Source: Pseudonocardiaceae bacterium (GTDB lineage Bacteria; Actinomycetota; Actinomycetes; Mycobacteriales; Pseudonocardiaceae). Taken from it: DNA of 64,000 nucleotides. The position numbers and the translations under genes are program-made. The stretch covers positions 3,850 to 67,849 of the forward strand of contig JBOHFT010000001.1 of the NCBI GenBank assembly GCA_050699815.1, in the 5' to 3' direction. This document shows positions 1 to 64,000 of the stretch, in pieces. How positions within the stretch are numbered: position 1 is the stretch's first letter; every line of letters starts with the position of its first letter. Under the pieces are notes generated by a model. It ran no database searches. It saw only the letters and a program-made list of their open reading frames with translations, and was not told the DNA's origin.

Positions 1-911
1 GCGGAGCGGAAGCCCTCCTCGTGGGTGCCGCCCTCGTGGGTGTTGATCGTGTTGGCGAAGGTGTAGACCGATTCGGTGTACCCGGCGTTCCACTGCATCG
101 CGACCTCGATCTGCATGCCCTCGCCACCGGCCTCGAAACCGATCACCTTGCGGTGGATCGGGTCCTTGGAGTTGTTGAGGTGCTTGACGAAGTCCTCCAG
201 GCCACCGGGGTAGTGGAAGGTGCGCTCCTTGATCTGGGCGGTGTGGCCTTCGGCGTCCTCGGTCTCGTTGCTGCCGTTGACCCGCTGGTCGCGCAGCACG
301 ATGGTCAGGCCCTTGTTGAGGAAGGCCATCTCCTGCAGCCGACGGGCCACCGTCTCGGCGTTGTAGATGGTGGTCTCGAAGACCCGCGGGTCAGCCCAGT
401 AGGTCAGGGTCGTGCTGGTCTTGCGGGTCGGCTCGCCCTTGCGCAGCGGGTGCGCCGGCTTGGAGTCCTCGTAACGCTGCCGCCACACGAACCCGTCCCG
501 CTGGATCTCCACCTCCAGCACGCTGGCCAGCGCGTTGACCACGCTGACACCGACGCCGTGCAGGCCACCGGAGACCGCATAGGACTTGCCGTCGAACTTG
601 CCACCGGCGTGCAACGTGGTCAGCACGACCTCCAACGCGGGCCGCTTCTCCACCGGGTGCATGTCCACCGGGATACCCCGGCCGTCGTCGGAGACCCGCA
701 CCCCGCCGTCGGCGAGCAGGGTGACGTCGACCCTGGTCGCGTGGCCCGCCATCGCCTCATCGACGGCGTTGTCCACCACTTCCCAGATCAGCTGGTGCAG
801 GCCGCGTTCTCCGGTGGACCCGATGTACATGCCGGGGCGCTTGCGGACGGCTTCGAGCCCCTCGAGGACGGTAATGGAAGACGCGCTGTAGTCGTTCTTC
901 TTGGCGGCCAC
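1..911 (-). CDS. gyrB: DNA gyrase subunit B, N-terminal ~303 codons (the rest lies beyond the left edge)
   Basis: Hand translation of the minus strand from GTG 911-909 (GGAGAG RBS upstream) gives [57 protein letters not shown]...[14 protein letters not shown], the GHKL ATPase signature of GyrB. It is not in the ORF track because there is no stop in the window. The + ORF 21..980 is its antisense shadow. Confidence 0.93.
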
Positions 912-1217
912 GGTCCTCGGTCTCTCCTCAGGGTGCGATGCGGTGACTCGACCGCCGGGACCCCACGGCACGCCCGGTAGAAGCACCGGTCGCCGCGGCG
1001 GTATCGACTATGATTCTACTGGTCCCCCAGATGTAAGACGGTCACGGGGGGCCCTGACACGCTCGTAGAGCGATTATCTCGCACCAACGTACGTCCGGAC
1101 GGCCGAGAGGCAGTGCTGCGCTGCGTAGCGCAGCCTGAGCGGCCCGTTTCGGTGCGGTCAGGTGCGCACCAGAGCCTGACACACCGTGCACGAGAGCCCG
1201 ACACGCCGAGCATGGGG

Positions 1218-1796
1218 TCAGCCGTAGGTGTCCCGGGGACCACGGCCGCGGACGTGCCGGGGGCCGCGGTGCCAGTTCGGCGCCGCCGGGGCCTGCACCC
1301 GCAGCCGGGTCACCACACCCGGGCCGACGCCGACGGTGATCCGCGCGATCAGCTGGCGTTGCAGCAACCGGAGCTGGGTGGCCCACGCCGTGGAGCTGGC
1401 CTGCACGGTCAGCTCCCCGTCCTGCAACGACACCGGCTGGGCGTGCTCGGCGACCTCCGGGCCCACCAGCGTGGCCCACTTGGCGAACACCACACCTGAC
1501 GACACCCGGTCCACCCAGCCGCGATCGGCCACCAGCCGCGACGCCAGCCGGCCCAGCGGCTGCGGATCCCGGTCGTCGGGCCGGGCCCCGGACCAGCCCC
1601 GACGCCGACCAGGCGCCGAGCCCCGACCAGCTGATCTGCGACGCGCCGGTCCCCCGGAACGAGACCCGGCGGCGCGGGCGGCGTCGAGGGCAGCGCGGGC
1701 GATATCGGCACCCCGGGGCCTGCCAGGGGGGCCCAGTACCGGCTTGTCCACACTGTCCACAGGTTTATCCCCAGCTGGGGAGTGATCATCAGACAC
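1218..1796 (-). CDS. DUF721 / DciA-like protein (Rv0004-type gene between recF and gyrB)
   Basis: Same frame as ORF 1218..2582. A GTG at 1796 overlaps the recF stop by 8 nt. The C-terminal part, [51 protein letters not shown], looks like DUF721, and the recF-DUF721-gyrB synteny is conserved. The start is uncertain. Confidence 0.75.
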
Positions 1797-2922
1797 GGCG
1801 CACCTGCCCGTCGTGCACGTCGAACCGCACGCCCTCGAGCTCGTCGGGCACATCGGCTGGCACCGCCGCGGTGACCACCACCTGCTCAGCGGCCAGGGCG
1901 ACCTCGGCCAGCCGGGCCCGGCGATGAGTGTCCAGCTCGGCGAAGACGTCGTCGAGCAGCAGCACCGGCTCAGCCCCGCCGCAGCGCAGCAGCTGGTAGC
2001 TGCCCAGCCGCAACGCCAGCGCGAACGACCACGACTCGCCGTGGCTGGCATACCCCTTGGCTGGCCTGCCCCCCAGGCCCAGCTCCAGGTCGTCACGGTG
2101 CGGCCCGACCAGGCAGACCCCGCGCTCGACCTCGGCCGGGCGCACCCGGGCCAGCTCGGTGAGCATCGCCACCTCCAGCAGGCCGATGTCGGCTTTGCCA
2201 TCCTCCGGCAGCGCGGCACCCAGGCTGCTGCGGTAGTCGAGCTGGATCGCAGCGGACTCTGGGGCCACCGCACGGTAGGCCGCGGCGACCTTGGGGGCCA
2301 GCTCGACGAGCAGGTCCAGCCGGGCCCCGAGCAGCTCCGCGCCATGCCGGGCCAGATGACCGTCCCAGACGTCCAGCGTGCGCAGATCACCCGGTCCGCC
2401 GGACCGGCGCGTCGGTCCGGCGGATTTGAGCAACGCGACGCGCTGGCGCAGCACCTTGTCGTAGTCGGATCGCACGCCGGCCAGCCGGGGCGCCCGCAGG
2501 ACCAGCAGGTCGTCGAGGAACCGGCGGCGCTCCCCCGGGTCGCCGCGCACCAGCGCCAGGTCCTCCGGTGCGAACAGCACACTGCGCAGCACCCCGAGCA
2601 CCTCCCGGGGCCGGGGCACCGGGCAGCGGTTGAGCCGGGCCCGGTTGGCCCGCCCGGGGGAGATCTCCAGCTCGACGGTCAGCTCCCGGCCGGCGTGCAC
2701 CACCGCGGTGCGCACGATGGCCCGCTGGGCGCCGTGGCGCACTAGTGGCGCATCGGTGGCGCACCGGTGCGAGCCCAGGGTGGACAGGTAACCCAGCGCC
2801 TCGATCAGGTTCGTCTTGCCCTGCCCGTTCGCCCCGACCAGCACCGCGACGCCGGGCTGCAGGTCCAGCTCGGCGTGCGCCCAGGAGCGGAAGTCGGTGA
2901 CCGCTAGCTGTCTCACATACAC
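1789..2922 (-). CDS. recF: DNA replication/repair protein RecF
   Basis: ORF track 377 aa: [43 protein letters not shown] (Walker A) ... [13 protein letters not shown] (Walker B). Canonical ori-region synteny. Confidence 0.96.
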
Positions 2923-2927
2923 CGGAG

Positions 2928-3839
2928 CTACTGGGGATCTTCCAGGGCTGGATCGAGCCTGACCGCCTGCACCGCGTGCCCGCCGAACTGCTGGCGCAGC
3001 GCGGCCACCGCGCGCATCGCCGGGGAGTCGGGCTGCCGGGAGGCGAACCGGGCGAACAGCGCCGCGGAGATCACCGGTGCGGGCACCGCGTGGTTGATCG
3101 CTTCCTCGACCGTCCAGCGCCCCTCACCGGAGTCCTGCACCCAGCCCCGCAGCTGCGCCAGCTTCGGGTCCCCGTCCAGGGCCGCCACCAGCAGGTCGAG
3201 CAGCCAGGAGCGGACCACCGTGCCGCGCCGCCAGGCCTTGAGCACCGCAGGCACGTCGGTGACCACCTCGGCCGCCTCGAGCAGCTCGAAGCCCTCGGCG
3301 TAGGCCTGCATCAGGCCGTACTCGACACCGTTGTGCACCATTTTGGCGAAATGCCCGGCTCCCACGCCACCGGCATGGACGAAGCCCTCGTCCCGGGGGC
3401 CTTCCGGGCGCAGTGCGTCGAACACCGGCATCAGCCGCTCGACGTGCTCAGCGGCACCGCCGACCATCAGCCCGTAGCCGTTGTCCCGGCCCCACACCCC
3501 GCCCGAGACCCCGCAGTCCAGGTAGCCGATGCCGGTGCGGGCGAGCAACTCGGCGTGCACCTTGTCTTCGGTGTAGCGCGAGTTGCCGCCGTCGACCACG
3601 AGGTCGCCCTCGGCCAGCAGCCCGGCGAGCTGGGTCACGGTGTCCCGGGTCGGGTCGCCAGCCGGTATCATGATCCACACTGCCCGGGGTGCGGGGAGCT
3701 GCCCGACCAGCTCCGCCAGCGAGTCGACGTCGCGGTTGCCGGGGTTGTGGGCGTAGCCGACAACCCCGATGCCAGCGGCACGCAGCCGCTCGCGCATGTT
3801 GGCGCCCATCTTGCCAAGTCCGACGAGTCCGAGCTGCAC
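2928..3839 (-). CDS. gnd: 6-phosphogluconate dehydrogenase-like (decarboxylating, short form)
   Basis: ORF track 303 aa with an N-terminal Rossmann motif, [19 protein letters not shown], then ...[10 protein letters not shown]...[11 protein letters not shown]. This gene commonly lies between dnaN and recF in actinobacteria. Confidence 0.9.
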
Positions 3840-4172
3840 GGTGAGTCCTTCCGGTGGTGCGTGGCTCCACCGTAGGTGCTGGGTGATGGTGCCGTGCGCG
3901 CCGGGTCGGTGCGGGCTGATTCATCCACCGCGCTGGTAGTGAGGGTCTTCCTGGATAAAGAGAACACCAGTAGTAGTAGTAAGTGCTGTGGATGGTGGGG
4001 GCGGACGACGTCTGCACAGCTCGGCCGGTGCGGCGCGGTGTGGACAGCGCCGGTGCTCAGCCCGTGGACCGCAGCACCCGGCGGTGGACCGAGGCCGGGT
4101 GGTCCGGCGTGATGCACAGCGCCGCGCACCTGTCCACAGGGTTGTCCCCAGGTGTGGGTGGATCGGTGCCCG
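3840..4172. other. Putative oriC core: DnaA-box cluster plus a relatively AT-rich (TAG)3TAA element
   Basis: A non-coding 333 bp containing TTGTCCACA-type boxes: TGTGGATGG 3987-3995, TGTGGACAG 4039-4047 (rc CTGTCCACA), CTGTCCACA 4130-4138 and TTGTCCCCA 4142-4150. Weaker TCCAC cores occur at ~3921-3928, 4063-4069 and 4084-4090. TAGTAGTAGTAAG lies at 3971-3983. Confidence 0.6.
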
Positions 4173-4556
4173 TCACACGTCTTCGATGCGCAGTGTGGCG
4201 CCGACCGCCTGCCCCACCTTCTCGATGTGCTCCCGGTTCGACGTGACAACGGCATGGCCCCGGCGGAGGGCTCCTTCCACCACGGTCACATCCACGATGT
4301 CGTCATGGCCTGAGCGGCCGACGAGGACGCCAACTGTGCGAGCCTGATCTTCCGTCAGCCACTCCACGGTGCACATCGTGAGTAGCCGGACGAGGTTCGC
4401 CTGCCGCGGACCTCCTCGCCATGCCTGCGCTAGCACCGGCGCCGGAACGACGGGAGCGACTTCCTCGGCTAGTAAACCGGCGTGCAGTGCCCACATCCGT
4501 CGGTCGTTGCGCTCCGCAGCGATCAGTGCCCCGGTGTCGTATGTGACGCCGACCAT
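4173..4556 (-). CDS. vapC: PIN-domain toxin (VapC-like)
   Basis: ORF track 127 aa: MVGVTYDTGALIAAER...HDDIVDVTVVEGALRRGHAVVTSNREHI, a typical PIN acidic-residue layout. Its start abuts the stop of the upstream RHH gene. Confidence 0.8.
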   Translation of the reverse strand: MVGVTYDTGALIAAERNDRRMWALHAGLLAEEVAPVVPAPVLAQAWRGGPRQANLVRLLTMCTVEWLTEDQARTVGVLVGRSGHDDIVDVTVVEGALRRGHAVVTSNREHIEKVGQAVGATLRIEDV

Positions 4557-4829
4557 CTATGCCGATCGCCTCGCCGGCTGGCCCGCGCCGGACCCCCCCA
4601 GCAGTGCGCGGGCGCGGGCCAAGCCCTCGGCGAGCTCCGCTGCCGTCAGCGCGCCGTTGTCAGCTTCCCATTCGGCGATAGCCTGCCGTCCGGCGTCTAA
4701 GCGCAGCCGGTGGGCCGCTGTGTCGGCCAGCCAGCCGCTCACGGTGGTGCCCTCGGAGCTGGCTGCGCGCTCGATGGCATCTGCCAGCTCAGCCGGGAGC
4801 GAGATCGAACGTTTCTGCCGCTGTGCCAT
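4557..4829 (-). CDS. vapB: Ribbon-helix-helix antitoxin (VapB/CopG-like)
   Basis: MAQRQKRSISLPAELADAIERAASSEGTTVSGWLADTAAHRL from ATG 4829 (internal to ORF 4557..4859). Located 45 bp downstream of the dnaA stop and adjacent to vapC. Confidence 0.7.
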   Translation of the reverse strand: MAQRQKRSISLPAELADAIERAASSEGTTVSGWLADTAAHRLRLDAGRQAIAEWEADNGALTAAELAEGLARARALLGGSGAGQPARRSA

Positions 4830-4874
4830 GACGATATGGTAGTACAGGCGGTAGCACACCGGTTGGAGCCATGG

Positions 4875-6413
4875 TCAGGAGCGGGCGCGCTGTTTGATCC
4901 GGGAGGTGAGCTCCTGCACCTGATCGTAGGTGCGGCGGCGTTCGGCCATCTCCTTGCGGATTTTCTTTTCCGCGTGCATCACGGTGGTGTGGTCGCGGCC
5001 GCCGAAGATCTGCCCGATCCGGGGCAGCGACAGATCAGTCAGCTCCCGGCACAGGTACATGGCGATCTGCCGGGACTGCGCGAGGTGCTTGGTCTTGGTC
5101 GGCCCGCACAGGTCTTCCATGGTGACACCGAAGAACTCGGCGACCACTGCCATGATGTGGGGCGCGCCGATCTCGTGCGCCTGGGCGTCCGGGATGAGGT
5201 CGCGCAGCACGATCTCGGCGAGCTGGCTGTCGACCGGCTGCCGGTTCAGTGAGGCGAACGCGGTGACCCGGATCAGCGCCCCCTCCAGCTCGCGGATGTT
5301 GCGCTCGATCCGGGCGGCGATGAACTCCAGCACCTCGTCCGGCGCGGCCAGCCGGTCGCCGGCGGCCTTCTTGCGCAGGATGGCGATCCGGGTCTCCAGC
5401 TCGGGCGGCTGGATGTCGGTGATCAGGCCCCACTCGAAACGGGTGCGCAACCGGTCCTCCAGGGTGCCCAGCCCCTTGGGCGGGCGGTCGGAGGAGATCA
5501 CGATCTGCTTGTTCGCGTTGTGCAGGGTGTTGAAGGTGTGGAAAAACTCCTCCTGGGTGCCTTCCTTGCCCTCCAGGAACTGGATGTCGTCGACCAGCAG
5601 CACGTCGACGTCGCGGTAGCGGCGCTGGAAGGCCACCTTGCGGTCGTCGCGCAGGGAGTTGATGAAGTCGTTGGTGAACTCCTCGGTGGAGATGTACCGC
5701 ACCCGCATGCCGGGGAACAGCCGCTGCGCGTAGTGCCCGACGGCGTGCAGCAGGTGCGTCTTGCCCAGCCCTGACTCGCCCCAGACGAACAGCGGGTTGT
5801 AGGCGCGTGCTGGTGCCTCCGACACGGCCACCGCAGCAGCGTGCGCGAACCGGTTGGACGCGCCGATGACGAAGGTGTCGAAGGTGTACTTCTCATTGAG
5901 CTTGGTCTGGGAGCTCGGTGGCCGCGTCGGTGCCGCGGCCGAGCGGGTGGAGGTGGGCCAGATCTCGTGCACGGTGGCCAACGCGGCTTCCTCTTCAGTC
6001 TGCCCGCCAGGGTGGATGGTGGAGTTCCCCGCTGGCGGCGTGGTGGCGGGGCTGGAGTGGCCGAGCCTGGTGGTGCTGGGGTCCGCGGTGTCGGGCTGCT
6101 CGGCACCGCCGAAAGGCTGGGTCGCCAGCGGCAGTTCCGGGGGCACCGGCAGCGGGTGGTCCACCTTCACCGCCAGCGAGACCGGTCGGCCCAGGTGCCG
6201 CGACAGCGCCGCACTGATGGGCTCGCGCAGCGCGCGCTCGATGGCGTCTTTGGCGAAGTCGCTGGGCGCGGCCAGCAGGGCAGTGCCATCCAGCAGGCCG
6301 ATCGGGCGGGTGACGCGCATCCAGGCGCGCTGCTGGGGCGACAGCGTCCCAGCAGAGAGCTCCCGGACGACCTTGGCCCACACCTGGCCGAGGTCGGTTT
6401 GCCGCTCTGACAC
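4875..6413 (-). CDS. dnaA: Chromosomal replication initiator DnaA
   Basis: In the frame of ORF 4875..6482. GTG at 6413 with an AAGGGGAG RBS gives [20 protein letters not shown].... It has the AAA+ Walker [29 protein letters not shown], and a C-terminal DNA-binding helix, [20 protein letters not shown]. Confidence 0.96.
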
Positions 6414-6472
6414 CTGCTGACTCCCCTTCGGCCGGTGGTGGACTTGCCGGTGGTGGACGCCAGGAGCGCTGC

Positions 6473-6493
6473 GCGTCCACAAGGTTGTCCACA
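6473..6493. promoter_or_regulatory. Two tandem DnaA boxes upstream of dnaA (autoregulatory region)
   Basis: GCGTCCACA (6473-6481) and TTGTCCACA (6485-6493) lie just upstream of the dnaA start. A further CCGTCCACA lies near 6852-6860. Confidence 0.55.
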
Positions 6494-6900
6494 GCTGTGT
6501 ATGACGGTCAACGGCAACGGACGGCGTCCTGGCCGGATCCCCGATACGTCAGCCAGCGGGCCGGTCTCCACTCGTCGTCGTCCCGCACCTCACGGGCAGG
6601 CACGCCGACAGGCGTCGGGTGCTGCCACAAGAACCCCGCGAGAGCAAGCATCATGGACGTAACGGCGTGTCGTCCTCGCGGTGACGGGAGACGGCCGTTT
6701 TGACGGCGCCGGTCCCGGCCGCCTAGGCTCGGGGGAGTCTCCTGCCCACCGGCGGGCATTCCTGTGCGCTCTGGTCCATGGCCCGCTCGGGCCGGGCACT
6801 GGGGATCCGCTCGCGGTAGTGCTGCCGGTACCGGCCGGGGAGTGACCCGGCCGTCCACAGCCCCGGCGGCCGCGCAACGAGCACCGGGAGAACGACAGCC

Positions 6901-7044
6901 GTGACCAAGGGTAAGCGCACGTTCCAGCCGAACAACCGTCGCCGTGCGAGGACTCACGGGTTCCGGTTGCGGATGCGCACCCGGGCGGGGCGCGCCATCC
7001 TCGCTGCGCGGCGCCGCAAGGGCCGCAGCGAATTGTCAGCCTGA
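6901..7044 (+). CDS. rpmH: 50S ribosomal protein L34
   Basis: Hand translation: [47 protein letters not shown]. It is too short for the ORF track. Confidence 0.95.
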
Positions 7045-7070
7045 TCCCCCCGCCTGCCGGATTTCCTCCG

Positions 7071-7442
7071 TTGCTGCCCGCTGCCTCCCGACTGACCCGC
7101 CGCGACGACTTCGCGACGGCGGTGCGGCGGGGCCGCCGGGCGGTGTGCGGCGCCATCGTGGTGCACCTGGCCCGCCGCGATGACGCCGATGCCGCGCCGC
7201 GGGTGGGTTTCGTGGTCGGCCGCACGGTCGGTGGCGCCGTGGTCCGGCACCGGGTGCAGCGCCGGTTGCGCCATCTGATGCAAGGGCGGCTGCCGGAGCT
7301 GCCCGGCGGGGCGCTGGTGGTGGTGCGTGCACTGCCGGCCTCGGCCGGCGCGAGTAGCGCGGCGCTGGATGATGACCTGGGGGGGGCGCTGCGGCGGCTC
7401 ACCGGTGCCGGCTCCCGCTCCGGCAGTCGGCGATGCGGGTGA
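7071..7442 (+). CDS. rnpA: Ribonuclease P protein component
   Basis: ORF track 123 aa: [17 protein letters not shown]...[24 protein letters not shown]. Immediately follows rpmH. Confidence 0.9.
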
Positions 7443-7738
7443 CTCCCCTCGGTCACCGGCCTGGCCCGGCAGCTCGGGTGCTGGTGCACATCCTGCGGTG
7501 CTACCGCCGGTGGATCTCGCCAGCCCTGCCGCCCACGTGCCGGTTCCACCCCTCGTGCAGCGCGTACGCCGTCGAGGCGCTGACCGTTCACGGGGCCCTG
7601 CGCGGGTCGTGGTTGACCGGGCGGCGGCTGTTGCGCTGCGCACCCTGGCACCCTGGAGGGGTGGACCCGGTTCCTCCCCCGAGCTCACCCCGTTCCGATG
7701 CCGCCCGCCCCCATGCCGAGAGCGAGTCCTCGTGCTGA
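7433..7738 (+). CDS. yidD: Membrane protein insertion efficiency factor YidD
   Basis: ORF track: [61 protein letters not shown], the YidD signature. Lies between rnpA and yidC. Confidence 0.88.
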
Positions 7739-8847
7739 ACTTCATCTACTACCCGGTGTCGGCCATCCTGTGGTTCTGGCACGAGGCGTTCGGCTACCTG
7801 CTGGGTCGGGGCAACGGCGTCGGCTGGGCGCTGGCCGTGGTGTTCCTGGTGTTCACCCTGCGTGCGCTGCTGTACAGGCCGTTCGTCAGCCAGGTCCGCT
7901 CCATGCGCAAGATGCAGGAGTTCACGCCGGAGATCCAGAAGCTGAAGAAGAAGTACGGCGACGACCGCCAGAAGATGGCCGCCGAGATGCAGAAGCTGCA
8001 GACGCAGCACGGCGTCAACCCACTCGGTGGCTGCCTGCCGATGCTGGTGCAGATCCCGGTGTTCATCGGCCTGTTCCAGGTGCTGCGGTCGTTCAACCGG
8101 GATTTCCTCACCCCCGAGCAGAACGAGCAGATCGGCAACTACGTGTTCAGCGCGGCCGATGTGCGGCTGTTCCTGGGCGCCGACCTGTTCGGGGTGCCGC
8201 TGTCGTCCTACATCACCGAGCCCGCGGCGTTGCTGGCGCGGTACGGGGACATCACCCGGTGGGAGATCGCCGTGGTGGCCGTGCCGCTGACGATCGCGGC
8301 CGGCATCCTCACCCACTTCACCGCCAAGCACTCGGTGGAGCGGCAGAACGAAGCGCAGGCCGCCAACCCGCAGGCGGCGATGATGAACAAGCTGATGCTG
8401 TACCTGTTCCCGCTCGGTGTCGTGGCCGGTGGCCCGTTCTTCCCGCTGGCGATCCTGATCTACTGGCTGTCCAACAACCTGTGGACGCTGGGCCAGCAGT
8501 GGCTGGTCTACCGGCGGATCGACGCGGAAGAGGTGGAGAAGAAGGAGGCTGCGATCGCGCAGCGGCAATCGCTCGCCCCCCGGCCCGGCCAGAAGCCGGT
8601 CCGTCCCAGGAAGGAGACCACCGGTACCTCCGGTGATCCGGCCGATGACGATCCCGAGATAGTTGAGCCTAATGGGGGAACTACACCGAATGCCGAGATT
8701 ACGCCGAATGGGGCAGAATCGACGGGGTCGAGCCGGGACGGGGCAGTAGGGTCCTCCAACGGCGAGGGCACGGACAGCGTGGCACTGCCCGGCATGATCC
8801 GGCAGCGCCCGCGAGCGCGGAAGAAGACCAACCGGAAGCGCCGCTGA
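7732..8847 (+). CDS. yidC: Membrane protein insertase YidC
   Basis: In the frame of ORF 7327..8847. GTG at 7732 gives [20 protein letters not shown]...[58 protein letters not shown]. The C-terminus is basic. Confidence 0.92.
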
Positions 8848-8875
8848 CGGCGTAGTCCCCGGAGAGGAGACAGTT

Positions 8876-9508
8876 GTGGCCGAGACGCTGGCGACCGAGG
8901 TGGGGGAAACCGAGGCTGCGGTTACGGAAGCTGCGGTTACGGAGGAACAGTCGCCGGTGTCGTCATCGGGGGTCTCGCCCGGTGCTGCTGATCACGAGGC
9001 GGACACTGAGACCGCGCGGCCGGTGCGCACCGTGCCGGTGAGCGAAGACCTGCTCGTTCAGGAGGGCGATGTCGCGGGAGACTACCTCGAACGGCTGCTC
9101 GATCTTGTGGACTACGACGGTGACATCGATCTGGACGTCGAGGCTGGCCGTGCCATGGTGTGCGTCGACGGCGGGGGGGACCTGGAGAAGCTGGTCGGCC
9201 CGCACGGTGCGGTACTCGAGGCGCTGCAGGAGCTGACCCGGCTGGCGGTTCAGCAACAGACCGGGGCCCGCAGTCGGCTGATGCTCGATATCGCGCAGTG
9301 GCGATCCGCCCGGCGCAGTGATCTCAGCGAGCTGGCCCGATCGACGGCAGAACGGGTACGCGCTGACGGTGAGCCGGCCCGGCTGCAGCCGATGACCCCG
9401 TTTGAGCGCAAGATCGTGCACGATGCGATCGCGGCGGTGGCTGGCGTGCAGAGCGAGAGCGAGGGCGAGGAGCCCCGCCGCTGCGTCGTGGTGTCCCGCT
9501 CGGCTTGA
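8876..9508 (+). CDS. jag: Jag/KhpB-type R3H RNA-binding protein
   Basis: ORF track 210 aa: ...GDYLERLLDLVDYDGDIDLDVE...MTPFERKIVHDAIAAVAGVQSESEGEEPRRCVVV (R3H). Lies between yidC and rsmG. Confidence 0.85.
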   Translation: MAETLATEVGETEAAVTEAAVTEEQSPVSSSGVSPGAADHEADTETARPVRTVPVSEDLLVQEGDVAGDYLERLLDLVDYDGDIDLDVEAGRAMVCVDGGGDLEKLVGPHGAVLEALQELTRLAVQQQTGARSRLMLDIAQWRSARRSDLSELARSTAERVRADGEPARLQPMTPFERKIVHDAIAAVAGVQSESEGEEPRRCVVVSRSA

Positions 9509-9552
9509 TTCCTCCAGCGCGCGATGTCGTCGGGGACCTGATCTCTCCGGCG

Positions 9553-9568
9553 GGTTTCACGTGAAACC
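9553..9568. promoter_or_regulatory. parS site 1 (perfect 16-bp palindrome GGTTTCACGTGAAACC)
   Basis: Matches the ParB-binding consensus tGTTTCACGTGAAACa. It overlaps the rsmG GTG start (9561). Confidence 0.85.
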
Positions 9569-10241
9569 GCATACCCAGCGCGACGTCGCGGAGGCGGTTT
9601 TCGGTGATCGGTACGCGCTGGCCCAGCGCTACGCCGGATTGCTCGCCGGGCCTGGGGTCAGCAGAGGTCTCATCGGCCCGAGGGAGGCGGGGCGGCTGTG
9701 GGAACGCCACCTGCTCAACTCGGCGGTGCTGGGGGAGCTCGTCCCCGAAGGCTGTCGGGTGCTCGACGTTGGCTCCGGCGCGGGCCTGCCGGGAATACCG
9801 CTCGCGCTTGCTCGGCCGGATCTCGCCGTCGTCCTGCTGGAGCCGATGTCCCGGCGGGTGGCGTGGCTGCAGGAGGTGGTGGCTGAACTCGGCCTGGCGG
9901 TGTCGGTGTATCGCGGCCGCGCCGAAGACCCGCGGGTGCGTGCCGAGCTTGGGGGCAACGATGTCGTGACGGCCAGGGCCGTTGCACCGTTGGGAAGGTT
10001 GGCAGGCTGGTGCCTTCCGCTGGTGGCGTCGGGCGGGCGGCTGCTCGCAGTCAAGGGTGCCACTGCGCCTGAGGAGGTCACGCGGGATGCCATTGCGGTG
10101 CGGGCCGCTGGAGGGGGGGCGGCGGAGGTCGTGCAGTGTGGTGCCACCATCGTGCGGCCGCCGACAACGGTCATCGTGGTGCGTCGGCTGGCGCAGCGTG
10201 TCACCCGTACCACGAGGGCACGAAGGAGGAAGGACCGGTGA
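9561..10241 (+). CDS. rsmG: 16S rRNA (guanine527-N7)-methyltransferase RsmG (GidB)
   Basis: In the frame of ORF 9402..10241 from GTG 9561: VKPHTQRDVAEAVFGDRYALAQRYAGLL...RVLDVGSGAGLPGIPLALARPD...VTARAVAPL. Confidence 0.9.
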   Translation: MKPHTQRDVAEAVFGDRYALAQRYAGLLAGPGVSRGLIGPREAGRLWERHLLNSAVLGELVPEGCRVLDVGSGAGLPGIPLALARPDLAVVLLEPMSRRVAWLQEVVAELGLAVSVYRGRAEDPRVRAELGGNDVVTARAVAPLGRLAGWCLPLVASGGRLLAVKGATAPEEVTRDAIAVRAAGGGAAEVVQCGATIVRPPTTVIVVRRLAQRVTRTTRARRRKDR

Positions 10242-11311
10242 GCGTGAGCTTCCGTAGGTGGCAGGACGGTGCAACGCTGGGCAGTGCAGGGCAGGATCGT
10301 CTCCAGCGGGAGCCGTCCAGGCGGGACGACCTCTTGCCCCGCGCGGCTGTTTCCCGTGCGGCTGTTTCACGTGAAACGGTGACCCCGTCGGCCCCGGTGA
10401 CCCCGTCGGCCCTGTCGCACCCCGACATCGGGTGGACACCGATCGGGGACGAGGCCGAGCGCGCCGCCCGGGTGCAGCACCCCACTGACCGGCTGCCCCG
10501 TCCGGCCCGGCGCCGGGTACTCGCGGTGGCCAACCAGAAGGGCGGCGTGGGCAAGACCACCAGCACGGTCAACCTTGCGGCTGCCCTGGCGCTGCAGGGG
10601 CTGCGCACGCTCGTGGTCGACCTGGACCCGCAGGGCAACGCCTCCACCGCACTGGGAATCGACCACTGCGCGGGCGTCCGGTCGGTGTATGAGGTGCTGC
10701 TGGGGGAGATCGGGCTCGTGGACGCCGTTGTGGTGAGTCCGCAGTCGCCGAACCTGCTCTGCATTCCCGCGACCATCGACCTCGCGGGCTCCGAGATCGA
10801 GCTGGTGAGCATGGTGGCCAGGGAGTCCCGTCTGATCAGGGCGCTGTCTGGCCTCGCACTCGACGCGCTGGACGTCGACTACGTCTTCATCGACTGCCCC
10901 CCGTCGCTGGGACTGCTCACCGTGAACGCGCTCGTCGCCGCGCCCGAAGTGCTGATCCCGATTCAGTGTGAGTACTACGCGCTGGAGGGGCTCGGGCAGC
11001 TGCTCCGCAATATCGAGCTGGTGCAGGCGCACCTCAACCCCGCGCTGACGGTGTCGACGATCCTGCTGACCATGTACGACGGGCGCACGAAGCTGGCTGA
11101 CCAGGTCACCGCCGAGGTCCGCAAGCACTTCGGCGACCAGGTGCTGCGCACGGTGATCCCGCGCAGCGTGAAGGTCTCCGAGGCGCCGGGCTTCGGGCAG
11201 ACCGTGCTGGCCTACGACCCCGGCTCCCGCGGGGCGCTGAGCTACCTGGACGCCGCCCGGGAGATCGCCCTGGGCCATGGCTGTCTGGGCGCCCGGGAGG
11301 TGCGTCGCTGA
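10238..11311 (+). CDS. parA: Chromosome partitioning ATPase ParA/Soj
   Basis: In the frame of ORF 10136..11311. GTG at 10238 follows an AAGGAGGAAGG RBS and overlaps the rsmG stop. Deviant Walker [26 protein letters not shown]. The N-terminal extension is low-complexity, so the true start could be further downstream. Confidence 0.9.
10363..10378. promoter_or_regulatory. parS site 2 (TGTTTCACGTGAAACG)
   Basis: The 14-bp core GTTTCACGTGAAAC is identical to site 1. It lies inside the annotated parA 5' extension. Confidence 0.8.
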
Positions 11312-12354
11312 TGGCCACCAGCAGTGCAATGCCCGCCAGCAGTGCAATCCCCCAGCGTAAGGGTGGGCTCGGCCGCGGTCTGGCCGCATTGATCCCTACT
11401 GGGCCGGCCAGCGACTCGGTGCCGTTCGAGCGCCGAGACGGCCGCCCGGATGCCCCGAGCGGCCGGGTGGCGGGTGCGGTCTACCAGGAGGTACCTATCG
11501 GGGCGATCGTGCCCAATCCGCGGCAGCCTCGGCAGGCCTTCGATGAGGAGTCCCTGGCTGAGCTTGCGCATTCGATCCGTGAGTTCGGGCTGATGCAGCC
11601 CATCGTCGTCCGCCCACTGCCGGCTGAGTCGGCGATCGGGCAGCGGCCGGCTGAGTCGGCGATCGGGCAGCGGCCGGCTGGGCCGGCGATCGGGCAACTG
11701 CCCACCGTGTCCTACGAGCTGGTCATGGGTGAGCGGCGGTGGCGGGCGGCGCAGCAGGCCGGGCTGGATCGCATCCCGGCAATCGTGCGGAGCACCGCGG
11801 ACGACGCGATGCTCCGCGACGCGTTGCTGGAGAACATCCACCGGGCCCAGCTCAACCCGCTTGAGGAGGGGGCCGCTTACCAGCAGCTGCTGGAGGACTT
11901 CGGTGTGACGCACGAGCAGCTGGCGTCGCGGATCGGGCGCAGCCGCCCGGTCATCACCAACACCATCAGGCTGCTCAAGCTGCCGGTTGCGGTGCAGCGG
12001 CGGGTCGCCGTCGGCGTGCTGTCCGCCGGGCACGCCCGGGCACTGCTCGGTCTGGACGAGCCAGCTGCCCAGGAGACCTTGGCGGCGCGCATTGTTGCCG
12101 AGGGGCTGTCGGTGCGGGCCACCGAGGAAGCAGTGACCCTGAGCCGCCGCGAACCCGCCCCGGCCGCCCCGAAGGCGCCGGCCCCCCGCCCGATGCAGGC
12201 ACCCGGGCTGCAGGATCTTGCCGAGAACCTTTCCGACGCCTTCGACACCCGGGTCAAGGTGGAGCTGGGCCGCCGCAAGGGCCGGATTGTGGTGGAGTTC
12301 GGATCCGTCGATGACCTTGAGCGCATCGTCGCGCTGATGACTGCGCCCCGATGA
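11311..12354 (+). CDS. parB: Chromosome partitioning protein ParB
   Basis: ORF track 347 aa: [14 protein letters not shown]...[34 protein letters not shown]...[21 protein letters not shown]. Confidence 0.96.
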
Positions 12355-12552
12355 CCACCCGGCGGTACCGGACGGGTGACGAGTCACTGGACTGGACGGC
12401 AGCGATGCCTCAGCAGCCCCTCCGGTGACCGAGGAGCGCTGGGTTGGTCCACGGATGGAGCGCAGACCTTCCAGCCGGGACGGTCCGGTCTTTATTAGTG
12501 AGTCCCGGTGGTTCAGGTGACGCTCGGCCGCCGCCCGCAGGTGGCCTCTTCG

Positions 12553-12798
12553 GTGTGCCCCGCCAGCGCACCTGCCCGGAATCGGCGGCGAGCACGCCGA
12601 GGACGATGCGCATCGCGGTAGTCTTCCCGGCCCCGTTGCTGCCGACGAAACCGAACAGCTCGCGCAGCGGATCTGGAAGCTCAGCTCCCGGAGTGCGACG
12701 ACGTCGCCGTAGCGCTTGAACACCCGGTCGATCTCCAGCACCGGAACGGTTCGCCCGGTCGTTTCCGGGGCACGCACGGCCAGCTCGCTCATGGGCAC
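12553..12798 (-). pseudogene. ABC-transporter ATP-binding protein, 5' fragment (frameshifted and truncated)
   Basis: MSELAVRAPETTGRTVPVLEIDRVFKRYGDVVALRELSFQI, then a frame change to ...LRELFGFVGSNGAGKTTAMRIVLGVLAADSGQVRWRG (Walker A). Similarity then stops, so only ~80 codons of an ABC ATPase remain. Confidence 0.6.
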
Positions 12799-12929
12799 CG
12801 ACGCTACGGCGGCGGGTCCGGTCCTCGCACAGCGACGTCTGTATCGGATCGAACCGTCACCGTTAGCCGAAGCCCAGCGCTGCTCTTACCCACTTTCCCA
12901 TTTCGGGCAATGGGGTGTACCCTGGCTCC

Positions 12930-13175
12930 ATGACCGACATGCTCATCGAGCTTGACGACCGACGCCGCGCCTCACTCGGCAAGCTCGGACGTCACCGGCG
13001 CTACCTTGCACACGAAGAGCCCGACGGCACGCTCGTGCTCACCCCGGCCGCCGTGATGACCGAGGCCCAAGCACGCCTGCTCGCCCGGCCTGACGTCATG
13101 GCCGACATCGACGCGTTCGTCGCCGAGCCCGAACGGCACGGTACAACTCGGCCGAGACCACAGCGTCGCGGGTGA
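12930..13175 (+). CDS. Putative antitoxin (small protein overlapping the downstream toxin-like gene by 4 nt)
   Basis: MTDMLIELDDRRRASLGKLGRHRRYLAHEEPDGTLVLTPAAVMTEAQARLLA.... The ATGA-type overlap with the next ORF is typical of type II TA operons. The fold assignment is not certain. Confidence 0.5.
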   Translation: MTDMLIELDDRRRASLGKLGRHRRYLAHEEPDGTLVLTPAAVMTEAQARLLARPDVMADIDAFVAEPERHGTTRPRPQRRG

Positions 13176-13465
13176 CCGGTCCCGAGTCGGCCGTCTACTA
13201 CTCCGGGCAAGCTGCCGACGCACTCGACAAGGTCGAGGCCGACCCTGGGGCCGTCGAGTTGTGGAACGCGCTCTGCGACGCGCTCGACCTCATCATCGAC
13301 CATCTCGACAGCGCCCCGGCACGGCGAGACGCCCTCCGCACCACCGCCGGCACTACGGTGTGGCGCGTGACCGTTCGTGTACCCCGTGAGACCGACGACT
13401 GGGCGATCCTCTGGCACCACGACGAGACCGGTCGCATTCTCATCGCGTTCATCGGTAGGTTGTGA
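13172..13465 (+). CDS. Putative RelE/ParE-superfamily toxin
   Basis: 97 aa. The C-terminal TTVWRVTVRVPRETDDWAILWHHDETGRILIAFIGRL resembles the RelE/ParE beta-sheet core (the YR..V.dyR.iy...d...v.v..ig pattern). Confidence 0.5.
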   Translation: MTGPESAVYYSGQAADALDKVEADPGAVELWNALCDALDLIIDHLDSAPARRDALRTTAGTTVWRVTVRVPRETDDWAILWHHDETGRILIAFIGRL

Positions 13466-13487
13466 CAGTCGCCGCTGTGTGAGGTGG

Positions 13488-13708
13488 GCGAGAGCAGCTC
13501 GGCCCGTTCCCGCATGCCGACCAGGCCGGTGCCCACCACCGGCCTGGCATCGGTCACCTCGATCGTCACCGCGTCGGCCTGCTGGTCGAGCCGGACGTGG
13601 GTCGGCGTGGCGCAGCACGCTGGTCAGTGCCTCTATGAGGATCCGTTGCGCGAACAACGTGACCTCGTCGTCGCACTTCCCAGCGTCGCCCCGGACTTCG
13701 ACCCACAC
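13488..13708 (-). pseudogene. Sensor histidine kinase HATPase-domain fragment (NarL-partner type)
   Basis: VEVRGDAG...EVTLFAQRILIEALTSVLRHA (N-box) and, in another frame, TIEVTDARPVVGTGLVGMRERAELL (G-boxes). No HisKA or sensor part is present. It ends next to the TA pair. Confidence 0.45.
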
Positions 13709-14184
13709 AGTCAGGCATCAGTGCACGGTGAACCCATTCAGATCGTCGACTTGGGCCGAGGAGTCACCAGTCACGTACAACCTCCGCCAGGAGCCACACG
13801 TTCGGCGTAGCGACGCCTGCCGCACGGCGGGCAGGCGGCCTTCTAGCCTGCCGGTATGACACGTACGGGGGCGCGCTGGATCGTGCGTACCAGTACTTCC
13901 TGTCGGTGCGCGGTATCGACCACCTGAGCGGGCATCTGGATGAGCCGGACGCGCTGCAAGTCGCGGGAATGCTGCACCTCAACGACCACCAGCGCCGACC
14001 AGACCGTCCGGTTGTGGGAGCTGCCCCGCCTCGACAGGTTCGCCGGCGGTGAGGCGCGAGAAGCCTGCCTCCGGGTCGGCGGACCGCTCGACAAACCAAC
14101 CTGGGAGCTCTACGCCCCCGGTGTCAGCTACCAGGATACCTGCGCAGGCCGTTGATCCATCAGCTCCGCACGGGCGTGACGGGG

Positions 14185-15147
14185 TCAGCCGCGGGCCACC
14201 GCCCGCTCGATCAGGCCGGCGAACACCGCGCCCAGCTCACCGCCGTCGGATTCGATCGCCATCGGCAGCAGTGACGTCTCAGTGAGCCCCGGAGCCACGT
14301 TGACCTCCAGGAAGTGCGCCACCCCGTCCGGGGTGACCACCGCGTCGGTCCGGGACAGATCGCGCAGCCCGAGCAGCCGGTGCGCGCTCACCGCGAGGTC
14401 GGCGGCCGCGGCGGCCGCCGGGCCGGCTAGCCGGGCCGGGGCGTGGAACGTGGCCAGCCCGGCGGTGTAGCGGGCGGAATAGTCGTAGCAGCCGGACTCG
14501 GCCTCGATCTCCACCGCCGGCAGCGCCCGCGGGCCGTCCGGCTCGTCCACCACCGTGACCGCGACCTCGATGCCCGCCACGAACCTCTCGGCGAGGACCG
14601 TGTCCCCGTAGGCCAGGCAGCTCACCATGGCGCCCGGCAGCTCGGCGACCTCGCGCACCACGTGAACGCCCAGCGCGGAGCCACCCTGGTCGGGTTTGAG
14701 GACCAGCGGCAGGCCGAGCCGGTCGACCAGCGCGCCGAGCACGGCTTGCGCCCCGAGATCACGGAAGGTGGCGTGCGGCAGAGCCATCCAGTCCGGGGTG
14801 GCCAGCCCGGCGCGGGCCAGTTCGTCCTTGGCGGTCGGCTTGTCCCAGGCCCGGCGGCAGGCCCTCGGGCCAGTGCCCACATAGGGGACCCGCAGCATCT
14901 CCAGCACCGACTGCACGGCGCCGTTCTCCCCCGCCCCGCCGTGCAGCGCCACCACCACGGCGTCGGGCCGGCTGGCGGTGAGCTGGCCGACCAGGGCGGC
15001 GTCGACGTCCCATTCCTCGACGTGCAGCCCGACATCCCGCAGCGCGCTGGACAGCCTGCGCCCCGAGCGCAACGACACGTCGCGCTCGTGCGACAGCCCG
15101 CCAGCCAGCACAGCCACGGTGCGATCGGTCACCCGGGGACTCCCCAC
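14185..15147 (-). CDS. ddl: D-alanine--D-alanine ligase
   Basis: ORF track 320 aa: VAVLAGGLSHERDVSLRSG...ALHGGAGENGAVQSVLEMLRVPYVGTG...PLVLKPDQGGSALGVHVV...LEVNVAPGLTETSL. Confidence 0.9.
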   Translation of the reverse strand: MGSPRVTDRTVAVLAGGLSHERDVSLRSGRRLSSALRDVGLHVEEWDVDAALVGQLTASRPDAVVVALHGGAGENGAVQSVLEMLRVPYVGTGPRACRRAWDKPTAKDELARAGLATPDWMALPHATFRDLGAQAVLGALVDRLGLPLVLKPDQGGSALGVHVVREVAELPGAMVSCLAYGDTVLAERFVAGIEVAVTVVDEPDGPRALPAVEIEAESGCYDYSARYTAGLATFHAPARLAGPAAAAAADLAVSAHRLLGLRDLSRTDAVVTPDGVAHFLEVNVAPGLTETSLLPMAIESDGGELGAVFAGLIERAVARG

Positions 15148-15153
15148 TGTGTT

Positions 15154-16512
15154 TCAGGCGGTGTCCGGTGCCGGGGACTGCGGGCCCGACGCCGCGCGCG
15201 GGCGCACGGTACCGAACGTGCGCTGCAGTTCGAGCTCGCCGTTGAGCACGGTGGCCAGCCGGCGCACACCTTCGGTGATCCGCTCCGGGGTCGGGTAGCA
15301 GAACGACAGCCGCATCAGCCTGCTGGCGTGGGACCGGTCGGAGTCGGTGTAGAACGCGGTACCGGGAACGTAGGCCACCCGCTGGGTCACCGCCCGGGGC
15401 AACATCGCCTTGGTGTCCAGGCCATCAGGCACCGTCAGCCAGACGTAGAACCCGCCCGCGGGCTGGGTCCACCGGCACCCCGGCGGCAGGTACTGCCGCA
15501 GCGCCGCCAGCATGGCATCCCGGCGGTCCCGGTAGGCCTCCTGGTAGGTCTTGATCTGGCCCTTCCAGTCGTGCTGGGCCAGATAGCGGGACACCACGGC
15601 CTGAGTGAACGCCGGGGGGCACAGGGTTGCCGACTCCATGGCCAGCACCAGCTTCTCCCGCACCGCGTGCGGGGCCAGTGCCCAGCCGACCCGCAGGCCG
15701 GGCGCGAAGGTCTTGGAGAACGACCCCAGATAGACGACGTTGCCCGGGTCAGCGGCCCGCATCGCCGGGTAGGTCTGGCCATCAAAACCCAGCAGCCCGT
15801 AGGGGTTGTCCTCGACGATCAGCACCCGGTGCTCGGCGCACAGCTCGAGCACGTCGGCGCGGCGCGGCGCGGCCAGTGTGACGCCGGCCGGGTTGTGGAA
15901 GTTCGGGATGGTGTACAGGAATTTCGCGGACCGGCCCTGGGCGCGCAGCGACCGCAGCGCGGCGTCCAGCTCGGCCGGGATCAACCCGTCGTCGTCCATC
16001 GGCACGTGCACCACCTGCGCCTGGAAGGAGGTGAAGGTGGCCAGCGCCCCGACATAGGACGGGGCCTCGGCGAGCACCACATCGCCCGGGTCGCAGAAGA
16101 TCCGGGTCACCATGTCCAGCGCCATCTGCGAACCGACGGTGACCGTGACGTCGTCGGCGTGCGCCCGGATCCCCTCCAGGGCCATCACCTCGCAGATCTG
16201 CCCGCGAAGCTGCGCGGTGCCCTGCGCCGAGCCGTACTGCAAAGCCGTCATCCCCTCGGTGGCGACGAGCTGGGCGAGGTCACCGGCCAGCTCGTCCAGC
16301 GGCAACGCCGGCAGGTAGGGCATGCCGCCGGCCAGGGAGACCACCTCAGGGCGGCTGGCCACCGCGAACAGTGCGCGGATCTCCGATGCGGTCATGCCCG
16401 CGGTGCGCTGCGCGTAGCGGTGCAGGTGCGGATCGAGGTCGCGCCGGGTGGGCGGCTGGGCTGGCTGAGGGGTCGCTCCGAGGGTCATGTGGGGCACCTT
16501 TGTTCTGGTCAT
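15154..16512 (-). CDS. PLP-dependent aminotransferase (class I/II, 2-aminoadipate/aromatic type)
   Basis: ORF 15154..16560: ...LAGGMPYLPALP...YGSAQGTAQLR...FLYTIPNFHNPAGVTL...VIVEDNPYGLLGF...YLGSFSKTFAPGLRVGW (PLP Lys). The start is ambiguous (16560, 16512 or 16488). Confidence 0.85.
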   Translation of the reverse strand: MTRTKVPHMTLGATPQPAQPPTRRDLDPHLHRYAQRTAGMTASEIRALFAVASRPEVVSLAGGMPYLPALPLDELAGDLAQLVATEGMTALQYGSAQGTAQLRGQICEVMALEGIRAHADDVTVTVGSQMALDMVTRIFCDPGDVVLAEAPSYVGALATFTSFQAQVVHVPMDDDGLIPAELDAALRSLRAQGRSAKFLYTIPNFHNPAGVTLAAPRRADVLELCAEHRVLIVEDNPYGLLGFDGQTYPAMRAADPGNVVYLGSFSKTFAPGLRVGWALAPHAVREKLVLAMESATLCPPAFTQAVVSRYLAQHDWKGQIKTYQEAYRDRRDAMLAALRQYLPPGCRWTQPAGGFYVWLTVPDGLDTKAMLPRAVTQRVAYVPGTAFYTDSDRSHASRLMRLSFCYPTPERITEGVRRLATVLNGELELQRTFGTVRPRAASGPQSPAPDTA

Positions 16513-16565
16513 GTCCTCTGGAAGTGTAAAGCTCGCCACAGCTGGACCCGCTGTCTTCACTCCGG

Positions 16566-17282
16566 GTGGTCAGCGGCATATGCTCCCGAGGCGTTCTGCG
16601 CCCGGTCGCGGGCACCCGCAGGCGCGCTGGCACGACCATTGCGGGAGGCCCGGTGTCACGTCGAGCGGTCGGCGTCACCTTAGACAATCTCGGTCTTTTG
16701 CCCAAGAAGTGCCGGCATTGCGTGTTCTGGGAGCTCGCTCCCCACATCCGGGAGCAGGCCGAGGACTTCGGCCAGACCGAGGTGGAGAAGGAGGCCTGGG
16801 TCTCCAGCGTGTTGCTGGAGTGGGGTTCCTGCGGGCGGATCGTGATGTGCGGTGACGTGCCGGCCGGTTACGCGCTGTACGCCCCGCCGGCCGCGGTGCC
16901 GCGGGCCGCGGCGTTTCCCACCGCACCGGTCAGCGCCGATGCCGTGCTGCTCACGGCGCTGACGGTGCTGCCGGAGTTCGGCGGCGGTGGCCTGGGCCGG
17001 ATGCTGGTGCAGGCGGTCGCCAAGGACCTCATCCGGCGCGGCGTGAAGGCCGTCGAGGCCTTCGGTGACGCCCAGCCCGGCGAGGAGTCCAGTTGCGTGA
17101 TCCCGGCCGAGTTCCTGCAGCAGGTCGGGTTCAAGACGGTGCACGCGCACCCGCGCTGGCCCCGGCTGCGCCTGGAACTGCGCACCGCGCTGACCTGGAA
17201 GGAAGACGTCGAGGCGGCCCTGGAACGGCTGCTGACGTCGGTGACGATCCACACCGCCGAGCCCACCCTGCGCCCGGCCTGA
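16566..17282 (+). CDS. GNAT-family N-acetyltransferase
   Basis: ORF track: ...VLLTALTVLPEFGGGGLGRMLVQAVAKDLIRRGVKAVEAF... (the acetyl-CoA Q/RxxGxG/A motif). The start is uncertain. Confidence 0.7.
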   Translation: MVSGICSRGVLRPVAGTRRRAGTTIAGGPVSRRAVGVTLDNLGLLPKKCRHCVFWELAPHIREQAEDFGQTEVEKEAWVSSVLLEWGSCGRIVMCGDVPAGYALYAPPAAVPRAAAFPTAPVSADAVLLTALTVLPEFGGGGLGRMLVQAVAKDLIRRGVKAVEAFGDAQPGEESSCVIPAEFLQQVGFKTVHAHPRWPRLRLELRTALTWKEDVEAALERLLTSVTIHTAEPTLRPA

Positions 17283-17325
17283 CGACGGTCGAGTGAGCAC
17301 CGTATGAGTTCTGTACCTTCAGCGT

Positions 17326-17583
17326 ATGAGCGGTAAGAAGGAGCGGATCACCGTCAGCCTGGATCCCGGCATCGCCGCGAGGCTCAAGGCTGCCGCTGAG
17401 CGGGCCGGCGCGGCCAGCGTGTCGGAGTACGTCGAAGGCGCCCTCGATGCCCGGATGGTTCGCGATCACTGGCTGGCTCGCTGGCGGGATGCGGCCGGGG
17501 AAGCCGATCCTGAGGCGCTGGCCTACGCCCGCCGTGCCCTGCTCGGTGAGCGGGTCGAGCAGCATCGTCCGCAGGCGTCGTGA
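17326..17583 (+). CDS. Ribbon-helix-helix (CopG-type) antitoxin
   Basis: MSGKKERITVSLDPGIAARLKAAAERAGAASVSEYVEGAL. It overlaps the next ORF by 4 nt. Confidence 0.65.
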   Translation: MSGKKERITVSLDPGIAARLKAAAERAGAASVSEYVEGALDARMVRDHWLARWRDAAGEADPEALAYARRALLGERVEQHRPQAS

Positions 17584-17984
17584 GCGGCAGGGTCCTGACC
17601 TGCTCCGCCATCGTGGACATCGCCACTGGCCGCTCGGTGTACGGCCGGGCGTTCCTGGTGGCCGCCGTCGAACTTGGGATGATCTTACCGACCCCCTCGA
17701 CCGCGCTCCTGCAGGCCTGGGCTGCCGTCCCGCCGCAGGCACGGGCGCTGCTGGAGCTGTTCCTGGACGCCCCAGCAGTCGTCGTCGAGGACCTCACTGG
17801 GCCCGTGGCCGGCCGGGCCGGCGTGCGCGCCCACCCGGCGCACCAGGCCGGGTGCTTCGATGTGGCCGCTGCCCACGCGGTAGACGTGGCGATGGCCCGC
17901 GGGCTGGCCATCCTGACCGCAGAACCCGGCCCGCTGCGCGCGATCCACCCGGACGTGGAGATCGAGGAGCTGCCCGAACCGTAG
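17580..17984 (+). CDS. PIN-like domain protein, probably degenerate (first acidic residue replaced)
   Basis: 134 aa. RVLTCSAIVDIATG occupies the position of the usual VLDTSALV, followed by ...FDVAAAHAVDVAMARGLAILTAEP. Translationally coupled to the RHH gene. Confidence 0.45.
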   Translation: MSGRVLTCSAIVDIATGRSVYGRAFLVAAVELGMILPTPSTALLQAWAAVPPQARALLELFLDAPAVVVEDLTGPVAGRAGVRAHPAHQAGCFDVAAAHAVDVAMARGLAILTAEPGPLRAIHPDVEIEELPEP

Positions 17985-18256
17985 CGCCGCGTCACCGCCG
18001 TGAACTCGACGCCACCGACGTCCCGGTAAGGCCGAAACGTCCGTGGCGTCGAGTTCACGAGCCGCACCCACCAGGTCGGGTCGGCTCGACCGGCGCTGTG
18101 GTGTCCGGTCGGCCGCCGGGAGCTGTCTCAGCCGACGGCCGTCCGGAGTCTGGGGAATTGCGGAACTGCGCAGCGGGTGTCCGCAAGGTTGCCAGCGCCT
18201 CGCATGTCGGGCAGCTGGGCCCGGCGGGCTGGGCGCTGGTGGGCACCGACCACAGC

Positions 18257-19075
18257 ATGCGGTGCCCGCAGACTCGGCTGAGCCGGTACCGCAACGAGCG
18301 CGACATGTCCGGCACGACGCTGGCCGCCGAGCTCGGCATCGGCCAGCCGCAGATGTCCCGGCTGGAGACTGGCAAGGCGAAGGTCACCCCGGCGGCACTG
18401 GCCCGCTTGGTGGAGGTGCTGGGCATCCCCGAGGGCGATGCCCGCAGGCTTGATGAGTTGCGTCGGCGCTCAGCTGAGCCGGGCTGGTGGCAGGACTACG
18501 GGGACATTCTCAGTGAGCCGGTGGAAATGCTCATTGAGCTGGAGGTGGAGGCGTCCTGGATCCGCAGCTATGAGGGGCATGTGATCCCCGGCCTGCTGCA
18601 GACCCGGGACTACGCCGAGCGGGTTATGACCGCGGGTTCCATGCACATCCGGGTGGCCGATATCGACCGTTACCTGGAGTTGCGGATGCGCCGTCAGCAG
18701 CGCCTCGCCGAGGGGATGCGGTTCACGACTGTGCTGTCGGAGGCGGTGATCCGCCAGCAGGTCGGTGGCCCGGAGGTGCTGCGCGATCAGTTGCGCCACA
18801 TCACCCGGGTCACCCGGGAGTTCGATGTCACCGTTCAGGTGGTGCCCTTCACCGCTGACGCGCACGCCGCGCTGGCCGCTTCCTTCGTCATCATCCAGTG
18901 GCCCGACGAGCACGACGCCGAAGCCGTCTACGTCGACGGCGAGACCAGTTTCACTGTCTATGAGCGCGACGGCGTCATCCGCCAGTATGTGCACGCCTTC
19001 GCCTCTGCGAAGGCCCAAGCGCTCCCACCCCGGGAGTCTCTCGACCTGATCCACACCGTGATGAAGGAGCTGTGA
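18257..19075 (+). CDS. XRE-family HTH regulator with DUF5753-type C-terminal domain (WhiJ/Scr1-like)
   Basis: In the frame of ORF 17447..19075: LSRYRNERDMSGTTLAAELGIGQPQMSRLETGKAKVT...WWQDYGDIL...IPGLLQTRDYAERV. The start is uncertain. Confidence 0.8.
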   Translation: MRCPQTRLSRYRNERDMSGTTLAAELGIGQPQMSRLETGKAKVTPAALARLVEVLGIPEGDARRLDELRRRSAEPGWWQDYGDILSEPVEMLIELEVEASWIRSYEGHVIPGLLQTRDYAERVMTAGSMHIRVADIDRYLELRMRRQQRLAEGMRFTTVLSEAVIRQQVGGPEVLRDQLRHITRVTREFDVTVQVVPFTADAHAALAASFVIIQWPDEHDAEAVYVDGETSFTVYERDGVIRQYVHAFASAKAQALPPRESLDLIHTVMKEL

Positions 19076-19290
19076 CCATGAACGACACGCCCCTCGCGGC
19101 ACTGGCCGACGCCACCTACCGGAAGTCCACCCGCAGCTCAGCCGCTGGCAGCTGCGTGGAGGTCGCCGCCCTCCCCGGCGGCCACCGCGCCGTCCGCGAC
19201 AGCAAACACCCCGCCGGCCCCGCCCTCACCGTCACCGCAGCCGAATGGACCGCCTTCACCACCAGCCTCCGCACCGGCAAGTTCGACTGA
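19072..19290 (+). CDS. DUF397 (BldB-like) small protein
   Basis: YRKSTRSSAAGSCVEVAALPGGHRAVRDSKHPAGPALTVTAAEWTAFTTSLRTGKFD. Has the classic 4-nt overlap with the upstream XRE gene. Confidence 0.88.
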   Translation: MTMNDTPLAALADATYRKSTRSSAAGSCVEVAALPGGHRAVRDSKHPAGPALTVTAAEWTAFTTSLRTGKFD

Positions 19291-19391
19291 CCCACCCAAC
19301 AACGACCGGCCAGTGGATGCCCCTGGCCGAAGACTGGTCACCACACGGCCGCCGCTGGCCCGGGCTGCAGCAGTCCGTCAGTGTGGCGCCG

Positions 19392-19628
19392 TTACGCGGA
19401 CCCTTCGGACACCCGGAACAGCACACCGTTGCTGTCGTGGGTGTACCGGCGGCGCGCATTTTTGGTGATCTTCTGCTCGATCTCGCCGTCGAGATCGACA
19501 CCATTCATCTCGGCCAGCGCGAACAGATAAAGGGCCACGTCGGCCAGCTCCTCGCCGAGATCGGGCCGGGCCCGACGCCATGCCTGGAAACTCTCGGCGA
19601 CCTCGCCGTGCAACAGCATGAACTCCAA
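19392..19628 (-). CDS. MazG-like nucleotide pyrophosphohydrolase domain, apparently 5'-truncated
   Basis: 78 aa: LLHGEVAESFQAWRR...LGEELADVALYLFALAEMNGVDLDGEIEQKITKNARRRY (the EExxE...D metal motif region). It starts at a TTG. MazG-like sequence seems to continue upstream across an in-frame TAA. Confidence 0.5.
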   Translation of the reverse strand: MEFMLLHGEVAESFQAWRRARPDLGEELADVALYLFALAEMNGVDLDGEIEQKITKNARRRYTHDSNGVLFRVSEGSA

Positions 19629-19866
19629 GGGGACATCGCTGGTGTTGAACAGGCGTCTGACGGTGGGTTACCGGGTGTCGAGTCGGACGACGGTGGTGGC
19701 CTCGGTTGCCGAGCAGTGGGATCCGGCTCTGGGCTCTGCGGGCCATTCGGCCGATCGCCGGGGCAAGATCTGGCGCCACCGCCCCGTCCTTGAGATCAAC
19801 ACTGCTGATGCCCTGCCGGTGGTCTTGGGTCTACACATCAGCACCTCCTGTTAGCCTCCCTCGACG

Positions 19867-20097
19867 ATGAAGGTCTCAGCGGTGCTCAAGCTGATCGAAG
19901 GCGACGGCTGGCGGCTCGCCCGAACCCGCGGATCGCACCGTCAATACCAGCATCCGACGAAGCCCGGCCTGGTGACGGTCCCAGGGAAGCCGAGCGACGA
20001 ACTGCACCCGAAGACACTGAGCAGCATCTTGAAGCAGGCTGGGCTCAGGAACGACACTGGCAGAACCGGTGCGGCTTCGGAAGGAGGGAAAACATGA
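19867..20097 (+). CDS. hicA: HicA mRNA-interferase toxin
   Basis: MKVSAVLKLIEGDGWRLARTRGSHRQYQHPTKPGLVTVPGKPSDELHPKTLSSILKQAGL, a textbook HicA. Confidence 0.88.
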   Translation: MKVSAVLKLIEGDGWRLARTRGSHRQYQHPTKPGLVTVPGKPSDELHPKTLSSILKQAGLRNDTGRTGAASEGGKT

Positions 20098-20312
20098 TCA
20101 GCTATCTGATCATCATCGAGGGTGACGGCTCGACCAACTACTCGGCCTACTGCCCCGACCTGCCGGGCGTCGCGGCGACCGGTGACAGCATCGACGAGTG
20201 TGCGGCCGAGATGCGTGACGCGATCGCCTTCCACATCGAGGGCCTGCGCGAGGTCGGCGAGCCCGTGCCACCGTCGACAAGCCGGGGGCGAACGGTCGAA
20301 GTCGCCGCCTGA
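20094..20312 (+). CDS. hicB: HicB antitoxin (N-terminal RNase-H-like domain only)
   Basis: MISYLIIIEGDGSTNYSAYCPDLPGVAATGDSIDECAAEMRDAIAFHIEGLREVGEPVP. 4-nt overlap with hicA. Confidence 0.82.
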   Translation: MISYLIIIEGDGSTNYSAYCPDLPGVAATGDSIDECAAEMRDAIAFHIEGLREVGEPVPPSTSRGRTVEVAA

Positions 20313-20521
20313 CGCATGGCCATGATGCGCTACCCGAACTCGTCGTGGTAGAGGGCGTCCCGTCACGAGCACGCACCGATCCCCACCACAACGGCAATGG
20401 GTCTGGCTGGATGACCCGGCCAGCACGGTCACTAGTCTGGCCTGATCCGCGTACCGGACGTCCGCTGACCGTGGCTGTCGGGGTGGTACGGCACCATGAG
20501 CGTGCTACCACGGGAGGCACG

Positions 20522-22225
20522 ATGAGCAGCGGACTTGAGACCCGGCCAGGCGCCACCACGCTCGATCTCGACGACCTGGTGGAGCTGGCCTGGAGCGGGC
20601 AGATCCGGGTCCCGCACTTCCAGCGAGATTTCCGCTGGACGCGCCAAGACGTCATCCGCCTCTTCGACAGCGTCGTCAAGCGGTATCCGGTCGGCAGCCT
20701 GCTGCTCTGGCGGCAGTCGGCGCTGGCCCAGCGGCTTACCCTCGGTGCACTTCGGATCAATGCACCGCAGGTCGATCAGGCATTATGGGTGGTCGATGGC
20801 CAGCAGCGGGTCACGAGCCTTGCCAACGCGCTGCACCCGGACGGGGCGCGGGATCCCCGGTTCGACCTCGGCTACGACGTGCGGGACGACCGGATCGTGA
20901 ACCGGCCCGGCACCGACGACCCGTACGTGATCCCGTTGCCCACCCTTTTCGACCTGGCCAAGGTGCTGGACTGGTTCGCCACCCACCCCGAGGTCGGCGA
21001 TTACCGAGGCAAGGCATTCGAGCTCGCCAAGCACTTACGCCAGTTTACGATTCCGGCGTACCAGGTGGTGCAGGACGACACGCTCGTGCTGCGCGACATC
21101 TTCGACCGGATGAACAACTACGGCAAGCGGCTGAGCCGCGCGGAGATCTTCTCCGCGCTCACTGCCGGCCGCGAGTCCGACGCCGAGCACATCCTGACCA
21201 TCGACCAGATCGCTGATCACGTGGGCGAGCAGCTCGGCTTTGGCCGGGTCGATGCCGACACGGTGTTGCGGGCCATTCTCGCTCGTCGCGGGCCAGATGT
21301 GCATCGCGAGATTCGGCTCGAGTTCGACGACGACAACCGGCGTGGTGACCTCGAATTCCGCAACGAGGACCGTGACTCCGCGTTCGCCGCCGGCGAGGAG
21401 GCGCTGGTCCGGGCCGTGCGCTTGCTGCAGTCGATGGGAGTTCCCCATGTCGCTCTGCTGGCCTACCGCTACCTCCTCGTGGTGCTGACCAGGGTGTTCG
21501 CCCACCATCCCGAACCTGGTCCGGCGAATCTCAGGCTGCTGGGTCGCTGGTACTGGCGCGCGGCCGTGCTCGGTCCGGAGATCTTCAAGGGCAGCACTAC
21601 TGGTGCCGTGCGCATCCTGTGCACGAAGGTCGATCCCGGCGACCTCAGCGGATCGGTAAGGGACCTCCTCGACGCGCTTGACGACCACCAGATGAGTCTT
21701 CCCGACCTGCGCCGATTCCGGACCAACGAGGCCTCAGCGAAGATCACCCTTTGCTCCTGGTGGGAACGTGGCCCCCGCAGCCCGGACACCGGCGGTCTGT
21801 TCGACCAACCGCAGCTTGCCGAGGCATTGATCGAACGCGGGACCGCCGCGGACGCGGTGGCCGTCTTCGTCGCCCGGAGATTCGTCCCTGAGCGCTACCG
21901 CCTCTGGGCTGCGAACCGCGTGCTGGTGCCGGTGCTCACCGAGCCCGCGACTGAGGTATCAGGGGCGTTCCTGCAACGCCCGTTCGACATGCCCGAGGAC
22001 ACCTGGCAGCAGGTGCTTGACTCTCACTCGATCAGCACTGAGAGCGGGAGCCAGCTGGCCGCTGGCGACACCGTGGCGTTCCTGCGGTCCCGCCAGGCGG
22101 ACCTGCAGCACGTGCTCGAATCCTTCCTGCGGCGTAAGTGCGAGTGGGGTTTCGAGAACACCCCGCCGCTGCACGAGCTGCTCATCGAAGACCTCAATGG
22201 CGAGGGCGACGATGACGCTGCGTGA
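20522..22225 (+). CDS. DUF262 (ParB/GmrSD-N-like) domain protein with an unassigned ~300-aa C-terminal region
   Basis: In the frame of ORF 20345..22225. ATG at 20522 follows a GGGAGG RBS. Contains IRVPHFQRDFRWTRQDVIRLFDSVVKRYPVGSLLLWRQ...LWVVDGQQRVTSL (DGQQR motif). I could not see a DUF1524/His-Me finger motif in the C-terminal half. Confidence 0.85.
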   Translation: MSSGLETRPGATTLDLDDLVELAWSGQIRVPHFQRDFRWTRQDVIRLFDSVVKRYPVGSLLLWRQSALAQRLTLGALRINAPQVDQALWVVDGQQRVTSLANALHPDGARDPRFDLGYDVRDDRIVNRPGTDDPYVIPLPTLFDLAKVLDWFATHPEVGDYRGKAFELAKHLRQFTIPAYQVVQDDTLVLRDIFDRMNNYGKRLSRAEIFSALTAGRESDAEHILTIDQIADHVGEQLGFGRVDADTVLRAILARRGPDVHREIRLEFDDDNRRGDLEFRNEDRDSAFAAGEEALVRAVRLLQSMGVPHVALLAYRYLLVVLTRVFAHHPEPGPANLRLLGRWYWRAAVLGPEIFKGSTTGAVRILCTKVDPGDLSGSVRDLLDALDDHQMSLPDLRRFRTNEASAKITLCSWWERGPRSPDTGGLFDQPQLAEALIERGTAADAVAVFVARRFVPERYRLWAANRVLVPVLTEPATEVSGAFLQRPFDMPEDTWQQVLDSHSISTESGSQLAAGDTVAFLRSRQADLQHVLESFLRRKCEWGFENTPPLHELLIEDLNGEGDDDAA

Positions 22226-22715
22226 GATCCAGCACGCCGTGTGGCTGCGCAGCGATCGGGTGGGCACGCTGGTCCAGCGCGGCGACCACACCCGCTTCGT
22301 GTTCTCCGAGAAGTACCTCACCGACCCAGACCGGCCGGTCCTCGGATTGGTTTTCGAGCAAGACCTTTCCGCTCGGCACGCGGCCGCGCTACGCCTGCCC
22401 TGCTGGTTTTCTAACCTGCTTCCCGAGGGTCGGCTACGGGAGTGGATCGCCGCTGATCGGAAAGTGTCTCCGCAGCGCGAGATGGAGCTGCTCGCGCAGG
22501 TTGGGCATGACCTGCCGGGTGCCGTACGGGTGCTGCCCGCGCTGGACGGTGCGGGCGACGAGATCGAGTGGCTGCCCACACCCCCCGCGGCTCCAGCGGA
22601 GCGAGCCGCGCAAGAGCCGGACACCTGGCGCTTCTCGCTGGATCGAATTCTGCATCGCTTCTGGCAGCCGTTCCTTGCTGCGCCGAGGAGGGGACTCGTG
22701 ACTCGCGCTGAATGA
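22212..22715 (+). pseudogene. hipA: hipA, N-terminal domain only (kinase domain deleted)
   Basis: MTLREIQHAVWLRSDRVGTLVQRGDHTRFVFSEKYL...LPCWFSNLLPEGRLREWIAADRKVSPQREMELLAQVGHDLPGAVRVLP...WRFSL, then unrelated sequence up to a stop just before trxA. The ATG overlaps the DUF262 gene by 14 nt. Confidence 0.7.
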
Positions 22716-22724
22716 CGTCGGCGA

Positions 22725-23051
22725 TCAGAGGTAGTCGGCCAGATCTTCCAGCAGTGCCGCTTTGGGCTTGGCACCCACGATCTGCTTGACCGGCTTGCCG
22801 CCGGAGAACAGGATCATGGTCGGGATTGACATGATCTGGTAGTTGCGCGGGGTCTTGGGGTTGGCGTCGATATCCATCTTCGCGATGGTGATCTCCGCGT
22901 GCTCCGAGGCGATCTCCTCCAGCACCGGCGCCACCATCTTGCAGGGGCCGCACCAGGCCGCCCAGAAGTCCACCAGCACGGGCTTGTCGCTGCCGAGCAC
23001 GTCGTCGGCGAAAGACTGGTCGGTCACGATCACGGTCGACTTGTCTGCCAT
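22725..23051 (-). CDS. trxA: Thioredoxin
   Basis: 108 aa with VLVDFWAAWCGPCKMVAP (WCGPC). Confidence 0.96.
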   Translation of the reverse strand: MADKSTVIVTDQSFADDVLGSDKPVLVDFWAAWCGPCKMVAPVLEEIASEHAEITIAKMDIDANPKTPRNYQIMSIPTMILFSGGKPVKQIVGAKPKAALLEDLADYL

Positions 23052-23083
23052 ATCAGCTCCTGTCGGGGTCTGTCAGGGAGGTC

Positions 23084-24067
23084 TCAGGACTGCATGCCGT
23101 AGCCACCACCGACGAGCTCGGCGGCCATCTGGGCGCTCGGGGTTTCAGCATGCTCGGCGAGCCAGCGCTCGGCGTCGATCGCGGCCGCGCAGCCGGTGCC
23201 CGCGGCGGTGACCGCCTGCCGGTACGTGCGGTCCACCAGGTCTCCCGCGGCAAAGACGCCGTCCACGCTGGTCGCCGTGCCCGGTGCGTTGACCAGCACA
23301 TAGCCGTCCGGATCGGTCTGCACCTGGCCGCGGACCAGTTCGCTGCGTGGGTCGTGCCCGACCGCGACGAACATCCCGGTGGCCTCCAGCGTCGAGCCGT
23401 CGGACAGCGCCAGGCCGGTGACCCCGCTGTCGCCGAGCACCCGGTCGACGGTCACCCCGGTGCGCCAGCGGATCTTGTCGTTGTTCCGGGCCCGCTCCAG
23501 CATGATCTTCGAGGCGCGGAACTCGTCGCGTCGGTGCACCACGGTCACCGACCGCGCGAACCGGGTCAGGAAGGTGGCCTCCTCCATCGCGGAGTCCCCG
23601 CCACCGATCACGGTGATGTCCTGATCGCGGAAGAAGAAGCCGTCACAGGTGGCGCACGAGCTGACGCCGCGGCCGAGCAGCTCCTGCTCTCCTGGCACAC
23701 CCAGGTAGCGGGCCTGCGCACCCATCGCGAGCACGACCGACCGGGCCAGGTAGACGGTCTGCTCGACCATGACCCGCTTGACGTCGCCGGTCAGCTCGAC
23801 CGACGTGACGTCTCTGGACTGCAGTTGCGCACCGAAGCGCTCGGCCTGGGCGCGGAACTGCTCCATCAGATCCGGGCCCATGATCCCGTCCCGGAATCCC
23901 GGGTAGTTCTCCACGTCGGTGGTGGTCATCAAGGCGCCGCCGTACTGGCTGCCCTCGAAGACCAGTGGCTCCAGCTGGGCACGCCCGGTGTAGATCGCCG
24001 CCGTGTAGCCGGCCGGGCCGGAGCCGATGATGATGACGTCCCGGATCTTGTCGCTCACGTCGGACAC
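23084..24067 (-). CDS. trxB: Thioredoxin-disulfide reductase
   Basis: 327 aa: [16 protein letters not shown]...[12 protein letters not shown] (CATC redox centre)...[12 protein letters not shown]. Confidence 0.96.
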
Positions 24068-24146
24068 AACACGATCCTACGGACCGATGTTCCCCAGCCG
24101 GGTTGGCCGCCCTTCAAGGGCGCCCAACGTCAGCAGTCATCAGTGG

Positions 24147-25685
24147 TCAGGTGGCGCGGCGCTGGACCCCGACCTCGCTGAGCTTGGACTGGTTGCGGTC
24201 CTTGCCGCCGCCCAGACTGGTGATCCACACCAGCAGGTACCGGGTCGGCGGCCCGGCCCGCAGCGGGATGCGGGTGCTGCCGCGGCCGAGGGTGGCTTTG
24301 CCGACCAGGGTGGTCTGGGTCAGTGACGCATTCGGAGACGCAGCGGTGCGGATCTCGACCACGGTGCCCGGGCTCGGCGAGATCACGGTCACCAGGGCCG
24401 CCGCGGTGGGCTGGTCGAAGCTCAGCATGATGCCGAGCCCCTTTTTGTAGACGGGGAACTGCTGGCGGTAGGAGTCGGTGGACCACGCAGTGTTCGGGTT
24501 GCCGTCCAGGAGCTTGCCGACGTCCTTCTGATGGTCGGGGCTGCCCAGCCCGGAGGGGTCGTAGACCGCCGAGTTCTTGACCCGGACCGAGGCGGACAGC
24601 GCCGACGGTGCCACCGGTGGCGCCGACTGCGTCGCCGGCGAGGGACCGGCGACGACCAGCGGGGTGCCTCCGGCGTTGGCGAACACCGACACGACCTGCA
24701 GGCCGGCGTAGCCGAGGATCAGCAGCGTCGTGGCGGCCAGCACCGTCATCGAGACGCTCAGCTTGATCCGGCGTCGCCGTCGGGCCCGCGCCGGATCAGC
24801 CGGCCGACGGCGGCCGGCCGCGCCGAGCAGGTCGAGGTCAGCGGTCGAGGCGTTGAGCTCAAGCACTTGTTGCACGGCGGCGCCGGTGTGCACGCCGCCG
24901 CTGGTGCCGGGACCGGCGAGGCTGCGCAGCGCCAGGGTGGACAGCTCCACCGGAACCCCGGGCCGCAGCGCCGCCGGGCTGATCGGGGAGCCGTCGGGCC
25001 GCAGCGGCGCAGGGGGCAGGCCGCCCGGCCCACCGGGCAGTGGCCAGTACCCAGTGAGCAGCAGGTACAGCATCGCGCCCAGGCCGCGGACGTCGTCTCG
25101 GGACCCGGTCGTGGGGGGTGGGCCCGGGAAGGCGAATCGGGCCTGCCAATCCGGGGTCACCCTGATCCGGCCCGGGTGGTCGCAGCCGAGGACCAGACCG
25201 GCGTTGTGTGCCGCGTCGACCGCGCCGGCCAGCGGGACCAGGACGCTGGCCGCCACCGATGGCGGCGGCAGCCCGCCGCCGAGGAGCTCGACGAGGGCAC
25301 GGCCCGGGGTCCACTCGGCGACCACGATCGCCACGGCTGAGCCGTCCCCGCTGTCGGGCTCCAGCACATCCAGCACCCGCGCCGCACCCGCAGTCTCCAG
25401 CCGGGCGCAGCGCAGCGCCCGCCCGACCGCCGACCGGATCAGCTCGGCCCCCCCGGGATCGTGCGGTGCTGCGATGAACAAGGTCAGCGCGACGTCACGG
25501 TCTAGCAGCAGGTCGCGGCCGTGCCACAGCCGGACGGCGCAGCGGTCGTCGCGGCCGACCTCGGCCAGCAGGCGGTACCGGCCCGGCTCGACGATCGCAC
25601 CCGGGGTCAGCCACAGCGGGTGTGGTCCTCTCCCCGTCGAGTCCGCGCTCACCGGCCCTGTCATCTCTCCCGCATGCTCCGCCAT
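24147..25685 (-). CDS. Pseudokinase-like protein with TM segment and discoidin-like extracellular domain (counterpart of the MviN C-terminal module of mycobacteria)
   Basis: ORF 24147..25772. The kinase-like fold lacks HRD (it reads LVLGCDHPGRIRV) and has no glycine loop. A TM segment is present (LSVSMTVLAATTLLILGYAGL). The C-terminal part, LLDGNPNTAWSTDSY...YLLVWITSLG, resembles an F5/8 type C domain. Lies directly downstream of murJ. Confidence 0.7.
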   Translation of the reverse strand: MAEHAGEMTGPVSADSTGRGPHPLWLTPGAIVEPGRYRLLAEVGRDDRCAVRLWHGRDLLLDRDVALTLFIAAPHDPGGAELIRSAVGRALRCARLETAGAARVLDVLEPDSGDGSAVAIVVAEWTPGRALVELLGGGLPPPSVAASVLVPLAGAVDAAHNAGLVLGCDHPGRIRVTPDWQARFAFPGPPPTTGSRDDVRGLGAMLYLLLTGYWPLPGGPGGLPPAPLRPDGSPISPAALRPGVPVELSTLALRSLAGPGTSGGVHTGAAVQQVLELNASTADLDLLGAAGRRRPADPARARRRRRIKLSVSMTVLAATTLLILGYAGLQVVSVFANAGGTPLVVAGPSPATQSAPPVAPSALSASVRVKNSAVYDPSGLGSPDHQKDVGKLLDGNPNTAWSTDSYRQQFPVYKKGLGIMLSFDQPTAAALVTVISPSPGTVVEIRTAASPNASLTQTTLVGKATLGRGSTRIPLRAGPPTRYLLVWITSLGGGKDRNQSKLSEVGVQRRAT

Positions 25686-25808
25686 CAAGCCCCACCCTCG
25701 ACGTAACACCACGGAGCAACATCCCGGCGCAGCACCACGGAGTAACAGCCCAGACCACAACACAGAAGCCAATGACCGAGTCTACGGCTCTCGGGCGCCA
25801 TCCGGCGG

Positions 25809-27443
25809 CTATCCGGGCGGTTCACGGCGGGTCGAACGGGTCGAACGGGCGCTGGAGATCGCCTCGGTGAGCTCTGGGGTGCGCAGGGCAAGCAGGGCGC
25901 CCCCCATCACCACGCCGACGGCCACCGTGGTGAGCACCAGGTCCAGCCAGGCTCCACCCACTCCGCCGAGGTCGACCAGGGCCCGCACCCCGAGCACCGC
26001 GCCCACCGCAGGCACTGCCGCCAGCAGGCACTGTGCCAGGGTGATCAGGGTGCGCCTGGTCTCCACCCGGCCCAGCCGCCGGCGCAGCCACGCCTGCCCG
26101 ACGATGGCGCCCAGCACGCAGGACAGCGAGTGGACGGCGGTGAGCCCCAGCACGACATCGGCGCCGTCGAGCACGACAGGGCAGGCCAGCAGCAGCGGCA
26201 GCTTCACCGCCACCATCACCGCGTTGATCATTGTCGGGGTGCGGGCGTCGGCCATCGAGTAGAACACCCGCAGCTGCAGCATCGTGATCGCATACGGCAC
26301 CAGGCCGAAGGCGGAGATCGCGAGCGCAGCACCCAGGCGCTCGGCATCGCTGCCTGCTTTGCCCAGCGAGAACAGCGCGACCCCGATCTGCTCCCCGGCC
26401 AGGGTGAAGATCACGGCGATCGGCACCAGCAGCACGGTGAGGTAGCGGCTGCCCAGTGACAGGTCGTGCACCACCCCGCGCCAGTCGGAGTCGGCCGCCG
26501 CCCGGCTCATCCGCGGCATGATCGCGGTGAGCAGGGAGTAGCCGAGTACGCCGTAGGGCAGCTGCAGCAGCAGCCAGACCAGGCTGTAGATCACCACCCC
26601 GCCCGGGTCGCCCTGGGCCGCCGACCGGGTGGTGATCACGAAGCCGAGCTGGCCGACCAGGACGTAGAGCACGAACCAGGCGGCCATCCCGCCGGCCTGG
26701 GTCAGCCGGGGGTCCCAGCCCCAGCGCCAGCCGAAGTGAAAGCCGGCCCGGCGTAGCCCGGGCAGCTGCACCAGCGCCTGCGCGATGATGCCCGCGGTCG
26801 TGCCCAGGCCCAGGACCAGCAGTTTCGGGTCACTCATCCGGGCCGGGCTGATCGTGATCTCGCCTGGCACCAGGGCGTAGACCCCCAGGAACACCAGCAC
26901 GATGACGTTGTTGAGCACCGGTGCCCAGGTCGGCGGGCCGAAGCTGCTGCGGGCGTTGAGGATGGCGCCGAACAGCCCCGACAGGCCGTAGAACAGGATC
27001 TGCGGCAGCAGCAGGTAGCCGAGCACCGCGGCCAGCTGCGGGTTGGCACCCGCGCTGTCGCCGAGCAGCAGCGCGGCGAGAAACGGTGCCGCGGCGACGG
27101 CGGCCACCGTGGCCACCCCGAGGGTCACGCAGGCGACGGTGACCAGCCGCTGCAGGTAGGCCTCGCCCTGGTCGGCGTCCTCCTTGGCGGCGCGCACCAG
27201 CAGCGGCACCACGACGCTGGTCAGCACCCCGCCGAGCAGCAGCTCGTAGAGCATCGCCGGCAGCGTGTTGGCGACCGTGTAGGCGTCGTTGACCACGCCC
27301 AGCCCGAGCACGGCGGCGAGCCCGAGCTGGCGGATGAACCCGGTGAACCGGCTGACCAGGGTGGCGACCGCCATCGTGCGGGTGGCCGCGGCCACCGAGT
27401 ACCGGGACCGCGGGTGTGCGTGGTTCGCGGTGTCCAACGTCAC
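25809..27443 (-). CDS. murJ: Lipid II flippase MurJ (MviN)
   Basis: 544 aa, polytopic: ATLVSRFTGFIRQLGLAAVLGLGVVNDAYTVANTLPAMLYELLLGGVLTSVVVPLL. Confidence 0.92.
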   Translation of the reverse strand: MTLDTANHAHPRSRYSVAAATRTMAVATLVSRFTGFIRQLGLAAVLGLGVVNDAYTVANTLPAMLYELLLGGVLTSVVVPLLVRAAKEDADQGEAYLQRLVTVACVTLGVATVAAVAAAPFLAALLLGDSAGANPQLAAVLGYLLLPQILFYGLSGLFGAILNARSSFGPPTWAPVLNNVIVLVFLGVYALVPGEITISPARMSDPKLLVLGLGTTAGIIAQALVQLPGLRRAGFHFGWRWGWDPRLTQAGGMAAWFVLYVLVGQLGFVITTRSAAQGDPGGVVIYSLVWLLLQLPYGVLGYSLLTAIMPRMSRAAADSDWRGVVHDLSLGSRYLTVLLVPIAVIFTLAGEQIGVALFSLGKAGSDAERLGAALAISAFGLVPYAITMLQLRVFYSMADARTPTMINAVMVAVKLPLLLACPVVLDGADVVLGLTAVHSLSCVLGAIVGQAWLRRRLGRVETRRTLITLAQCLLAAVPAVGAVLGVRALVDLGGVGGAWLDLVLTTVAVGVVMGGALLALRTPELTEAISSARSTRSTRREPPG

Positions 27444-29671
27444 CTGGCTTCCCGTGCTCTGCGCCGTCGGCGCACGAATCCGCGGGCCACCAGCAGGATC
27501 AGCGCCGCACCGGCGCCCGTGGTGAGCGCGACAGTAACGGTGCCGAACGCGGTGGAGCGCAACTGCAGGGTGCTCGGCTCGCCCAGCGGGGTGCCACCCG
27601 GGGTGCCCAGCCGGGCATCGACGCTGAACTGACCGGTCCGGCTCACCTGCGCTGGGATGACGAACTGGCGGGTACTGCGGGCCGGCACCAGCTGCAGCCC
27701 GACCGCCCCGGTGCGCAGCCCGGCGGTGTCGGACAGGCTCAGCCGGACCTGCACACCGACCGGCAGCTCGTTGCTCACGGTGATCAGCAGCGGGGAGTCC
27801 GACGCCGCCAGGCTGTAGGGGCCGGGCGACTGCACGATCCGCACCGAGCGGCGCAGCTCGTCGAGCCGGCTGTGCAGCTCCCCGGTCACCAGCACGGCCC
27901 GGTCCGGCTGGGTGCGCCAGGCCGAGGACACCCCCCGCAGCAGCCCCAGCCGCAGCGGATTAAGCAGATCGACCGGTTCGAGGTTCGTGGTGGCATCCAC
28001 GACGGTGGCCATCTGCAGGTCCCGCAGGACGTCACGGTCGCGCTCGACGTCGGCGGTGATGGTGTGCGGGATCTCCTGCGCGCTGGCCTGCGGCGGGTAA
28101 GCCACCGCCGCAGCGGGACCGGCGGGACGGGTGGCGGACAGCGTCGGCAGGTCGCGCGGGACGACGAAGCCGGCTTCCAGCAGCTGCCGGGCGGTGCTCA
28201 GCAGCGCGGTGGCCTCAGTGCCCCGCGCCTGCCAGCGGCGCGGCGGGACCAGCAGCACCGGCCGGCGGCCCGGGTCGATCGCGGCGCGGTAGACCAGGGC
28301 ACCGAGCCCATCCTGGGCGGCCAGCGGGCCGGCGTCGCGGCCGGGCTGTTCCGGGTCGGCAGCCAGCGCGCTGGTCAGCAGGGGGTCGATGAGCAGGCCG
28401 GCGCCGCGGCTGCCCTGGGGGCTGGGTGCCGGTGATCGGGCCGCTGGCAGGCTGACGACGTCGTCGGCGAGCGGCGCAGCGGACACCCCGCGGGTGTCCA
28501 GCAGGACAGCGCGGATCTCCAGGGCGGTGAGGTCGGTCAGGGTGCGCTCGTCGAGCACCCCGCCCGCGGGCCAGCTCACCCCGGTCAGTGGCTGCACCCC
28601 GAGCAGGTCGCTCACCAGGCGGGCACCGGTGCTGATGGCCAGGGCCGTCAGGTCGGTGAGCCCGGCCCGGGACAGCGCCACCAGGTCGGGATCGGCGTAG
28701 GGCAGCGCCAGCACGCAGCGGCCCTGGACAGCGCTGCGCAGCCGATCAAGCCAGCTCTGGGCGTCCCGCGCGCCGGTGCCCGCACGCAGCCCGCCGGGGT
28801 GCACCACCCGGTAGCCGCGGCTCATCCCGTCGACCGTCTCGAGCAGCGCCGGGTCGATCGCCACGCAGACGGCCGCCGCCAGCGGCGATCCCGGCGGGAC
28901 CACCTGCTCGAGCGCGCCGAGCACCCCGTCCAGCCGCCCGCCGGCCGCGATATCCGCGGCCACCGGATCCGCTGCGGCGCGGTCACCGCGGATCAGGATC
29001 GGCTCACCGGGACCGGTGGGCAGCCGCGCCGGTTCCGCGGCCAGTGGCCACACCACGGTCAGCGGAGCCGGCCGCACCGGCTGGCCCAGCACCGGTCCAG
29101 CCGGCCCGCCGGGCGCGGCGGGCGGTATCCCGAGCACCGGCAGCAGCAGCGGGACCGACGCCAGCCGCGCGGTGTCACCGAAGTCCGGTTTGCCGTTGAG
29201 GTTGACCAGCAGCGGGTACACGCCCGGTTCGTTGATCTGCAGCGACTCCAGCTCGGCCCCACCGCGCAGCGCAACCTCCAGCTGGAACGGGCTGCTCTGG
29301 CCCGGTGCGAGGTCGCCTTCCACCGGCTGGAACCGGGTGACATGAGGCGCTTCGGGAACGCTGGTGGTGGCCCGGACGGCGGCCTGCTCGGAGTTCACCG
29401 GCTCGTCGCGCTGCAGCCGGACCCCGAGCCTGGTGATGACCCGGTCCCCGACGTTGACCACCCGGCCGGTGACCCTGAGCACCGGCGGGCTGGCGGCGGT
29501 GACCACCCGGGGGGACAGCTCCGCCAACTCGAGCACCGCCAGCATGCTCGCCTGGGATTGATCAGTGTGGAGTTGCGTTGCGGACAGCGCCACCGGGGCG
29601 GCGCCGGGTGCCAGCAACGCCAGCACCGCCACCAGCAGGGCTGCGGCGAGCAGGTGGACCCGGCATCTCAC
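27440..29671 (-). CDS. DUF6049-type large secreted/anchored protein (Rv3909-like, conserved neighbour of murJ)
   Basis: 743 aa. N-terminal signal-like VRCRVHLLAAALLVAVLALLAPGAA, and a C-terminal TM plus basic tail (AALILLVARGFVRRRRRAREAR). The assignment is by synteny and architecture only. Confidence 0.65.
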   Translation of the reverse strand: MRCRVHLLAAALLVAVLALLAPGAAPVALSATQLHTDQSQASMLAVLELAELSPRVVTAASPPVLRVTGRVVNVGDRVITRLGVRLQRDEPVNSEQAAVRATTSVPEAPHVTRFQPVEGDLAPGQSSPFQLEVALRGGAELESLQINEPGVYPLLVNLNGKPDFGDTARLASVPLLLPVLGIPPAAPGGPAGPVLGQPVRPAPLTVVWPLAAEPARLPTGPGEPILIRGDRAAADPVAADIAAGGRLDGVLGALEQVVPPGSPLAAAVCVAIDPALLETVDGMSRGYRVVHPGGLRAGTGARDAQSWLDRLRSAVQGRCVLALPYADPDLVALSRAGLTDLTALAISTGARLVSDLLGVQPLTGVSWPAGGVLDERTLTDLTALEIRAVLLDTRGVSAAPLADDVVSLPAARSPAPSPQGSRGAGLLIDPLLTSALAADPEQPGRDAGPLAAQDGLGALVYRAAIDPGRRPVLLVPPRRWQARGTEATALLSTARQLLEAGFVVPRDLPTLSATRPAGPAAAVAYPPQASAQEIPHTITADVERDRDVLRDLQMATVVDATTNLEPVDLLNPLRLGLLRGVSSAWRTQPDRAVLVTGELHSRLDELRRSVRIVQSPGPYSLAASDSPLLITVSNELPVGVQVRLSLSDTAGLRTGAVGLQLVPARSTRQFVIPAQVSRTGQFSVDARLGTPGGTPLGEPSTLQLRSTAFGTVTVALTTGAGAALILLVARGFVRRRRRAREAR

Positions 29672-29680
29672 GCGGGGCGC

Positions 29681-29749
29681 CTCATGCCCAGGTGCCTCAT
29701 GCCCAGGTGCCTCATGCCCAGGTGCCTCATGCCCAGGTGCCCCTCATGC
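29681..29749. repeat. 15-bp tandem repeat CTCATGCCCAGGTGC x4 perfect, plus a partial fifth copy
   Basis: Read directly: units at 29681-95, 29696-710, 29711-25 and 29726-40, then CCCTCATGC. It fills the 72-bp gap between the NUDIX stop (29744-46) and the GTG start (29671) of the DUF6049 gene. Confidence 0.97.
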
Positions 29750-30346
29750 AGAGTCCGCGAGCATCTCGGTGGCGCGACGGACCAGGCGGCGCTCGTCGGC
29801 GTAGGCCAGCCGCTGCGGCAGGTCGGCCAGTGGCACCCAGGCCACCTCGGTGACCTCCACGTCGGCGTCGGACAGCTCCCCACCCAGCGCCCGCAGCAGG
29901 AAGTGGTGCACTGTTTTGTGCACCCGGCGGTCCTCGGCGACGAACCAGTAGTCGATGCAGCCCAGGGCCGCGACCACCGCGCTGTCGATCCCGGTCTCTT
30001 CGGCGACCTCGCGCACGGCCGCCTGCTCCACGGTCTCGCCGTGCTCGACGTGACCTTTGGGCAGTGACCACAGCAGCCGGCCGCGCCGATCCAGCCGGCC
30101 GATCACGGCCGCCCGCCCGGTGTCGGTGTCGACCACCAGCCCGCCTGCCGAGGTCTCGTCCACGGTCCGCATCTGGTCGGCTTGGCGCTTGCCGCTGGGT
30201 TCGTCGCTGTTGCCGACCCCGACGCCATCAGCCCGGCTCCCCTTGGTGCCCTTACCCTGGCCCGCCCTGCGTTGGCGGCTCCTGCCCTGGCGGGGTGCAT
30301 CTCGGGCGGCCTTGTCACGGCCGGACCGGTTGGCGGGCGGGGGCAT
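29744..30346 (-). CDS. NUDIX hydrolase (MutT4-like) with Arg/Gly-rich N-terminal tail
   Basis: [27 protein letters not shown] (Nudix box GX5EX7REUXEEXGU). An alternative start is Met at 30172. Confidence 0.85.
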
Positions 30347-30455
30347 GAGGCTGATGGTATCCGCGGGGTGGGGTTGCCGGTGGGCCTACTGCGGCGGCGG
30401 CGGACCGTTACGCTGGCTCCTCGTGTCCCCTTCGCCCTCCGCGGTAGGAAACCGC

Positions 30456-31937
30456 ATGCCGTCGGTGAGCCCAGCACAGCACAATGCCGTGGTGGAACTG
30501 CTCCGGATCGCGCCGGTGGCAGACGAGCTGGCCGCCCGGTTCAGCGCGGCCGGTCATTCGCTGTATCTCGTGGGCGGCAGCGTGCGCGACGCCCTGCTCG
30601 GCCGGCTGGGCAGCGACCTGGACTTCACCACCGACGCCCGCCCGGACGCCACCCGGCGGATCCTGGACGGCTGGGCCGACGCGGTGTGGGACACCGGGAT
30701 CGCCTTCGGCACCGTCGGCGCGACCAGGGCCGGCACCCACTGCGAGATCACCACCTACCGCGCTGACCGCTACGACCGGGTCTCCCGCAATCCCGATGTG
30801 ATCTTCGGCGACACCGTCGAGGGCGACCTGGCCCGGCGTGATTTCACCGTGAACGCGATGGCCGTGCAGCTGCCGTCGCGAGACCTGCTTGCAGGGTCGA
30901 GCCATCAACACCGAGGAGCCGGCCGGTTCGTCGACCCGCACGGTGGGATGGCCGCGCTGGCCCGCCGTGAGCTGGACACCCCCGCGACACCGCAGGAGTC
31001 CTTCGCCGACGACCCGCTGCGGATGCTGCGCGCGGCCCGGTTCGTCTCCCAGCTCGGTTTCACCCTGGCCCCCCGGGTGCGGGCCGCGCTGGTCGACATG
31101 GCACCCGAGATCCGCCGGATCACCGCCGAGCGGGTCGGCGCGGAACTGTCCAAGCTGCTGCTCGGGGCGCATCCGCGGGCCGGCGTGGAGCTGATGGTGG
31201 ACACCGGGCTGGCTGACCATGTGCTGCCCGAGGTGCCCGCGATGCGCTTGGAGATAGATGAGCATCACCAGCACAAGGACGTCTACGTGCATTCGCTGAC
31301 GGTGCTCGACCAGGTGATCGCGCTCGAGGACGGCGAGCCTGACCTGGTGCTGCGGCTGGCGGCGTTGCTGCATGACATCGGCAAGCCGGCCACCCGCAGG
31401 CACGAGGCCGGCGGCGGGGTGAGCTTCCACCATCACGAGGTGGTCGGGGCCAAGCTGGTCCGCAAGAGGATGCGCGCCCTGCGTTACCCCACGCACGTCG
31501 TCGACGACGTCGCGGCGCTGGTGTTCTTGCACCTGCGGTTCCACGGTTACGGCGGCGGGGAGTGGACCGACTCGGCGGTGCGGCGCTATGTCACCGACGC
31601 CGGGGATCTGCTGCCGCGGCTGCACAAGCTCGTCCGGGCCGACTGCACCACCCGCAACCGCCGCAAGGCGGCCGCGCTGCAGCGCACCTACGACGGCCTG
31701 GAGCTGCGCATCGAGCGGATCCGCGCCGAGGAGGACCTGGCCCGGGTGCGCCCGGACCTCGACGGTAACGCGATCATGGAGCTGCTCGGGCTGGCGCCCG
31801 GCCCGCTGGTCGGCCAGGCCTGGCGGCACCTCAAGGACGTGCGCCTGGACCGCGGCCCGCTATCCCGCGACGAGGCCGAGGCCGAGCTGCGCCGCTGGGC
31901 CCAGGACAACCTCCCCGCCGGTGGATCGAGCCCGTGA
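30456..31937 (+). CDS. cca: CCA-adding enzyme / poly(A) polymerase family (PcnA-like) with HD domain
   Basis: In the frame of ORF 30057..31937 from ATG 30456: LYLVGGSVRDALLGRLGSDLDFTT...RRDFTVNAMAV...LLHDIGKP. Confidence 0.9.
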   Translation: MPSVSPAQHNAVVELLRIAPVADELAARFSAAGHSLYLVGGSVRDALLGRLGSDLDFTTDARPDATRRILDGWADAVWDTGIAFGTVGATRAGTHCEITTYRADRYDRVSRNPDVIFGDTVEGDLARRDFTVNAMAVQLPSRDLLAGSSHQHRGAGRFVDPHGGMAALARRELDTPATPQESFADDPLRMLRAARFVSQLGFTLAPRVRAALVDMAPEIRRITAERVGAELSKLLLGAHPRAGVELMVDTGLADHVLPEVPAMRLEIDEHHQHKDVYVHSLTVLDQVIALEDGEPDLVLRLAALLHDIGKPATRRHEAGGGVSFHHHEVVGAKLVRKRMRALRYPTHVVDDVAALVFLHLRFHGYGGGEWTDSAVRRYVTDAGDLLPRLHKLVRADCTTRNRRKAAALQRTYDGLELRIERIRAEEDLARVRPDLDGNAIMELLGLAPGPLVGQAWRHLKDVRLDRGPLSRDEAEAELRRWAQDNLPAGGSSP

Positions 31938-31949
31938 ACCCGACGCGGG

Positions 31950-32105
31950 TCAGCAGCCGAGTTCGCCGGTGCGCAGGGCGGTGGTGAAGGCGGTCCAGGC
32001 GGGCGGGGGGACGGCCAGCACGCTGCCGGCCGGGTTCTTGGAGTCGCGCAGCAGCGGCCTGGCGGGATCGGATCGAGGTGTGCGGGTTTCCGGGCATAGG
32101 ACGCA
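31950..32105 (-). pseudogene. DUF397 gene remnant (C-terminal half only)
   Basis: Hand translation: ...PLLRDSKNPAGSVLAVPPPAWTAFTTALRTGELGC*, matching the C-terminal half of the DUF397 protein at 19072. The N-terminal CxE part is absent and an upstream in-frame TAG lies at 32106-08. Confidence 0.5.
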
Positions 32106-32254
32106 CTATGCACGATGCGTGACGCCAACAAAATCACTCGATCGTGCTATTGCTTGCAGCACGTGCAATGGAGCTGAGGGGTCGCTGTCCCAGACTGGGC
32201 CTCGTCCGCAACGTCCTGTCGGTGCGGCGCACGCTCGTCTGTACGCTGTTATGT

Positions 32255-32482
32255 ATGCAGCGAGAGCGGCTAACTGTGAGCATGGAACCGCAGACGGTGG
32301 CGTGGGTGCGGCAGTGCGGGGCACGCACCCGGGGTGGCGCCTCTGCGTATCTCGAGCACCTGGTCCGTCAGGACGCGTTGCGGGCGGCGGCGGCATCAGC
32401 GGCCAGCTGGTACGCAGCGCACCCGACTTACGCAGCTGACAGCGCGGCCGAGACCAGGGCGGCGCTGGACCAGACAGCGTGA
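32255..32482 (+). CDS. Putative antitoxin of MazF-like toxin
   Basis: MQRERLTVSMEPQTVAWVRQCGARTRGGASAYLEHLVRQDAL (RHH-like). 4-nt overlap with the toxin gene. The start is uncertain. Confidence 0.55.
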   Translation: MQRERLTVSMEPQTVAWVRQCGARTRGGASAYLEHLVRQDALRAAAASAASWYAAHPTYAADSAAETRAALDQTA

Positions 32483-32781
32483 GGCGAGGGGACCTCTACC
32501 GTTACGAACCAGTGCTGGCCAGGCCCGGCCAGCCGACCACCAGGCTCATCGTCTCCGCCGACGCAGTGAACGCCAACGACGCCCTGCCTGCGGTCTACGC
32601 AATGCACGTCGTGGACTCCGACCCCGGCTCGCTGCTGGCCGTGCGGGTCGGGGAGTTCGGCTGGGCGTTTGCTCTGGAGATCGATCGCCCACCCCGCCGC
32701 CTCGTCGAGCACCTGGGCCGCGCCACCCCCGAAGAGCTTGAGCAGGTCGACAACGCTATCCGGGCGGTCTTCGAGGTATAG
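32479..32781 (+). CDS. mazF: MazF/PemK-family endoribonuclease toxin
   Basis: MRRGDLYRYEPVLARPGQPTTRLIVSADAVNAND...VVDSDPGSLLAVRVGEFGWAFALEIDRPPRRLV. It has the RGD(L/I)(Y/W) start and the size typical of MazF. Confidence 0.72.
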   Translation: MRRGDLYRYEPVLARPGQPTTRLIVSADAVNANDALPAVYAMHVVDSDPGSLLAVRVGEFGWAFALEIDRPPRRLVEHLGRATPEELEQVDNAIRAVFEV

Positions 32782-32858
32782 GACCAAGGGCAGCTCCGCC
32801 ACCCAGTTCTGTCGCTCTATCCTGGCCACCGACCGCGCGGAACCGGAAGGGATCCCCC

Positions 32859-33587
32859 ATGCACAGTGACCTGTTCGCGCCCAGCCATCAGGAGACCGAG
32901 CCCACCCAGCGGGGCATGGTGCGGCAGAACTCGAAGATGCTCAAGGTCGCGCTAGACGGTGAGGTGCTCGCCCGGCGGGGTTCGATGGTCGCCTACCAGG
33001 GCCAGGTGCAGTTCACGGCGCTGGGCTCGGGCGGGGTGGGCAAGTTCCTCAAGCAGAAGCTGACCGGCGAGGGCATCCCGCTGATGAAGGTGTCCGGCCA
33101 GGGCGACGTGTTCCTCGCCGACCTTGCGGCTGACGTGCATCTGATCGACCTGGAGGGTCCGCACGACGCGCTGACTGTCAACGGCAAGAACGTGCTGGCT
33201 TTCGAGCCCACCCTGAAATACGAGATCCGCCGGGTCGACGGCGCAGGCATGCTCTCCGCGGCGGGCCTGTACAACTGCGTGTTCTCCGGGCCGGGCCGCA
33301 TCGCGATCACCGCGAAGGGTTCACCGGTAGTGCTCACCGTCGATCAGCCCACCTACGCCGACCCGCAGGCGGCGATCGCCTGGTCGGCCTCGCTGCAGAC
33401 CGGGTTCCACCGGGCCGACCAGCTGAGCCTGGGCACGCTGCTCGGCCGCACCACCGGCGAGGCGTTCACGATGAGCTTCGCCGGGCAGGGCTTCGTCATC
33501 GTGCAGCCCTCGGAGGAGTTGCCGGACAACAGCGGCACCGACGAGTCCGAGGGCGGCGGACTGCTCGGTGGGCTGATGGGCCGCTAA
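32859..33587 (+). CDS. AIM24 family protein (DUF124/TIGR00266)
   Basis: 242 aa: LKVALDGEVLARRGSMVAYQGQVQFTALG...GIPLMKVSGQGDVFLA...VNGKNVLAFEPTL...FSGPGRIAI...FVIVQPSEE. Confidence 0.85.
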   Translation: MHSDLFAPSHQETEPTQRGMVRQNSKMLKVALDGEVLARRGSMVAYQGQVQFTALGSGGVGKFLKQKLTGEGIPLMKVSGQGDVFLADLAADVHLIDLEGPHDALTVNGKNVLAFEPTLKYEIRRVDGAGMLSAAGLYNCVFSGPGRIAITAKGSPVVLTVDQPTYADPQAAIAWSASLQTGFHRADQLSLGTLLGRTTGEAFTMSFAGQGFVIVQPSEELPDNSGTDESEGGGLLGGLMGR

Positions 33588-33617
33588 CCGGTGCACTCCG
33601 AATGCCTGGTGCCTTCC

Positions 33618-33679
33618 GCATTCAGCGGGCTCAGCGGGGCTATAAGGGGTCCGATAGCCCCGCTGAGCCCGCTGAATGC
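33618..33679. terminator. Perfect 26-bp-stem hairpin between convergent genes (probable bidirectional terminator)
   Basis: GCATTCAGCGGGCTCAGCGGGGCTAT (33618-43), a 10-nt loop, then ATAGCCCCGCTGAGCCCGCTGAATGC (33654-79), which is its exact reverse complement. There is no U-tract. The right arm encodes the last 13 codons of the MFS ORF. Confidence 0.7.
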
Positions 33680-34977
33680 GCAGGAGCCCGGTCGATGCGG
33701 CCGTAGAGGGCTGCTGCGGTGAGGTAGGCGGCAGCGGCTAGGAGGAGGAGTTCGGGGGCGTGGCCATCTGGCGGTACTACCGTGGCGGCTAGTGCAGCGG
33801 CGAGGACGTAGCCGACGTTGAATACCGTGTCATACAGCGCGAAGACCCGGCCGCGCACCTCGTCCCCGACGTCGCCCTGCACCGTGGCGTCCAGGCTCAG
33901 CTTTACCACCTGCCCCGCTGTGGACAGTGCGAACGCGGCGGCCAGCATCGTCGGCATGATCATCGGCAGGCCGAGCGCGACGATCAGTATCCCGGCGGCC
34001 AGCAGGGCACCGCGGACCGTGTGCCGCCGACCGAACCTGGCCACCAGCAGCGGCGTGAGCACCGCCGCGAGCAGCAACCCGGCCGCCCCGGCGACGAGCA
34101 CCTGCCCGACCCCGGGGAGCCCGGTCAGCAGCAGCCCGTGGGAGGTGAAGGTGTTGCTGTACAGCAGCAGCGTCACCAGGGTCGCGATGCCGAACGACAG
34201 CCGGTGCGCGGCGAGCGCCACCATGCCCGCGGCGACGCTGGGCACCCGGATCGCGGCGGTCAGGCCGTCGCGCAGCCCGCTGGCCACCGCCCGGGTTGCC
34301 TTGGCGGGCTCATCGGTGGAGTCCGGCCCGAGCTGGCCGGGCCGAAGGCTGGCCGCGATCGCCGCTGCGAGCAGCGAGCCCAGCACCGCACCCGCCGTCA
34401 CCCAGGCCGACCCAGTGTCGCCTGACCCGACCACCTCGCGCAGTCCGATCGCGCACACCCCGCCGAAGATGGTGCAGGCTGAGCCGACGGTGGCGGCCAG
34501 CGCGTTGGCTTCCACCAGGTGCCGTGGTGGCGCCACGTGCGGCAACCCCGCGGACAGCCCGGCCAGCACGAACCGGCTCACCCCGGTAACCAGCAGCGCT
34601 CCGAGGAACAGCGGTGTCCCACCCACCCCGGTCCCGACTGCCAGCGCCACCAGCACGATCAGCACGCCGCGCAGCAGGTTCGCCACCACCAGGACCGCCC
34701 GGCGATCCCAGCGGTCCAGCAGCGCCCCGGCGAACGGCCCCACCAGCGAGTACGGCAGCAGCAGCACGGCCAGCCCGGCCGCGATCGCCATCGGGTCGGC
34801 CTGGCGTTCCGGGTTGAACAGCACGGCGCCGCCCAACGCGGCCTGGAACACCCCGTCGCCCCACTGCGCGGCGAATCGGGAACCCAGCAACCGGCCGAAC
34901 CCGTGGGTGCCGAGCAGTCGTCGCACCCCTAGCCGGTCGGGCGGGCTGGCCTGGGCAGTGGACTGCGACGAGGTCAC
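33640..34977 (-). CDS. MFS transporter (EntS/DUF894-like)
   Basis: 445 aa and about 12 TM: FRLLGSRFAAQWGDGVFQAALGGAVLF...PFAGALLDRWDRR. Confidence 0.85.
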   Translation of the reverse strand: MTSSQSTAQASPPDRLGVRRLLGTHGFGRLLGSRFAAQWGDGVFQAALGGAVLFNPERQADPMAIAAGLAVLLLPYSLVGPFAGALLDRWDRRAVLVVANLLRGVLIVLVALAVGTGVGGTPLFLGALLVTGVSRFVLAGLSAGLPHVAPPRHLVEANALAATVGSACTIFGGVCAIGLREVVGSGDTGSAWVTAGAVLGSLLAAAIAASLRPGQLGPDSTDEPAKATRAVASGLRDGLTAAIRVPSVAAGMVALAAHRLSFGIATLVTLLLYSNTFTSHGLLLTGLPGVGQVLVAGAAGLLLAAVLTPLLVARFGRRHTVRGALLAAGILIVALGLPMIMPTMLAAAFALSTAGQVVKLSLDATVQGDVGDEVRGRVFALYDTVFNVGYVLAAALAATVVPPDGHAPELLLLAAAAYLTAAALYGRIDRAPAHSAGSAGLSDPL

Positions 34978-34988
34978 GAGCGGTCAGA

Positions 34989-35529
34989 CTAACGGTGCCA
35001 CGTGAGCGGGGCGCCAAGGAGGTGTGAACTTGACCGGTAGGGCCGATTGGCTGGCGTTGTTCGCTGCCGGATCGGGGACGGTCGGGCACCGCGCCGTGCG
35101 AGACAGCCTCGGGTGAATCCTCCCAGTCCTTTTGCCGCCCGAGTGGCGTCAGGTCGGGGAAGGGCCAGTTGCTGGCCAGCGCCCTCGACGCCTCGCCCGG
35201 TCGTGAAGTAGGCGCTGAAGACCTCGTCGCAGTCGTGGAGGAAGACGTTGCGCCTGAAGCCCGTTGTGACGCCGAAGCCGCTGCTTGCCGAGGAAAACAG
35301 GGGGATCTTCGCGTCCATGTGCTTCTTGAACGCCTCGATCTCGGCCGACGGCGCTCGCGACACCAGAGCCAGGGAGGTGTCGCAGGTGGCCGATGTTGTC
35401 GACGACCGTCGAGCAACCCGAACAGGGACCGTCGTCGCCCGGCTTGAGCATGTGGTGGTAGACGATGAGCTGGCGGCCGTCGACCAGGTCGAGCAGGCTC
35501 GCCTCGCCGCCTGAACCCGGCGGATTCAA
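34989..35529 (-). pseudogene. DUF899 thioredoxin-like protein, N-terminally truncated and frameshifted
   Basis: Pieces in three frames: GEASLLDLVDGRQLIVYHHMLKPGDDGPCSGCSTVVDNIGHL / VSRAPSAEIEAFKKHMDAKIPLFSSASSGFGVTTGF...VFSAYFTTGRGVE / ALASNWPFPDLTPLGRQKDWEDSPE. The 5' end is cut at 35530 by the IS30 remnant. Confidence 0.6.
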
Positions 35530-35530
35530 G

Positions 35531-36240
35531 GTCAGTTCATCACATGAGATGATCTTATGTGATGAACGGAGGCTTGGGTGCGCGGTAAGTACTGACGGTC
35601 GAGGAACGGGACGATGCTCTCCGCGGGATATGCGCGAATCCGTCGGATCGGACGATCTCCGCCCGGCTGGGACGGAGCCAGTCGGTCATCACCCGAGAGA
35701 TCATCCGAAACGGCGGCCGCGACAGCTACCGGGTGCACGCCGCGCAGGAACGGTACAAAACGCTGAAATCTCGCCGAAAGAGCGGAAACTGGAGAAGTAA
35801 TGAGCGATTGCATGATGCTGTCACGGAAAAACTACGGAACGACTTCTCACCGGAGCGGATCTCGGGCAGACTGAAAGAGGACTATCCCGGGGATGCGTAT
35901 GTCCCACGAGACGATCCATCAAGCGCTGTTCCTGCAGGCGAGAGGGGAGCTGCGGACACAGCTGAAGCTGGCCCTGCGGAGCGGCCGGGCCCAGCGGGTA
36001 CCGTGCGGTCGACCCGTCCGAAGCAGACCAAGGGTCGCCGGCATGGTCAACATCAGCGAGCGTCCGGCCGAGGCGCAGTACCGAGCAGTGCCGATCCGCT
36101 GGGAGGGGGATCTGATCATCGAGAAAAGCGGGGGAAACGCTGGGGTTCAAAACTCCGCCAGAGATGCTGGAGAAGGCGCTAATGGAAGCGTCTCATGCAC
36201 TGACCGCTTGAGACCGCCCCGGCAAAGGCGTACTCCTTAC
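35531..36240 (+). mobile_element. IS30-family insertion sequence remnant (frameshifted, internally deleted transposase)
   Basis: IS30-like pieces: ISARLGRSQSVITREIIRNGG..YRVHAAQERY; SPERISGRLKEDYPGD; VSHETIHQALFLQARGELRTQLKLALRSGRAQR; VNISERPAEAQYRAVPIRWEGDLII. It then jumps to the C-terminal tail, FKTPPEMLEKALMEASHALTA* (stop 36209-11). The DDE core is missing. An imperfect 33-bp palindrome lies at 35535-35567. The element ends are not defined. Confidence 0.65.
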
Positions 36241-36377
36241 CCAACCCGGGACCATCGGCAGCTGTCGGCGCTCGGCTGCCAGTGCGTCTCGGGCCCGGGT
36301 AGCTTCTTTCTCATTGACGAGCAGAAGCGAAAAGTGAAACTGTCCGGCCATGGGCCATGGTTAAAACAGGAGCAGCA

Positions 36378-39209
36378 ATGATGAAATTAATTGCGCGAGA
36401 GCAAGATTTTAGTACGCTGCAGAAGATGTACGTTGACAGCCTCGACGGTAGAGGCAGCGTGGCGGTGGTGAGCGGTGCTGTCGGATCTGGAAAAACTGAA
36501 TTACTACGTGCCATTGAAGAATGGGCTACGGAATCCGGCTCGCTAGTGCTCGCCGCCAACTGCTCACCGGTGGAGCGAGCACTCCCACTTAGCTTGGTCA
36601 CTCAGCTTTTCCACAGCGTTGAACTTGATCCGGAGCATGCCGAGAAGGTATCTTTATTTCTCAACGACAGAGCGGGTGCTCACGTTTTGACCGAGCCTGA
36701 CCGGGAAGTCATTAATCGCATTGATACGGGCTTGACGAAAGCTCTTTCAACGCTTCTGCTTGAACTTGCCAAAAATAGTCCGCTCGTAATTGTGATTGAT
36801 GATCTGCATCATGCTGACGGTCTTTCATTGCAGCTCCTGATATATTTCGTCAACCGGCTCAAAACCGCCCGGGTCCTGGTGGTGGTCACCGTATTGGCAA
36901 GTTGCAGGCCAGCTTACCCAATGCTCAGCACGGAACTTTTACGTCCACCATATACCCGGTGTTTCCGTCTTGCTCCACTGTCCCACGATGAGGTAGGTCG
37001 AATACTCTCCCAGGGAATCGATGATGATGCAGCCCAGCTCGCTGCTACTTGCCATGCTATCAGCGGAGGGAACCTGCGCCTGATATGTGCGTTAATGGAC
37101 GACTTTCGTTCATTGGTTGAGACGATTCCAGCGCGGCGCGCCCAGCATGTCTTCCTAGATGTCTTCCTAGGCGACGCATTTAGCGAGGCTGTGCGCACCA
37201 GCCTGCAGCGGTTCGACACGCAGGTTCTGCGGATTGCGCAGGCAGTCGCGGTGCTCGGCGACCTTGTCTCGCCCACTCTGCTCGGCAAGATCCTTGACAT
37301 GGCGGCTGAATCGACTACGCAGGCTATCCAGGAACTAGACATTGCCGGCCTGCTCGACTCAGGACAATTTCGGCATCAAGCGGTCCGATCAATCATACTC
37401 GCGGATATGGTCTCCGAAGAGCGTGCTGATCTCCATCTTAGAATCGCCGAGCTGCTGCATGACGGCGGTGCGCCCGCGACTACTGTCGCCGGGCATCTCA
37501 TCGCGGCGCGGCGAACTCAGGGCCAATGGGCTCTGGAAGTGTTGCTGAAGGCGGCGGAGCAGGTGGCCGATGACGGTCAGATTGGCATGGCGTTCGAATG
37601 TCTCAACTTAGCGTATCAAGATTGCTCTGACGAACGAGAGTGGGTGCCTATTGCGACCGCGCTTGTGAAGGTCGCATGGCGGCTCAATCCCTTCACTGCG
37701 TTGCGCCATTTACCGCAGCTGACCGAGGCAATCCGCGAGGGTCACCTGGACGGCCGGGGAGCCACGATGATAATTAGGTACCTACTCTGGCACGGCAAAC
37801 TCCATCAAGCGGAACAGGCGGTGAACAGCCTGTACGCTGCAGCCAGAACGGCCGGTGCCAAGGAGGCAGCCACTGAGCTCAACGAATTCAGCCTGTGGCT
37901 CTCCTGCTCATATCCTGAATTTTCCCAACGTATCTCGGCTGTATCGGGCGGTGAGACGAAACGCAGCATTTCCTTATCACCGGAGACAATTTATCCGAGC
38001 CTGCAGGGCACCACGTTGCTTGCTGACCTGCTTACTGGCGGTTCGCGAGAAAATGCCGTCCTCAACGCCGAGCAGTTTTTGCGGAGTTGTCGACCGCATG
38101 AAGCTGTGGATGAGCCGCTGACCTCCGCACTCGCCGTTTTGGTATATGCAGGAGAACTGGATTCAGCCAGCACCTGGTGCGTGTCCATCCTCAATAAAGC
38201 TGCGAGCCGCCGCGACGTGACCGGGCAAGCTTTGATTTCCAGCCTTCAAGCGGAAATCGCCGTCAGATCTGGCGACCCGCCCTCGGCGGAACAGTTTTCC
38301 CAGCGGGCGCTTAAGTATATTTCTACTCAAAGCTGGGGACTTGGGATCGGTGCTCCATTAGCCAGTATATTGTTAGCCGCAACGGTGATGGGAAAATACC
38401 AGGAGGCGGCTGAGTATCTCAATCAACCGGTACCAAAGGAAATGTTCCAGAGCCGATTCGGTCTCTACTACCAGCATGCTCGCGGGCATTACTACTTGGC
38501 GACGAACAACGGGCGTGCTGCTCTTGCCGACTTCCGGGTTTGTGGTGAGCTGATGCAGCGATGGGGTATCGACCAGCCGTCGTTGGTGCCGTGGCGGACT
38601 GACATGGCCCAAGCGCTACTGCACTTGGGTGAGAAGGACCGGGCGAGGAAGCTCGTATTAGAGCAACTAGCACGAATTGGAGCGGAACGTTCTCGGGCAT
38701 ACGGTATATCACTGCGAGTACTGGCGGCGACGACCGATCTCCAACATCAGCTCCAGCTGCTCAAGGAATCTATTGATGTTTTGGGAGAATGTGGCGACAG
38801 GCTCGAACTCGCCCGCTCGCTGGCTGACCTCAGCAGTGTGTATCACATACTTGGGGAATCCGCTAAGGCGCGGATGACGATTCGCCGAGCCAGGCACGTT
38901 GCCGGTGACCGCGAGATTGAGCACATGCAAGCTAGATATACGAAAAAACGCACAAGCAAGAATTTTGCAAGATTCCTCGGGGCCCAACAGGGGACCGTCG
39001 GGCAGGTGACGGAGTTGACAGTCTCAGAGCGAAGGGTGGCCGTGCTCGTTGCACAGGGATTCACCAACCGTGAGGTGGCGCAGAAACTGTACATCTCGGT
39101 TAGTACGGTCGAGCAACACTTGAGTAGGACCTACCGTAAACTCAAAATAAACCGCCGCGCAGAATTACCTGCCAGACTCGGACCGAACGATATGCACGAT
39201 ATGTTTTGA
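36378..39209 (+). CDS. LAL-family regulator (large ATP-binding LuxR)
   Basis: ORF 36357..39209. ATG at 36378 follows AGGAG. N-terminal Walker A: VAVVSGAVGSGKTELLRAI. C-terminal LuxR HTH: LTVSERRVAVLVAQGFTNREVAQKLYISVSTVEQHLSRTYRKL. GC is much lower than in the flanks. Confidence 0.9.
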   Translation: MMKLIAREQDFSTLQKMYVDSLDGRGSVAVVSGAVGSGKTELLRAIEEWATESGSLVLAANCSPVERALPLSLVTQLFHSVELDPEHAEKVSLFLNDRAGAHVLTEPDREVINRIDTGLTKALSTLLLELAKNSPLVIVIDDLHHADGLSLQLLIYFVNRLKTARVLVVVTVLASCRPAYPMLSTELLRPPYTRCFRLAPLSHDEVGRILSQGIDDDAAQLAATCHAISGGNLRLICALMDDFRSLVETIPARRAQHVFLDVFLGDAFSEAVRTSLQRFDTQVLRIAQAVAVLGDLVSPTLLGKILDMAAESTTQAIQELDIAGLLDSGQFRHQAVRSIILADMVSEERADLHLRIAELLHDGGAPATTVAGHLIAARRTQGQWALEVLLKAAEQVADDGQIGMAFECLNLAYQDCSDEREWVPIATALVKVAWRLNPFTALRHLPQLTEAIREGHLDGRGATMIIRYLLWHGKLHQAEQAVNSLYAAARTAGAKEAATELNEFSLWLSCSYPEFSQRISAVSGGETKRSISLSPETIYPSLQGTTLLADLLTGGSRENAVLNAEQFLRSCRPHEAVDEPLTSALAVLVYAGELDSASTWCVSILNKAASRRDVTGQALISSLQAEIAVRSGDPPSAEQFSQRALKYISTQSWGLGIGAPLASILLAATVMGKYQEAAEYLNQPVPKEMFQSRFGLYYQHARGHYYLATNNGRAALADFRVCGELMQRWGIDQPSLVPWRTDMAQALLHLGEKDRARKLVLEQLARIGAERSRAYGISLRVLAATTDLQHQLQLLKESIDVLGECGDRLELARSLADLSSVYHILGESAKARMTIRRARHVAGDREIEHMQARYTKKRTSKNFARFLGAQQGTVGQVTELTVSERRVAVLVAQGFTNREVAQKLYISVSTVEQHLSRTYRKLKINRRAELPARLGPNDMHDMF

Positions 39210-39273
39210 GTATGGTCCGGGTGATATTCCTCATGGCACAGTATCATAATGGCACAGTATTCATAATGACACG

Positions 39274-39885
39274 TTAGAACTCCGGAGTGGCCGCCCTGTC
39301 CAGTTCGGTAATTACCCATTCTGCGACGCTGCAGTCCATCCGCTCGGCGGCATGCTGCCAGCGGTCAAGACGTTCCACCGGAACTTCGATCTTCAGAATT
39401 GTGGTCTTCGTTGCGCTTTCTTGGAGTGGTTTCGGCCGATTGGCAGAACGGGTAGCGCGAATCCGTCGACGCAGCTCATTGCGCGACCAATTAAATCGCT
39501 CAGCTCGGGTCAACCACTCGTCCTGCTCTGCCTCGGTAAGTGCCGCAACCTCGGCGTGGTGCCCGAAGCTCAGGCTGTCCCGCCGGCGGGACAGCCTGAA
39601 CTTTTTCGCGACCCATGCGTAGTTCCGCAGGGTTTGATAGTCCAGCGATGTGCCCGTGATAGCTTGCTCGTAACGATCTCCGAAATAGTTCTCACCGTAC
39701 GATAGCCAGTCTCCCACCCACCACGCACATGAGTTTGCGACTGCAAATACTTGTGATCCGATCTGGCGCCACACTTCGAAGGACAGCTCGCTGGGCAGGA
39801 CGAGCCCACTCCTCTGGGCGCGTACTCTCCAGTTAGCGCCGAGGTTCAGAATTGAACTCCCCGGTTCCCATCCCGCGGTTCCCAT
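39274..39885 (-). CDS. LmbU-family pathway regulator
   Basis: SFEVWRQIGSQVFAVANSCAWWVGDWLSYGENYFGDRYEQAITGTSLDYQTLRNYAWVAKKFRLSRRRDSLSFGHHAEVAALTEAEQDEWL matches the LmbU/NovE-type signature as I remember it. The ORF is open up to 40188, so the start is uncertain (39885 or 39969). Confidence 0.7.
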   Translation of the reverse strand: MGTAGWEPGSSILNLGANWRVRAQRSGLVLPSELSFEVWRQIGSQVFAVANSCAWWVGDWLSYGENYFGDRYEQAITGTSLDYQTLRNYAWVAKKFRLSRRRDSLSFGHHAEVAALTEAEQDEWLTRAERFNWSRNELRRRIRATRSANRPKPLQESATKTTILKIEVPVERLDRWQHAAERMDCSVAEWVITELDRAATPEF

Positions 39886-40676
39886 CCCGCTTGCACCGCC
39901 CGTGATTTCGCGCCTCGCAGCAGATCGTACGTCCTCGCCGCGCTCTAACTTCTCCCAGTGCTCACCGACTCTGTCACGGCACACACCGCCAAGGCCGCAA
40001 CAACCGTGTCCACCTACGAGGGCAGCAGGGCTCGATGGCGAGCAGAAGTGGCACAGCTGACTACCAGGCGGATCACCAAATCTGACAAATACTGAACTCG
40101 CGCGTTCAGGCGGATTGCCCAAAAATTGGACCCGTGTAAATGCATCACCACCCCAGCCCTTCGCTGCGTCGTGTTCAACCACGTCCACTCAAACATCGTT
40201 AAACGACGTCTCGGGCTCCCGGGCGGGTCACACGGCAACATCGCAAAAATACTGACCGGTTGGCCAGTACGGTACGACAAGGAAGCTAGCGCAAGACCGC
40301 AATCAACCCGTAATGTGCGCATGCTCTCACGTGGTGCCATGTCCCGGTGACGTGACAGTCCAGGTCATCGACAGCGAATGCGGAGGAGACATGGCACAGC
40401 CGGTCGTTGGTGCCCGACAGGATCTGCACTCCCCGCCCCGCTCCGGCGGACGGGCGCCGATGTCGGTGCGGGCGCTGATCGCCGATCGATCGCCGCGATC
40501 ACCGTGTCGTGGTCGGCCGAGGCTGGCGGTGCGAGGCGTATCACTCACCAGATCATCCCCAGTCCAAGGATCTGGGTGCCGCACCGTGCTGCGCGCACTT
40601 CGAGCTGGTCTGGACACCACTGGGGCGCGGTCGGTGGATCGCGCGGTGGCGCTAGACGCGGTCGCCGGCGGTGTCC

Positions 40677-41180
40677 CTACTGGCGGCGCTGGAGGATGAC
40701 CAGCGGGATTTGGCGGGTGATCTTGGCTTGAAGTCCGGCAAGGAAGGGATAGTTCTCCACGGCGTCCGCCCACAGCCGGTCGCGTTCCTGCCCCACCGCC
40801 ACATGGGCGGTGGCCGCCCAAGACTCGGCACCGACCTCCACAGTGACCTTGGGGTGTGCCACCAGGTTGTGCTACCAGTCAGGGTGGGTGGGTGCGCCCT
40901 GATCGGAAGCGAACACGATCAAGCGGTCACCGTCGGTGTGGTATATTCAGGGGGTTGACGCGAGGTTTGCCGCTTTTGGCTCCGATGCTGGTCAGCAACA
41001 GCAGCGGACCGCCAAACTGGCCGTCGACCTGTCCCGCGTTGGCGCGAAACTCGGCGATGACCGTCGGATTGAGATGACCGGTGCCTGCTCGACCAGGACG
41101 GGCTCGACGCCGCGGACGGGGAGGCCGGACGCGAGTGCGAGTCCGGCCAAGCCAGCCCCGATGATCAAAATACGGTTCAT
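40677..41180 (-). pseudogene. Fused debris: FAD-monooxygenase N-terminal 34 codons plus a DUF385/F420-dependent nitroreductase-family gene with a frameshift and an in-frame TAG
   Basis: MNRILIIGAGLAGLALASGLPVRGVEPVLVEQAP (GxGxxG), then NPTVIAEFRANAGQVDGQFGGPLLLLTSIGAKSGKPRVNPL / DGDRLIVFASDQGAPTHPDW*HNLVAHPKVTVEVG...ERDRLWADAVENYPFLAGLQAKITRQIPLVIL. The TAG is at 40872-74. Confidence 0.5.
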
Positions 41181-41282
41181 CGCCCATCACGTAGGAAAGT
41201 GAATACTGCGGTGGCCCGGCCGATGCCAGATCCATGAATTGATCGCGGCTTTGACGCCGCAGGTCGGGTGTTGCTGCAGATT

Positions 41283-42701
41283 TTACTTCGTACCGACGGC
41301 CATCGAGTCCGCACCCCCCAGGTGCTCGACGTAGCAGTCACGAAATCCGGCATCGGACAACCAACCAACGCAGTCCGCTCCCGTGCAATTGGAGCCCCCT
41401 AAGGTTAACAGCAGCATATGCAGGCTCATGAGCAGGCCGAAAGCGTCATGCTTGCGGTCGTCGTCAATAAGGCATTCGTAGACAACGACGGTCCCGCCGT
41501 CAGGCAGCGATTCGTAGGCCTTTCCCAGCAGCATCCGCCTGGTCTCCAAGTCCCAGTCGTGCAGCACATTCCCGAACACGATAACGTCGGCACTGGGTAG
41601 CGGGTCGGTAAAGAAACTGCCGCTCACGAACTTCATCCGGTCAGTGAGTCCGAACTGCTCCACTGTTTCGGCGAAGATCGGGCCGACTGGCGGTAGATCG
41701 AAGCCAATCCCGCTGAGGTGGGGATGGCGGCGCAGCACTCGGGACAACAACGATCCCTGTGCGCAGCCGACATCGGTGACGGTCGTGCGCTTCTCCCAGG
41801 GGAAACGCTCCGCAAGCGCGAGAACGGTGCCCAGAGTACCAGCGGCCATCGCCCGCAGGAACTTTCGCAGGTGTTCCGGCTGCGTGTACAGAACGTCGAA
41901 TAACTCAGTTTTGCTGACCGCCGCATCGTGTTGCGGCAACCCGGTCCGCAAGGCAGATTCCAGATTTCCCCACAATAAGTAATACTGACTATTAACACGC
42001 TTGAGCAAATCGCCCAAGTATTGTTCAGGATCCGATTCGTTTAATACTGCAGCGCTTATCGGCGTGTTACGGTACAAGCCGTTCTCTCGATCGAGTAATT
42101 TTAACGCAACCAGTGCATCGAAGAAATCTCGTGCGCTGCGATCGTGTAGACCAAGTTTTACCCGAAGGGTCTCCGCATCCAGTGGTTGCGCCGCCAGTTC
42201 GGTGAACACGCCGAGTTCCACCGCAACGAGGAGCGCCTTCGCATGCCAGAAGCCGTGCCCAAGCTGAAAAATATGCTCCTTCTGCGAGGGCATCCCTGCC
42301 TCGTTGGTTCCCAGCAGTGTTCGAATGCCAGCCGTGTCGTGGTAGTCTTCGAAATTGGTGGCTTTCCCATCGGCTAGTCGCCAGGAGTGGACAAACGGCA
42401 CCGTGCAGGCTTGTCCACTGTGCGCGACCCGCATGTGGTGCGTTCCGGTCACCATCACACGGTCACCTGATTCGACAAACTCTTGAGGTGCTGGCCGAAG
42501 TTCGCTGAAGATTCTGCGAGCTCGTGTCATAAAATCCCGAACCTGCTTGTGCCCTTTCTTGATTCCGCCGAGTCCATAGTCGTTCATCCCCTGGGGATGG
42601 GTCCACTCGATGGTGGGAGAGAACAGTTCCATTGCGGCGTCGATGTCGCCGCGGGCAAACGCGGCGTATGATTCGTGGATGATCTCAGTGTTAGTAGGCA
42701 C
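41283..42701 (-). CDS. Bifunctional NTF2/SnoaL-like domain fused to class I SAM-dependent O-methyltransferase (COMT type with dimerisation domain)
   Basis: 472 aa. Residues 1-130, [30 protein letters not shown]...SGDRVMVTGTHHMRV...[19 protein letters not shown], are SnoaL-like. The rest, [23 protein letters not shown]...VTDVGCAQGSLLSRVL...FGNVLHDWD, is an O-MT. Confidence 0.85.
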   Translation of the reverse strand: MPTNTEIIHESYAAFARGDIDAAMELFSPTIEWTHPQGMNDYGLGGIKKGHKQVRDFMTRARRIFSELRPAPQEFVESGDRVMVTGTHHMRVAHSGQACTVPFVHSWRLADGKATNFEDYHDTAGIRTLLGTNEAGMPSQKEHIFQLGHGFWHAKALLVAVELGVFTELAAQPLDAETLRVKLGLHDRSARDFFDALVALKLLDRENGLYRNTPISAAVLNESDPEQYLGDLLKRVNSQYYLLWGNLESALRTGLPQHDAAVSKTELFDVLYTQPEHLRKFLRAMAAGTLGTVLALAERFPWEKRTTVTDVGCAQGSLLSRVLRRHPHLSGIGFDLPPVGPIFAETVEQFGLTDRMKFVSGSFFTDPLPSADVIVFGNVLHDWDLETRRMLLGKAYESLPDGGTVVVYECLIDDDRKHDAFGLLMSLHMLLLTLGGSNCTGADCVGWLSDAGFRDCYVEHLGGADSMAVGTK

Positions 42702-42789
42702 GTTCTTCCTTTCCGTGGAAGGGCTGATCCGAAGGGAGCCAACGGTGACTGTTCAATGACGTTACCGCTGGACGTCCGCGTTTGGCCCG

Positions 42790-43722
42790 CTACGGACGGG
42801 TCGAGGCAGTGCTCACTAAGTCGGGTAGATGAACTTCTAGCGTCCTGCGAAGGCCGTCCCGCCAGCCCACCGTGCAGTTCCCTATAAGTGATTTTCGTAA
42901 GGTATTGTCAAACGCGTGTGTCTCTCGTGTCACGTCATTTTGCGCGTACGTGGCGACCGTGCCGCTGAGCTGTGCTAGGTAATTCATCGCATCCGTGATT
43001 CCAACGACATCGTCACCACCCCAATTCACGACACGTGCTGGCACCGTCGCCACATTCCACAGAAGTGGGACCTGCCGGGCGATGTCGTCAGTATGGATCG
43101 GGTTGCACAAATTCTGTCCAACCCGGGGAACCTCAATCGGCTGGCCGGCGAGAATTCTCCGCAAGAACAGTATCGGCACGCCCCCGTGACCATATGGCCC
43201 GTATGCGATGTTGAGCCGGGCGATCGTCGTAGGCAAAGACAGTGCCGTGGCCAGGGCACGCACCGCTCCCTCACTTGCAATCTTGCCGATCGGATAGGTG
43301 GGAAACCACAACGCCTGCCCGCTAAGCGCGTCCGTTTCGGTATAGCGGTGATCGAGGCCCTGATGTGCGTAGACCGCACCGGTCGAGACGAACAGGAACG
43401 CTTCAGCGCGCCGGCAGTGCATCATCAGCCTGCCGATCGCTCCACAATTGATGTCGACGGTCTCATCGAAGTCACTACCGTTTCCCCTGTGGCACGCCGA
43501 GTGCATGATATGCGTGAAGTCGTCCGGCACACCGTCGAGGCCCTCGGTTCCCATGTCCCAGCGCCAGGTCCGTATCCCGTGCGAGAGCAGTCCCTGTCGT
43601 GCCTGGGCGTCGCCGAACCGGCCCAGACACCAGACCTCGTTGTCTTTCGCAAGAGCTTCGGCCACCGGACGGGCAACCTGACCGGTGGCGCCAGTGATGA
43701 GAATTTTTTTTCCGGTAAGCAC
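42790..43722 (-). CDS. NAD(P)-dependent epimerase/dehydratase-type SDR (putative quinone/ketone reductase)
   Basis: 310 aa: [26 protein letters not shown] (Rossmann)...FVSTGAVYA...YPIGKIASE (YxxxK). Confidence 0.85.
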
Positions 43723-43791
43723 GGTTTCCTCTCCATTGCTAGTCGTCGGCGGTGGCCCGCCACTAGCCGGTCCGGTTGTCTGCGTCTGTGA

Positions 43792-46617
43792 TCAGTCGCA
43801 TCCCAACGCCCGGTCTAGTTCTTTCCGAAGGGTAGCTTGAAAACTTGCCACGTGTTGCGGGCCCATCAGCGTGTAGTGCTCTCCTGCGACGTCGATATAA
43901 CGGTTCGGACCGCGGGTGAAGTTGTCCCACTCCCTGAGCTGGTCCTTCAGCCAGGATTCTTTCGTACCATGGAGTGGAATGGCGTAGAATACACTGACCG
44001 ATTTCACGGTGCCCGAGGGTTCATAAGTGCGGCCGAGCTCCACCATCGACTGCGCGAGGTCCACCCATGCGGCGAATTTGGCAACATTGAGATCCAGCTC
44101 GGCAAGGCGTGCTTGTGAAGCCATACTGACGAGGTGCTCACACGTTTCATCCTTGGACAGGTTCTCGTTTCGCAGCAGTTTCGGCAGTTTCACCATCTGG
44201 TCTTTGGTGACCAGTGACAAGAAGAACGCCAGGTTCACCGCGCCCTCGACGAAGTCAAGTTCATGCATGCGGCTCTGTATATGCGGCGGAAGATTGAAGA
44301 TTCCCACGAACTCGACGCGCTCGCCGGCCGCCTCGAGAGCCTTGGCGATCTCAAACGCGACGACACCGCCGTAGGAATAACCTGCGACCGCGTACGGCCC
44401 ATTTGGCTGCTTGCTGCGAATGGCCTGCACATAGCACTGTACCATCTCGTCGAAGGTGCGGAAGTAATCTTCGTTGGCGCCAAAACCACGGGCCCGCAAT
44501 GCATAGAAAGGCCGTTCGTTGAGGAAGTATTTGGCAAGGTTAACAAAGACCAGGACTTCACCGACACCGGGATGGACGCAAAACAGTGGTGTCTTGGTGC
44601 CGGTCTGTTGAAGTGGTACAAGAGGGTCGTAGCAGGGGGATTCTTGACCGAGCGCGGCGAGCACGCCAGCCAGCTGTCGTACGGTGGGTGCCCGCAGTAG
44701 CGCGACGACGGGCAGGTCAACGATACTGAAACGGGATTCGACCTCCTTCTTCAGTCGCAGTATTTCCAGAGATGTCCCCCCGAGGTCGAAGAAGCTGGCA
44801 GTGGCGCTCACCGCCGCCGGCTCCAGGTCAAACATCCCGGCGTAAATCTCGGCCAGCGACACCTCGGCGGAGCCATTGGGCGCACTGTACCCGCCGATCT
44901 GACGCAGCGTCAGATCGGCCACTGATTGAACACAATCAGCGAAATCGCCTGCCTCGAGTCTTCTGCGCAGCACGGATCTCTGGATCTTCCCGAGGCTGGT
45001 CTTAGGTATTTCGGACTTGGGCAGCGGCAAGATGAGGGCTGGCCGGAATCCCCAATGCATCACCACGGTACTACGGATCGCAACAAGTAATCGATGCAAG
45101 TCGGCTTCACCTTCGAAACTGGGGCTGGGAACGACAGTGATGACCAGCTCCTCGGTGTCGCTGCCGACGGGTCGGGTGGGAAAGGCCGCGACATAGGACT
45201 TCTCCACGCCGTCAAGCTGCTCAAGGGCGGTCTCGATGTCGTGGCTGAAGTAGTTGACTCCATTGACGATGATACTGTCCTTGCTTCGCCCCGTGAGGGT
45301 GAGCCGCCCATTGTCAAGGAAACCTCGATCACCGGTACGGAACCAACCGTCAGCCGTGAACGCGTCCGCGGTTGCCCGGTAGTTGTTGAAGTAACCGCTC
45401 GTGACCATAGGTCCACGCAGCTGGACCTCACCAGTCCGATGGTCCGTCAGTGGCACGCCGTTGCCACCGACGATGCGGATCTCCAAGCCGTCTACCGGCA
45501 GCCCTACCGAGGCGAATTCTCCTTCTGATTCGGTGTCAGGAAACTCCCGCGAAAAGATGCTTCCAGCGCAAGTCTCAGTCATTCCGAACGCCGGAACAAT
45601 CACGTTTTGGCGCAGCCCGAAATCCTTGAGAAGTTCAAGGTAGCGCCGTGCTGTTGCGCACACAACGGCTTCGCCGCCTGAGATGATGTACCGGACTGAC
45701 CCGAGGTCCACCGAGAAACCATCCGGCTGTTCATCGAGCGCCGCGTTGATCTGACCGAGCAGGAAGTTCGGCGTGAATGTGAGACCGACCTGGTAAGCCT
45801 CGATCAGCCGAAGAAAACGGAGGGGCTCGGTGAGGATGACCTCAGGTTTGATCTGGACCTGCGTTGCTCCGATCGCCAGCGGCAACAGATGTCCCTCGAT
45901 TGCGGCGATGTGGTCGAAAGATATCCAGTTCATCGTTTTCTCGCCGAAAGCAAGTTCTAGCCGATCGGTCTTGCCGGCCAAGGCGGAGAGGAGGTTGCCG
46001 TGGCTAAGCATCACAGCCTTGGAGTTTCCGGTAGAGCCAGACGTGAGCATGAGTAGGGCCAGATCGCTCAGGTAGGCATCGTGAATGCGTGACTCAGGTT
46101 CGCTGTCCGATAGCTCGTCAAAAATCGTTACCTTCGCATGCTCGAAGGTAGGCATCTCGGCATTGATGTCGGTCGTGGTCAGCCACAGGGGGCTGTCCAG
46201 TACGTCGTTGACGTGTCTGAGTTGGGCGGCCCAGCGAGTTGTGTCGACCCTTATGGGTAACAGCGGGCAGGGTACGTAGCCGCCGAGCACGCAAGCCCAA
46301 AAAGCAGGTATGAACTCGGTGGATCGTTCCAGCAGGAGCACGATATTCGTCCCGGTCGGCAGCTTTCGTGCGCGCAGTCCGCCCAACACTCGGCGGGCCA
46401 AGTCCAAGACCGACCCGTAGTCCTGGAAAACGGAATCGCCGATCACGTCGCCGTCCAGGTAGTGAACACCGGCGTTCGGCGCAATGTCGGCGGCATGGAA
46501 GAGTAGATCGGCTATGCTCTTAAACTCGCCTATCCGTTTCGACCAGGTGATGTCCGTGTCAGCGGCGAGTTCGCCGAATTTCTGCACGTGACTCTGCTGC
46601 GCCGTAGAAGTATCCAT
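43792..46617 (-). CDS. NRPS-like A-T-TE synthetase (aryl-alpha-keto-acid dimerising, terphenylquinone/furanone-synthetase type)
   Basis: In the frame of ORF 43792..47079. ATG at 46617 follows GGAGA. A-domain motifs: LMLTSGSTGNSKAV, WFRTGDRG, GRSKDSIIVNGVNYFSHDIE, PKTSLGKIQR. Carrier: FFDLGGTSLEILRL. Thioesterase: AGYSYGGVVAFEIA. No C domain. Confidence 0.9.
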   Translation of the reverse strand: MDTSTAQQSHVQKFGELAADTDITWSKRIGEFKSIADLLFHAADIAPNAGVHYLDGDVIGDSVFQDYGSVLDLARRVLGGLRARKLPTGTNIVLLLERSTEFIPAFWACVLGGYVPCPLLPIRVDTTRWAAQLRHVNDVLDSPLWLTTTDINAEMPTFEHAKVTIFDELSDSEPESRIHDAYLSDLALLMLTSGSTGNSKAVMLSHGNLLSALAGKTDRLELAFGEKTMNWISFDHIAAIEGHLLPLAIGATQVQIKPEVILTEPLRFLRLIEAYQVGLTFTPNFLLGQINAALDEQPDGFSVDLGSVRYIISGGEAVVCATARRYLELLKDFGLRQNVIVPAFGMTETCAGSIFSREFPDTESEGEFASVGLPVDGLEIRIVGGNGVPLTDHRTGEVQLRGPMVTSGYFNNYRATADAFTADGWFRTGDRGFLDNGRLTLTGRSKDSIIVNGVNYFSHDIETALEQLDGVEKSYVAAFPTRPVGSDTEELVITVVPSPSFEGEADLHRLLVAIRSTVVMHWGFRPALILPLPKSEIPKTSLGKIQRSVLRRRLEAGDFADCVQSVADLTLRQIGGYSAPNGSAEVSLAEIYAGMFDLEPAAVSATASFFDLGGTSLEILRLKKEVESRFSIVDLPVVALLRAPTVRQLAGVLAALGQESPCYDPLVPLQQTGTKTPLFCVHPGVGEVLVFVNLAKYFLNERPFYALRARGFGANEDYFRTFDEMVQCYVQAIRSKQPNGPYAVAGYSYGGVVAFEIAKALEAAGERVEFVGIFNLPPHIQSRMHELDFVEGAVNLAFFLSLVTKDQMVKLPKLLRNENLSKDETCEHLVSMASQARLAELDLNVAKFAAWVDLAQSMVELGRTYEPSGTVKSVSVFYAIPLHGTKESWLKDQLREWDNFTRGPNRYIDVAGEHYTLMGPQHVASFQATLRKELDRALGCD

Positions 46618-46759
46618 TGATTCTCCTAGAGGAGTTTGTGAACTGCCGGCCGGGACGTGTCCATTCATTGGTCTGGCTGAGCTGGGGTGTTTATGACCCG
46701 TCCATCGCGGACACGATCCTCTGCCCGCGCCACGGCCCATGTGCTGGGGCGTGATTCGG

Positions 46760-48016
46760 CTAAACGGCAGGAGATAAGTTAACAAAAGCGTCGGGGACGG
46801 AATCCATGACCGGGCACCTGATCTGGACGCCGGAGATGAGGATAATGAAGTCATCACGAGCCTTGAAGTGCTCATTCGGGTCGACCAGTTTGCGAGCCTT
46901 TTCGAAGTACTCCACAACTTTCCTGCTCGGGTCGTAGAAGAAACGCACAAACGAGACCACGTTGTTGAGGAAAGCGCGGTATCCGTCCTCGTACGATTGA
47001 CGAATCGAGGCATCCAGGTCCGGCTTGTCGAGAATTTGGTTGATAGCGCTCGCTGCTGACGAGGCACTTGCCATGGCAAGCACGACGCCAGTGGAGAACA
47101 ACGGGTCGATGAACGCCGCCGCGTCGCCGACCTGTACGAAGCCGGGACCGCTCATCCGTTCGCAGGTATAGGACCAGTCCTTGGCCGTGCGAACCTGGGA
47201 CACCTCAACGGCACCGGTCAACAGGCGCTTGATCTCCTGTGACTCGTCGATGCGCTGGTAGAGCATTGCTGCGGGCTTCACGCCGGATGCGGCGTACTCC
47301 TTGATTGGCGCGACGTACCCGACGCTGCATGTATTGTCGCTGAATGGGATCAGCCAGAACCAGCCTGGTGGCCTGTTTTCGATCACAACGTTGCCGGCCT
47401 TCTGCCCGGGATAGCGGATACCGCCTTGGAAGTATGTCCAGGCGGCCAGATTCTTCAGGTCTGAGTGCCAGCTGACTGTGTCGAAGCGCCGACCCATGAG
47501 CTTGGCTTGACCGGAGGCATCAACGATGAACGGAGCGTGAACGTCGATCACGTCATCGGAGTGAACCGGGCTGTAGCGTACACCTGTGCAGCGGTCGCCC
47601 TCGAACAGGGCCTCGCGGACGTTCGCTTCCTCGATCACAGTTGTGCCCAGCCGTCGCGTATGAGTCAGCAGCAAGTTGTCGAACTCGGCCCGCTTGACCT
47701 CATAGGCGTAGTGGTACGGAGCCCCATCAACCTCATCGAAACGAACGTCCCACGGTTCTGGGTTTGCCCCCCAGAGCAGCGATACTCCATACTTCCTGAT
47801 CGCACCAAGTTCCTCCAAGACCTGAGTGGCGCCGAGTTGCTCGATGACCGGCATGATGCCCGGAAGGAGGGATTCGCCAATGTGGTATCGGGGAAATTTC
47901 TCCTTCTCTAGCAAGAGTACGCGTCGTCCCCATTTGGACAAGAGCCCCGACACTGTGCTGCCGGCGGGGCCTCCGCCAACGACGATGACATCATATTGAT
48001 CACGTTGATCATGCAC
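46760..48016 (-). CDS. Flavin-dependent halogenase
   Basis: In the frame of ORF 46760..48142. GTG at 48016 lies 7 nt after AGGAGG. Motifs: YDVIVVGGGPAGS (GxGxxG), PPGWFWLIPF (WxWxIP) and VGDAAAFIDPLFSTGV. Confidence 0.85.
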   Translation of the reverse strand: MHDQRDQYDVIVVGGGPAGSTVSGLLSKWGRRVLLLEKEKFPRYHIGESLLPGIMPVIEQLGATQVLEELGAIRKYGVSLLWGANPEPWDVRFDEVDGAPYHYAYEVKRAEFDNLLLTHTRRLGTTVIEEANVREALFEGDRCTGVRYSPVHSDDVIDVHAPFIVDASGQAKLMGRRFDTVSWHSDLKNLAAWTYFQGGIRYPGQKAGNVVIENRPPGWFWLIPFSDNTCSVGYVAPIKEYAASGVKPAAMLYQRIDESQEIKRLLTGAVEVSQVRTAKDWSYTCERMSGPGFVQVGDAAAFIDPLFSTGVVLAMASASSAASAINQILDKPDLDASIRQSYEDGYRAFLNNVVSFVRFFYDPSRKVVEYFEKARKLVDPNEHFKARDDFIILISGVQIRCPVMDSVPDAFVNLSPAV

Positions 48017-48667
48017 TGAGTGGCCTCCTATTTTTTCTTTTTCCCCTGCGCACCACCCCCGACATTCGGTCGGTGGTTGTCGGTTGTCGTTGCGCCCGCT
48101 GGTGGTAGTGGTAAGAGCACCGGTGGCCCGGTTGGTTGCCACTCTTAATCTGACGCCATCCCCGGGTGCCTGTCAACGACCCGCACGACATCTTCGGGTC
48201 GATTCCAGCGCAGTGCCAGGGGATAGTGTGCACGCTTCCGGGGTTCGGTCAGATCCCCCAGCAGCTTGCGACCTTCCAAATAAGGGTTGCTGTCCCCTCA
48301 GGTAGGGGGCGCTAGAGGTTGCCAGCACTGTACGCTGCTGGATGACCGGGGACAGGTTCGTGGGAGCGAGCGGGAGAAAGCGCACTAGATGCGCAGGTGG
48401 GGGACAGGAAGACGTGCGTCGGAGCTGGTGAAGTGCCGAAACGGTGGCATGCCGACAGGCCACGTCGTACCCACATCTGGCCGCCGAGACCGACAGGTCG
48501 ATATTCCGGCTAGCGTTTACGCGACGTCGCCAGCCACGATGCACGAGCGCTACGAACGCGCGGGACCGCTCGGCCGATCCGGCCGCGGCGTGCCGTCGGG
48601 GCTGAAATCGTTAAGCGCCAGGCTGATGCCGGCCGCGCCGCCCGCCCTTCAGTGGCCCGGTCCGACT

Positions 48668-48713
48668 TTGCTGACGCGACAGCATCAGGCATATAATGTT
48701 GACGTGTCAGCAA
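48668..48713 (+). promoter_or_regulatory. Candidate sigma70-type promoter with embedded inverted repeat (possible MarR operator) for yceI-marR
   Basis: TTGCTG (48668-73), an 18-nt spacer, then TATAAT (48692-97). The inverted repeat TTGCTGAC (48668-75) / GTCAGCAA (48706-13) brackets the -10. Confidence 0.45.
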
Positions 48714-48749
48714 CTCGCTGGCTCGACACCACCCGAAGGAGCACTCACC

Positions 48750-49328
48750 GTGTCCAGCCCTGCGGCCGATTCGGCCGCCAGTACCACGCTCGATGACCTG
48801 TCGGGCCACTACGACCTCGACGTCGTGCACAGCCGCCTCGGATTCGTCGCACGCCACGCCATGGTTACCAAGGTGCGAGGATCCTTCGCTGAGTTCGCCG
48901 GGTCCTTCGATCTCGACGCGTCGAACTGGCCCGCATCCACCGCGCAGGTCACCATCCAGGTATCCAGCGTCGACACCGGCAACGAGCAGCGCAACGGGCA
49001 TCTGCGCACCAGCGACTTCTTCGACGCCCCGAACTACCCGCAGATCATCTTCACCAGCACCCGGGTCGAGCAGACCGCCGAGGACACCTTCGCGGTCACC
49101 GGCGACCTGACGATCAAAGGCACCACCAGGCCCGTCACCATCAACTTCGGCTACACCGGCCAGGCGCTCGACCCCTACGGCAACACCCGAGCCGGCTTCG
49201 AGGGCAGCTCCACCATCGACCGCACCGACTTCGGCATCACCTTCAACTCCACCTTGGACACCGGCGGTGTGCTGGTGTCGAACAAGATCACCCTCGAGCT
49301 CGACATCTCCGCGATCAAGGCTAAGTGA
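48750..49328 (+). CDS. yceI: YceI-family (polyisoprenoid-binding) protein
   Basis: In the frame of ORF 48696..49328. GTG at 48750 follows GAAGGAG. Sequence: YDLDVVHSRLGFVARHAMVTKVRGSFAEF...NEQRNGHLRTSDFFDAPNYPQIIFTST...GDLTIKGTTRPV. Confidence 0.85.
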   Translation: MSSPAADSAASTTLDDLSGHYDLDVVHSRLGFVARHAMVTKVRGSFAEFAGSFDLDASNWPASTAQVTIQVSSVDTGNEQRNGHLRTSDFFDAPNYPQIIFTSTRVEQTAEDTFAVTGDLTIKGTTRPVTINFGYTGQALDPYGNTRAGFEGSSTIDRTDFGITFNSTLDTGGVLVSNKITLELDISAIKAK

Positions 49329-49488
49329 GCCACACAGCCGAGAACCTGCCCGAGACCCGATAAGCAAGCGCAGCGGTGTCGGCTCAGTCAGCCCCGCCAC
49401 GAGCGCACAACACCCAGCAAGCCCAGTCTCGGGCAGGTCCGGCTCAGCCCCGAAAACGGTGTTTCCCACCACCAGGAGGTGTCCAGCA

Positions 49489-49977
49489 ATGGCCGAACCG
49501 CTGTGGCTGAACACCCGGGAACAACAAGCGTGGCGGGCATTCCTCGACGTACGCCGGGAGCTTCTGGCCGAGCTCAACCGCCAGCTCACCCGCGACGCGG
49601 GCCTCTCCGGAGCCGACTACGAGCTGCTCGCCCCGCTGTCCGAGGCATCCGACGGCCGAATGCGCCCAGTCGACCTCGCTCGCCAGGTCGACTGGGACCG
49701 CAGCCGCCTCTCCCACCAGATCACCCGGATGCAGGAACGGGGACTCGTCCGCCGCGAAGAATGCTGCACAGACGCACGCGGCGCGTTCGTCGTCCTCACC
49801 GACCACGGCCGAAAGGTCATCGAATCAGCCGCACCCGGCCACGTCCGGAGCGTGCGACACTTCTTCCTCGACCTCCTGCAACCCGGCGAGATCGACACCC
49901 TCATCTCCATCTTCGACCGGGTCCTTAACCGACTGCGCCACGACGCCAGCCGCTGCCCTCACAAGGATCCTGCATAG
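49489..49977 (+). CDS. MarR-family transcriptional regulator
   Basis: In the frame of ORF 49267..49977. ATG at 49489 follows AGGAGG. Sequence: [27 protein letters not shown]...[50 protein letters not shown]. Confidence 0.85.
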
Positions 49978-50185
49978 CATCCTCAACGAGCAACTTCAAC
50001 GCAACCAGCGCATCGAAGAAATCCCGCGTGCTGCGATCATGTAGACCAAGTTTTACCCGAAGGGTCTCCGCAGCCAATGGTTGCACCGCCAGTTCGGTGA
50101 ACACGCCGAGTTCCACCGCAACGAGGAGCACCTTCGCACTCCAGAAACCGAGCCCAAGCTGAAGAATCTGCTCCCGCGAGGTCAT
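49925..50185 (-). pseudogene. O-methyltransferase fragment (dimerisation domain only), paralogous to 41283..42701
   Basis: [66 protein letters not shown], compared with copy [62 protein letters not shown]. Homology stops at ~49995, where the marR 3' end begins. Confidence 0.7.
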
Positions 50186-50595
50186 CCCTGCCTCGTTGGC
50201 TCCCGCAGCAGTGCTCGAACAGCAGCCGTGTCGTGGTAGTCCTCGAAGTGAGTGGCTTTCCCATCGGCCAGCCGCCAGGAGTGGACAAACCGTACCTTGC
50301 AGACCTGTCCACTGTGTGCGACCCGCATGTGGTGCACTCCGATCACCATCACACGGTCACCTGATTCCACAAACTCTTCGTGTGTTGACCGAAACTCACT
50401 GAAAACTCCACGAGCCCGTTTCATAAAATCACGAACCTGGTCCAGCCCTTTCTCGGTTCCGCCAAGTCCATAGTCGTTCATCCCATCGGGATGGGTCCAC
50501 TCGATATCCGGAGAGAACAGTTCCAACGCTGCGTCGATGTCACCGCGGGCGAACGCGGCATATGACGCCTGGATGATCGCACTGTAGGTGCGCAT
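50182..50595 (-). CDS. Stand-alone NTF2/SnoaL-like protein (paralogue of the N-domain of 41283..42701)
   Basis: ATG at 50595 (GAAAGGA RBS): [46 protein letters not shown]...[27 protein letters not shown]. About 78% identical by eye to copy A. Its stop forms an ATGA overlap with the O-MT fragment. Confidence 0.72.
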
Positions 50596-50944
50596 GATGT
50601 TCCTTTCTGTGGAAGGACCGATCCGAAGGCAGGCCAACGGTGACTGTCCAACGACGTCACCGAACAGGAACGCTTCAACGCGCCGGCAGTGGCGGGAGGG
50701 ATGCGGTCGTTCACCGCGATCGTCGCCGATGCTCCCGCCGAGCTGATGGCCGAGTTGTTTGTACGGCCGGTGTGGCTGACCGGTAAGGTGCCCGTCGACG
50801 TGCACGATCTGGCGGGTGGTCACTACCGGTCGGGACGTGTCCATTCACTGGCCTGGTTGAGTTGGGCGTTTGTGGCCCATCCACCGCGGGCATGATCTCC
50901 CGCTGCCTCCACCAAGACCCATGCGCTGGGGCGTGATTCATCGA

Positions 50945-51312
50945 CTAAGCGACAGGAGATGGCATAACAGGAACGTCGGTCGGGGATGGGGTCCATGATC
51001 GGGCGCATCGCGTAGATGAGGGTAACGAAGTCCTCACGAGCTTTCAAGTGCTCCATCGGGTCCGCGAAGCGCCGAGCCATGATCTTGGCCTGACCGGAGG
51101 CATCAACGTTCCTCCAAGACCTGGGCGGTGCCGAGCTCATCAATGGCCGTCAGAACACCCGGAACGAGGGACTCGTCAATGTCGTATCGGGGAAATTTCT
51201 CCTTCTCTTTCGCTGGCAAGAGTGCGCGTCGTCCCCATTTGGACAGGAGTCCCGACACTGTGCTGCCGGCGGGGCCTCCGCCGCTGACGATGGCATTATG
51301 CTGATCACTCAC
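50945..51312 (-). pseudogene. Flavin-dependent halogenase remnant (multiple internal deletions)
   Basis: MSDQHNAIVSGGGPAGSTVSGLLSKWGRRALL..EKEKFPRYDIDESLVPGVLTAIDELGTAQVLEE, then DASGQAKIMARRF, then DPMEHLKAREDFVTLI. These correspond to the N-terminal, middle and C-terminal pieces of 46760..48016. Confidence 0.7.
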
Positions 51313-51809
51313 TGATGGCCTCCTACTTTATTCTTTACCACTTGCCGCCCCGACATTCGGTCGGTGGTCATCGTTACGCCCGCTGGTAAGAGCACCGGTG
51401 GCCCGGTTGGCGGCTGCTCTTAATCTGACGTCGCCCCCGGGTGCCTGTCAACGACCCGCAAGACATCTCCGGGTCGACGCGAGCTCAGTACCAGGGGACA
51501 GCGTGCACGCTTCCTGGATTCGGTTGGATCGGCAGCAGCCTTGCCGCCCCCCAGTAGGGGTTGCTGTCCCGAAAGCAGGGGCCGTTAGGGGTTATCGGCA
51601 CTGTGCGTTGTGGATGACCAGGGGCGGGTTGCGTGGGCTGCGGACTTCTGCGAGGGTGGGGCGGATGACGTGGTCGCGGAGGGCCAGCAGGGCGGCGATA
51701 GTGCGGGTGGCAGGACTTCCCGATGGCTGGCCTCGCCACTATCGTGTCACCGGGGTGACAATCCGGCAAGTATTCGGTGCAGTCGCGCGTAATGATTACG
51801 GGGGTCACG

Positions 51810-52871
51810 ATGACAACAGTGGACGAGATACCAGTCCCGACGGGCTCACCAACGGAGCCGCCACCTGCGGTCGCGATATTTCAGCTGATCATTGGATCCT
51901 CTGTCTCTCAGGCGGTCAGCGTGTTCGCCAGGCTCGGAGTTGCGGACGCGCTGGCGGCCGGCCCGCGGGACGTTGACGAGATCGCGGAACTGGTAGGCGC
52001 GCACGGCCCGGCGTTGCACCGGCTGCTGCGAGTGGTCAGTGATGTCGGAGTCGTCACGGAGCTGGAGAATCGGCGGTTCGCCCTGACCCCGCTCGGTGAG
52101 GTGCTGCGCAGTGACGTCCCGGGTTCGTTGCGGAGCTGGTCGACGGTGGTCGGGATGCCGTTCTACCGTTATCCGTGGGCCGATCTGTACGAGACTATCC
52201 GGACCGGGGAATCAGCATTTGATCGGGTCCACGGCACCAGCCTCTTCGGCTACTTGGCGGAGCACCCCGAGGATGCGGCGATCTTTGATGCGGCCATGAC
52301 CTCGATCTCCACGATGGATATTGCCAGCATCATCAAAGCGTACGATTTTACCCGTTTCGGCACGATAGTGGATGTTGGTGGTGGGCGTGGCGGCCTGCTC
52401 GCCGCGATCCTGGCCGCTAACCCGCACCTTCAGGGCGTGCTGTTCGACGTGCCGGCAGTCGTGGCCGGTGCTGGGGAAGAAATTTCCGGCGCCGAGGTCG
52501 CCGACCGCTGCAAGGTGGTGAGCGGGAACTTCTTCGACTCGGTGCCGGAGGGGGGCGATGCCTACCTGCTGAGCAACATCATCCACAACTGGGACGACAA
52601 TCGCGCAGCGGAAATCCTGAGCACGTGCCGGGCTGCGATGACTGAGACCGCCTGCGTGCTGCTCGCTGAGGTCGTGCTGCCGGAGGGCGCAGCATCGTCA
52701 AGGGTCAAGTTAATGCATTTGGGGATGCTGGTCCTGACCGCTGGTGGTCGCCAGCGTACTGAGGCGGAGTTCCGCACATTGCTTGGCCGGGCAGGGTTTC
52801 GGCTGACCCGCATCGTGCCGAGTACCGGCCCGTTTAGTCTTGTCGAGGCGGTCCCTGACTCGCTGAGTTGA
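51810..52871 (+). CDS. SAM-dependent O-methyltransferase (COMT/hydroxyneurosporene-OMT type)
   Basis: In the frame of ORF 51777..52871: [28 protein letters not shown]...[20 protein letters not shown]...[11 protein letters not shown]. Confidence 0.85.
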
Positions 52872-52914
52872 GCGACGCGTCAGGCGGCCGGCGGCGCGGC
52901 GGTAAACTTGCGAT

Positions 52915-53457
52915 ATGCCGCGTAACTGGCTGAATGCCACAAGGTCAGATCAGGGCAAGTCTGAACCGGTGCGCCGCTGGTCAGCAGGACCCGAGCAGGA
53001 GTCGGTGTGGGATTATCCGCGCCCGCCCCGAGCCGAGCGGGTACGCCGCCATGCCCGGATCGTGCACGGTGGGACGCTGGTGCTCGACACCAATGACGTG
53101 GTGCGGGTGCTGGAGACGTCCCATCCGCCGACCTATTACCTGCCGCGCGCGGAGTTCCGGGTGCCGCTGCTCGCTTCGCCGCGTCTGACGATGTGCGAGT
53201 GGAAGGGTGAGGCGTGCTACGTCGACCTGGAGGTGCCGGGCGTCGCGGCGCTGCGCGAGGCCGGGTGGTGGTACCCGCAGCCCGGCCTGCGCTACCCGCA
53301 GCTCACCGACCGGGTCGCGGTCTACGCCGCCCGATTCGACGAGGTGACCCTAGACGGCGACCAGGTGACCCCCCAGCCCGGCGAGTTCTACGGCGGCTGG
53401 ATCACCCCAGACGTCGCAGGCCCCTTCAAAGGCGTCCCCGGCAGCTCGGCCTGGTAG
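52915..53457 (+). CDS. DUF427 domain protein
   Basis: ESVWDYPRPPRAE...VLETSHPPTYYLP...CEWKGEACYVDL...WWYPQP...VAVYA. The start is uncertain. Confidence 0.78.
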   Translation: MPRNWLNATRSDQGKSEPVRRWSAGPEQESVWDYPRPPRAERVRRHARIVHGGTLVLDTNDVVRVLETSHPPTYYLPRAEFRVPLLASPRLTMCEWKGEACYVDLEVPGVAALREAGWWYPQPGLRYPQLTDRVAVYAARFDEVTLDGDQVTPQPGEFYGGWITPDVAGPFKGVPGSSAW

Positions 53458-53471
53458 CTCACCTACTCGGC

Positions 53472-53535
53472 GCAGTCTGGATGCAGAACGCGGCAAACAG
53501 GCCGGCTACGGGTGCAGTCTGGATGCAGAACGCGG
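53472..53535. repeat. 22-bp perfect direct repeat GCAGTCTGGATGCAGAACGCGG x2 (42-bp period)
   Basis: Copies at 53472-53493 and 53514-53535, in the convergent gap between the DUF427 and SdpI-like genes. Confidence 0.9.
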
Positions 53536-53916
53536 TTATTCGCGGCAGGTGCACCCGGCGCAGCCACCCGCCGGGGGCGGTATGGCGGTGGCTACGCGGT
53601 GACCTAGTAGGCCGCCGGCGAGCAGCAGGCCGACGGCGCCGGTGCCGGCTATGCCGACGATCATGGCGAGGGCGGGGCCACCCGTGCCGAAAGCGAGCAC
53701 CCCTCCCGCCGCGCAGATCGTGCCTGCCGCGAGCACCGGTGGCGCCGCCACCCGATTGGCGGCGATGAAGGCCGCGTCGGAGCGCAGTGTCGCGGGGGTG
53801 CGGACACCGGCGAATCGGTTGCGCGGCAACCGTCGCCGCCAGCTGAGCAGACCCACGGTGAGCAGCGCCGCGGCAGCGACCAGCAGCACCACACCGAGCA
53901 GTGTGGACGCAGACAT
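53536..53916 (-). CDS. SdpI/YhfL-family small membrane protein
   Basis: 126 aa with 3-4 TM segments. LPRNRFAGVRTPATLRSDAAFIAANR matches the SdpI motif (N...GiRt..t..s...W). Confidence 0.6.
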   Translation of the reverse strand: MSASTLLGVVLLVAAAALLTVGLLSWRRRLPRNRFAGVRTPATLRSDAAFIAANRVAAPPVLAAGTICAAGGVLAFGTGGPALAMIVGIAGTGAVGLLLAGGLLGHRVATAIPPPAGGCAGCTCRE

Positions 53917-53969
53917 GGCCGACAGGGTACCGGCGCCGGACCGCCGTCACCTGGCGCTACGCTGCTGGC

Positions 53970-54053
53970 ATGAACAGAGCCTTCCTGCTTCTTATCGAGC
54001 CGTGCTGAGGCGACAGCAACAGCACGGCGACCCCTCGCAAGCGAGGGGTTTTT
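53970..54053 (+). promoter_or_regulatory. Candidate leuS leader: 12-codon Leu-rich mini-ORF, stem-loop, and intrinsic terminator
   Basis: ATG AAC AGA GCC TTC CTG CTT CTT ATC GAG CCG TGC TGA (53970-54008). A 9-bp stem pairs 53999-54007 with 54020-54028. The terminator-like hairpin CCCCTCG-CAAG-CGAGGGG (54031-54048) is followed by TTTTT and ends 49 nt before the leuS start. Confidence 0.4.
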
Positions 54054-54101
54054 CATGTTTGCGGCTGCTGGCGCCAGCCGTCGACCAACGACGCAACCGA
54101 G

Positions 54102-56642
54102 GTGGCGACGACCATGGTGGGTGAAGGGTCAGAAGGCGTGACCGGAGTTGTCCCGCGCTCCAGCAAAGACGAAGACTTCGACCCTCGCGCCATTGATGAG
54201 CGCTGGCAGCGCGTGTGGCGTGCGGAGCGGTCGTGGGAGGTGTCCAACACCGCGCCCGCGAGCAGGATCGCGTACGTGCTTGAGATGCTGCCGTACACCA
54301 GCGGCGAGCCTCATGTTGGACACCTCAAGAACTACGCCGTCGGGGACGCTGTCGCGCACTTTCTGCGGCGTCGCGGCTACTACGTGCTGCACCCCATGGG
54401 GTATGACGCGTTCGGCCTGCCCGCCGAGAACCACGCGATCCGAACGGGGAAGCACCCGCGCATCTCGACGAACGAGTCGATCGCTTCCTTCCGGGAGCAG
54501 TTCACGCAGTGGGGAATCTCGATCGACTGGACCCGCGAAATCAGCACGCATCTCCCGGAGTATTACCGCTGGACTCAGTGGATCTTCCTGCAATTGTTCC
54601 ACGCCGGACTGGCCTACCGCAGGCAGGCAGCTGTCAACTGGTGCCCGAAGGATGCGACGGTTCTGGCGAACGAGCAGGTCGTGGATGGGCGTTGTGAACG
54701 CTGCGGCAGCCTGGTCGAGCAGCGGCAGTTGGAGCAGTGGTTCTTCCGCATCACTCAGTACGCCGAACGACTGCTGAATGACCTGGACGAGCTTGACTGG
54801 CCCCCGCACGTCAAGCTGATGCAGCGGAACTGGATCGGCCGCTCGGAGGGCGCCACGATCCGGTTCTCCGCGGCGGGCACGGACGTCGAGGTCTTCACGA
54901 CCCGGCCGGACACGGTATTCGGCGCCACGTACCTGGTGCTCGCTCCTGAGCACCCACTGGTCGACGAGATCGTCACTGACTCCTGGCCGTCCGGGGTTGA
55001 CAGCCGGTGGACGGCCGGCGCGGCAACACCAGCGGAGGCGGTCGCCGCTTACCGCATGGCCACTGGTCTCAAGTCCGAACTGGACCGCCAGGAGAGCAAG
55101 GACAAGACCGGCGTGTTCACCGGCGGATACGCCACCAACCCGGTCAACGGCGAGCAGACGCCGGTGTTCATCGCCGACTACGTGCTGATGGGTTATGGCA
55201 CGGGAGCGATCATAGCCGTGCCTGGCCAGGACCAGCGGGACTGGGACTTCGCGACCGCGTTCGGCCTGCCGATCATTCGGACCGTCGAGCCGAGCGAGGG
55301 TTTCGACGAGGCGTACCCGGGCGAGGGTCCGGCGATCAACTCGGGCTTCCTGAACGGGCTGGGCATTGGCGAGGCCAAGAAGACGATCATCGCGTGGCTG
55401 GAGCAGCACGGACACGGCAACGCCACGGTGCAGTACAAGCTGCGCGACTGGTTGCTGTCTCGACAGCGGTACTGGGGATGCCCGATACCGATCGTCTACT
55501 GCGACTCGTGCGGCCTGGTGCCGGTGCCAGCAGAGCAGTTGCCCGTGGAGCTTCCGGACATCGAGGACTACACGCCGAAAGGCAAGTCTCCGTTGGCCGC
55601 TGCGGAGGACTGGGTGGCGACGCGCTGCCCACGCTGCGACGGACCTGCCCGGCGCGAGACCGACACGATGGACACCTTCGTGGACTCGTCCTGGTACTAC
55701 CTGCGCTACTGCGATCCGCACAACGACACGGCGCCGTGGGGGATGGCCGCGGCTCGTCGCTGGATGCCGATCAGCCAGTACATCGGCGGCATCGAGCACG
55801 CGATCTTGCACCTCCTGTACTCGCGGTTTCTCTGCAAGGCGCTGGCCGACCTTGGACACCTGCCGGTGCAAGAACCCTTCGGTGCCCTTTTTGCCCAGGG
55901 GATGATCACCAGGAATGGCGTCAAGATGTCGAAGTCCAAGGGAAACGCGGTCTCCGCTCGGACAATCATCGGGAAGTACGGTGCCGACACGGCACGGTGC
56001 TACGTCCTGTTCATGGGGCCGCCGGAACAAGGTGCCGACTGGTCGGACACCGGCGTCGAAGGCGTGTACCGCTTCCTGCGGCGGCTATCACGCTTCACGA
56101 CTCAGGTAGCGACCTCCGATCGCGCCACCATCGGCGGTGCTGTTGATCCAGAGCGAGATGTCGCGCTGCGGCGGAAGGTCGCGTGGGCGGTCAAGAAAGT
56201 GACCGACGACCTGTCGGGGGGGTTCGCCTTCAACACCGCGATCGCAGCGTTGATGGAGCTGACCAACGAATGCAGCCGGTCACTGCAAGACGGTATCGAC
56301 CGTGACACGGCGACGTTCGCCCTGAGCACGGCCGCCTCACTCTTGTTCCCCTTCGCGCCGCACATCGCCAGCGAGTGCTACCACCAGCTCACCGGCGCGC
56401 ACGTGTGGAAGCAGCCGTGGCCCGAACCCGACGAGGCCCTGTTGCGGACCGAGACGATCGAGCTGGCCTGTCAGGTCAACGGCAAGGTTCGCGGCCGTAT
56501 CAGTGTTCCCCAGGAGGCATCCGAGGACGCTATCCGCGCGGCCGCGCTTCGCTTGGACGAGGTTGCGCAGGCGGTGGGCGGCGGCTCGGTCAAGCGAGTG
56601 GTAGTCGTGCCGGGCCGGTTGGTGAACATCGTCGTGGGATAA
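54102..56642 (+). CDS. leuS: Leucine--tRNA ligase
   Basis: 846 aa: LPYTSGEPHVGHLKNYAVGDAVAHFLRRRGYYVLHPMGYDAFGLPAEN (HIGH region)...VNWCPKDATVLANEQV...RNGVKMSKSKGN (KMSKS). The start is GTG 54102 or ATG 54114. Confidence 0.95.
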   Translation: MATTMVGEGSEGVTGVVPRSSKDEDFDPRAIDERWQRVWRAERSWEVSNTAPASRIAYVLEMLPYTSGEPHVGHLKNYAVGDAVAHFLRRRGYYVLHPMGYDAFGLPAENHAIRTGKHPRISTNESIASFREQFTQWGISIDWTREISTHLPEYYRWTQWIFLQLFHAGLAYRRQAAVNWCPKDATVLANEQVVDGRCERCGSLVEQRQLEQWFFRITQYAERLLNDLDELDWPPHVKLMQRNWIGRSEGATIRFSAAGTDVEVFTTRPDTVFGATYLVLAPEHPLVDEIVTDSWPSGVDSRWTAGAATPAEAVAAYRMATGLKSELDRQESKDKTGVFTGGYATNPVNGEQTPVFIADYVLMGYGTGAIIAVPGQDQRDWDFATAFGLPIIRTVEPSEGFDEAYPGEGPAINSGFLNGLGIGEAKKTIIAWLEQHGHGNATVQYKLRDWLLSRQRYWGCPIPIVYCDSCGLVPVPAEQLPVELPDIEDYTPKGKSPLAAAEDWVATRCPRCDGPARRETDTMDTFVDSSWYYLRYCDPHNDTAPWGMAAARRWMPISQYIGGIEHAILHLLYSRFLCKALADLGHLPVQEPFGALFAQGMITRNGVKMSKSKGNAVSARTIIGKYGADTARCYVLFMGPPEQGADWSDTGVEGVYRFLRRLSRFTTQVATSDRATIGGAVDPERDVALRRKVAWAVKKVTDDLSGGFAFNTAIAALMELTNECSRSLQDGIDRDTATFALSTAASLLFPFAPHIASECYHQLTGAHVWKQPWPEPDEALLRTETIELACQVNGKVRGRISVPQEASEDAIRAAALRLDEVAQAVGGGSVKRVVVVPGRLVNIVVG

Positions 56643-57113
56643 GCGGCTCTTCTATTGCGCCTTCCATGACGAACGACGCCATGGCCTCGCAGGCGTGGTG
56701 ACGATAGGATCGACTAGGCGGATCGGGTGGCTATCACCGGGGCCAGAGGCAGAACAGATGTCTTGCAGGGTCAGCAGAGGTACTCGAAGGTAGCGAGGAT
56801 GCATCAGCTCAGCCTGCCGGAGGCCGTCATCCACCACGCATCAGTCCCGCACAGTGGCGATGTCCGAGCTTGGTGGTCGAGTTTCTTACGAGCAGCCACC
56901 ACGTACTCGCCACCGACGCGGATTGACCACCAGCTCGAGTACGCGCAGGGCGAGGGCCCGGGGTGGCGCAGGGTCGGGCGGGGTGTCGGTCACATCTGGC
57001 TGAGCCGGTAGCCTCCGCCGGATGCGGTGAATGGTGAAATACTGCAGGAGAGACCACAGCGTGAGTGACCACTGTGTCGTCAGAGCCGAGTTGAGGGGAG
57101 GAGGGACAGCTGC

Positions 57114-57965
57114 GTGCCATCCTTCCGGGCCCAACGGCTGCGCAGGGCGTTGCGGACCAAGCTCCAACGGGCCATCCAGGAGGTGGTCGGACCTCTGCAC
57201 GCCGCGCAGATGCGCGAGCTGGAAAGCCTGCGGCAGGAGGTGAGCAAGCTCCGCGGCCAGCTCGCTCACGAGCGGGCGCTAGTCCAGTCGATCGCTGAAC
57301 GGGTCATCGACCAGACGAACGCCTTCGAGATCCGCAGCCGACGAGACATCTGCTACGCCGGGGATGCCCAGGCGGCCCGAGAGAGCGCCGAGTTCGCCCG
57401 GGACCACCTGGCCGGCGCGCGCCAATTCGGTCATCCCCACGCCACGCTGGAGTACGCGCTGTCTCTCGCTCCCAGAGGTGGCATGGCGCTGGAGTTCGGC
57501 GTCTACACCGGCACCACGCTCAAAATCATCGCCACGGCACGGCAGGGCGGGAAAGTCTACGGATTTGACTCGTTCAAGGGCCTCCCGGAGCACTGGCGGG
57601 CCGGCTTCGCCGCCGGGACGTTCGCAACCGAGACGGTGCCCGAGGTTCCCGGGGCGGAGTTGGTGGCGGGATGGTTCGACGAGGTCCTTCCTGGGTTCAT
57701 GGAGACCCATCCCGGCCCAGTCGACTTCCTCCACATCGATGCCGACCTGTACTCCTCAGCCGCAACCGTGCTCAATCTGGTCGGCCCGCGCCTCCGGCAG
57801 GGGAGCGTTGTTGTCTTCGACGAGTTCTTCAACTATCCCGGCTGGCAGGAGCACGAATACCGGGCGTGGACCGAGTACGTGGAGCGCACCGGGATAGCGT
57901 TCCGGTACGAGGCGTTCACTTTCGATGACGAGCAAGTCGTCGTCACCCTCACCTCGTTACCATAA
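57114..57965 (+). CDS. Class I SAM-dependent methyltransferase (TylF/Methyltransf_24-like) with N-terminal coiled coil
   Basis: 283 aa: GGMALEFGVYTGTTLKIIA...VYGFDSFKGLPE...VDFLHIDADLYSSAATVL...VVVFDEFFNYPGW. Confidence 0.78.
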   Translation: MPSFRAQRLRRALRTKLQRAIQEVVGPLHAAQMRELESLRQEVSKLRGQLAHERALVQSIAERVIDQTNAFEIRSRRDICYAGDAQAARESAEFARDHLAGARQFGHPHATLEYALSLAPRGGMALEFGVYTGTTLKIIATARQGGKVYGFDSFKGLPEHWRAGFAAGTFATETVPEVPGAELVAGWFDEVLPGFMETHPGPVDFLHIDADLYSSAATVLNLVGPRLRQGSVVVFDEFFNYPGWQEHEYRAWTEYVERTGIAFRYEAFTFDDEQVVVTLTSLP

Positions 57966-58066
57966 AGTACTTCAGCAGTGCCCGCACGGGTCGTGGCGAG
58001 CTTTCACCCCCGGCCCAGCGGATCGTCCTGTTACCGGACGCTGGCCACGCGGCGTCGCGGTGGGAC

Positions 58067-61000
58067 CTACAATAGGCGGAGTTGGGTGTCTCGGGGCTTC
58101 TGGCGCGGCAAGGCCGCACCGATCTGCTCGCACACGGCAGCATCGAGATCGGCCAGGAACGGTGATCTGCTGGTTGTCCAGGAGGTGCCGTGGCGAACCC
58201 GTTCGGCGGCGTGACTGAGGTAGAGGTGCTGCTGCGCACGAGTCATGCCGACGAATAGCAGCCGGCGCTCCTCGCACACCTGCTCGGTGTCGGCATCGTC
58301 GGGCGCCATTCCCGGCCAGCGCAATGGCAGCAGCCCGTCCGCGCAGCCCACGACGAACACCACCGGAAACTCGAGTCCCTTGGCGGCGTGCAGCGTCAGC
58401 AGCGAGACCCGGTCGGCCCGGGGATCCCAGGTGTCGACCTCGACGCCGAGCGACAACTCGGTGCGAAACCGCTCCAGGTCGTCGCCGCAGCGGTCGGCCA
58501 GCGGCCTGAGCAAATCGACAGCGGCATGAATCTCGGCGTCTTGTCGTTCAACGACCGGGAGGCGGTCCAGGACAGCGCGTGCGGCGTGTCCCAGACGTTC
58601 CAGGACCGGCATCTTCTCCGTATCACTAGCCGGTGCGTACGTCAGTTCACCGAGAATCCGCTCCACCCCCGGCCGATCGGCCAGCCGGTCGTGCGAGCGT
58701 TTCTGAACCGGCAGGCCCGCCCTGGCCAGCGCGTCCAGCACGGCGCAGGCCTGCCGGTCGGTCCGGTACAGCACGGCAAAGTCGGAGAAACCCAATTTCC
58801 CCGTGCCGTCGGAGTCGACTCGCCCACTGTCGAACGAGTGGAATGACACCCCGCCCAGCAGCTGCTCGATCGTGTGCACGACGAACGACGCCTCGGCCTG
58901 CTCGGTGGGCGCATGATGCATCCCGACCAGGGAGTCCCCGTGGGCACTCATCGGCCGCAGCACGCGGCCCGGGACCAGGGTCGTCGGCGAGATCACCCGC
59001 AGGGCCGCGGTCAGGATCTTCGCGCCGGACCGGTAGTTGCGGGTGAGCGCCACCGTGTGCGCACCCGGGAAATCCTGCTGGAAACGCAGGAAGAACCCGA
59101 CGTCGGCGCCCCGGAACCGGTAGATCGCCTGGTCCGGGTCACCGATCGCGGTGAGGTTGCCGTGCGGGCTGGCGAGTTGGCTCAACAACCGGTATTGCTG
59201 CTCGTCGACATCCTGGTACTCATCGACCGAGATCCACCGGTACCGATCACGGTAGGCAGCAGCCAGGTCCGGGTCGGACTCCAAGAGCGTGACCGGCAGC
59301 GCAACGAGATCATCGAAATCGACCAGATCCCGCTGGCGCAGCGCCTTCGTGTATTGGTCCGCGGTGCCGGCACACTCCATTTCAGGCCCGCCGGTTCGGC
59401 GTTGCCGGGACAGGCCGGTGAGCAGGCGCCGGGCTTGCTTCTCGTCGCCGGTGATCTCGGTCGCGATGGCCATCTGCTGGGCCTGATCAGCGATACCGAA
59501 GTCCGGGCCTAGCCCTACCCTCGCATGCTGCTCGCGCAGGATACGCACGCCGAGGGAGTGAAAGGTGGCAATGGTCAGCTTGGGTGCATGCTCGGGGGTC
59601 AGCGTGGCGAGCCGGGCCGCCATTTCCTCGGCCGCGCGGCGGGTGAAGGTGATCGCCAGGCAGTGCTGCGGTGCCACGCCGTGCGCCGTCACCAGGTGCG
59701 CGATGCGGTGCGTCAGCGTGCGGGTCTTGCCGGTTCCCGGGCCAGCGATGATCAGCAACGGCCCTTCGGTGATCTCCGCGGCGGCTCGCTGCTCGGGATC
59801 GAGTCCGTCGAGTAGCGACCCCGCGGCGCGCACCGGCGTCTGGGGTGGCGATTCGGTCTCGGCGGGCGGGATCGGCTCCGGCGCAACCGCGGCCTTGCGG
59901 GTCGGTGGGTCCGATGGGGGCTCGCTCGCGCCGGACAGGGCGTCGCCGAACAGTGCCGGGGCGGTGACCGCGCTGATCCGCTTCAGCTCACCGGGTTCGA
60001 AGAGCCTGATCACGCCGTACTCGCCGTCGTATCCGGCCTCGCGGGTCACCGCACCGCGGCGGAGCCGGGCCACGGCCTCCGCAAGCAGTGGCGAGTGGGC
60101 CTCGATGTCGTCGAGTGGCACGTCCTGAAGGATCACCAGCTCAGGCCCCAATGCGGCGGTGAGCTTGTCGATCTGCCCGAGCACCTTCTTGCTCTTCGGT
60201 CCCGCCCCGAGGATCTCGCTCATGATCTCCGGTAAGGGGACGAGGCTGCGGAAGTCGGCGGCGCCGTCGGGCCGGATGCCTTCTGGCCGGTCGGCCAGTT
60301 CCTCGACCCGGCTCAGCACGCCGACCGTGAGCGGCTTGCCGCATTCGGGACAGGTCCCGCCGTGCTCGCGGGTCTCCTGCGGTTCCATCCGGACGCCGCA
60401 CTTGCGATGCCCGTCGACGTGGTACTTGCCTTCCTCGGGGAAGAACTCGACCGATCCCGCGTGCCCGATGCCGGTTTCGAGTGCCCGCCGGATCGCGAAG
60501 TAATCGAGGTCGGTGTCGAACACCGTGGCCTCGCGGCCGAGCATGGGCGGCGAATGCGCGTCGGAGTTGCTCACCAGCCGGTAGCGGTCAAGACCGGAGA
60601 TCCGCCAGTTCATGAGCGGGTCGCTGGACAGTCCTGTTTCCAGCGCGAAGATGTGGTCGGCGAGGTCGGCGTAGCAGTCCTCGATCGCATCGAACCCGGA
60701 CTTCGAGCCCAGCACGGCGAACCACGGCGTCCACACATGGGCCGGCACCAGATAGGCACCGTCGCCGCATTCCAGGGTGATCTCCAGCAGATCGCGGGAG
60801 TCCAGGCCGAGAATGGGGCGCCCGTCCGAGCCCAGGTTGCCGATCCGGCCGAGCCTGCGGTTGAACTCCGCAGCCGCGTCGAAGTCGGGCACATACACCA
60901 GGTGGTGCACCTTACGGGTGAGCTCACCGCGCTTGTAGATCGTGGAGATCTCCACGGACAGCATGAATCGCACGTCGGCTGCGGCCACGCTGGGCGGCAG

Positions 61001-61240
61001 CCTGCGGGTGATGTCCCGGTCCAGATCCTCGCGCAGCCGGAACAGCCCTGGTTCGGCCGACCCGAGGTTCTCGCGCAGATGCTCGAACCAGGCCGGGTGG
61101 GTGAAGTCGCCGGTGCCCACCAGCGTGATGCCCTTGCGCCGCGCCCACCAGCTCAGATGCTCCAGATCGCAGTCTTTGCTGCACGCCCGGGAGTACTTCG
61201 AGTGAATATGCAGATCGGCATGGAAACGCATCCGCGGCAT
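58067..61240 (-). CDS. Fusion protein: N-terminal EndoQ-like PHP/Zn-finger domain plus C-terminal UvrD/PcrA-type SF1 helicase
   Basis: 1057 aa. N-terminal part: FHADLHIHSKYSRACS...LVGTGDFTHPAW...VPAHVWTPW...VSNSDAHSPPMLGREA...EEGKYHVDGHRKCG...CPECGKPLTVGVLSRVEELA...GYDGEYGVIRLF. C-terminal part: LLIIAGPGTGKTRTLTHRIAHL (Walker A), ISVDEYQDV, VALTRNYRS, LLTLHAAKGLEFPVVFV, ERRLLFVGMTRAQ. Confidence 0.85.
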   Translation of the reverse strand: MPRMRFHADLHIHSKYSRACSKDCDLEHLSWWARRKGITLVGTGDFTHPAWFEHLRENLGSAEPGLFRLREDLDRDITRRLPPSVAAADVRFMLSVEISTIYKRGELTRKVHHLVYVPDFDAAAEFNRRLGRIGNLGSDGRPILGLDSRDLLEITLECGDGAYLVPAHVWTPWFAVLGSKSGFDAIEDCYADLADHIFALETGLSSDPLMNWRISGLDRYRLVSNSDAHSPPMLGREATVFDTDLDYFAIRRALETGIGHAGSVEFFPEEGKYHVDGHRKCGVRMEPQETREHGGTCPECGKPLTVGVLSRVEELADRPEGIRPDGAADFRSLVPLPEIMSEILGAGPKSKKVLGQIDKLTAALGPELVILQDVPLDDIEAHSPLLAEAVARLRRGAVTREAGYDGEYGVIRLFEPGELKRISAVTAPALFGDALSGASEPPSDPPTRKAAVAPEPIPPAETESPPQTPVRAAGSLLDGLDPEQRAAAEITEGPLLIIAGPGTGKTRTLTHRIAHLVTAHGVAPQHCLAITFTRRAAEEMAARLATLTPEHAPKLTIATFHSLGVRILREQHARVGLGPDFGIADQAQQMAIATEITGDEKQARRLLTGLSRQRRTGGPEMECAGTADQYTKALRQRDLVDFDDLVALPVTLLESDPDLAAAYRDRYRWISVDEYQDVDEQQYRLLSQLASPHGNLTAIGDPDQAIYRFRGADVGFFLRFQQDFPGAHTVALTRNYRSGAKILTAALRVISPTTLVPGRVLRPMSAHGDSLVGMHHAPTEQAEASFVVHTIEQLLGGVSFHSFDSGRVDSDGTGKLGFSDFAVLYRTDRQACAVLDALARAGLPVQKRSHDRLADRPGVERILGELTYAPASDTEKMPVLERLGHAARAVLDRLPVVERQDAEIHAAVDLLRPLADRCGDDLERFRTELSLGVEVDTWDPRADRVSLLTLHAAKGLEFPVVFVVGCADGLLPLRWPGMAPDDADTEQVCEERRLLFVGMTRAQQHLYLSHAAERVRHGTSWTTSRSPFLADLDAAVCEQIGAALPRQKPRDTQLRLL

Positions 61241-61334
61241 CCTGCCACAGGCACACCCCGGGGGGATCGCCGGTTCGTCGACGAGACCGGCGCCACGGTC
61301 CGACGTGGATGAACGAATAGGCGCTAGCCCAACG

Positions 61335-61796
61335 TCAGGCTCCGAGTGGCAGTGCTTCGTTCAGCTTTTGCCGCCATGGGGCATGAGGCGAGTGTCGAAG
61401 ACGTTCCCGCAGGTCAAGCCGGTCATTGACCTCGGCGAGGAAGTCGGGTGAGAGCCTTGGCCCGTGCGCTGGCAAGGCTTCAGGTTCGTAGCGCTCGAAC
61501 CATGCTTCGACCTGCGACCAGCTTCAGAGTGGGTTCGATGAACGCTGGCGGGCGACGGGGGCTGGGAAGTCTCCGGGACCACGCTCGCCACGTGCCAGCA
61601 GGGCAACGCTCTGACGACTGCGGCCGGCCCGCTCTGCGATCTCGCTGGCAGTCAGCCAGTCGTCGTCGGCCTGGACCCGCAGCACCCGGGCGCCGATGCC
61701 AGCCTGCTCGACGTCGACGATGGCGGAGATCACGGCATCCTGCTCGGTCGGTGCTGCACGGTCGAAGAAGCCCAGGACCGTGCCGTCTGGCTCCAC
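61335..61796 (-). pseudogene. Small HTH DNA-binding protein interrupted by an in-frame TGA
   Basis: ORF 61524..61796: ...WLTASEIAERAGRSRQSVALLARGERGPGDFPAPVARQRSSNPL*. It continues in the same frame as SWSQVEAWFERYEPEALPAHGPRLSPDFLAEVNDRL...LGA* (stop 61335-37). PL[TGA]SWSQV looks like a mutated PLWSWSQV (TGG to TGA). Confidence 0.5.
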
Positions 61797-61839
61797 GGAG
61801 AACGAGCCGTCGTCGCAGCCGGCCTCGGAACGTCGCTGG

Positions 61840-62148
61840 CGCTTCTATCGGGCACGGACTTTCGCCGAGCTCGGCAAGTTTGACGAAGCCTGGGAAGCGC
61901 AGGACCACGCATTGGAGCTATACCCGACCGATGTGGTGGGTGATCCCACCATAATTCGACTGGATCGCGCTCTTTGCCTAGTTCGAAAGAATGAGATCGA
62001 CGCGGGATGTGAACTGGCTGCCGACACCTTGTCAAGCTTGCCACCCGAACACTATGCTTCGATATTTCTCGGGTACGGCAAAAAGATCCTCGCCGCCGTG
62101 CCCAAGAAATATTCCAACCGTAGATCTGTGAACCAGTATCGGGCGTAA
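61840..62148 (+). pseudogene. Possible C-terminal (TPR-like) fragment of an XRE-type regulator
   Basis: WRFYRARTFAELGKFDEAWEAQDHALELYPTDVVGDPTIIRLDRALCLVRKNEIDAGCELAADTLSSLPPEH. No HTH part is present. GC is lower than in the flanks. This is a weak call. Confidence 0.3.
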
Positions 62149-62184
62149 TGACCGAGTCATACCAAGCCATTGGATGTGAGATGT

Positions 62185-62481
62185 CTAGCCTTTCGCAAGA
62201 TACCGCTCAAGGTCCTCCACCTTCGTGGTGAGACCGTTGGTGACCCCCGCCCTGATATCGGCCTTCAAGACAACACTAACTCGATTAGTTTTCTGCGCCA
62301 CAACTTCCACCGCCTCCTTTATGACGGCCATTACCTCATCCCATTCACCTTCGATGCTGGTGAACATCGCGTCAGTGTGGTTGGGCAGGCCGCTTGCTCT
62401 AACAACTCGCACCGCATCGGCTACCAGCTCTCCGGCAGCTTCACCAACACCAAGTGGGGTAACAGAGAAAGCGACAATCAT
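62185..62481 (-). CDS. MTH1187/YkoF-like (DUF77) thiamine-binding-fold protein
   Basis: 98 aa: [59 protein letters not shown]. Confidence 0.85.
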
Positions 62482-62757
62482 GCCTAATGCCTTTCTGTCA
62501 CAGTGACTCGTGTAACAGCTCTACGCCCGGTCCCGGCCGACCCGCCTTGCTCCCACACCCGATCGTACGCAGCGGCGGACTGGATACTTACAGTGACGAA
62601 GGAACACGGGGAGTCGGTGGGGGAGGCACTGGGGATGCCGGGGAGATTTCCCCGCTGTCTCCCCACGCCCGCTTCCCCTCATTGAGCAGCCCATACACCC
62701 TGCAGGGACCCTCTTCTGCATCCTGCGGACACGCGCCAAACCTCCTGAATCCGAGAG

Positions 62758-63774
62758 TTGAAGGTCGACTGGCGTGCCGAGTCGATCGGCTGGATCGAGG
62801 GATGCGAGTTAGTCGGCGCTGGCCTTGTGCTCTACCGACGGCCGCCGGGGTTCGAGCGCTGTTTTGCCTACTTGCCCGAGGGGCCGGTGCTGGACTGGCA
62901 CGCCGACGTAACAGCGTCCTGGTTGGACCCCATGGTGGAGCACCTGAGGTCGGGGGACCCGTTCATGGTCAGAATGGGTCCCCCGGTGGTCGTCCGTCAC
63001 TGGGCGGCCGAAGCGATCAGGAAAGCGATCACCGCGGGCGACACCAAGCGGCTGTGCGACGTCCCGTCGACCGCCGAGGATCCGCAGGCTCTCGATCTTG
63101 CCGCGAGGCTGCGTGCGGCTGGCTGGCGGCCAGACCGGTCCCAGCGCGGCATGGGGCGCATCTAGCCTCGCCATCGCGTTCAGGTGCCGCTGACCGGTCG
63201 TATTCTCGATGAGGTCTTCGCCGGGTGCGGCAAGACGTCGTGGCAGCGCAATATCCGCAAGGCCCAGCGGGCGGGGGTGGAGGTATCCCGGGGCTCGTAT
63301 GAGGATCTGGGCGTCTTTCACCGCTTGTGCGGTGAGACCGCCGGGCGGAAACGGTTCACCCAACGCTCGCTGGAATACTTCCAGCGGATGGCGACCCTCA
63401 TGGCCGCTGAGGACCCGAATAGGTTCCGGCTGTATTTAGCGCGTCACGACGGCGAAGTGCTGGCCGCGACCATCACGGTGACGGTCGGCGAGCACGTCTG
63501 GTCGGCCTACGCCGGATCAGCGGAGCACAAACGGGAGGTGCGTGCCTCGAACGCGATTCAGTGGCGTATGCTCTCCGACGCGCATGCCGCCGGGGCGGCG
63601 GTCTACGACCTGCGCGGCGTCAGTGACACCCTCGATCCCGCCGACCCGCTGTTCGGGGTAACCCGGTTCAAGATCGGCAGCGGCGGCCACGTGGCCGCAT
63701 ACCTCGGTGAGTGGAGTTACCCGCTCGACGAGCCACTGTACGAGGCTTGTGAACAGTACCTCACTAGGCAGTAG
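62758..63774 (+). pseudogene. FemAB/FemX-family peptidoglycan aminoacyltransferase with in-frame TAG and damaged 5' end
   Basis: ORFs 62758..63165 and 63184..63774 are in the same frame and are separated by a TAG at 63163-65 (...GMGRI*PRHRVQVPLTGR...). Sequence: WQRNIRKAQRAGVEV...RFRLYLARHDGEVLAATITVTVGEHVWSAYAGS...NAIQWRMLSDAHAAGAAVYDLRGV. The reading frame is closed by a TGA 9 nt upstream of the TTG start. Confidence 0.68.
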
Positions 63775-63782
63775 GTAGGGAG

Positions 63783-64000
63783 ATGACATCACTACGGGTG
63801 GTCGCCAACCGCGTGCTATGGCGGTGCGGGCTGCGCGATGTCCTGCCCGGATACTACGTCCACCGCATCCCGGTCACGGAGTGCGGCGAGCCTCTTGAGC
63901 TGATCCCGGCTGTGCCGGGCCGCCTCCTGCTCGACCCCCGGCTCAGTCGGCCGCACCTGGCCCGACGTTCGGTCGCGGGTGCGCTGCGCCGGACTACTAC
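63783..64000 (+). CDS. Partial CDS (5' end); possibly an M15-family D-Ala-D-Ala peptidase-like protein
   Basis: ATG at 63783 follows GGGAG: MTSLRVVANRVLWRCGLRDVLPGYYVHRIPVTECGEPLELIPAVPGRLLLDPRLSRPHLARRSVAGALRR.... It is open to the window edge. The family guess is weak. Confidence 0.3.
   Translation, partial: MTSLRVVANRVLWRCGLRDVLPGYYVHRIPVTECGEPLELIPAVPGRLLLDPRLSRPHLARRSVAGALRRTT

Follow-up and report, generated by a model that had tools for sequence, protein, structure and literature searches.

The window, the whole 64,000-nucleotide stretch of Pseudonocardiaceae DNA that we analysed, contains an island at ~35.4-53.5 kb with ~60% GC, compared with 66-70% in its flanks; by composition, GC falls to 0.57-0.62 from ~35 to ~53 kb, down from ~0.70 outside. 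Within this island lies a minus-strand operon encoding a flavin-dependent halogenase, an A-T-TE synthetase, a short-chain dehydrogenase/reductase (SDR) and a fusion of an NTF2/SnoaL-like domain to an O-methyltransferase. The earlier note had described a compact low-GC cluster here, and Pfam, NCBIfam and motif searches located every feature it listed; the core (41283-48016) has a GC content of 58.5%, against 70.4% in the left flank and 65.8% in the right. At the left edge of the island, where GC drops, a 162-aa ORF (35893..36381, plus strand) is a possible transposase remnant. It resembles the middle of an IS30-type transposase, an assignment that we keep tentative because a Pfam search with this ORF gave no match at E<=1e-5.

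The synthetase (43792..46617, minus strand) is a 941-aa NRPS-like enzyme of the type that dimerises aryl-alpha-keto acids to terphenylquinones. Pfam places an AMP-binding domain at residues 65-410, a PP-binding domain at 588-652 and a thioesterase (TE) domain from 677, and no condensation domain, in agreement with the architecture read earlier from the letters. Motifs A3, A5, A7, A8 and A10 are all there, as are the PCP serine (in GGTSL), the TE motif GYSYGG and a C-terminal His; in the PDB, the McyG A-PCP and an A domain that selects keto acids match it best. Enzymes of Burkholderia, Streptomyces and Nocardiopsis whose genes adjoin those for TerB and TerC share 59-65% identity with it, and the order synthetase-TerB-TerC is kept in ~45 of the ~50 actinomycete loci found with the window synthetase. 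In a neighbour-joining tree, unbootstrapped, built without EchA, TerA, DatA, RalA and fungal AtrA and with neighbours defined by synteny, it falls in a clade next to Nocardiopsis. This clade sits inside the bacterial family that carries the triad of synthetase, reductase and dehydratase and includes Burkholderia, and not with reductase-terminated or other NRPS-like enzymes.

The other two members of the triad follow directly. The SDR (42790..43722, minus strand; 310 aa, Pfam Epimerase-family) is an extended, NAD(P)H-dependent reductase of the TerB/EchB type with ~62% identity over 302 residues to the crystallised terfestatin reductase TerB (PDB 6nd7/6d2v; E 4e-121), and the alignment shows that GATGQVA and YPIGK (YxxxK) are kept. 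The 472-aa fusion (41283..42701, minus strand) consists of a TerC-like NTF2 domain (42297-42701), a linker and a class I O-methyltransferase domain (41283-42281). Pfam finds SnoaL_2 (residues 9-115), an O-methyltransferase dimerisation domain (141-220) and Methyltransf_2 (244-454) in this single ORF, as had been proposed. The NTF2 domain is ~45% identical to the dehydratase TerC (PDB 6d34; E 5e-32) and keeps all 25 of the 25 positions conserved in the TerC family. The methyltransferase domain has the DVGCAQG SAM motif and the His of an LHDW motif, and is 50% identical to RedM (PDB 8tji), an N-methyltransferase. Over its full length the fusion matches PDB 22ow (E 2e-127, ~45% identity).

These data bear on the identity of the scaffold. 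According to PMC9047271, A-T-TE enzymes that share one architecture can build different cores, the choice being made by the TE domain. The A domain yielded no reliable specificity code and the methyltransferase domain resembles RedM, a bisindole enzyme; the SDR and NTF2 domain could act on a furanone or butenolide (ralfuranone or aspulvinone type), or on a bis-indolylquinone from indole-3-pyruvate. We consider such a scaffold very improbable, since quinone reduction-dehydration is the only known setting of TerB and TerC homologues this similar, the whole surrounding synthetase clade carries the triad, and the nearest producer strain, Nocardiopsis gilva, makes p-terphenyls. For the dat and ech systems the triad has been shown experimentally, and DatA and EchA produce polyporic acid in vitro (PMC9379647).

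The operon is headed by a 418-aa halogenase (46760..48016, minus strand; Pfam Trp_halogenase/FAD_binding_3) of the short, phenol-type, CndH/CmlS-like class. The three motifs noted earlier for it are present as GGGPAG (residues 14-19, GxGxxG), GWFWLIPF (218-225) and FIDPLFSTGV (302-311), and Lys75 (in AIRKYG) aligns with the CndH lysine in 'FPIKRGG', so that the catalytic lysine is accounted for. PDB matches are 8zop (52% identity), CndH (3e1t, E 7e-77) and CmlS (3i3l), which have in common with the window enzyme the fold, GxGxxG, WxWxIP, FxxPxxSxG and the catalytic lysine; the C-terminal extension found in CndH and CmlS is missing from the window enzyme. The island showed no flavin reductase gene. 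The closest relatives of the halogenase (78% identical to it), like relatives that are 72% identical to 8zop, serve type II PKS clusters as tailoring enzymes, where they sit beside O-methyltransferases, and this context favours a free polyphenol as substrate. A second O-methyltransferase, OMT2 (51777..52871, plus strand; called start 51921, 316 aa; Pfam Methyltransf_2 2.3e-49), shares 64-68% identity with the O-methyltransferases of a type II PKS cluster that lie beside the 78%-identical halogenase. Its identity is 45% to the O-methyltransferase that follows the fusion gene in N. gilva, and 42-43% to the methyltransferase that Sphaerisporangium and Pendulispora have fused to TerC.

Halogenation could instead come early, with tyrosine, 4-hydroxyphenylpyruvate or a carrier-bound aryl-pyruvate chlorinated before dimerisation, an A domain adapted to the bulkier substrate, and a symmetrically dihalogenated terphenylquinone as the result. 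The halogenase gene comes first in the operon, and the closest well-studied structural relative of the enzyme is CndH, which probably acts on a carrier-bound tyrosyl group. All halogenase-linked synthetases also have the A4 helix 'FDHIA(A/G)IEGH', where the Nocardiopsis enzymes have IEMH. The xEGH signature, however, recurs in synthetases without a nearby halogenase, such as that of Marinactinospora (L061), and in several further proteins. The halogenase relatives (65-78%) lie in type II PKS or unrelated clusters without a tyrosine-derived substrate, and we therefore regard early halogenation as quite unlikely.

Self-blastn of the island revealed that the whole operon has a second, collapsed "ghost" copy (49987..51637, minus strand), a result with which an independent repeat search agrees (families D1-D9 and D11-D14). 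This copy holds fragments of the halogenase, the halogenase/synthetase junction and the SDR, and it retains the TerC domain in full and ~200 bp from the start of the methyltransferase domain. The operon's upstream (promoter) region (48017..48364) is duplicated as well, with 47802-48364 matching 51100-51637 at 78% over 573 bp. Within the ghost copy, a 2-bp indel in the linker creates the stop codon of an intact, standalone TerC paralogue (50182..50592, minus strand; 136 aa). This protein is 77% identical in amino acids to the fused TerC domain, keeps 24 of the 25 conserved positions and has a dN/dS of 0.31. On the other side of the operon, 40669..41189 (minus strand) holds the decayed remains of tailoring genes. 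A pseudogene of an F420H2-dependent quinone reductase (40669-41072) runs into the opening 117 bp of an FAD monooxygenase gene (41073-41189). By blastn they are 84-91% identical to intact genes downstream of the same cassette in two related loci (L001 and L006); a single frameshift and a single in-frame stop appear on three-frame translation, and a 54-aa fragment gives a weak F420H2_quin_red match. The earlier note mentioned neither the ghost copy nor the pseudogenes. The ghost copy with its intact TerC, the decayed tailoring genes and the fusion of TerC to two methyltransferase families are new findings.

The flanking pseudogenes and the ghost copy show that the locus is partly decaying, so that it may be silent or make a simpler product than its relatives. 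Taken further, the entire cassette might be a silent or non-functional remnant decaying after horizontal transfer, given also its GC content, atypical for the host, and the absence of several genes that L001 and L006 possess (an SDR, the FAD monooxygenase, additional F420 reductases and a methyltransferase). This we judge unlikely: neither the four core ORFs nor OMT2 nor the standalone TerC is disrupted, no catalytic motif is missing, and two regulators adjoin the cluster. The core genes are collinear with three other loci at 84-85% DNA identity and have dN/dS values of 0.19-0.35, which indicates purifying selection. Like the domain identities and the TerB/TerC homology, this synteny and selection are established features of the locus.

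The two regulators are a 943-aa LAL (large ATP-binding LuxR type) protein (36378..39209, plus strand; Pfam AAA_16 10-176, GerE 887-937) and an LmbU-family transcriptional regulator (39274..39885, minus strand; 203 aa as called). The ORF of the latter is open to 40188 and scores 226 bits against LmbU_fam_TF (NF038070; NCBIfam cut-off 125). Both genes adjoin the cluster, as reported earlier. None of the related loci has an LmbU gene, or a LAL homologue within 10 kb, so the view that the cluster is under their control is an argument from adjacency only, by which we treat both as candidate pathway activators. Further genes follow on the plus strand. A YceI-like protein (48750-49328; Pfam YceI 7.7e-48) and a MarR-family regulator (49489-49977; MarR-type NCBIfam matches) are probable cluster members with an accessory, resistance or regulatory role. 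In ~14 Streptomyces triad loci a YceI gene precedes the synthetase by a few kb, with a weak MarR match beside it in 4 of them, and in Actinophytocola one lies just downstream of the synthetase; the likely membership of this pair had gone unremarked before. The DUF427 gene (52915..53457; called 53005-53457; PF04248 7.9e-25), placed with the second O-methyltransferase at 51.8-53.5 kb as expected, occurs in no related locus, and its membership is uncertain.

In our reading, the locus is very likely a bacterial p-terphenyl biosynthetic gene cluster of the ter/ech/dat type, carried on a low-GC cassette that this Pseudonocardiaceae genome acquired horizontally. The TerB/TerC homology, the synthetase placement and the halogenase lysine support the proposal of the earlier note, a triad that leads to a halogenated, O-methylated p-terphenyl, and the encoded product is probably a chlorinated, O-methylated terphenyl. 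The individual reactions, their starting substrate, the point at which halogenation occurs and the final product are inferred as follows. The A-T-TE enzyme would adenylate an aryl-pyruvate (phenylpyruvate or 4-hydroxyphenylpyruvate) and load it onto the carrier domain, and the TE domain would join two units by Claisen-Dieckmann chemistry to a terphenylquinone (polyporic acid or atromentin). Reduction by the TerB-like SDR and dehydration by the TerC-like domain would then give 2',3',5'-trihydroxy-p-terphenyl. PMC12105029 reports that this intermediate is unstable and that O-methylation stabilises it, which offers a rationale for the fusion: its methyltransferase could at once methylate the air-sensitive compound. 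The halogenase may chlorinate (or brominate) an activated aromatic carbon of the free phenolic terphenyl, and OMT2 could add further O-methyl groups. Halogenase and fusion together would represent a modest variation on known p-terphenyl chemistry. The earlier note knew of no characterised bacterial cluster that combines them, and our literature and database comparison found no characterised halogenated bacterial terphenyl cluster; the fusion alone, however, recurs in N. gilva YIM 90087 and ~9 other loci, one with a solved structure (22ow), and two genomes of Pseudonocardiales as well as one contig from a soil metagenome carry the four-gene cassette including the halogenase. Different lineages fuse TerC to two unrelated methyltransferase families.

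With the terfestatin (ter), echoside (ech) and daturamycin (dat) clusters of Streptomyces, the window has in common the gene order and the three-enzyme logic of an A-T-TE polyporic acid synthetase (TerA/EchA/DatA), an NAD-dependent epimerase-family reductase (TerB/EchB/DatB) and an NTF2/LEH-like dehydratase (TerC/EchC/DatC). It differs in the methyltransferase fused to the dehydratase, the halogenase heading the operon, the lack of a glycosyltransferase, an A4 helix one residue shorter (FDHIAA-IEGH versus FDHVAALLECH), and a Pseudonocardiaceae host to which the cassette's GC is foreign. The loci L001, L006 and L007 from Pseudonocardiales MAGs and L004 from the soil contig carry the same four-gene cassette at 57-59% GC, but lack the LAL, LmbU, ghost copy and DUF427 that the window has. 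L001 adds intact tailoring genes (SDR, FAD monooxygenase, three F420H2 quinone reductases, methyltransferase), and L004 a cupin, two O-methyltransferases and an ABBA prenyltransferase. The nearest named relative with this arrangement is N. gilva YIM 90087, whose synthetase (65%, sister clade in the tree), TerB homologue (69%), TerC-methyltransferase fusion (57-63%) and O-methyltransferase (45%) follow the same order, without a halogenase and at a GC native to the host. The strain produces 6'-hydroxy-4,2',3',4''-tetramethoxy-p-terphenyl, and circumstantial evidence links this locus to that product. In Marinactinospora thermotolerans DSM 45154, the gene for 22ow, a protein for which our literature search found no publication or function, directly follows an A-T-TE synthetase and has the same NTF2-methyltransferase architecture, but 9 of its 25 conserved NTF2 positions are off the family consensus and its methyltransferase lacks the LHDW His. 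The fungal allantofuranone pathway (AlfA, AlfC, AlfD) lacks a halogenase, and in sequence context its proteins have no relation to those of the window; there, too, reductive dehydration of polyporic acid precedes an O-methylation that stabilises a reactive trihydroxyterphenyl. Both systems merge consecutive steps in one polypeptide, reductase with dehydratase in AlfC and dehydratase with methyltransferase in the window.

Within the window, GC content drops from about 70% to 57-62% between about 35 and 53.5 kb, and this low-GC island holds four minus-strand genes arranged head to tail with gaps of 69-142 bp (41283-48016, 58.5% GC; left flank 70.4%, right flank 65.8%). From upstream to downstream, they encode a flavin-dependent halogenase (46760-48016; GTG start, 418 aa), an A-T-TE synthetase (43792-46617; 941 aa), an SDR (42790-43722; 310 aa) and an NTF2/SnoaL-methyltransferase fusion (41283-42701; 472 aa), in which Pfam recognizes SnoaL_2, an O-methyltransferase dimerisation domain and Methyltransf_2. 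Pfam also identifies a plus-strand LAL regulator gene (36378-39209), and a second O-methyltransferase gene, OMT2, with a DUF427 gene at 51.8-53.5 kb; a minus-strand gene of the LmbU family (39274-39885) follows the LAL gene. Pfam, NCBIfam and the gene layout bear out the gene content and coordinates of the earlier note in every particular. Its account of the cluster holds for the genes it described and overlooks a collapsed second copy of the operon, gene remnants downstream of the fusion gene and a YceI/MarR pair. The island stops before the leucyl-tRNA synthetase gene (leuS) at 54102. A check for integration sites found no tRNA gene in the window, and a repeat search of the window found no clear direct repeats flanking the island. 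At the island's right edge, directly after the DUF427 stop codon, the 25-nt sequence GG(C/T)GCAGTCTGGATGCAGAACGCGG occurs twice with a 42 bp spacing (53469-53535). Outside the island, downstream of leuS, lie genes for a TylF-like methyltransferase (57114-57965) and a 1057-aa UvrD-family helicase (58067-61240).

We scanned species-representative genomes with the synthetase and searched the resulting 54 loci locally with the proteins of the window; one further locus that is 100% identical to the window (L067) was excluded as independent evidence. In this local search, the LAL, LmbU and DUF427 genes had no homologue in any related locus. The LAL protein combines AAA_16 (residues 10-176) with GerE (887-937 of 950 aa), the layout that defines LAL regulators (about 900-1000 aa, N-terminal AAA/Walker ATPase, C-terminal LuxR HTH), and the LmbU-family protein scores 226 bits against NF038070 (cut-off 125). 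Between the operon and its second copy sit genes for a YceI-like protein (48750-49328) and a MarR regulator (49489-49977). About 15 other loci that carry the triad of synthetase, TerB and TerC homologues, mostly in Streptomyces, likewise have a YceI gene a few kb or less from the synthetase, and four Streptomyces triad loci have a weak MarR match beside it. The YceI/MarR pair may serve in binding quinones or phenols, in resistance or in sensing.

The synthetase consists of AMP-binding, PP-binding and Thioesterase domains only, and Pfam finds no condensation domain. It keeps motifs A3-A10, together with the serine of the carrier domain, GxSxG in the thioesterase and a C-terminal histidine; among solved structures, it comes closest to the McyG A-PCP didomain and to an adenylation domain that selects keto acids. 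Sequence searches show that its family is large. In a neighbor-joining tree, which has no bootstrap values and places the enzyme indirectly since it lacks the characterised EchA, DatA, TerA, BTH_II0204, RalA and fungal enzymes, the window synthetase groups with the other halogenase-linked enzymes, adjoining a Nocardiopsis clade; both clades fall inside the triad-linked family together with Streptomyces and Burkholderia enzymes. In this tree it does not group with non-dimerising clades; the earlier note had named such a grouping as counting against its prediction. According to the rule for fungal enzymes, Ile or Val at position 5 of the specificity code indicates phenylpyruvate and Asn indicates 4-HPP. 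The rule fails as a substrate call here; every bacterial family member, that of Nocardiopsis gilva included, has Ile or Val.

The two genes that follow encode homologues of terfestatin pathway enzymes. The SDR matches crystallised TerB, the terfestatin reductase (6nd7/6d2v), at E 4e-121 with about 62% identity over 302 residues, conserves the Rossmann and YxxxK motifs, and is encoded adjacent to the synthetase gene. Here the TerC-type dehydratase is the N-terminal domain of the fusion and not a separate protein; the domain and TerC (6d34/6wf4) match at E 5e-32. Conservation within the family served as the yardstick: across 53 aligned members, 25 positions reach 95% conservation or more, and this domain keeps every one of them. 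The order synthetase, TerB homologue, TerC homologue recurs in about 45 of about 50 actinomycete loci, and the same order is found in the ech, ter and dat clusters of Streptomyces, where DatA and EchA make polyporic acid from phenylpyruvate in vitro (PMC9379647). The homology to TerB and TerC, the synteny of the triad and the intact motifs together uphold in substance the earlier interpretation of the cluster as p-terphenyl-type.

The methyltransferase part of the fusion is 50% identical to RedM. It carries a VLHDWD motif with the LHDW histidine, a position held by Ser in RedM, an N-methyltransferase, and by Leu in PDB entry 22ow. This histidine is the general base in O-methyltransferases. Together with the dimerisation domain and a SAM-binding fold, it marks the domain as a predicted class I small-molecule O-methyltransferase. 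Over its whole length the fusion matches 22ow at E 2e-127. That protein, a "methyltransferase" of 461 aa, has both domains as well; in its source, Marinactinospora thermotolerans DSM 45154, its gene lies directly after that of an A-T-TE synthetase. A literature search found no report linking Marinactinospora to terphenyls. The TerC-methyltransferase fusion also occurs in three Pseudonocardiales MAG loci (L001, L006 and L007), a soil metagenome contig (L004), N. gilva, two Streptomyces strains, Actinophytocola and Sphaerisporangium, and separate look-ups outside the 54-locus scan added Pendulispora and Marinactinospora.

Two methyltransferase families take part in these fusions. TerC is joined to a RedM-like enzyme in the window and in N. 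gilva, among others; in Sphaerisporangium album (L011, 13656-15068) and Pendulispora albinea (L062, 11684-13141), its partner is OMT2-like, being 42-43% identical to OMT2 of the window and only 26-29% to the window's fused methyltransferase. Since TerC has repeatedly been joined to methyltransferases of two families, we infer that the coupling is advantageous, and the fusion of OMT2-like enzymes to TerC in other lineages argues that OMT2 (51777-52871, plus strand) belongs to the pathway. Reduction and dehydration yield 2,3,5-trihydroxyterphenyl, which reportedly re-oxidises or dimerises in air and is stabilised by O-methylation (PMC12105029).

Among solved structures, the halogenase is closest to 8zop (52% identity), for which a literature search found no publication, and it also matches CndH (E 7e-77) and CmlS. 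It contains the GxGxxG (GGGPAG), WxWxIP (GWFWLIPF) and FxxPxxSxG (FIDPLFSTGV) motifs. The catalytic lysine, which in such enzymes carries or guides the hypohalous species and on which the earlier note had made the prediction depend, is present: Lys75 (AIRKYG) shares its alignment column with the lysines of CndH (in FPIKRGG; K76 as counted from the alignment), 8zop (in FQRKYGG) and CmlS. In the related loci, this halogenase is present only beside the closest relatives of the window, L001, L006, L007 and L004, whose synthetases are 81-83% identical. A 78%-identical halogenase lies in a type II PKS cluster on an ENA metagenome contig (L066, 1-14881), which also encodes two O-methyltransferases 64-68% identical to OMT2 and a BBE-methyltransferase fusion whose methyltransferase part is 52% identical to that fused to TerC in the window. 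This contig suggests that polyketide and terphenyl clusters have putative tailoring genes in common. An 8zop-like halogenase likewise occurs within a type II PKS cluster, and relatives at 65-71% identity stand in other, unrelated contexts. Since these relatives, at 65-78% identity, belong to type II PKS clusters or other contexts, we rejected the idea of a halogenase family dedicated to terphenyl clusters. The same contexts place the enzyme in a family of tailoring halogenases with predicted activity on free aromatic polyphenols, which favors halogenation late in the pathway, on the terphenyl itself. Candidate sites would be the single free central-ring C-H created by TerB and TerC, or a position ortho to a phenol on an outer ring.

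The alternative is early halogenation, with a synthetase adapted to a halogenated substrate. Its A4-helix signature, FDHIAA-IEGH (residues 234-243; window 45889-45918), lacks one residue relative to the FDHVAALLEC/AH of the Streptomyces and Burkholderia enzymes, and Nocardiopsis synthetases, which have 4,4''-oxygenated products, have IEMH there. The signature is common to every halogenase-linked synthetase, the distant Pendulispora enzyme included, which at first pointed to adaptation to a halogenated substrate, but in Marinactinospora it also occurs without a halogenase. We gave early halogenation low weight and downgraded IEGH as a marker of halogenase-linked synthetases; the signature may bear on substrate choice and does not strictly track the halogenase. 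Late halogenation remains our preferred reading. In Pendulispora albinea (CP089984.1, 3560-13141), genes for a halogenase of 500 aa that shares only 36% identity with the window enzyme, an acyl-CoA dehydrogenase-like protein and a GST precede those for the synthetase, TerB and the TerC-methyltransferase fusion, a second, apparently independent pairing of a putative halogenase with a terphenyl-type cassette.

Over 6.7 kb, the four core genes are collinear with the loci of the relatives, with 84-85% DNA identity. The GC content of this unit is 57-59% in all hosts and lies below that of the flanks in three of them. Low GC across hosts together with collinearity points to a putative transferable cassette. 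On the soil contig L004, an ABBA (PTase_Orf2) prenyltransferase gene (17467-18426), a cupin gene and two further O-methyltransferase genes lie downstream of the cassette, which implies that this organism would make prenylated, halogenated terphenyls. In comparisons with L001 and L004, the four core genes have dN/dS values of 0.19-0.35 and their catalytic motifs are intact, indicating that they have been under purifying selection.

Beside this intact operon lies a ghost copy with large internal deletions (49987-51637, minus strand), detected by self-blastn and independently by a repeat search. It consists of the 5' end and upstream region of the halogenase gene (78% identity over 573 bp), an internal halogenase fragment (44 bp), the halogenase/synthetase junction (75% over 251 bp), an SDR fragment (31 bp) and a 679 bp piece at 85% identity that runs from the spacer between the SDR and fusion genes through all of the TerC domain into the first approximately 200 bp of the methyltransferase. 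In the linker, an indel of 2 bp closes the reading frame, leaving an intact standalone TerC of 136 aa (50182-50592), the only gene product to survive intact in the ghost copy. It is 77% identical to the fused TerC domain, with a dN/dS of 0.31, and keeps 24 of the 25 conserved positions. Directly downstream of the fusion gene, 40669-41189 contains the first 117 bp of an FAD monooxygenase gene and an F420H2-dependent quinone reductase pseudogene with one frameshift and one stop codon. Both remnants are homologous to intact tailoring genes of L001 and L006, so the window cluster is a pruned version of those of its relatives. The ghost operon and pseudogenes offer a small, clear snapshot of the duplication and pruning of a transferred cluster.

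The boldest joint reading compatible with these observations is one to which we give less than even credence: the cassette makes the first halogenated bacterial p-terphenyl; the TerC-methyltransferase fusion, built from two unrelated methyltransferase families in different lineages, is a channelling device that traps air-sensitive 2',3',5'-trihydroxyterphenyl before it re-oxidises or dimerises; and the low-GC four-gene cassette is mobile among Pseudonocardiales, with the halogenase and O-methyltransferase picked up from aromatic-polyketide clusters. If the prediction is true, halogenated members would be added to the p-terphenyl family, which includes cytotoxic, antibacterial, and phosphodiesterase- or hexokinase-inhibiting compounds, and the locus would provide a compact four-gene cassette for halogenated terphenyls and a halogenase for the terphenyl scaffold. 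The recurrent dehydratase-methyltransferase fusion is a natural coupling of consecutive steps around an unstable intermediate and is useful for pathway engineering.

The novelty that the earlier note had claimed for the combination of halogenase and fusion stands in part. Neither a halogenated p-terphenyl from bacteria nor a characterised cluster for one turned up in the literature searched, whose coverage is incomplete. The fusion, however, is widespread and its structure solved, the halogenase-bearing cassette recurs in uncharacterised MAGs, and the core pathway is already known. The best link of the TerC-methyltransferase architecture to a methylated p-terphenyl, a circumstantial one, is N. 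gilva YIM 90087, which produces 6'-hydroxy-4,2',3',4''-tetramethoxy-p-terphenyl and whose locus has the synthetase, TerB, the TerC-methyltransferase fusion and a second O-methyltransferase. Set against these known systems, the cluster adds incrementally to a known pathway and leaves current understanding in place.
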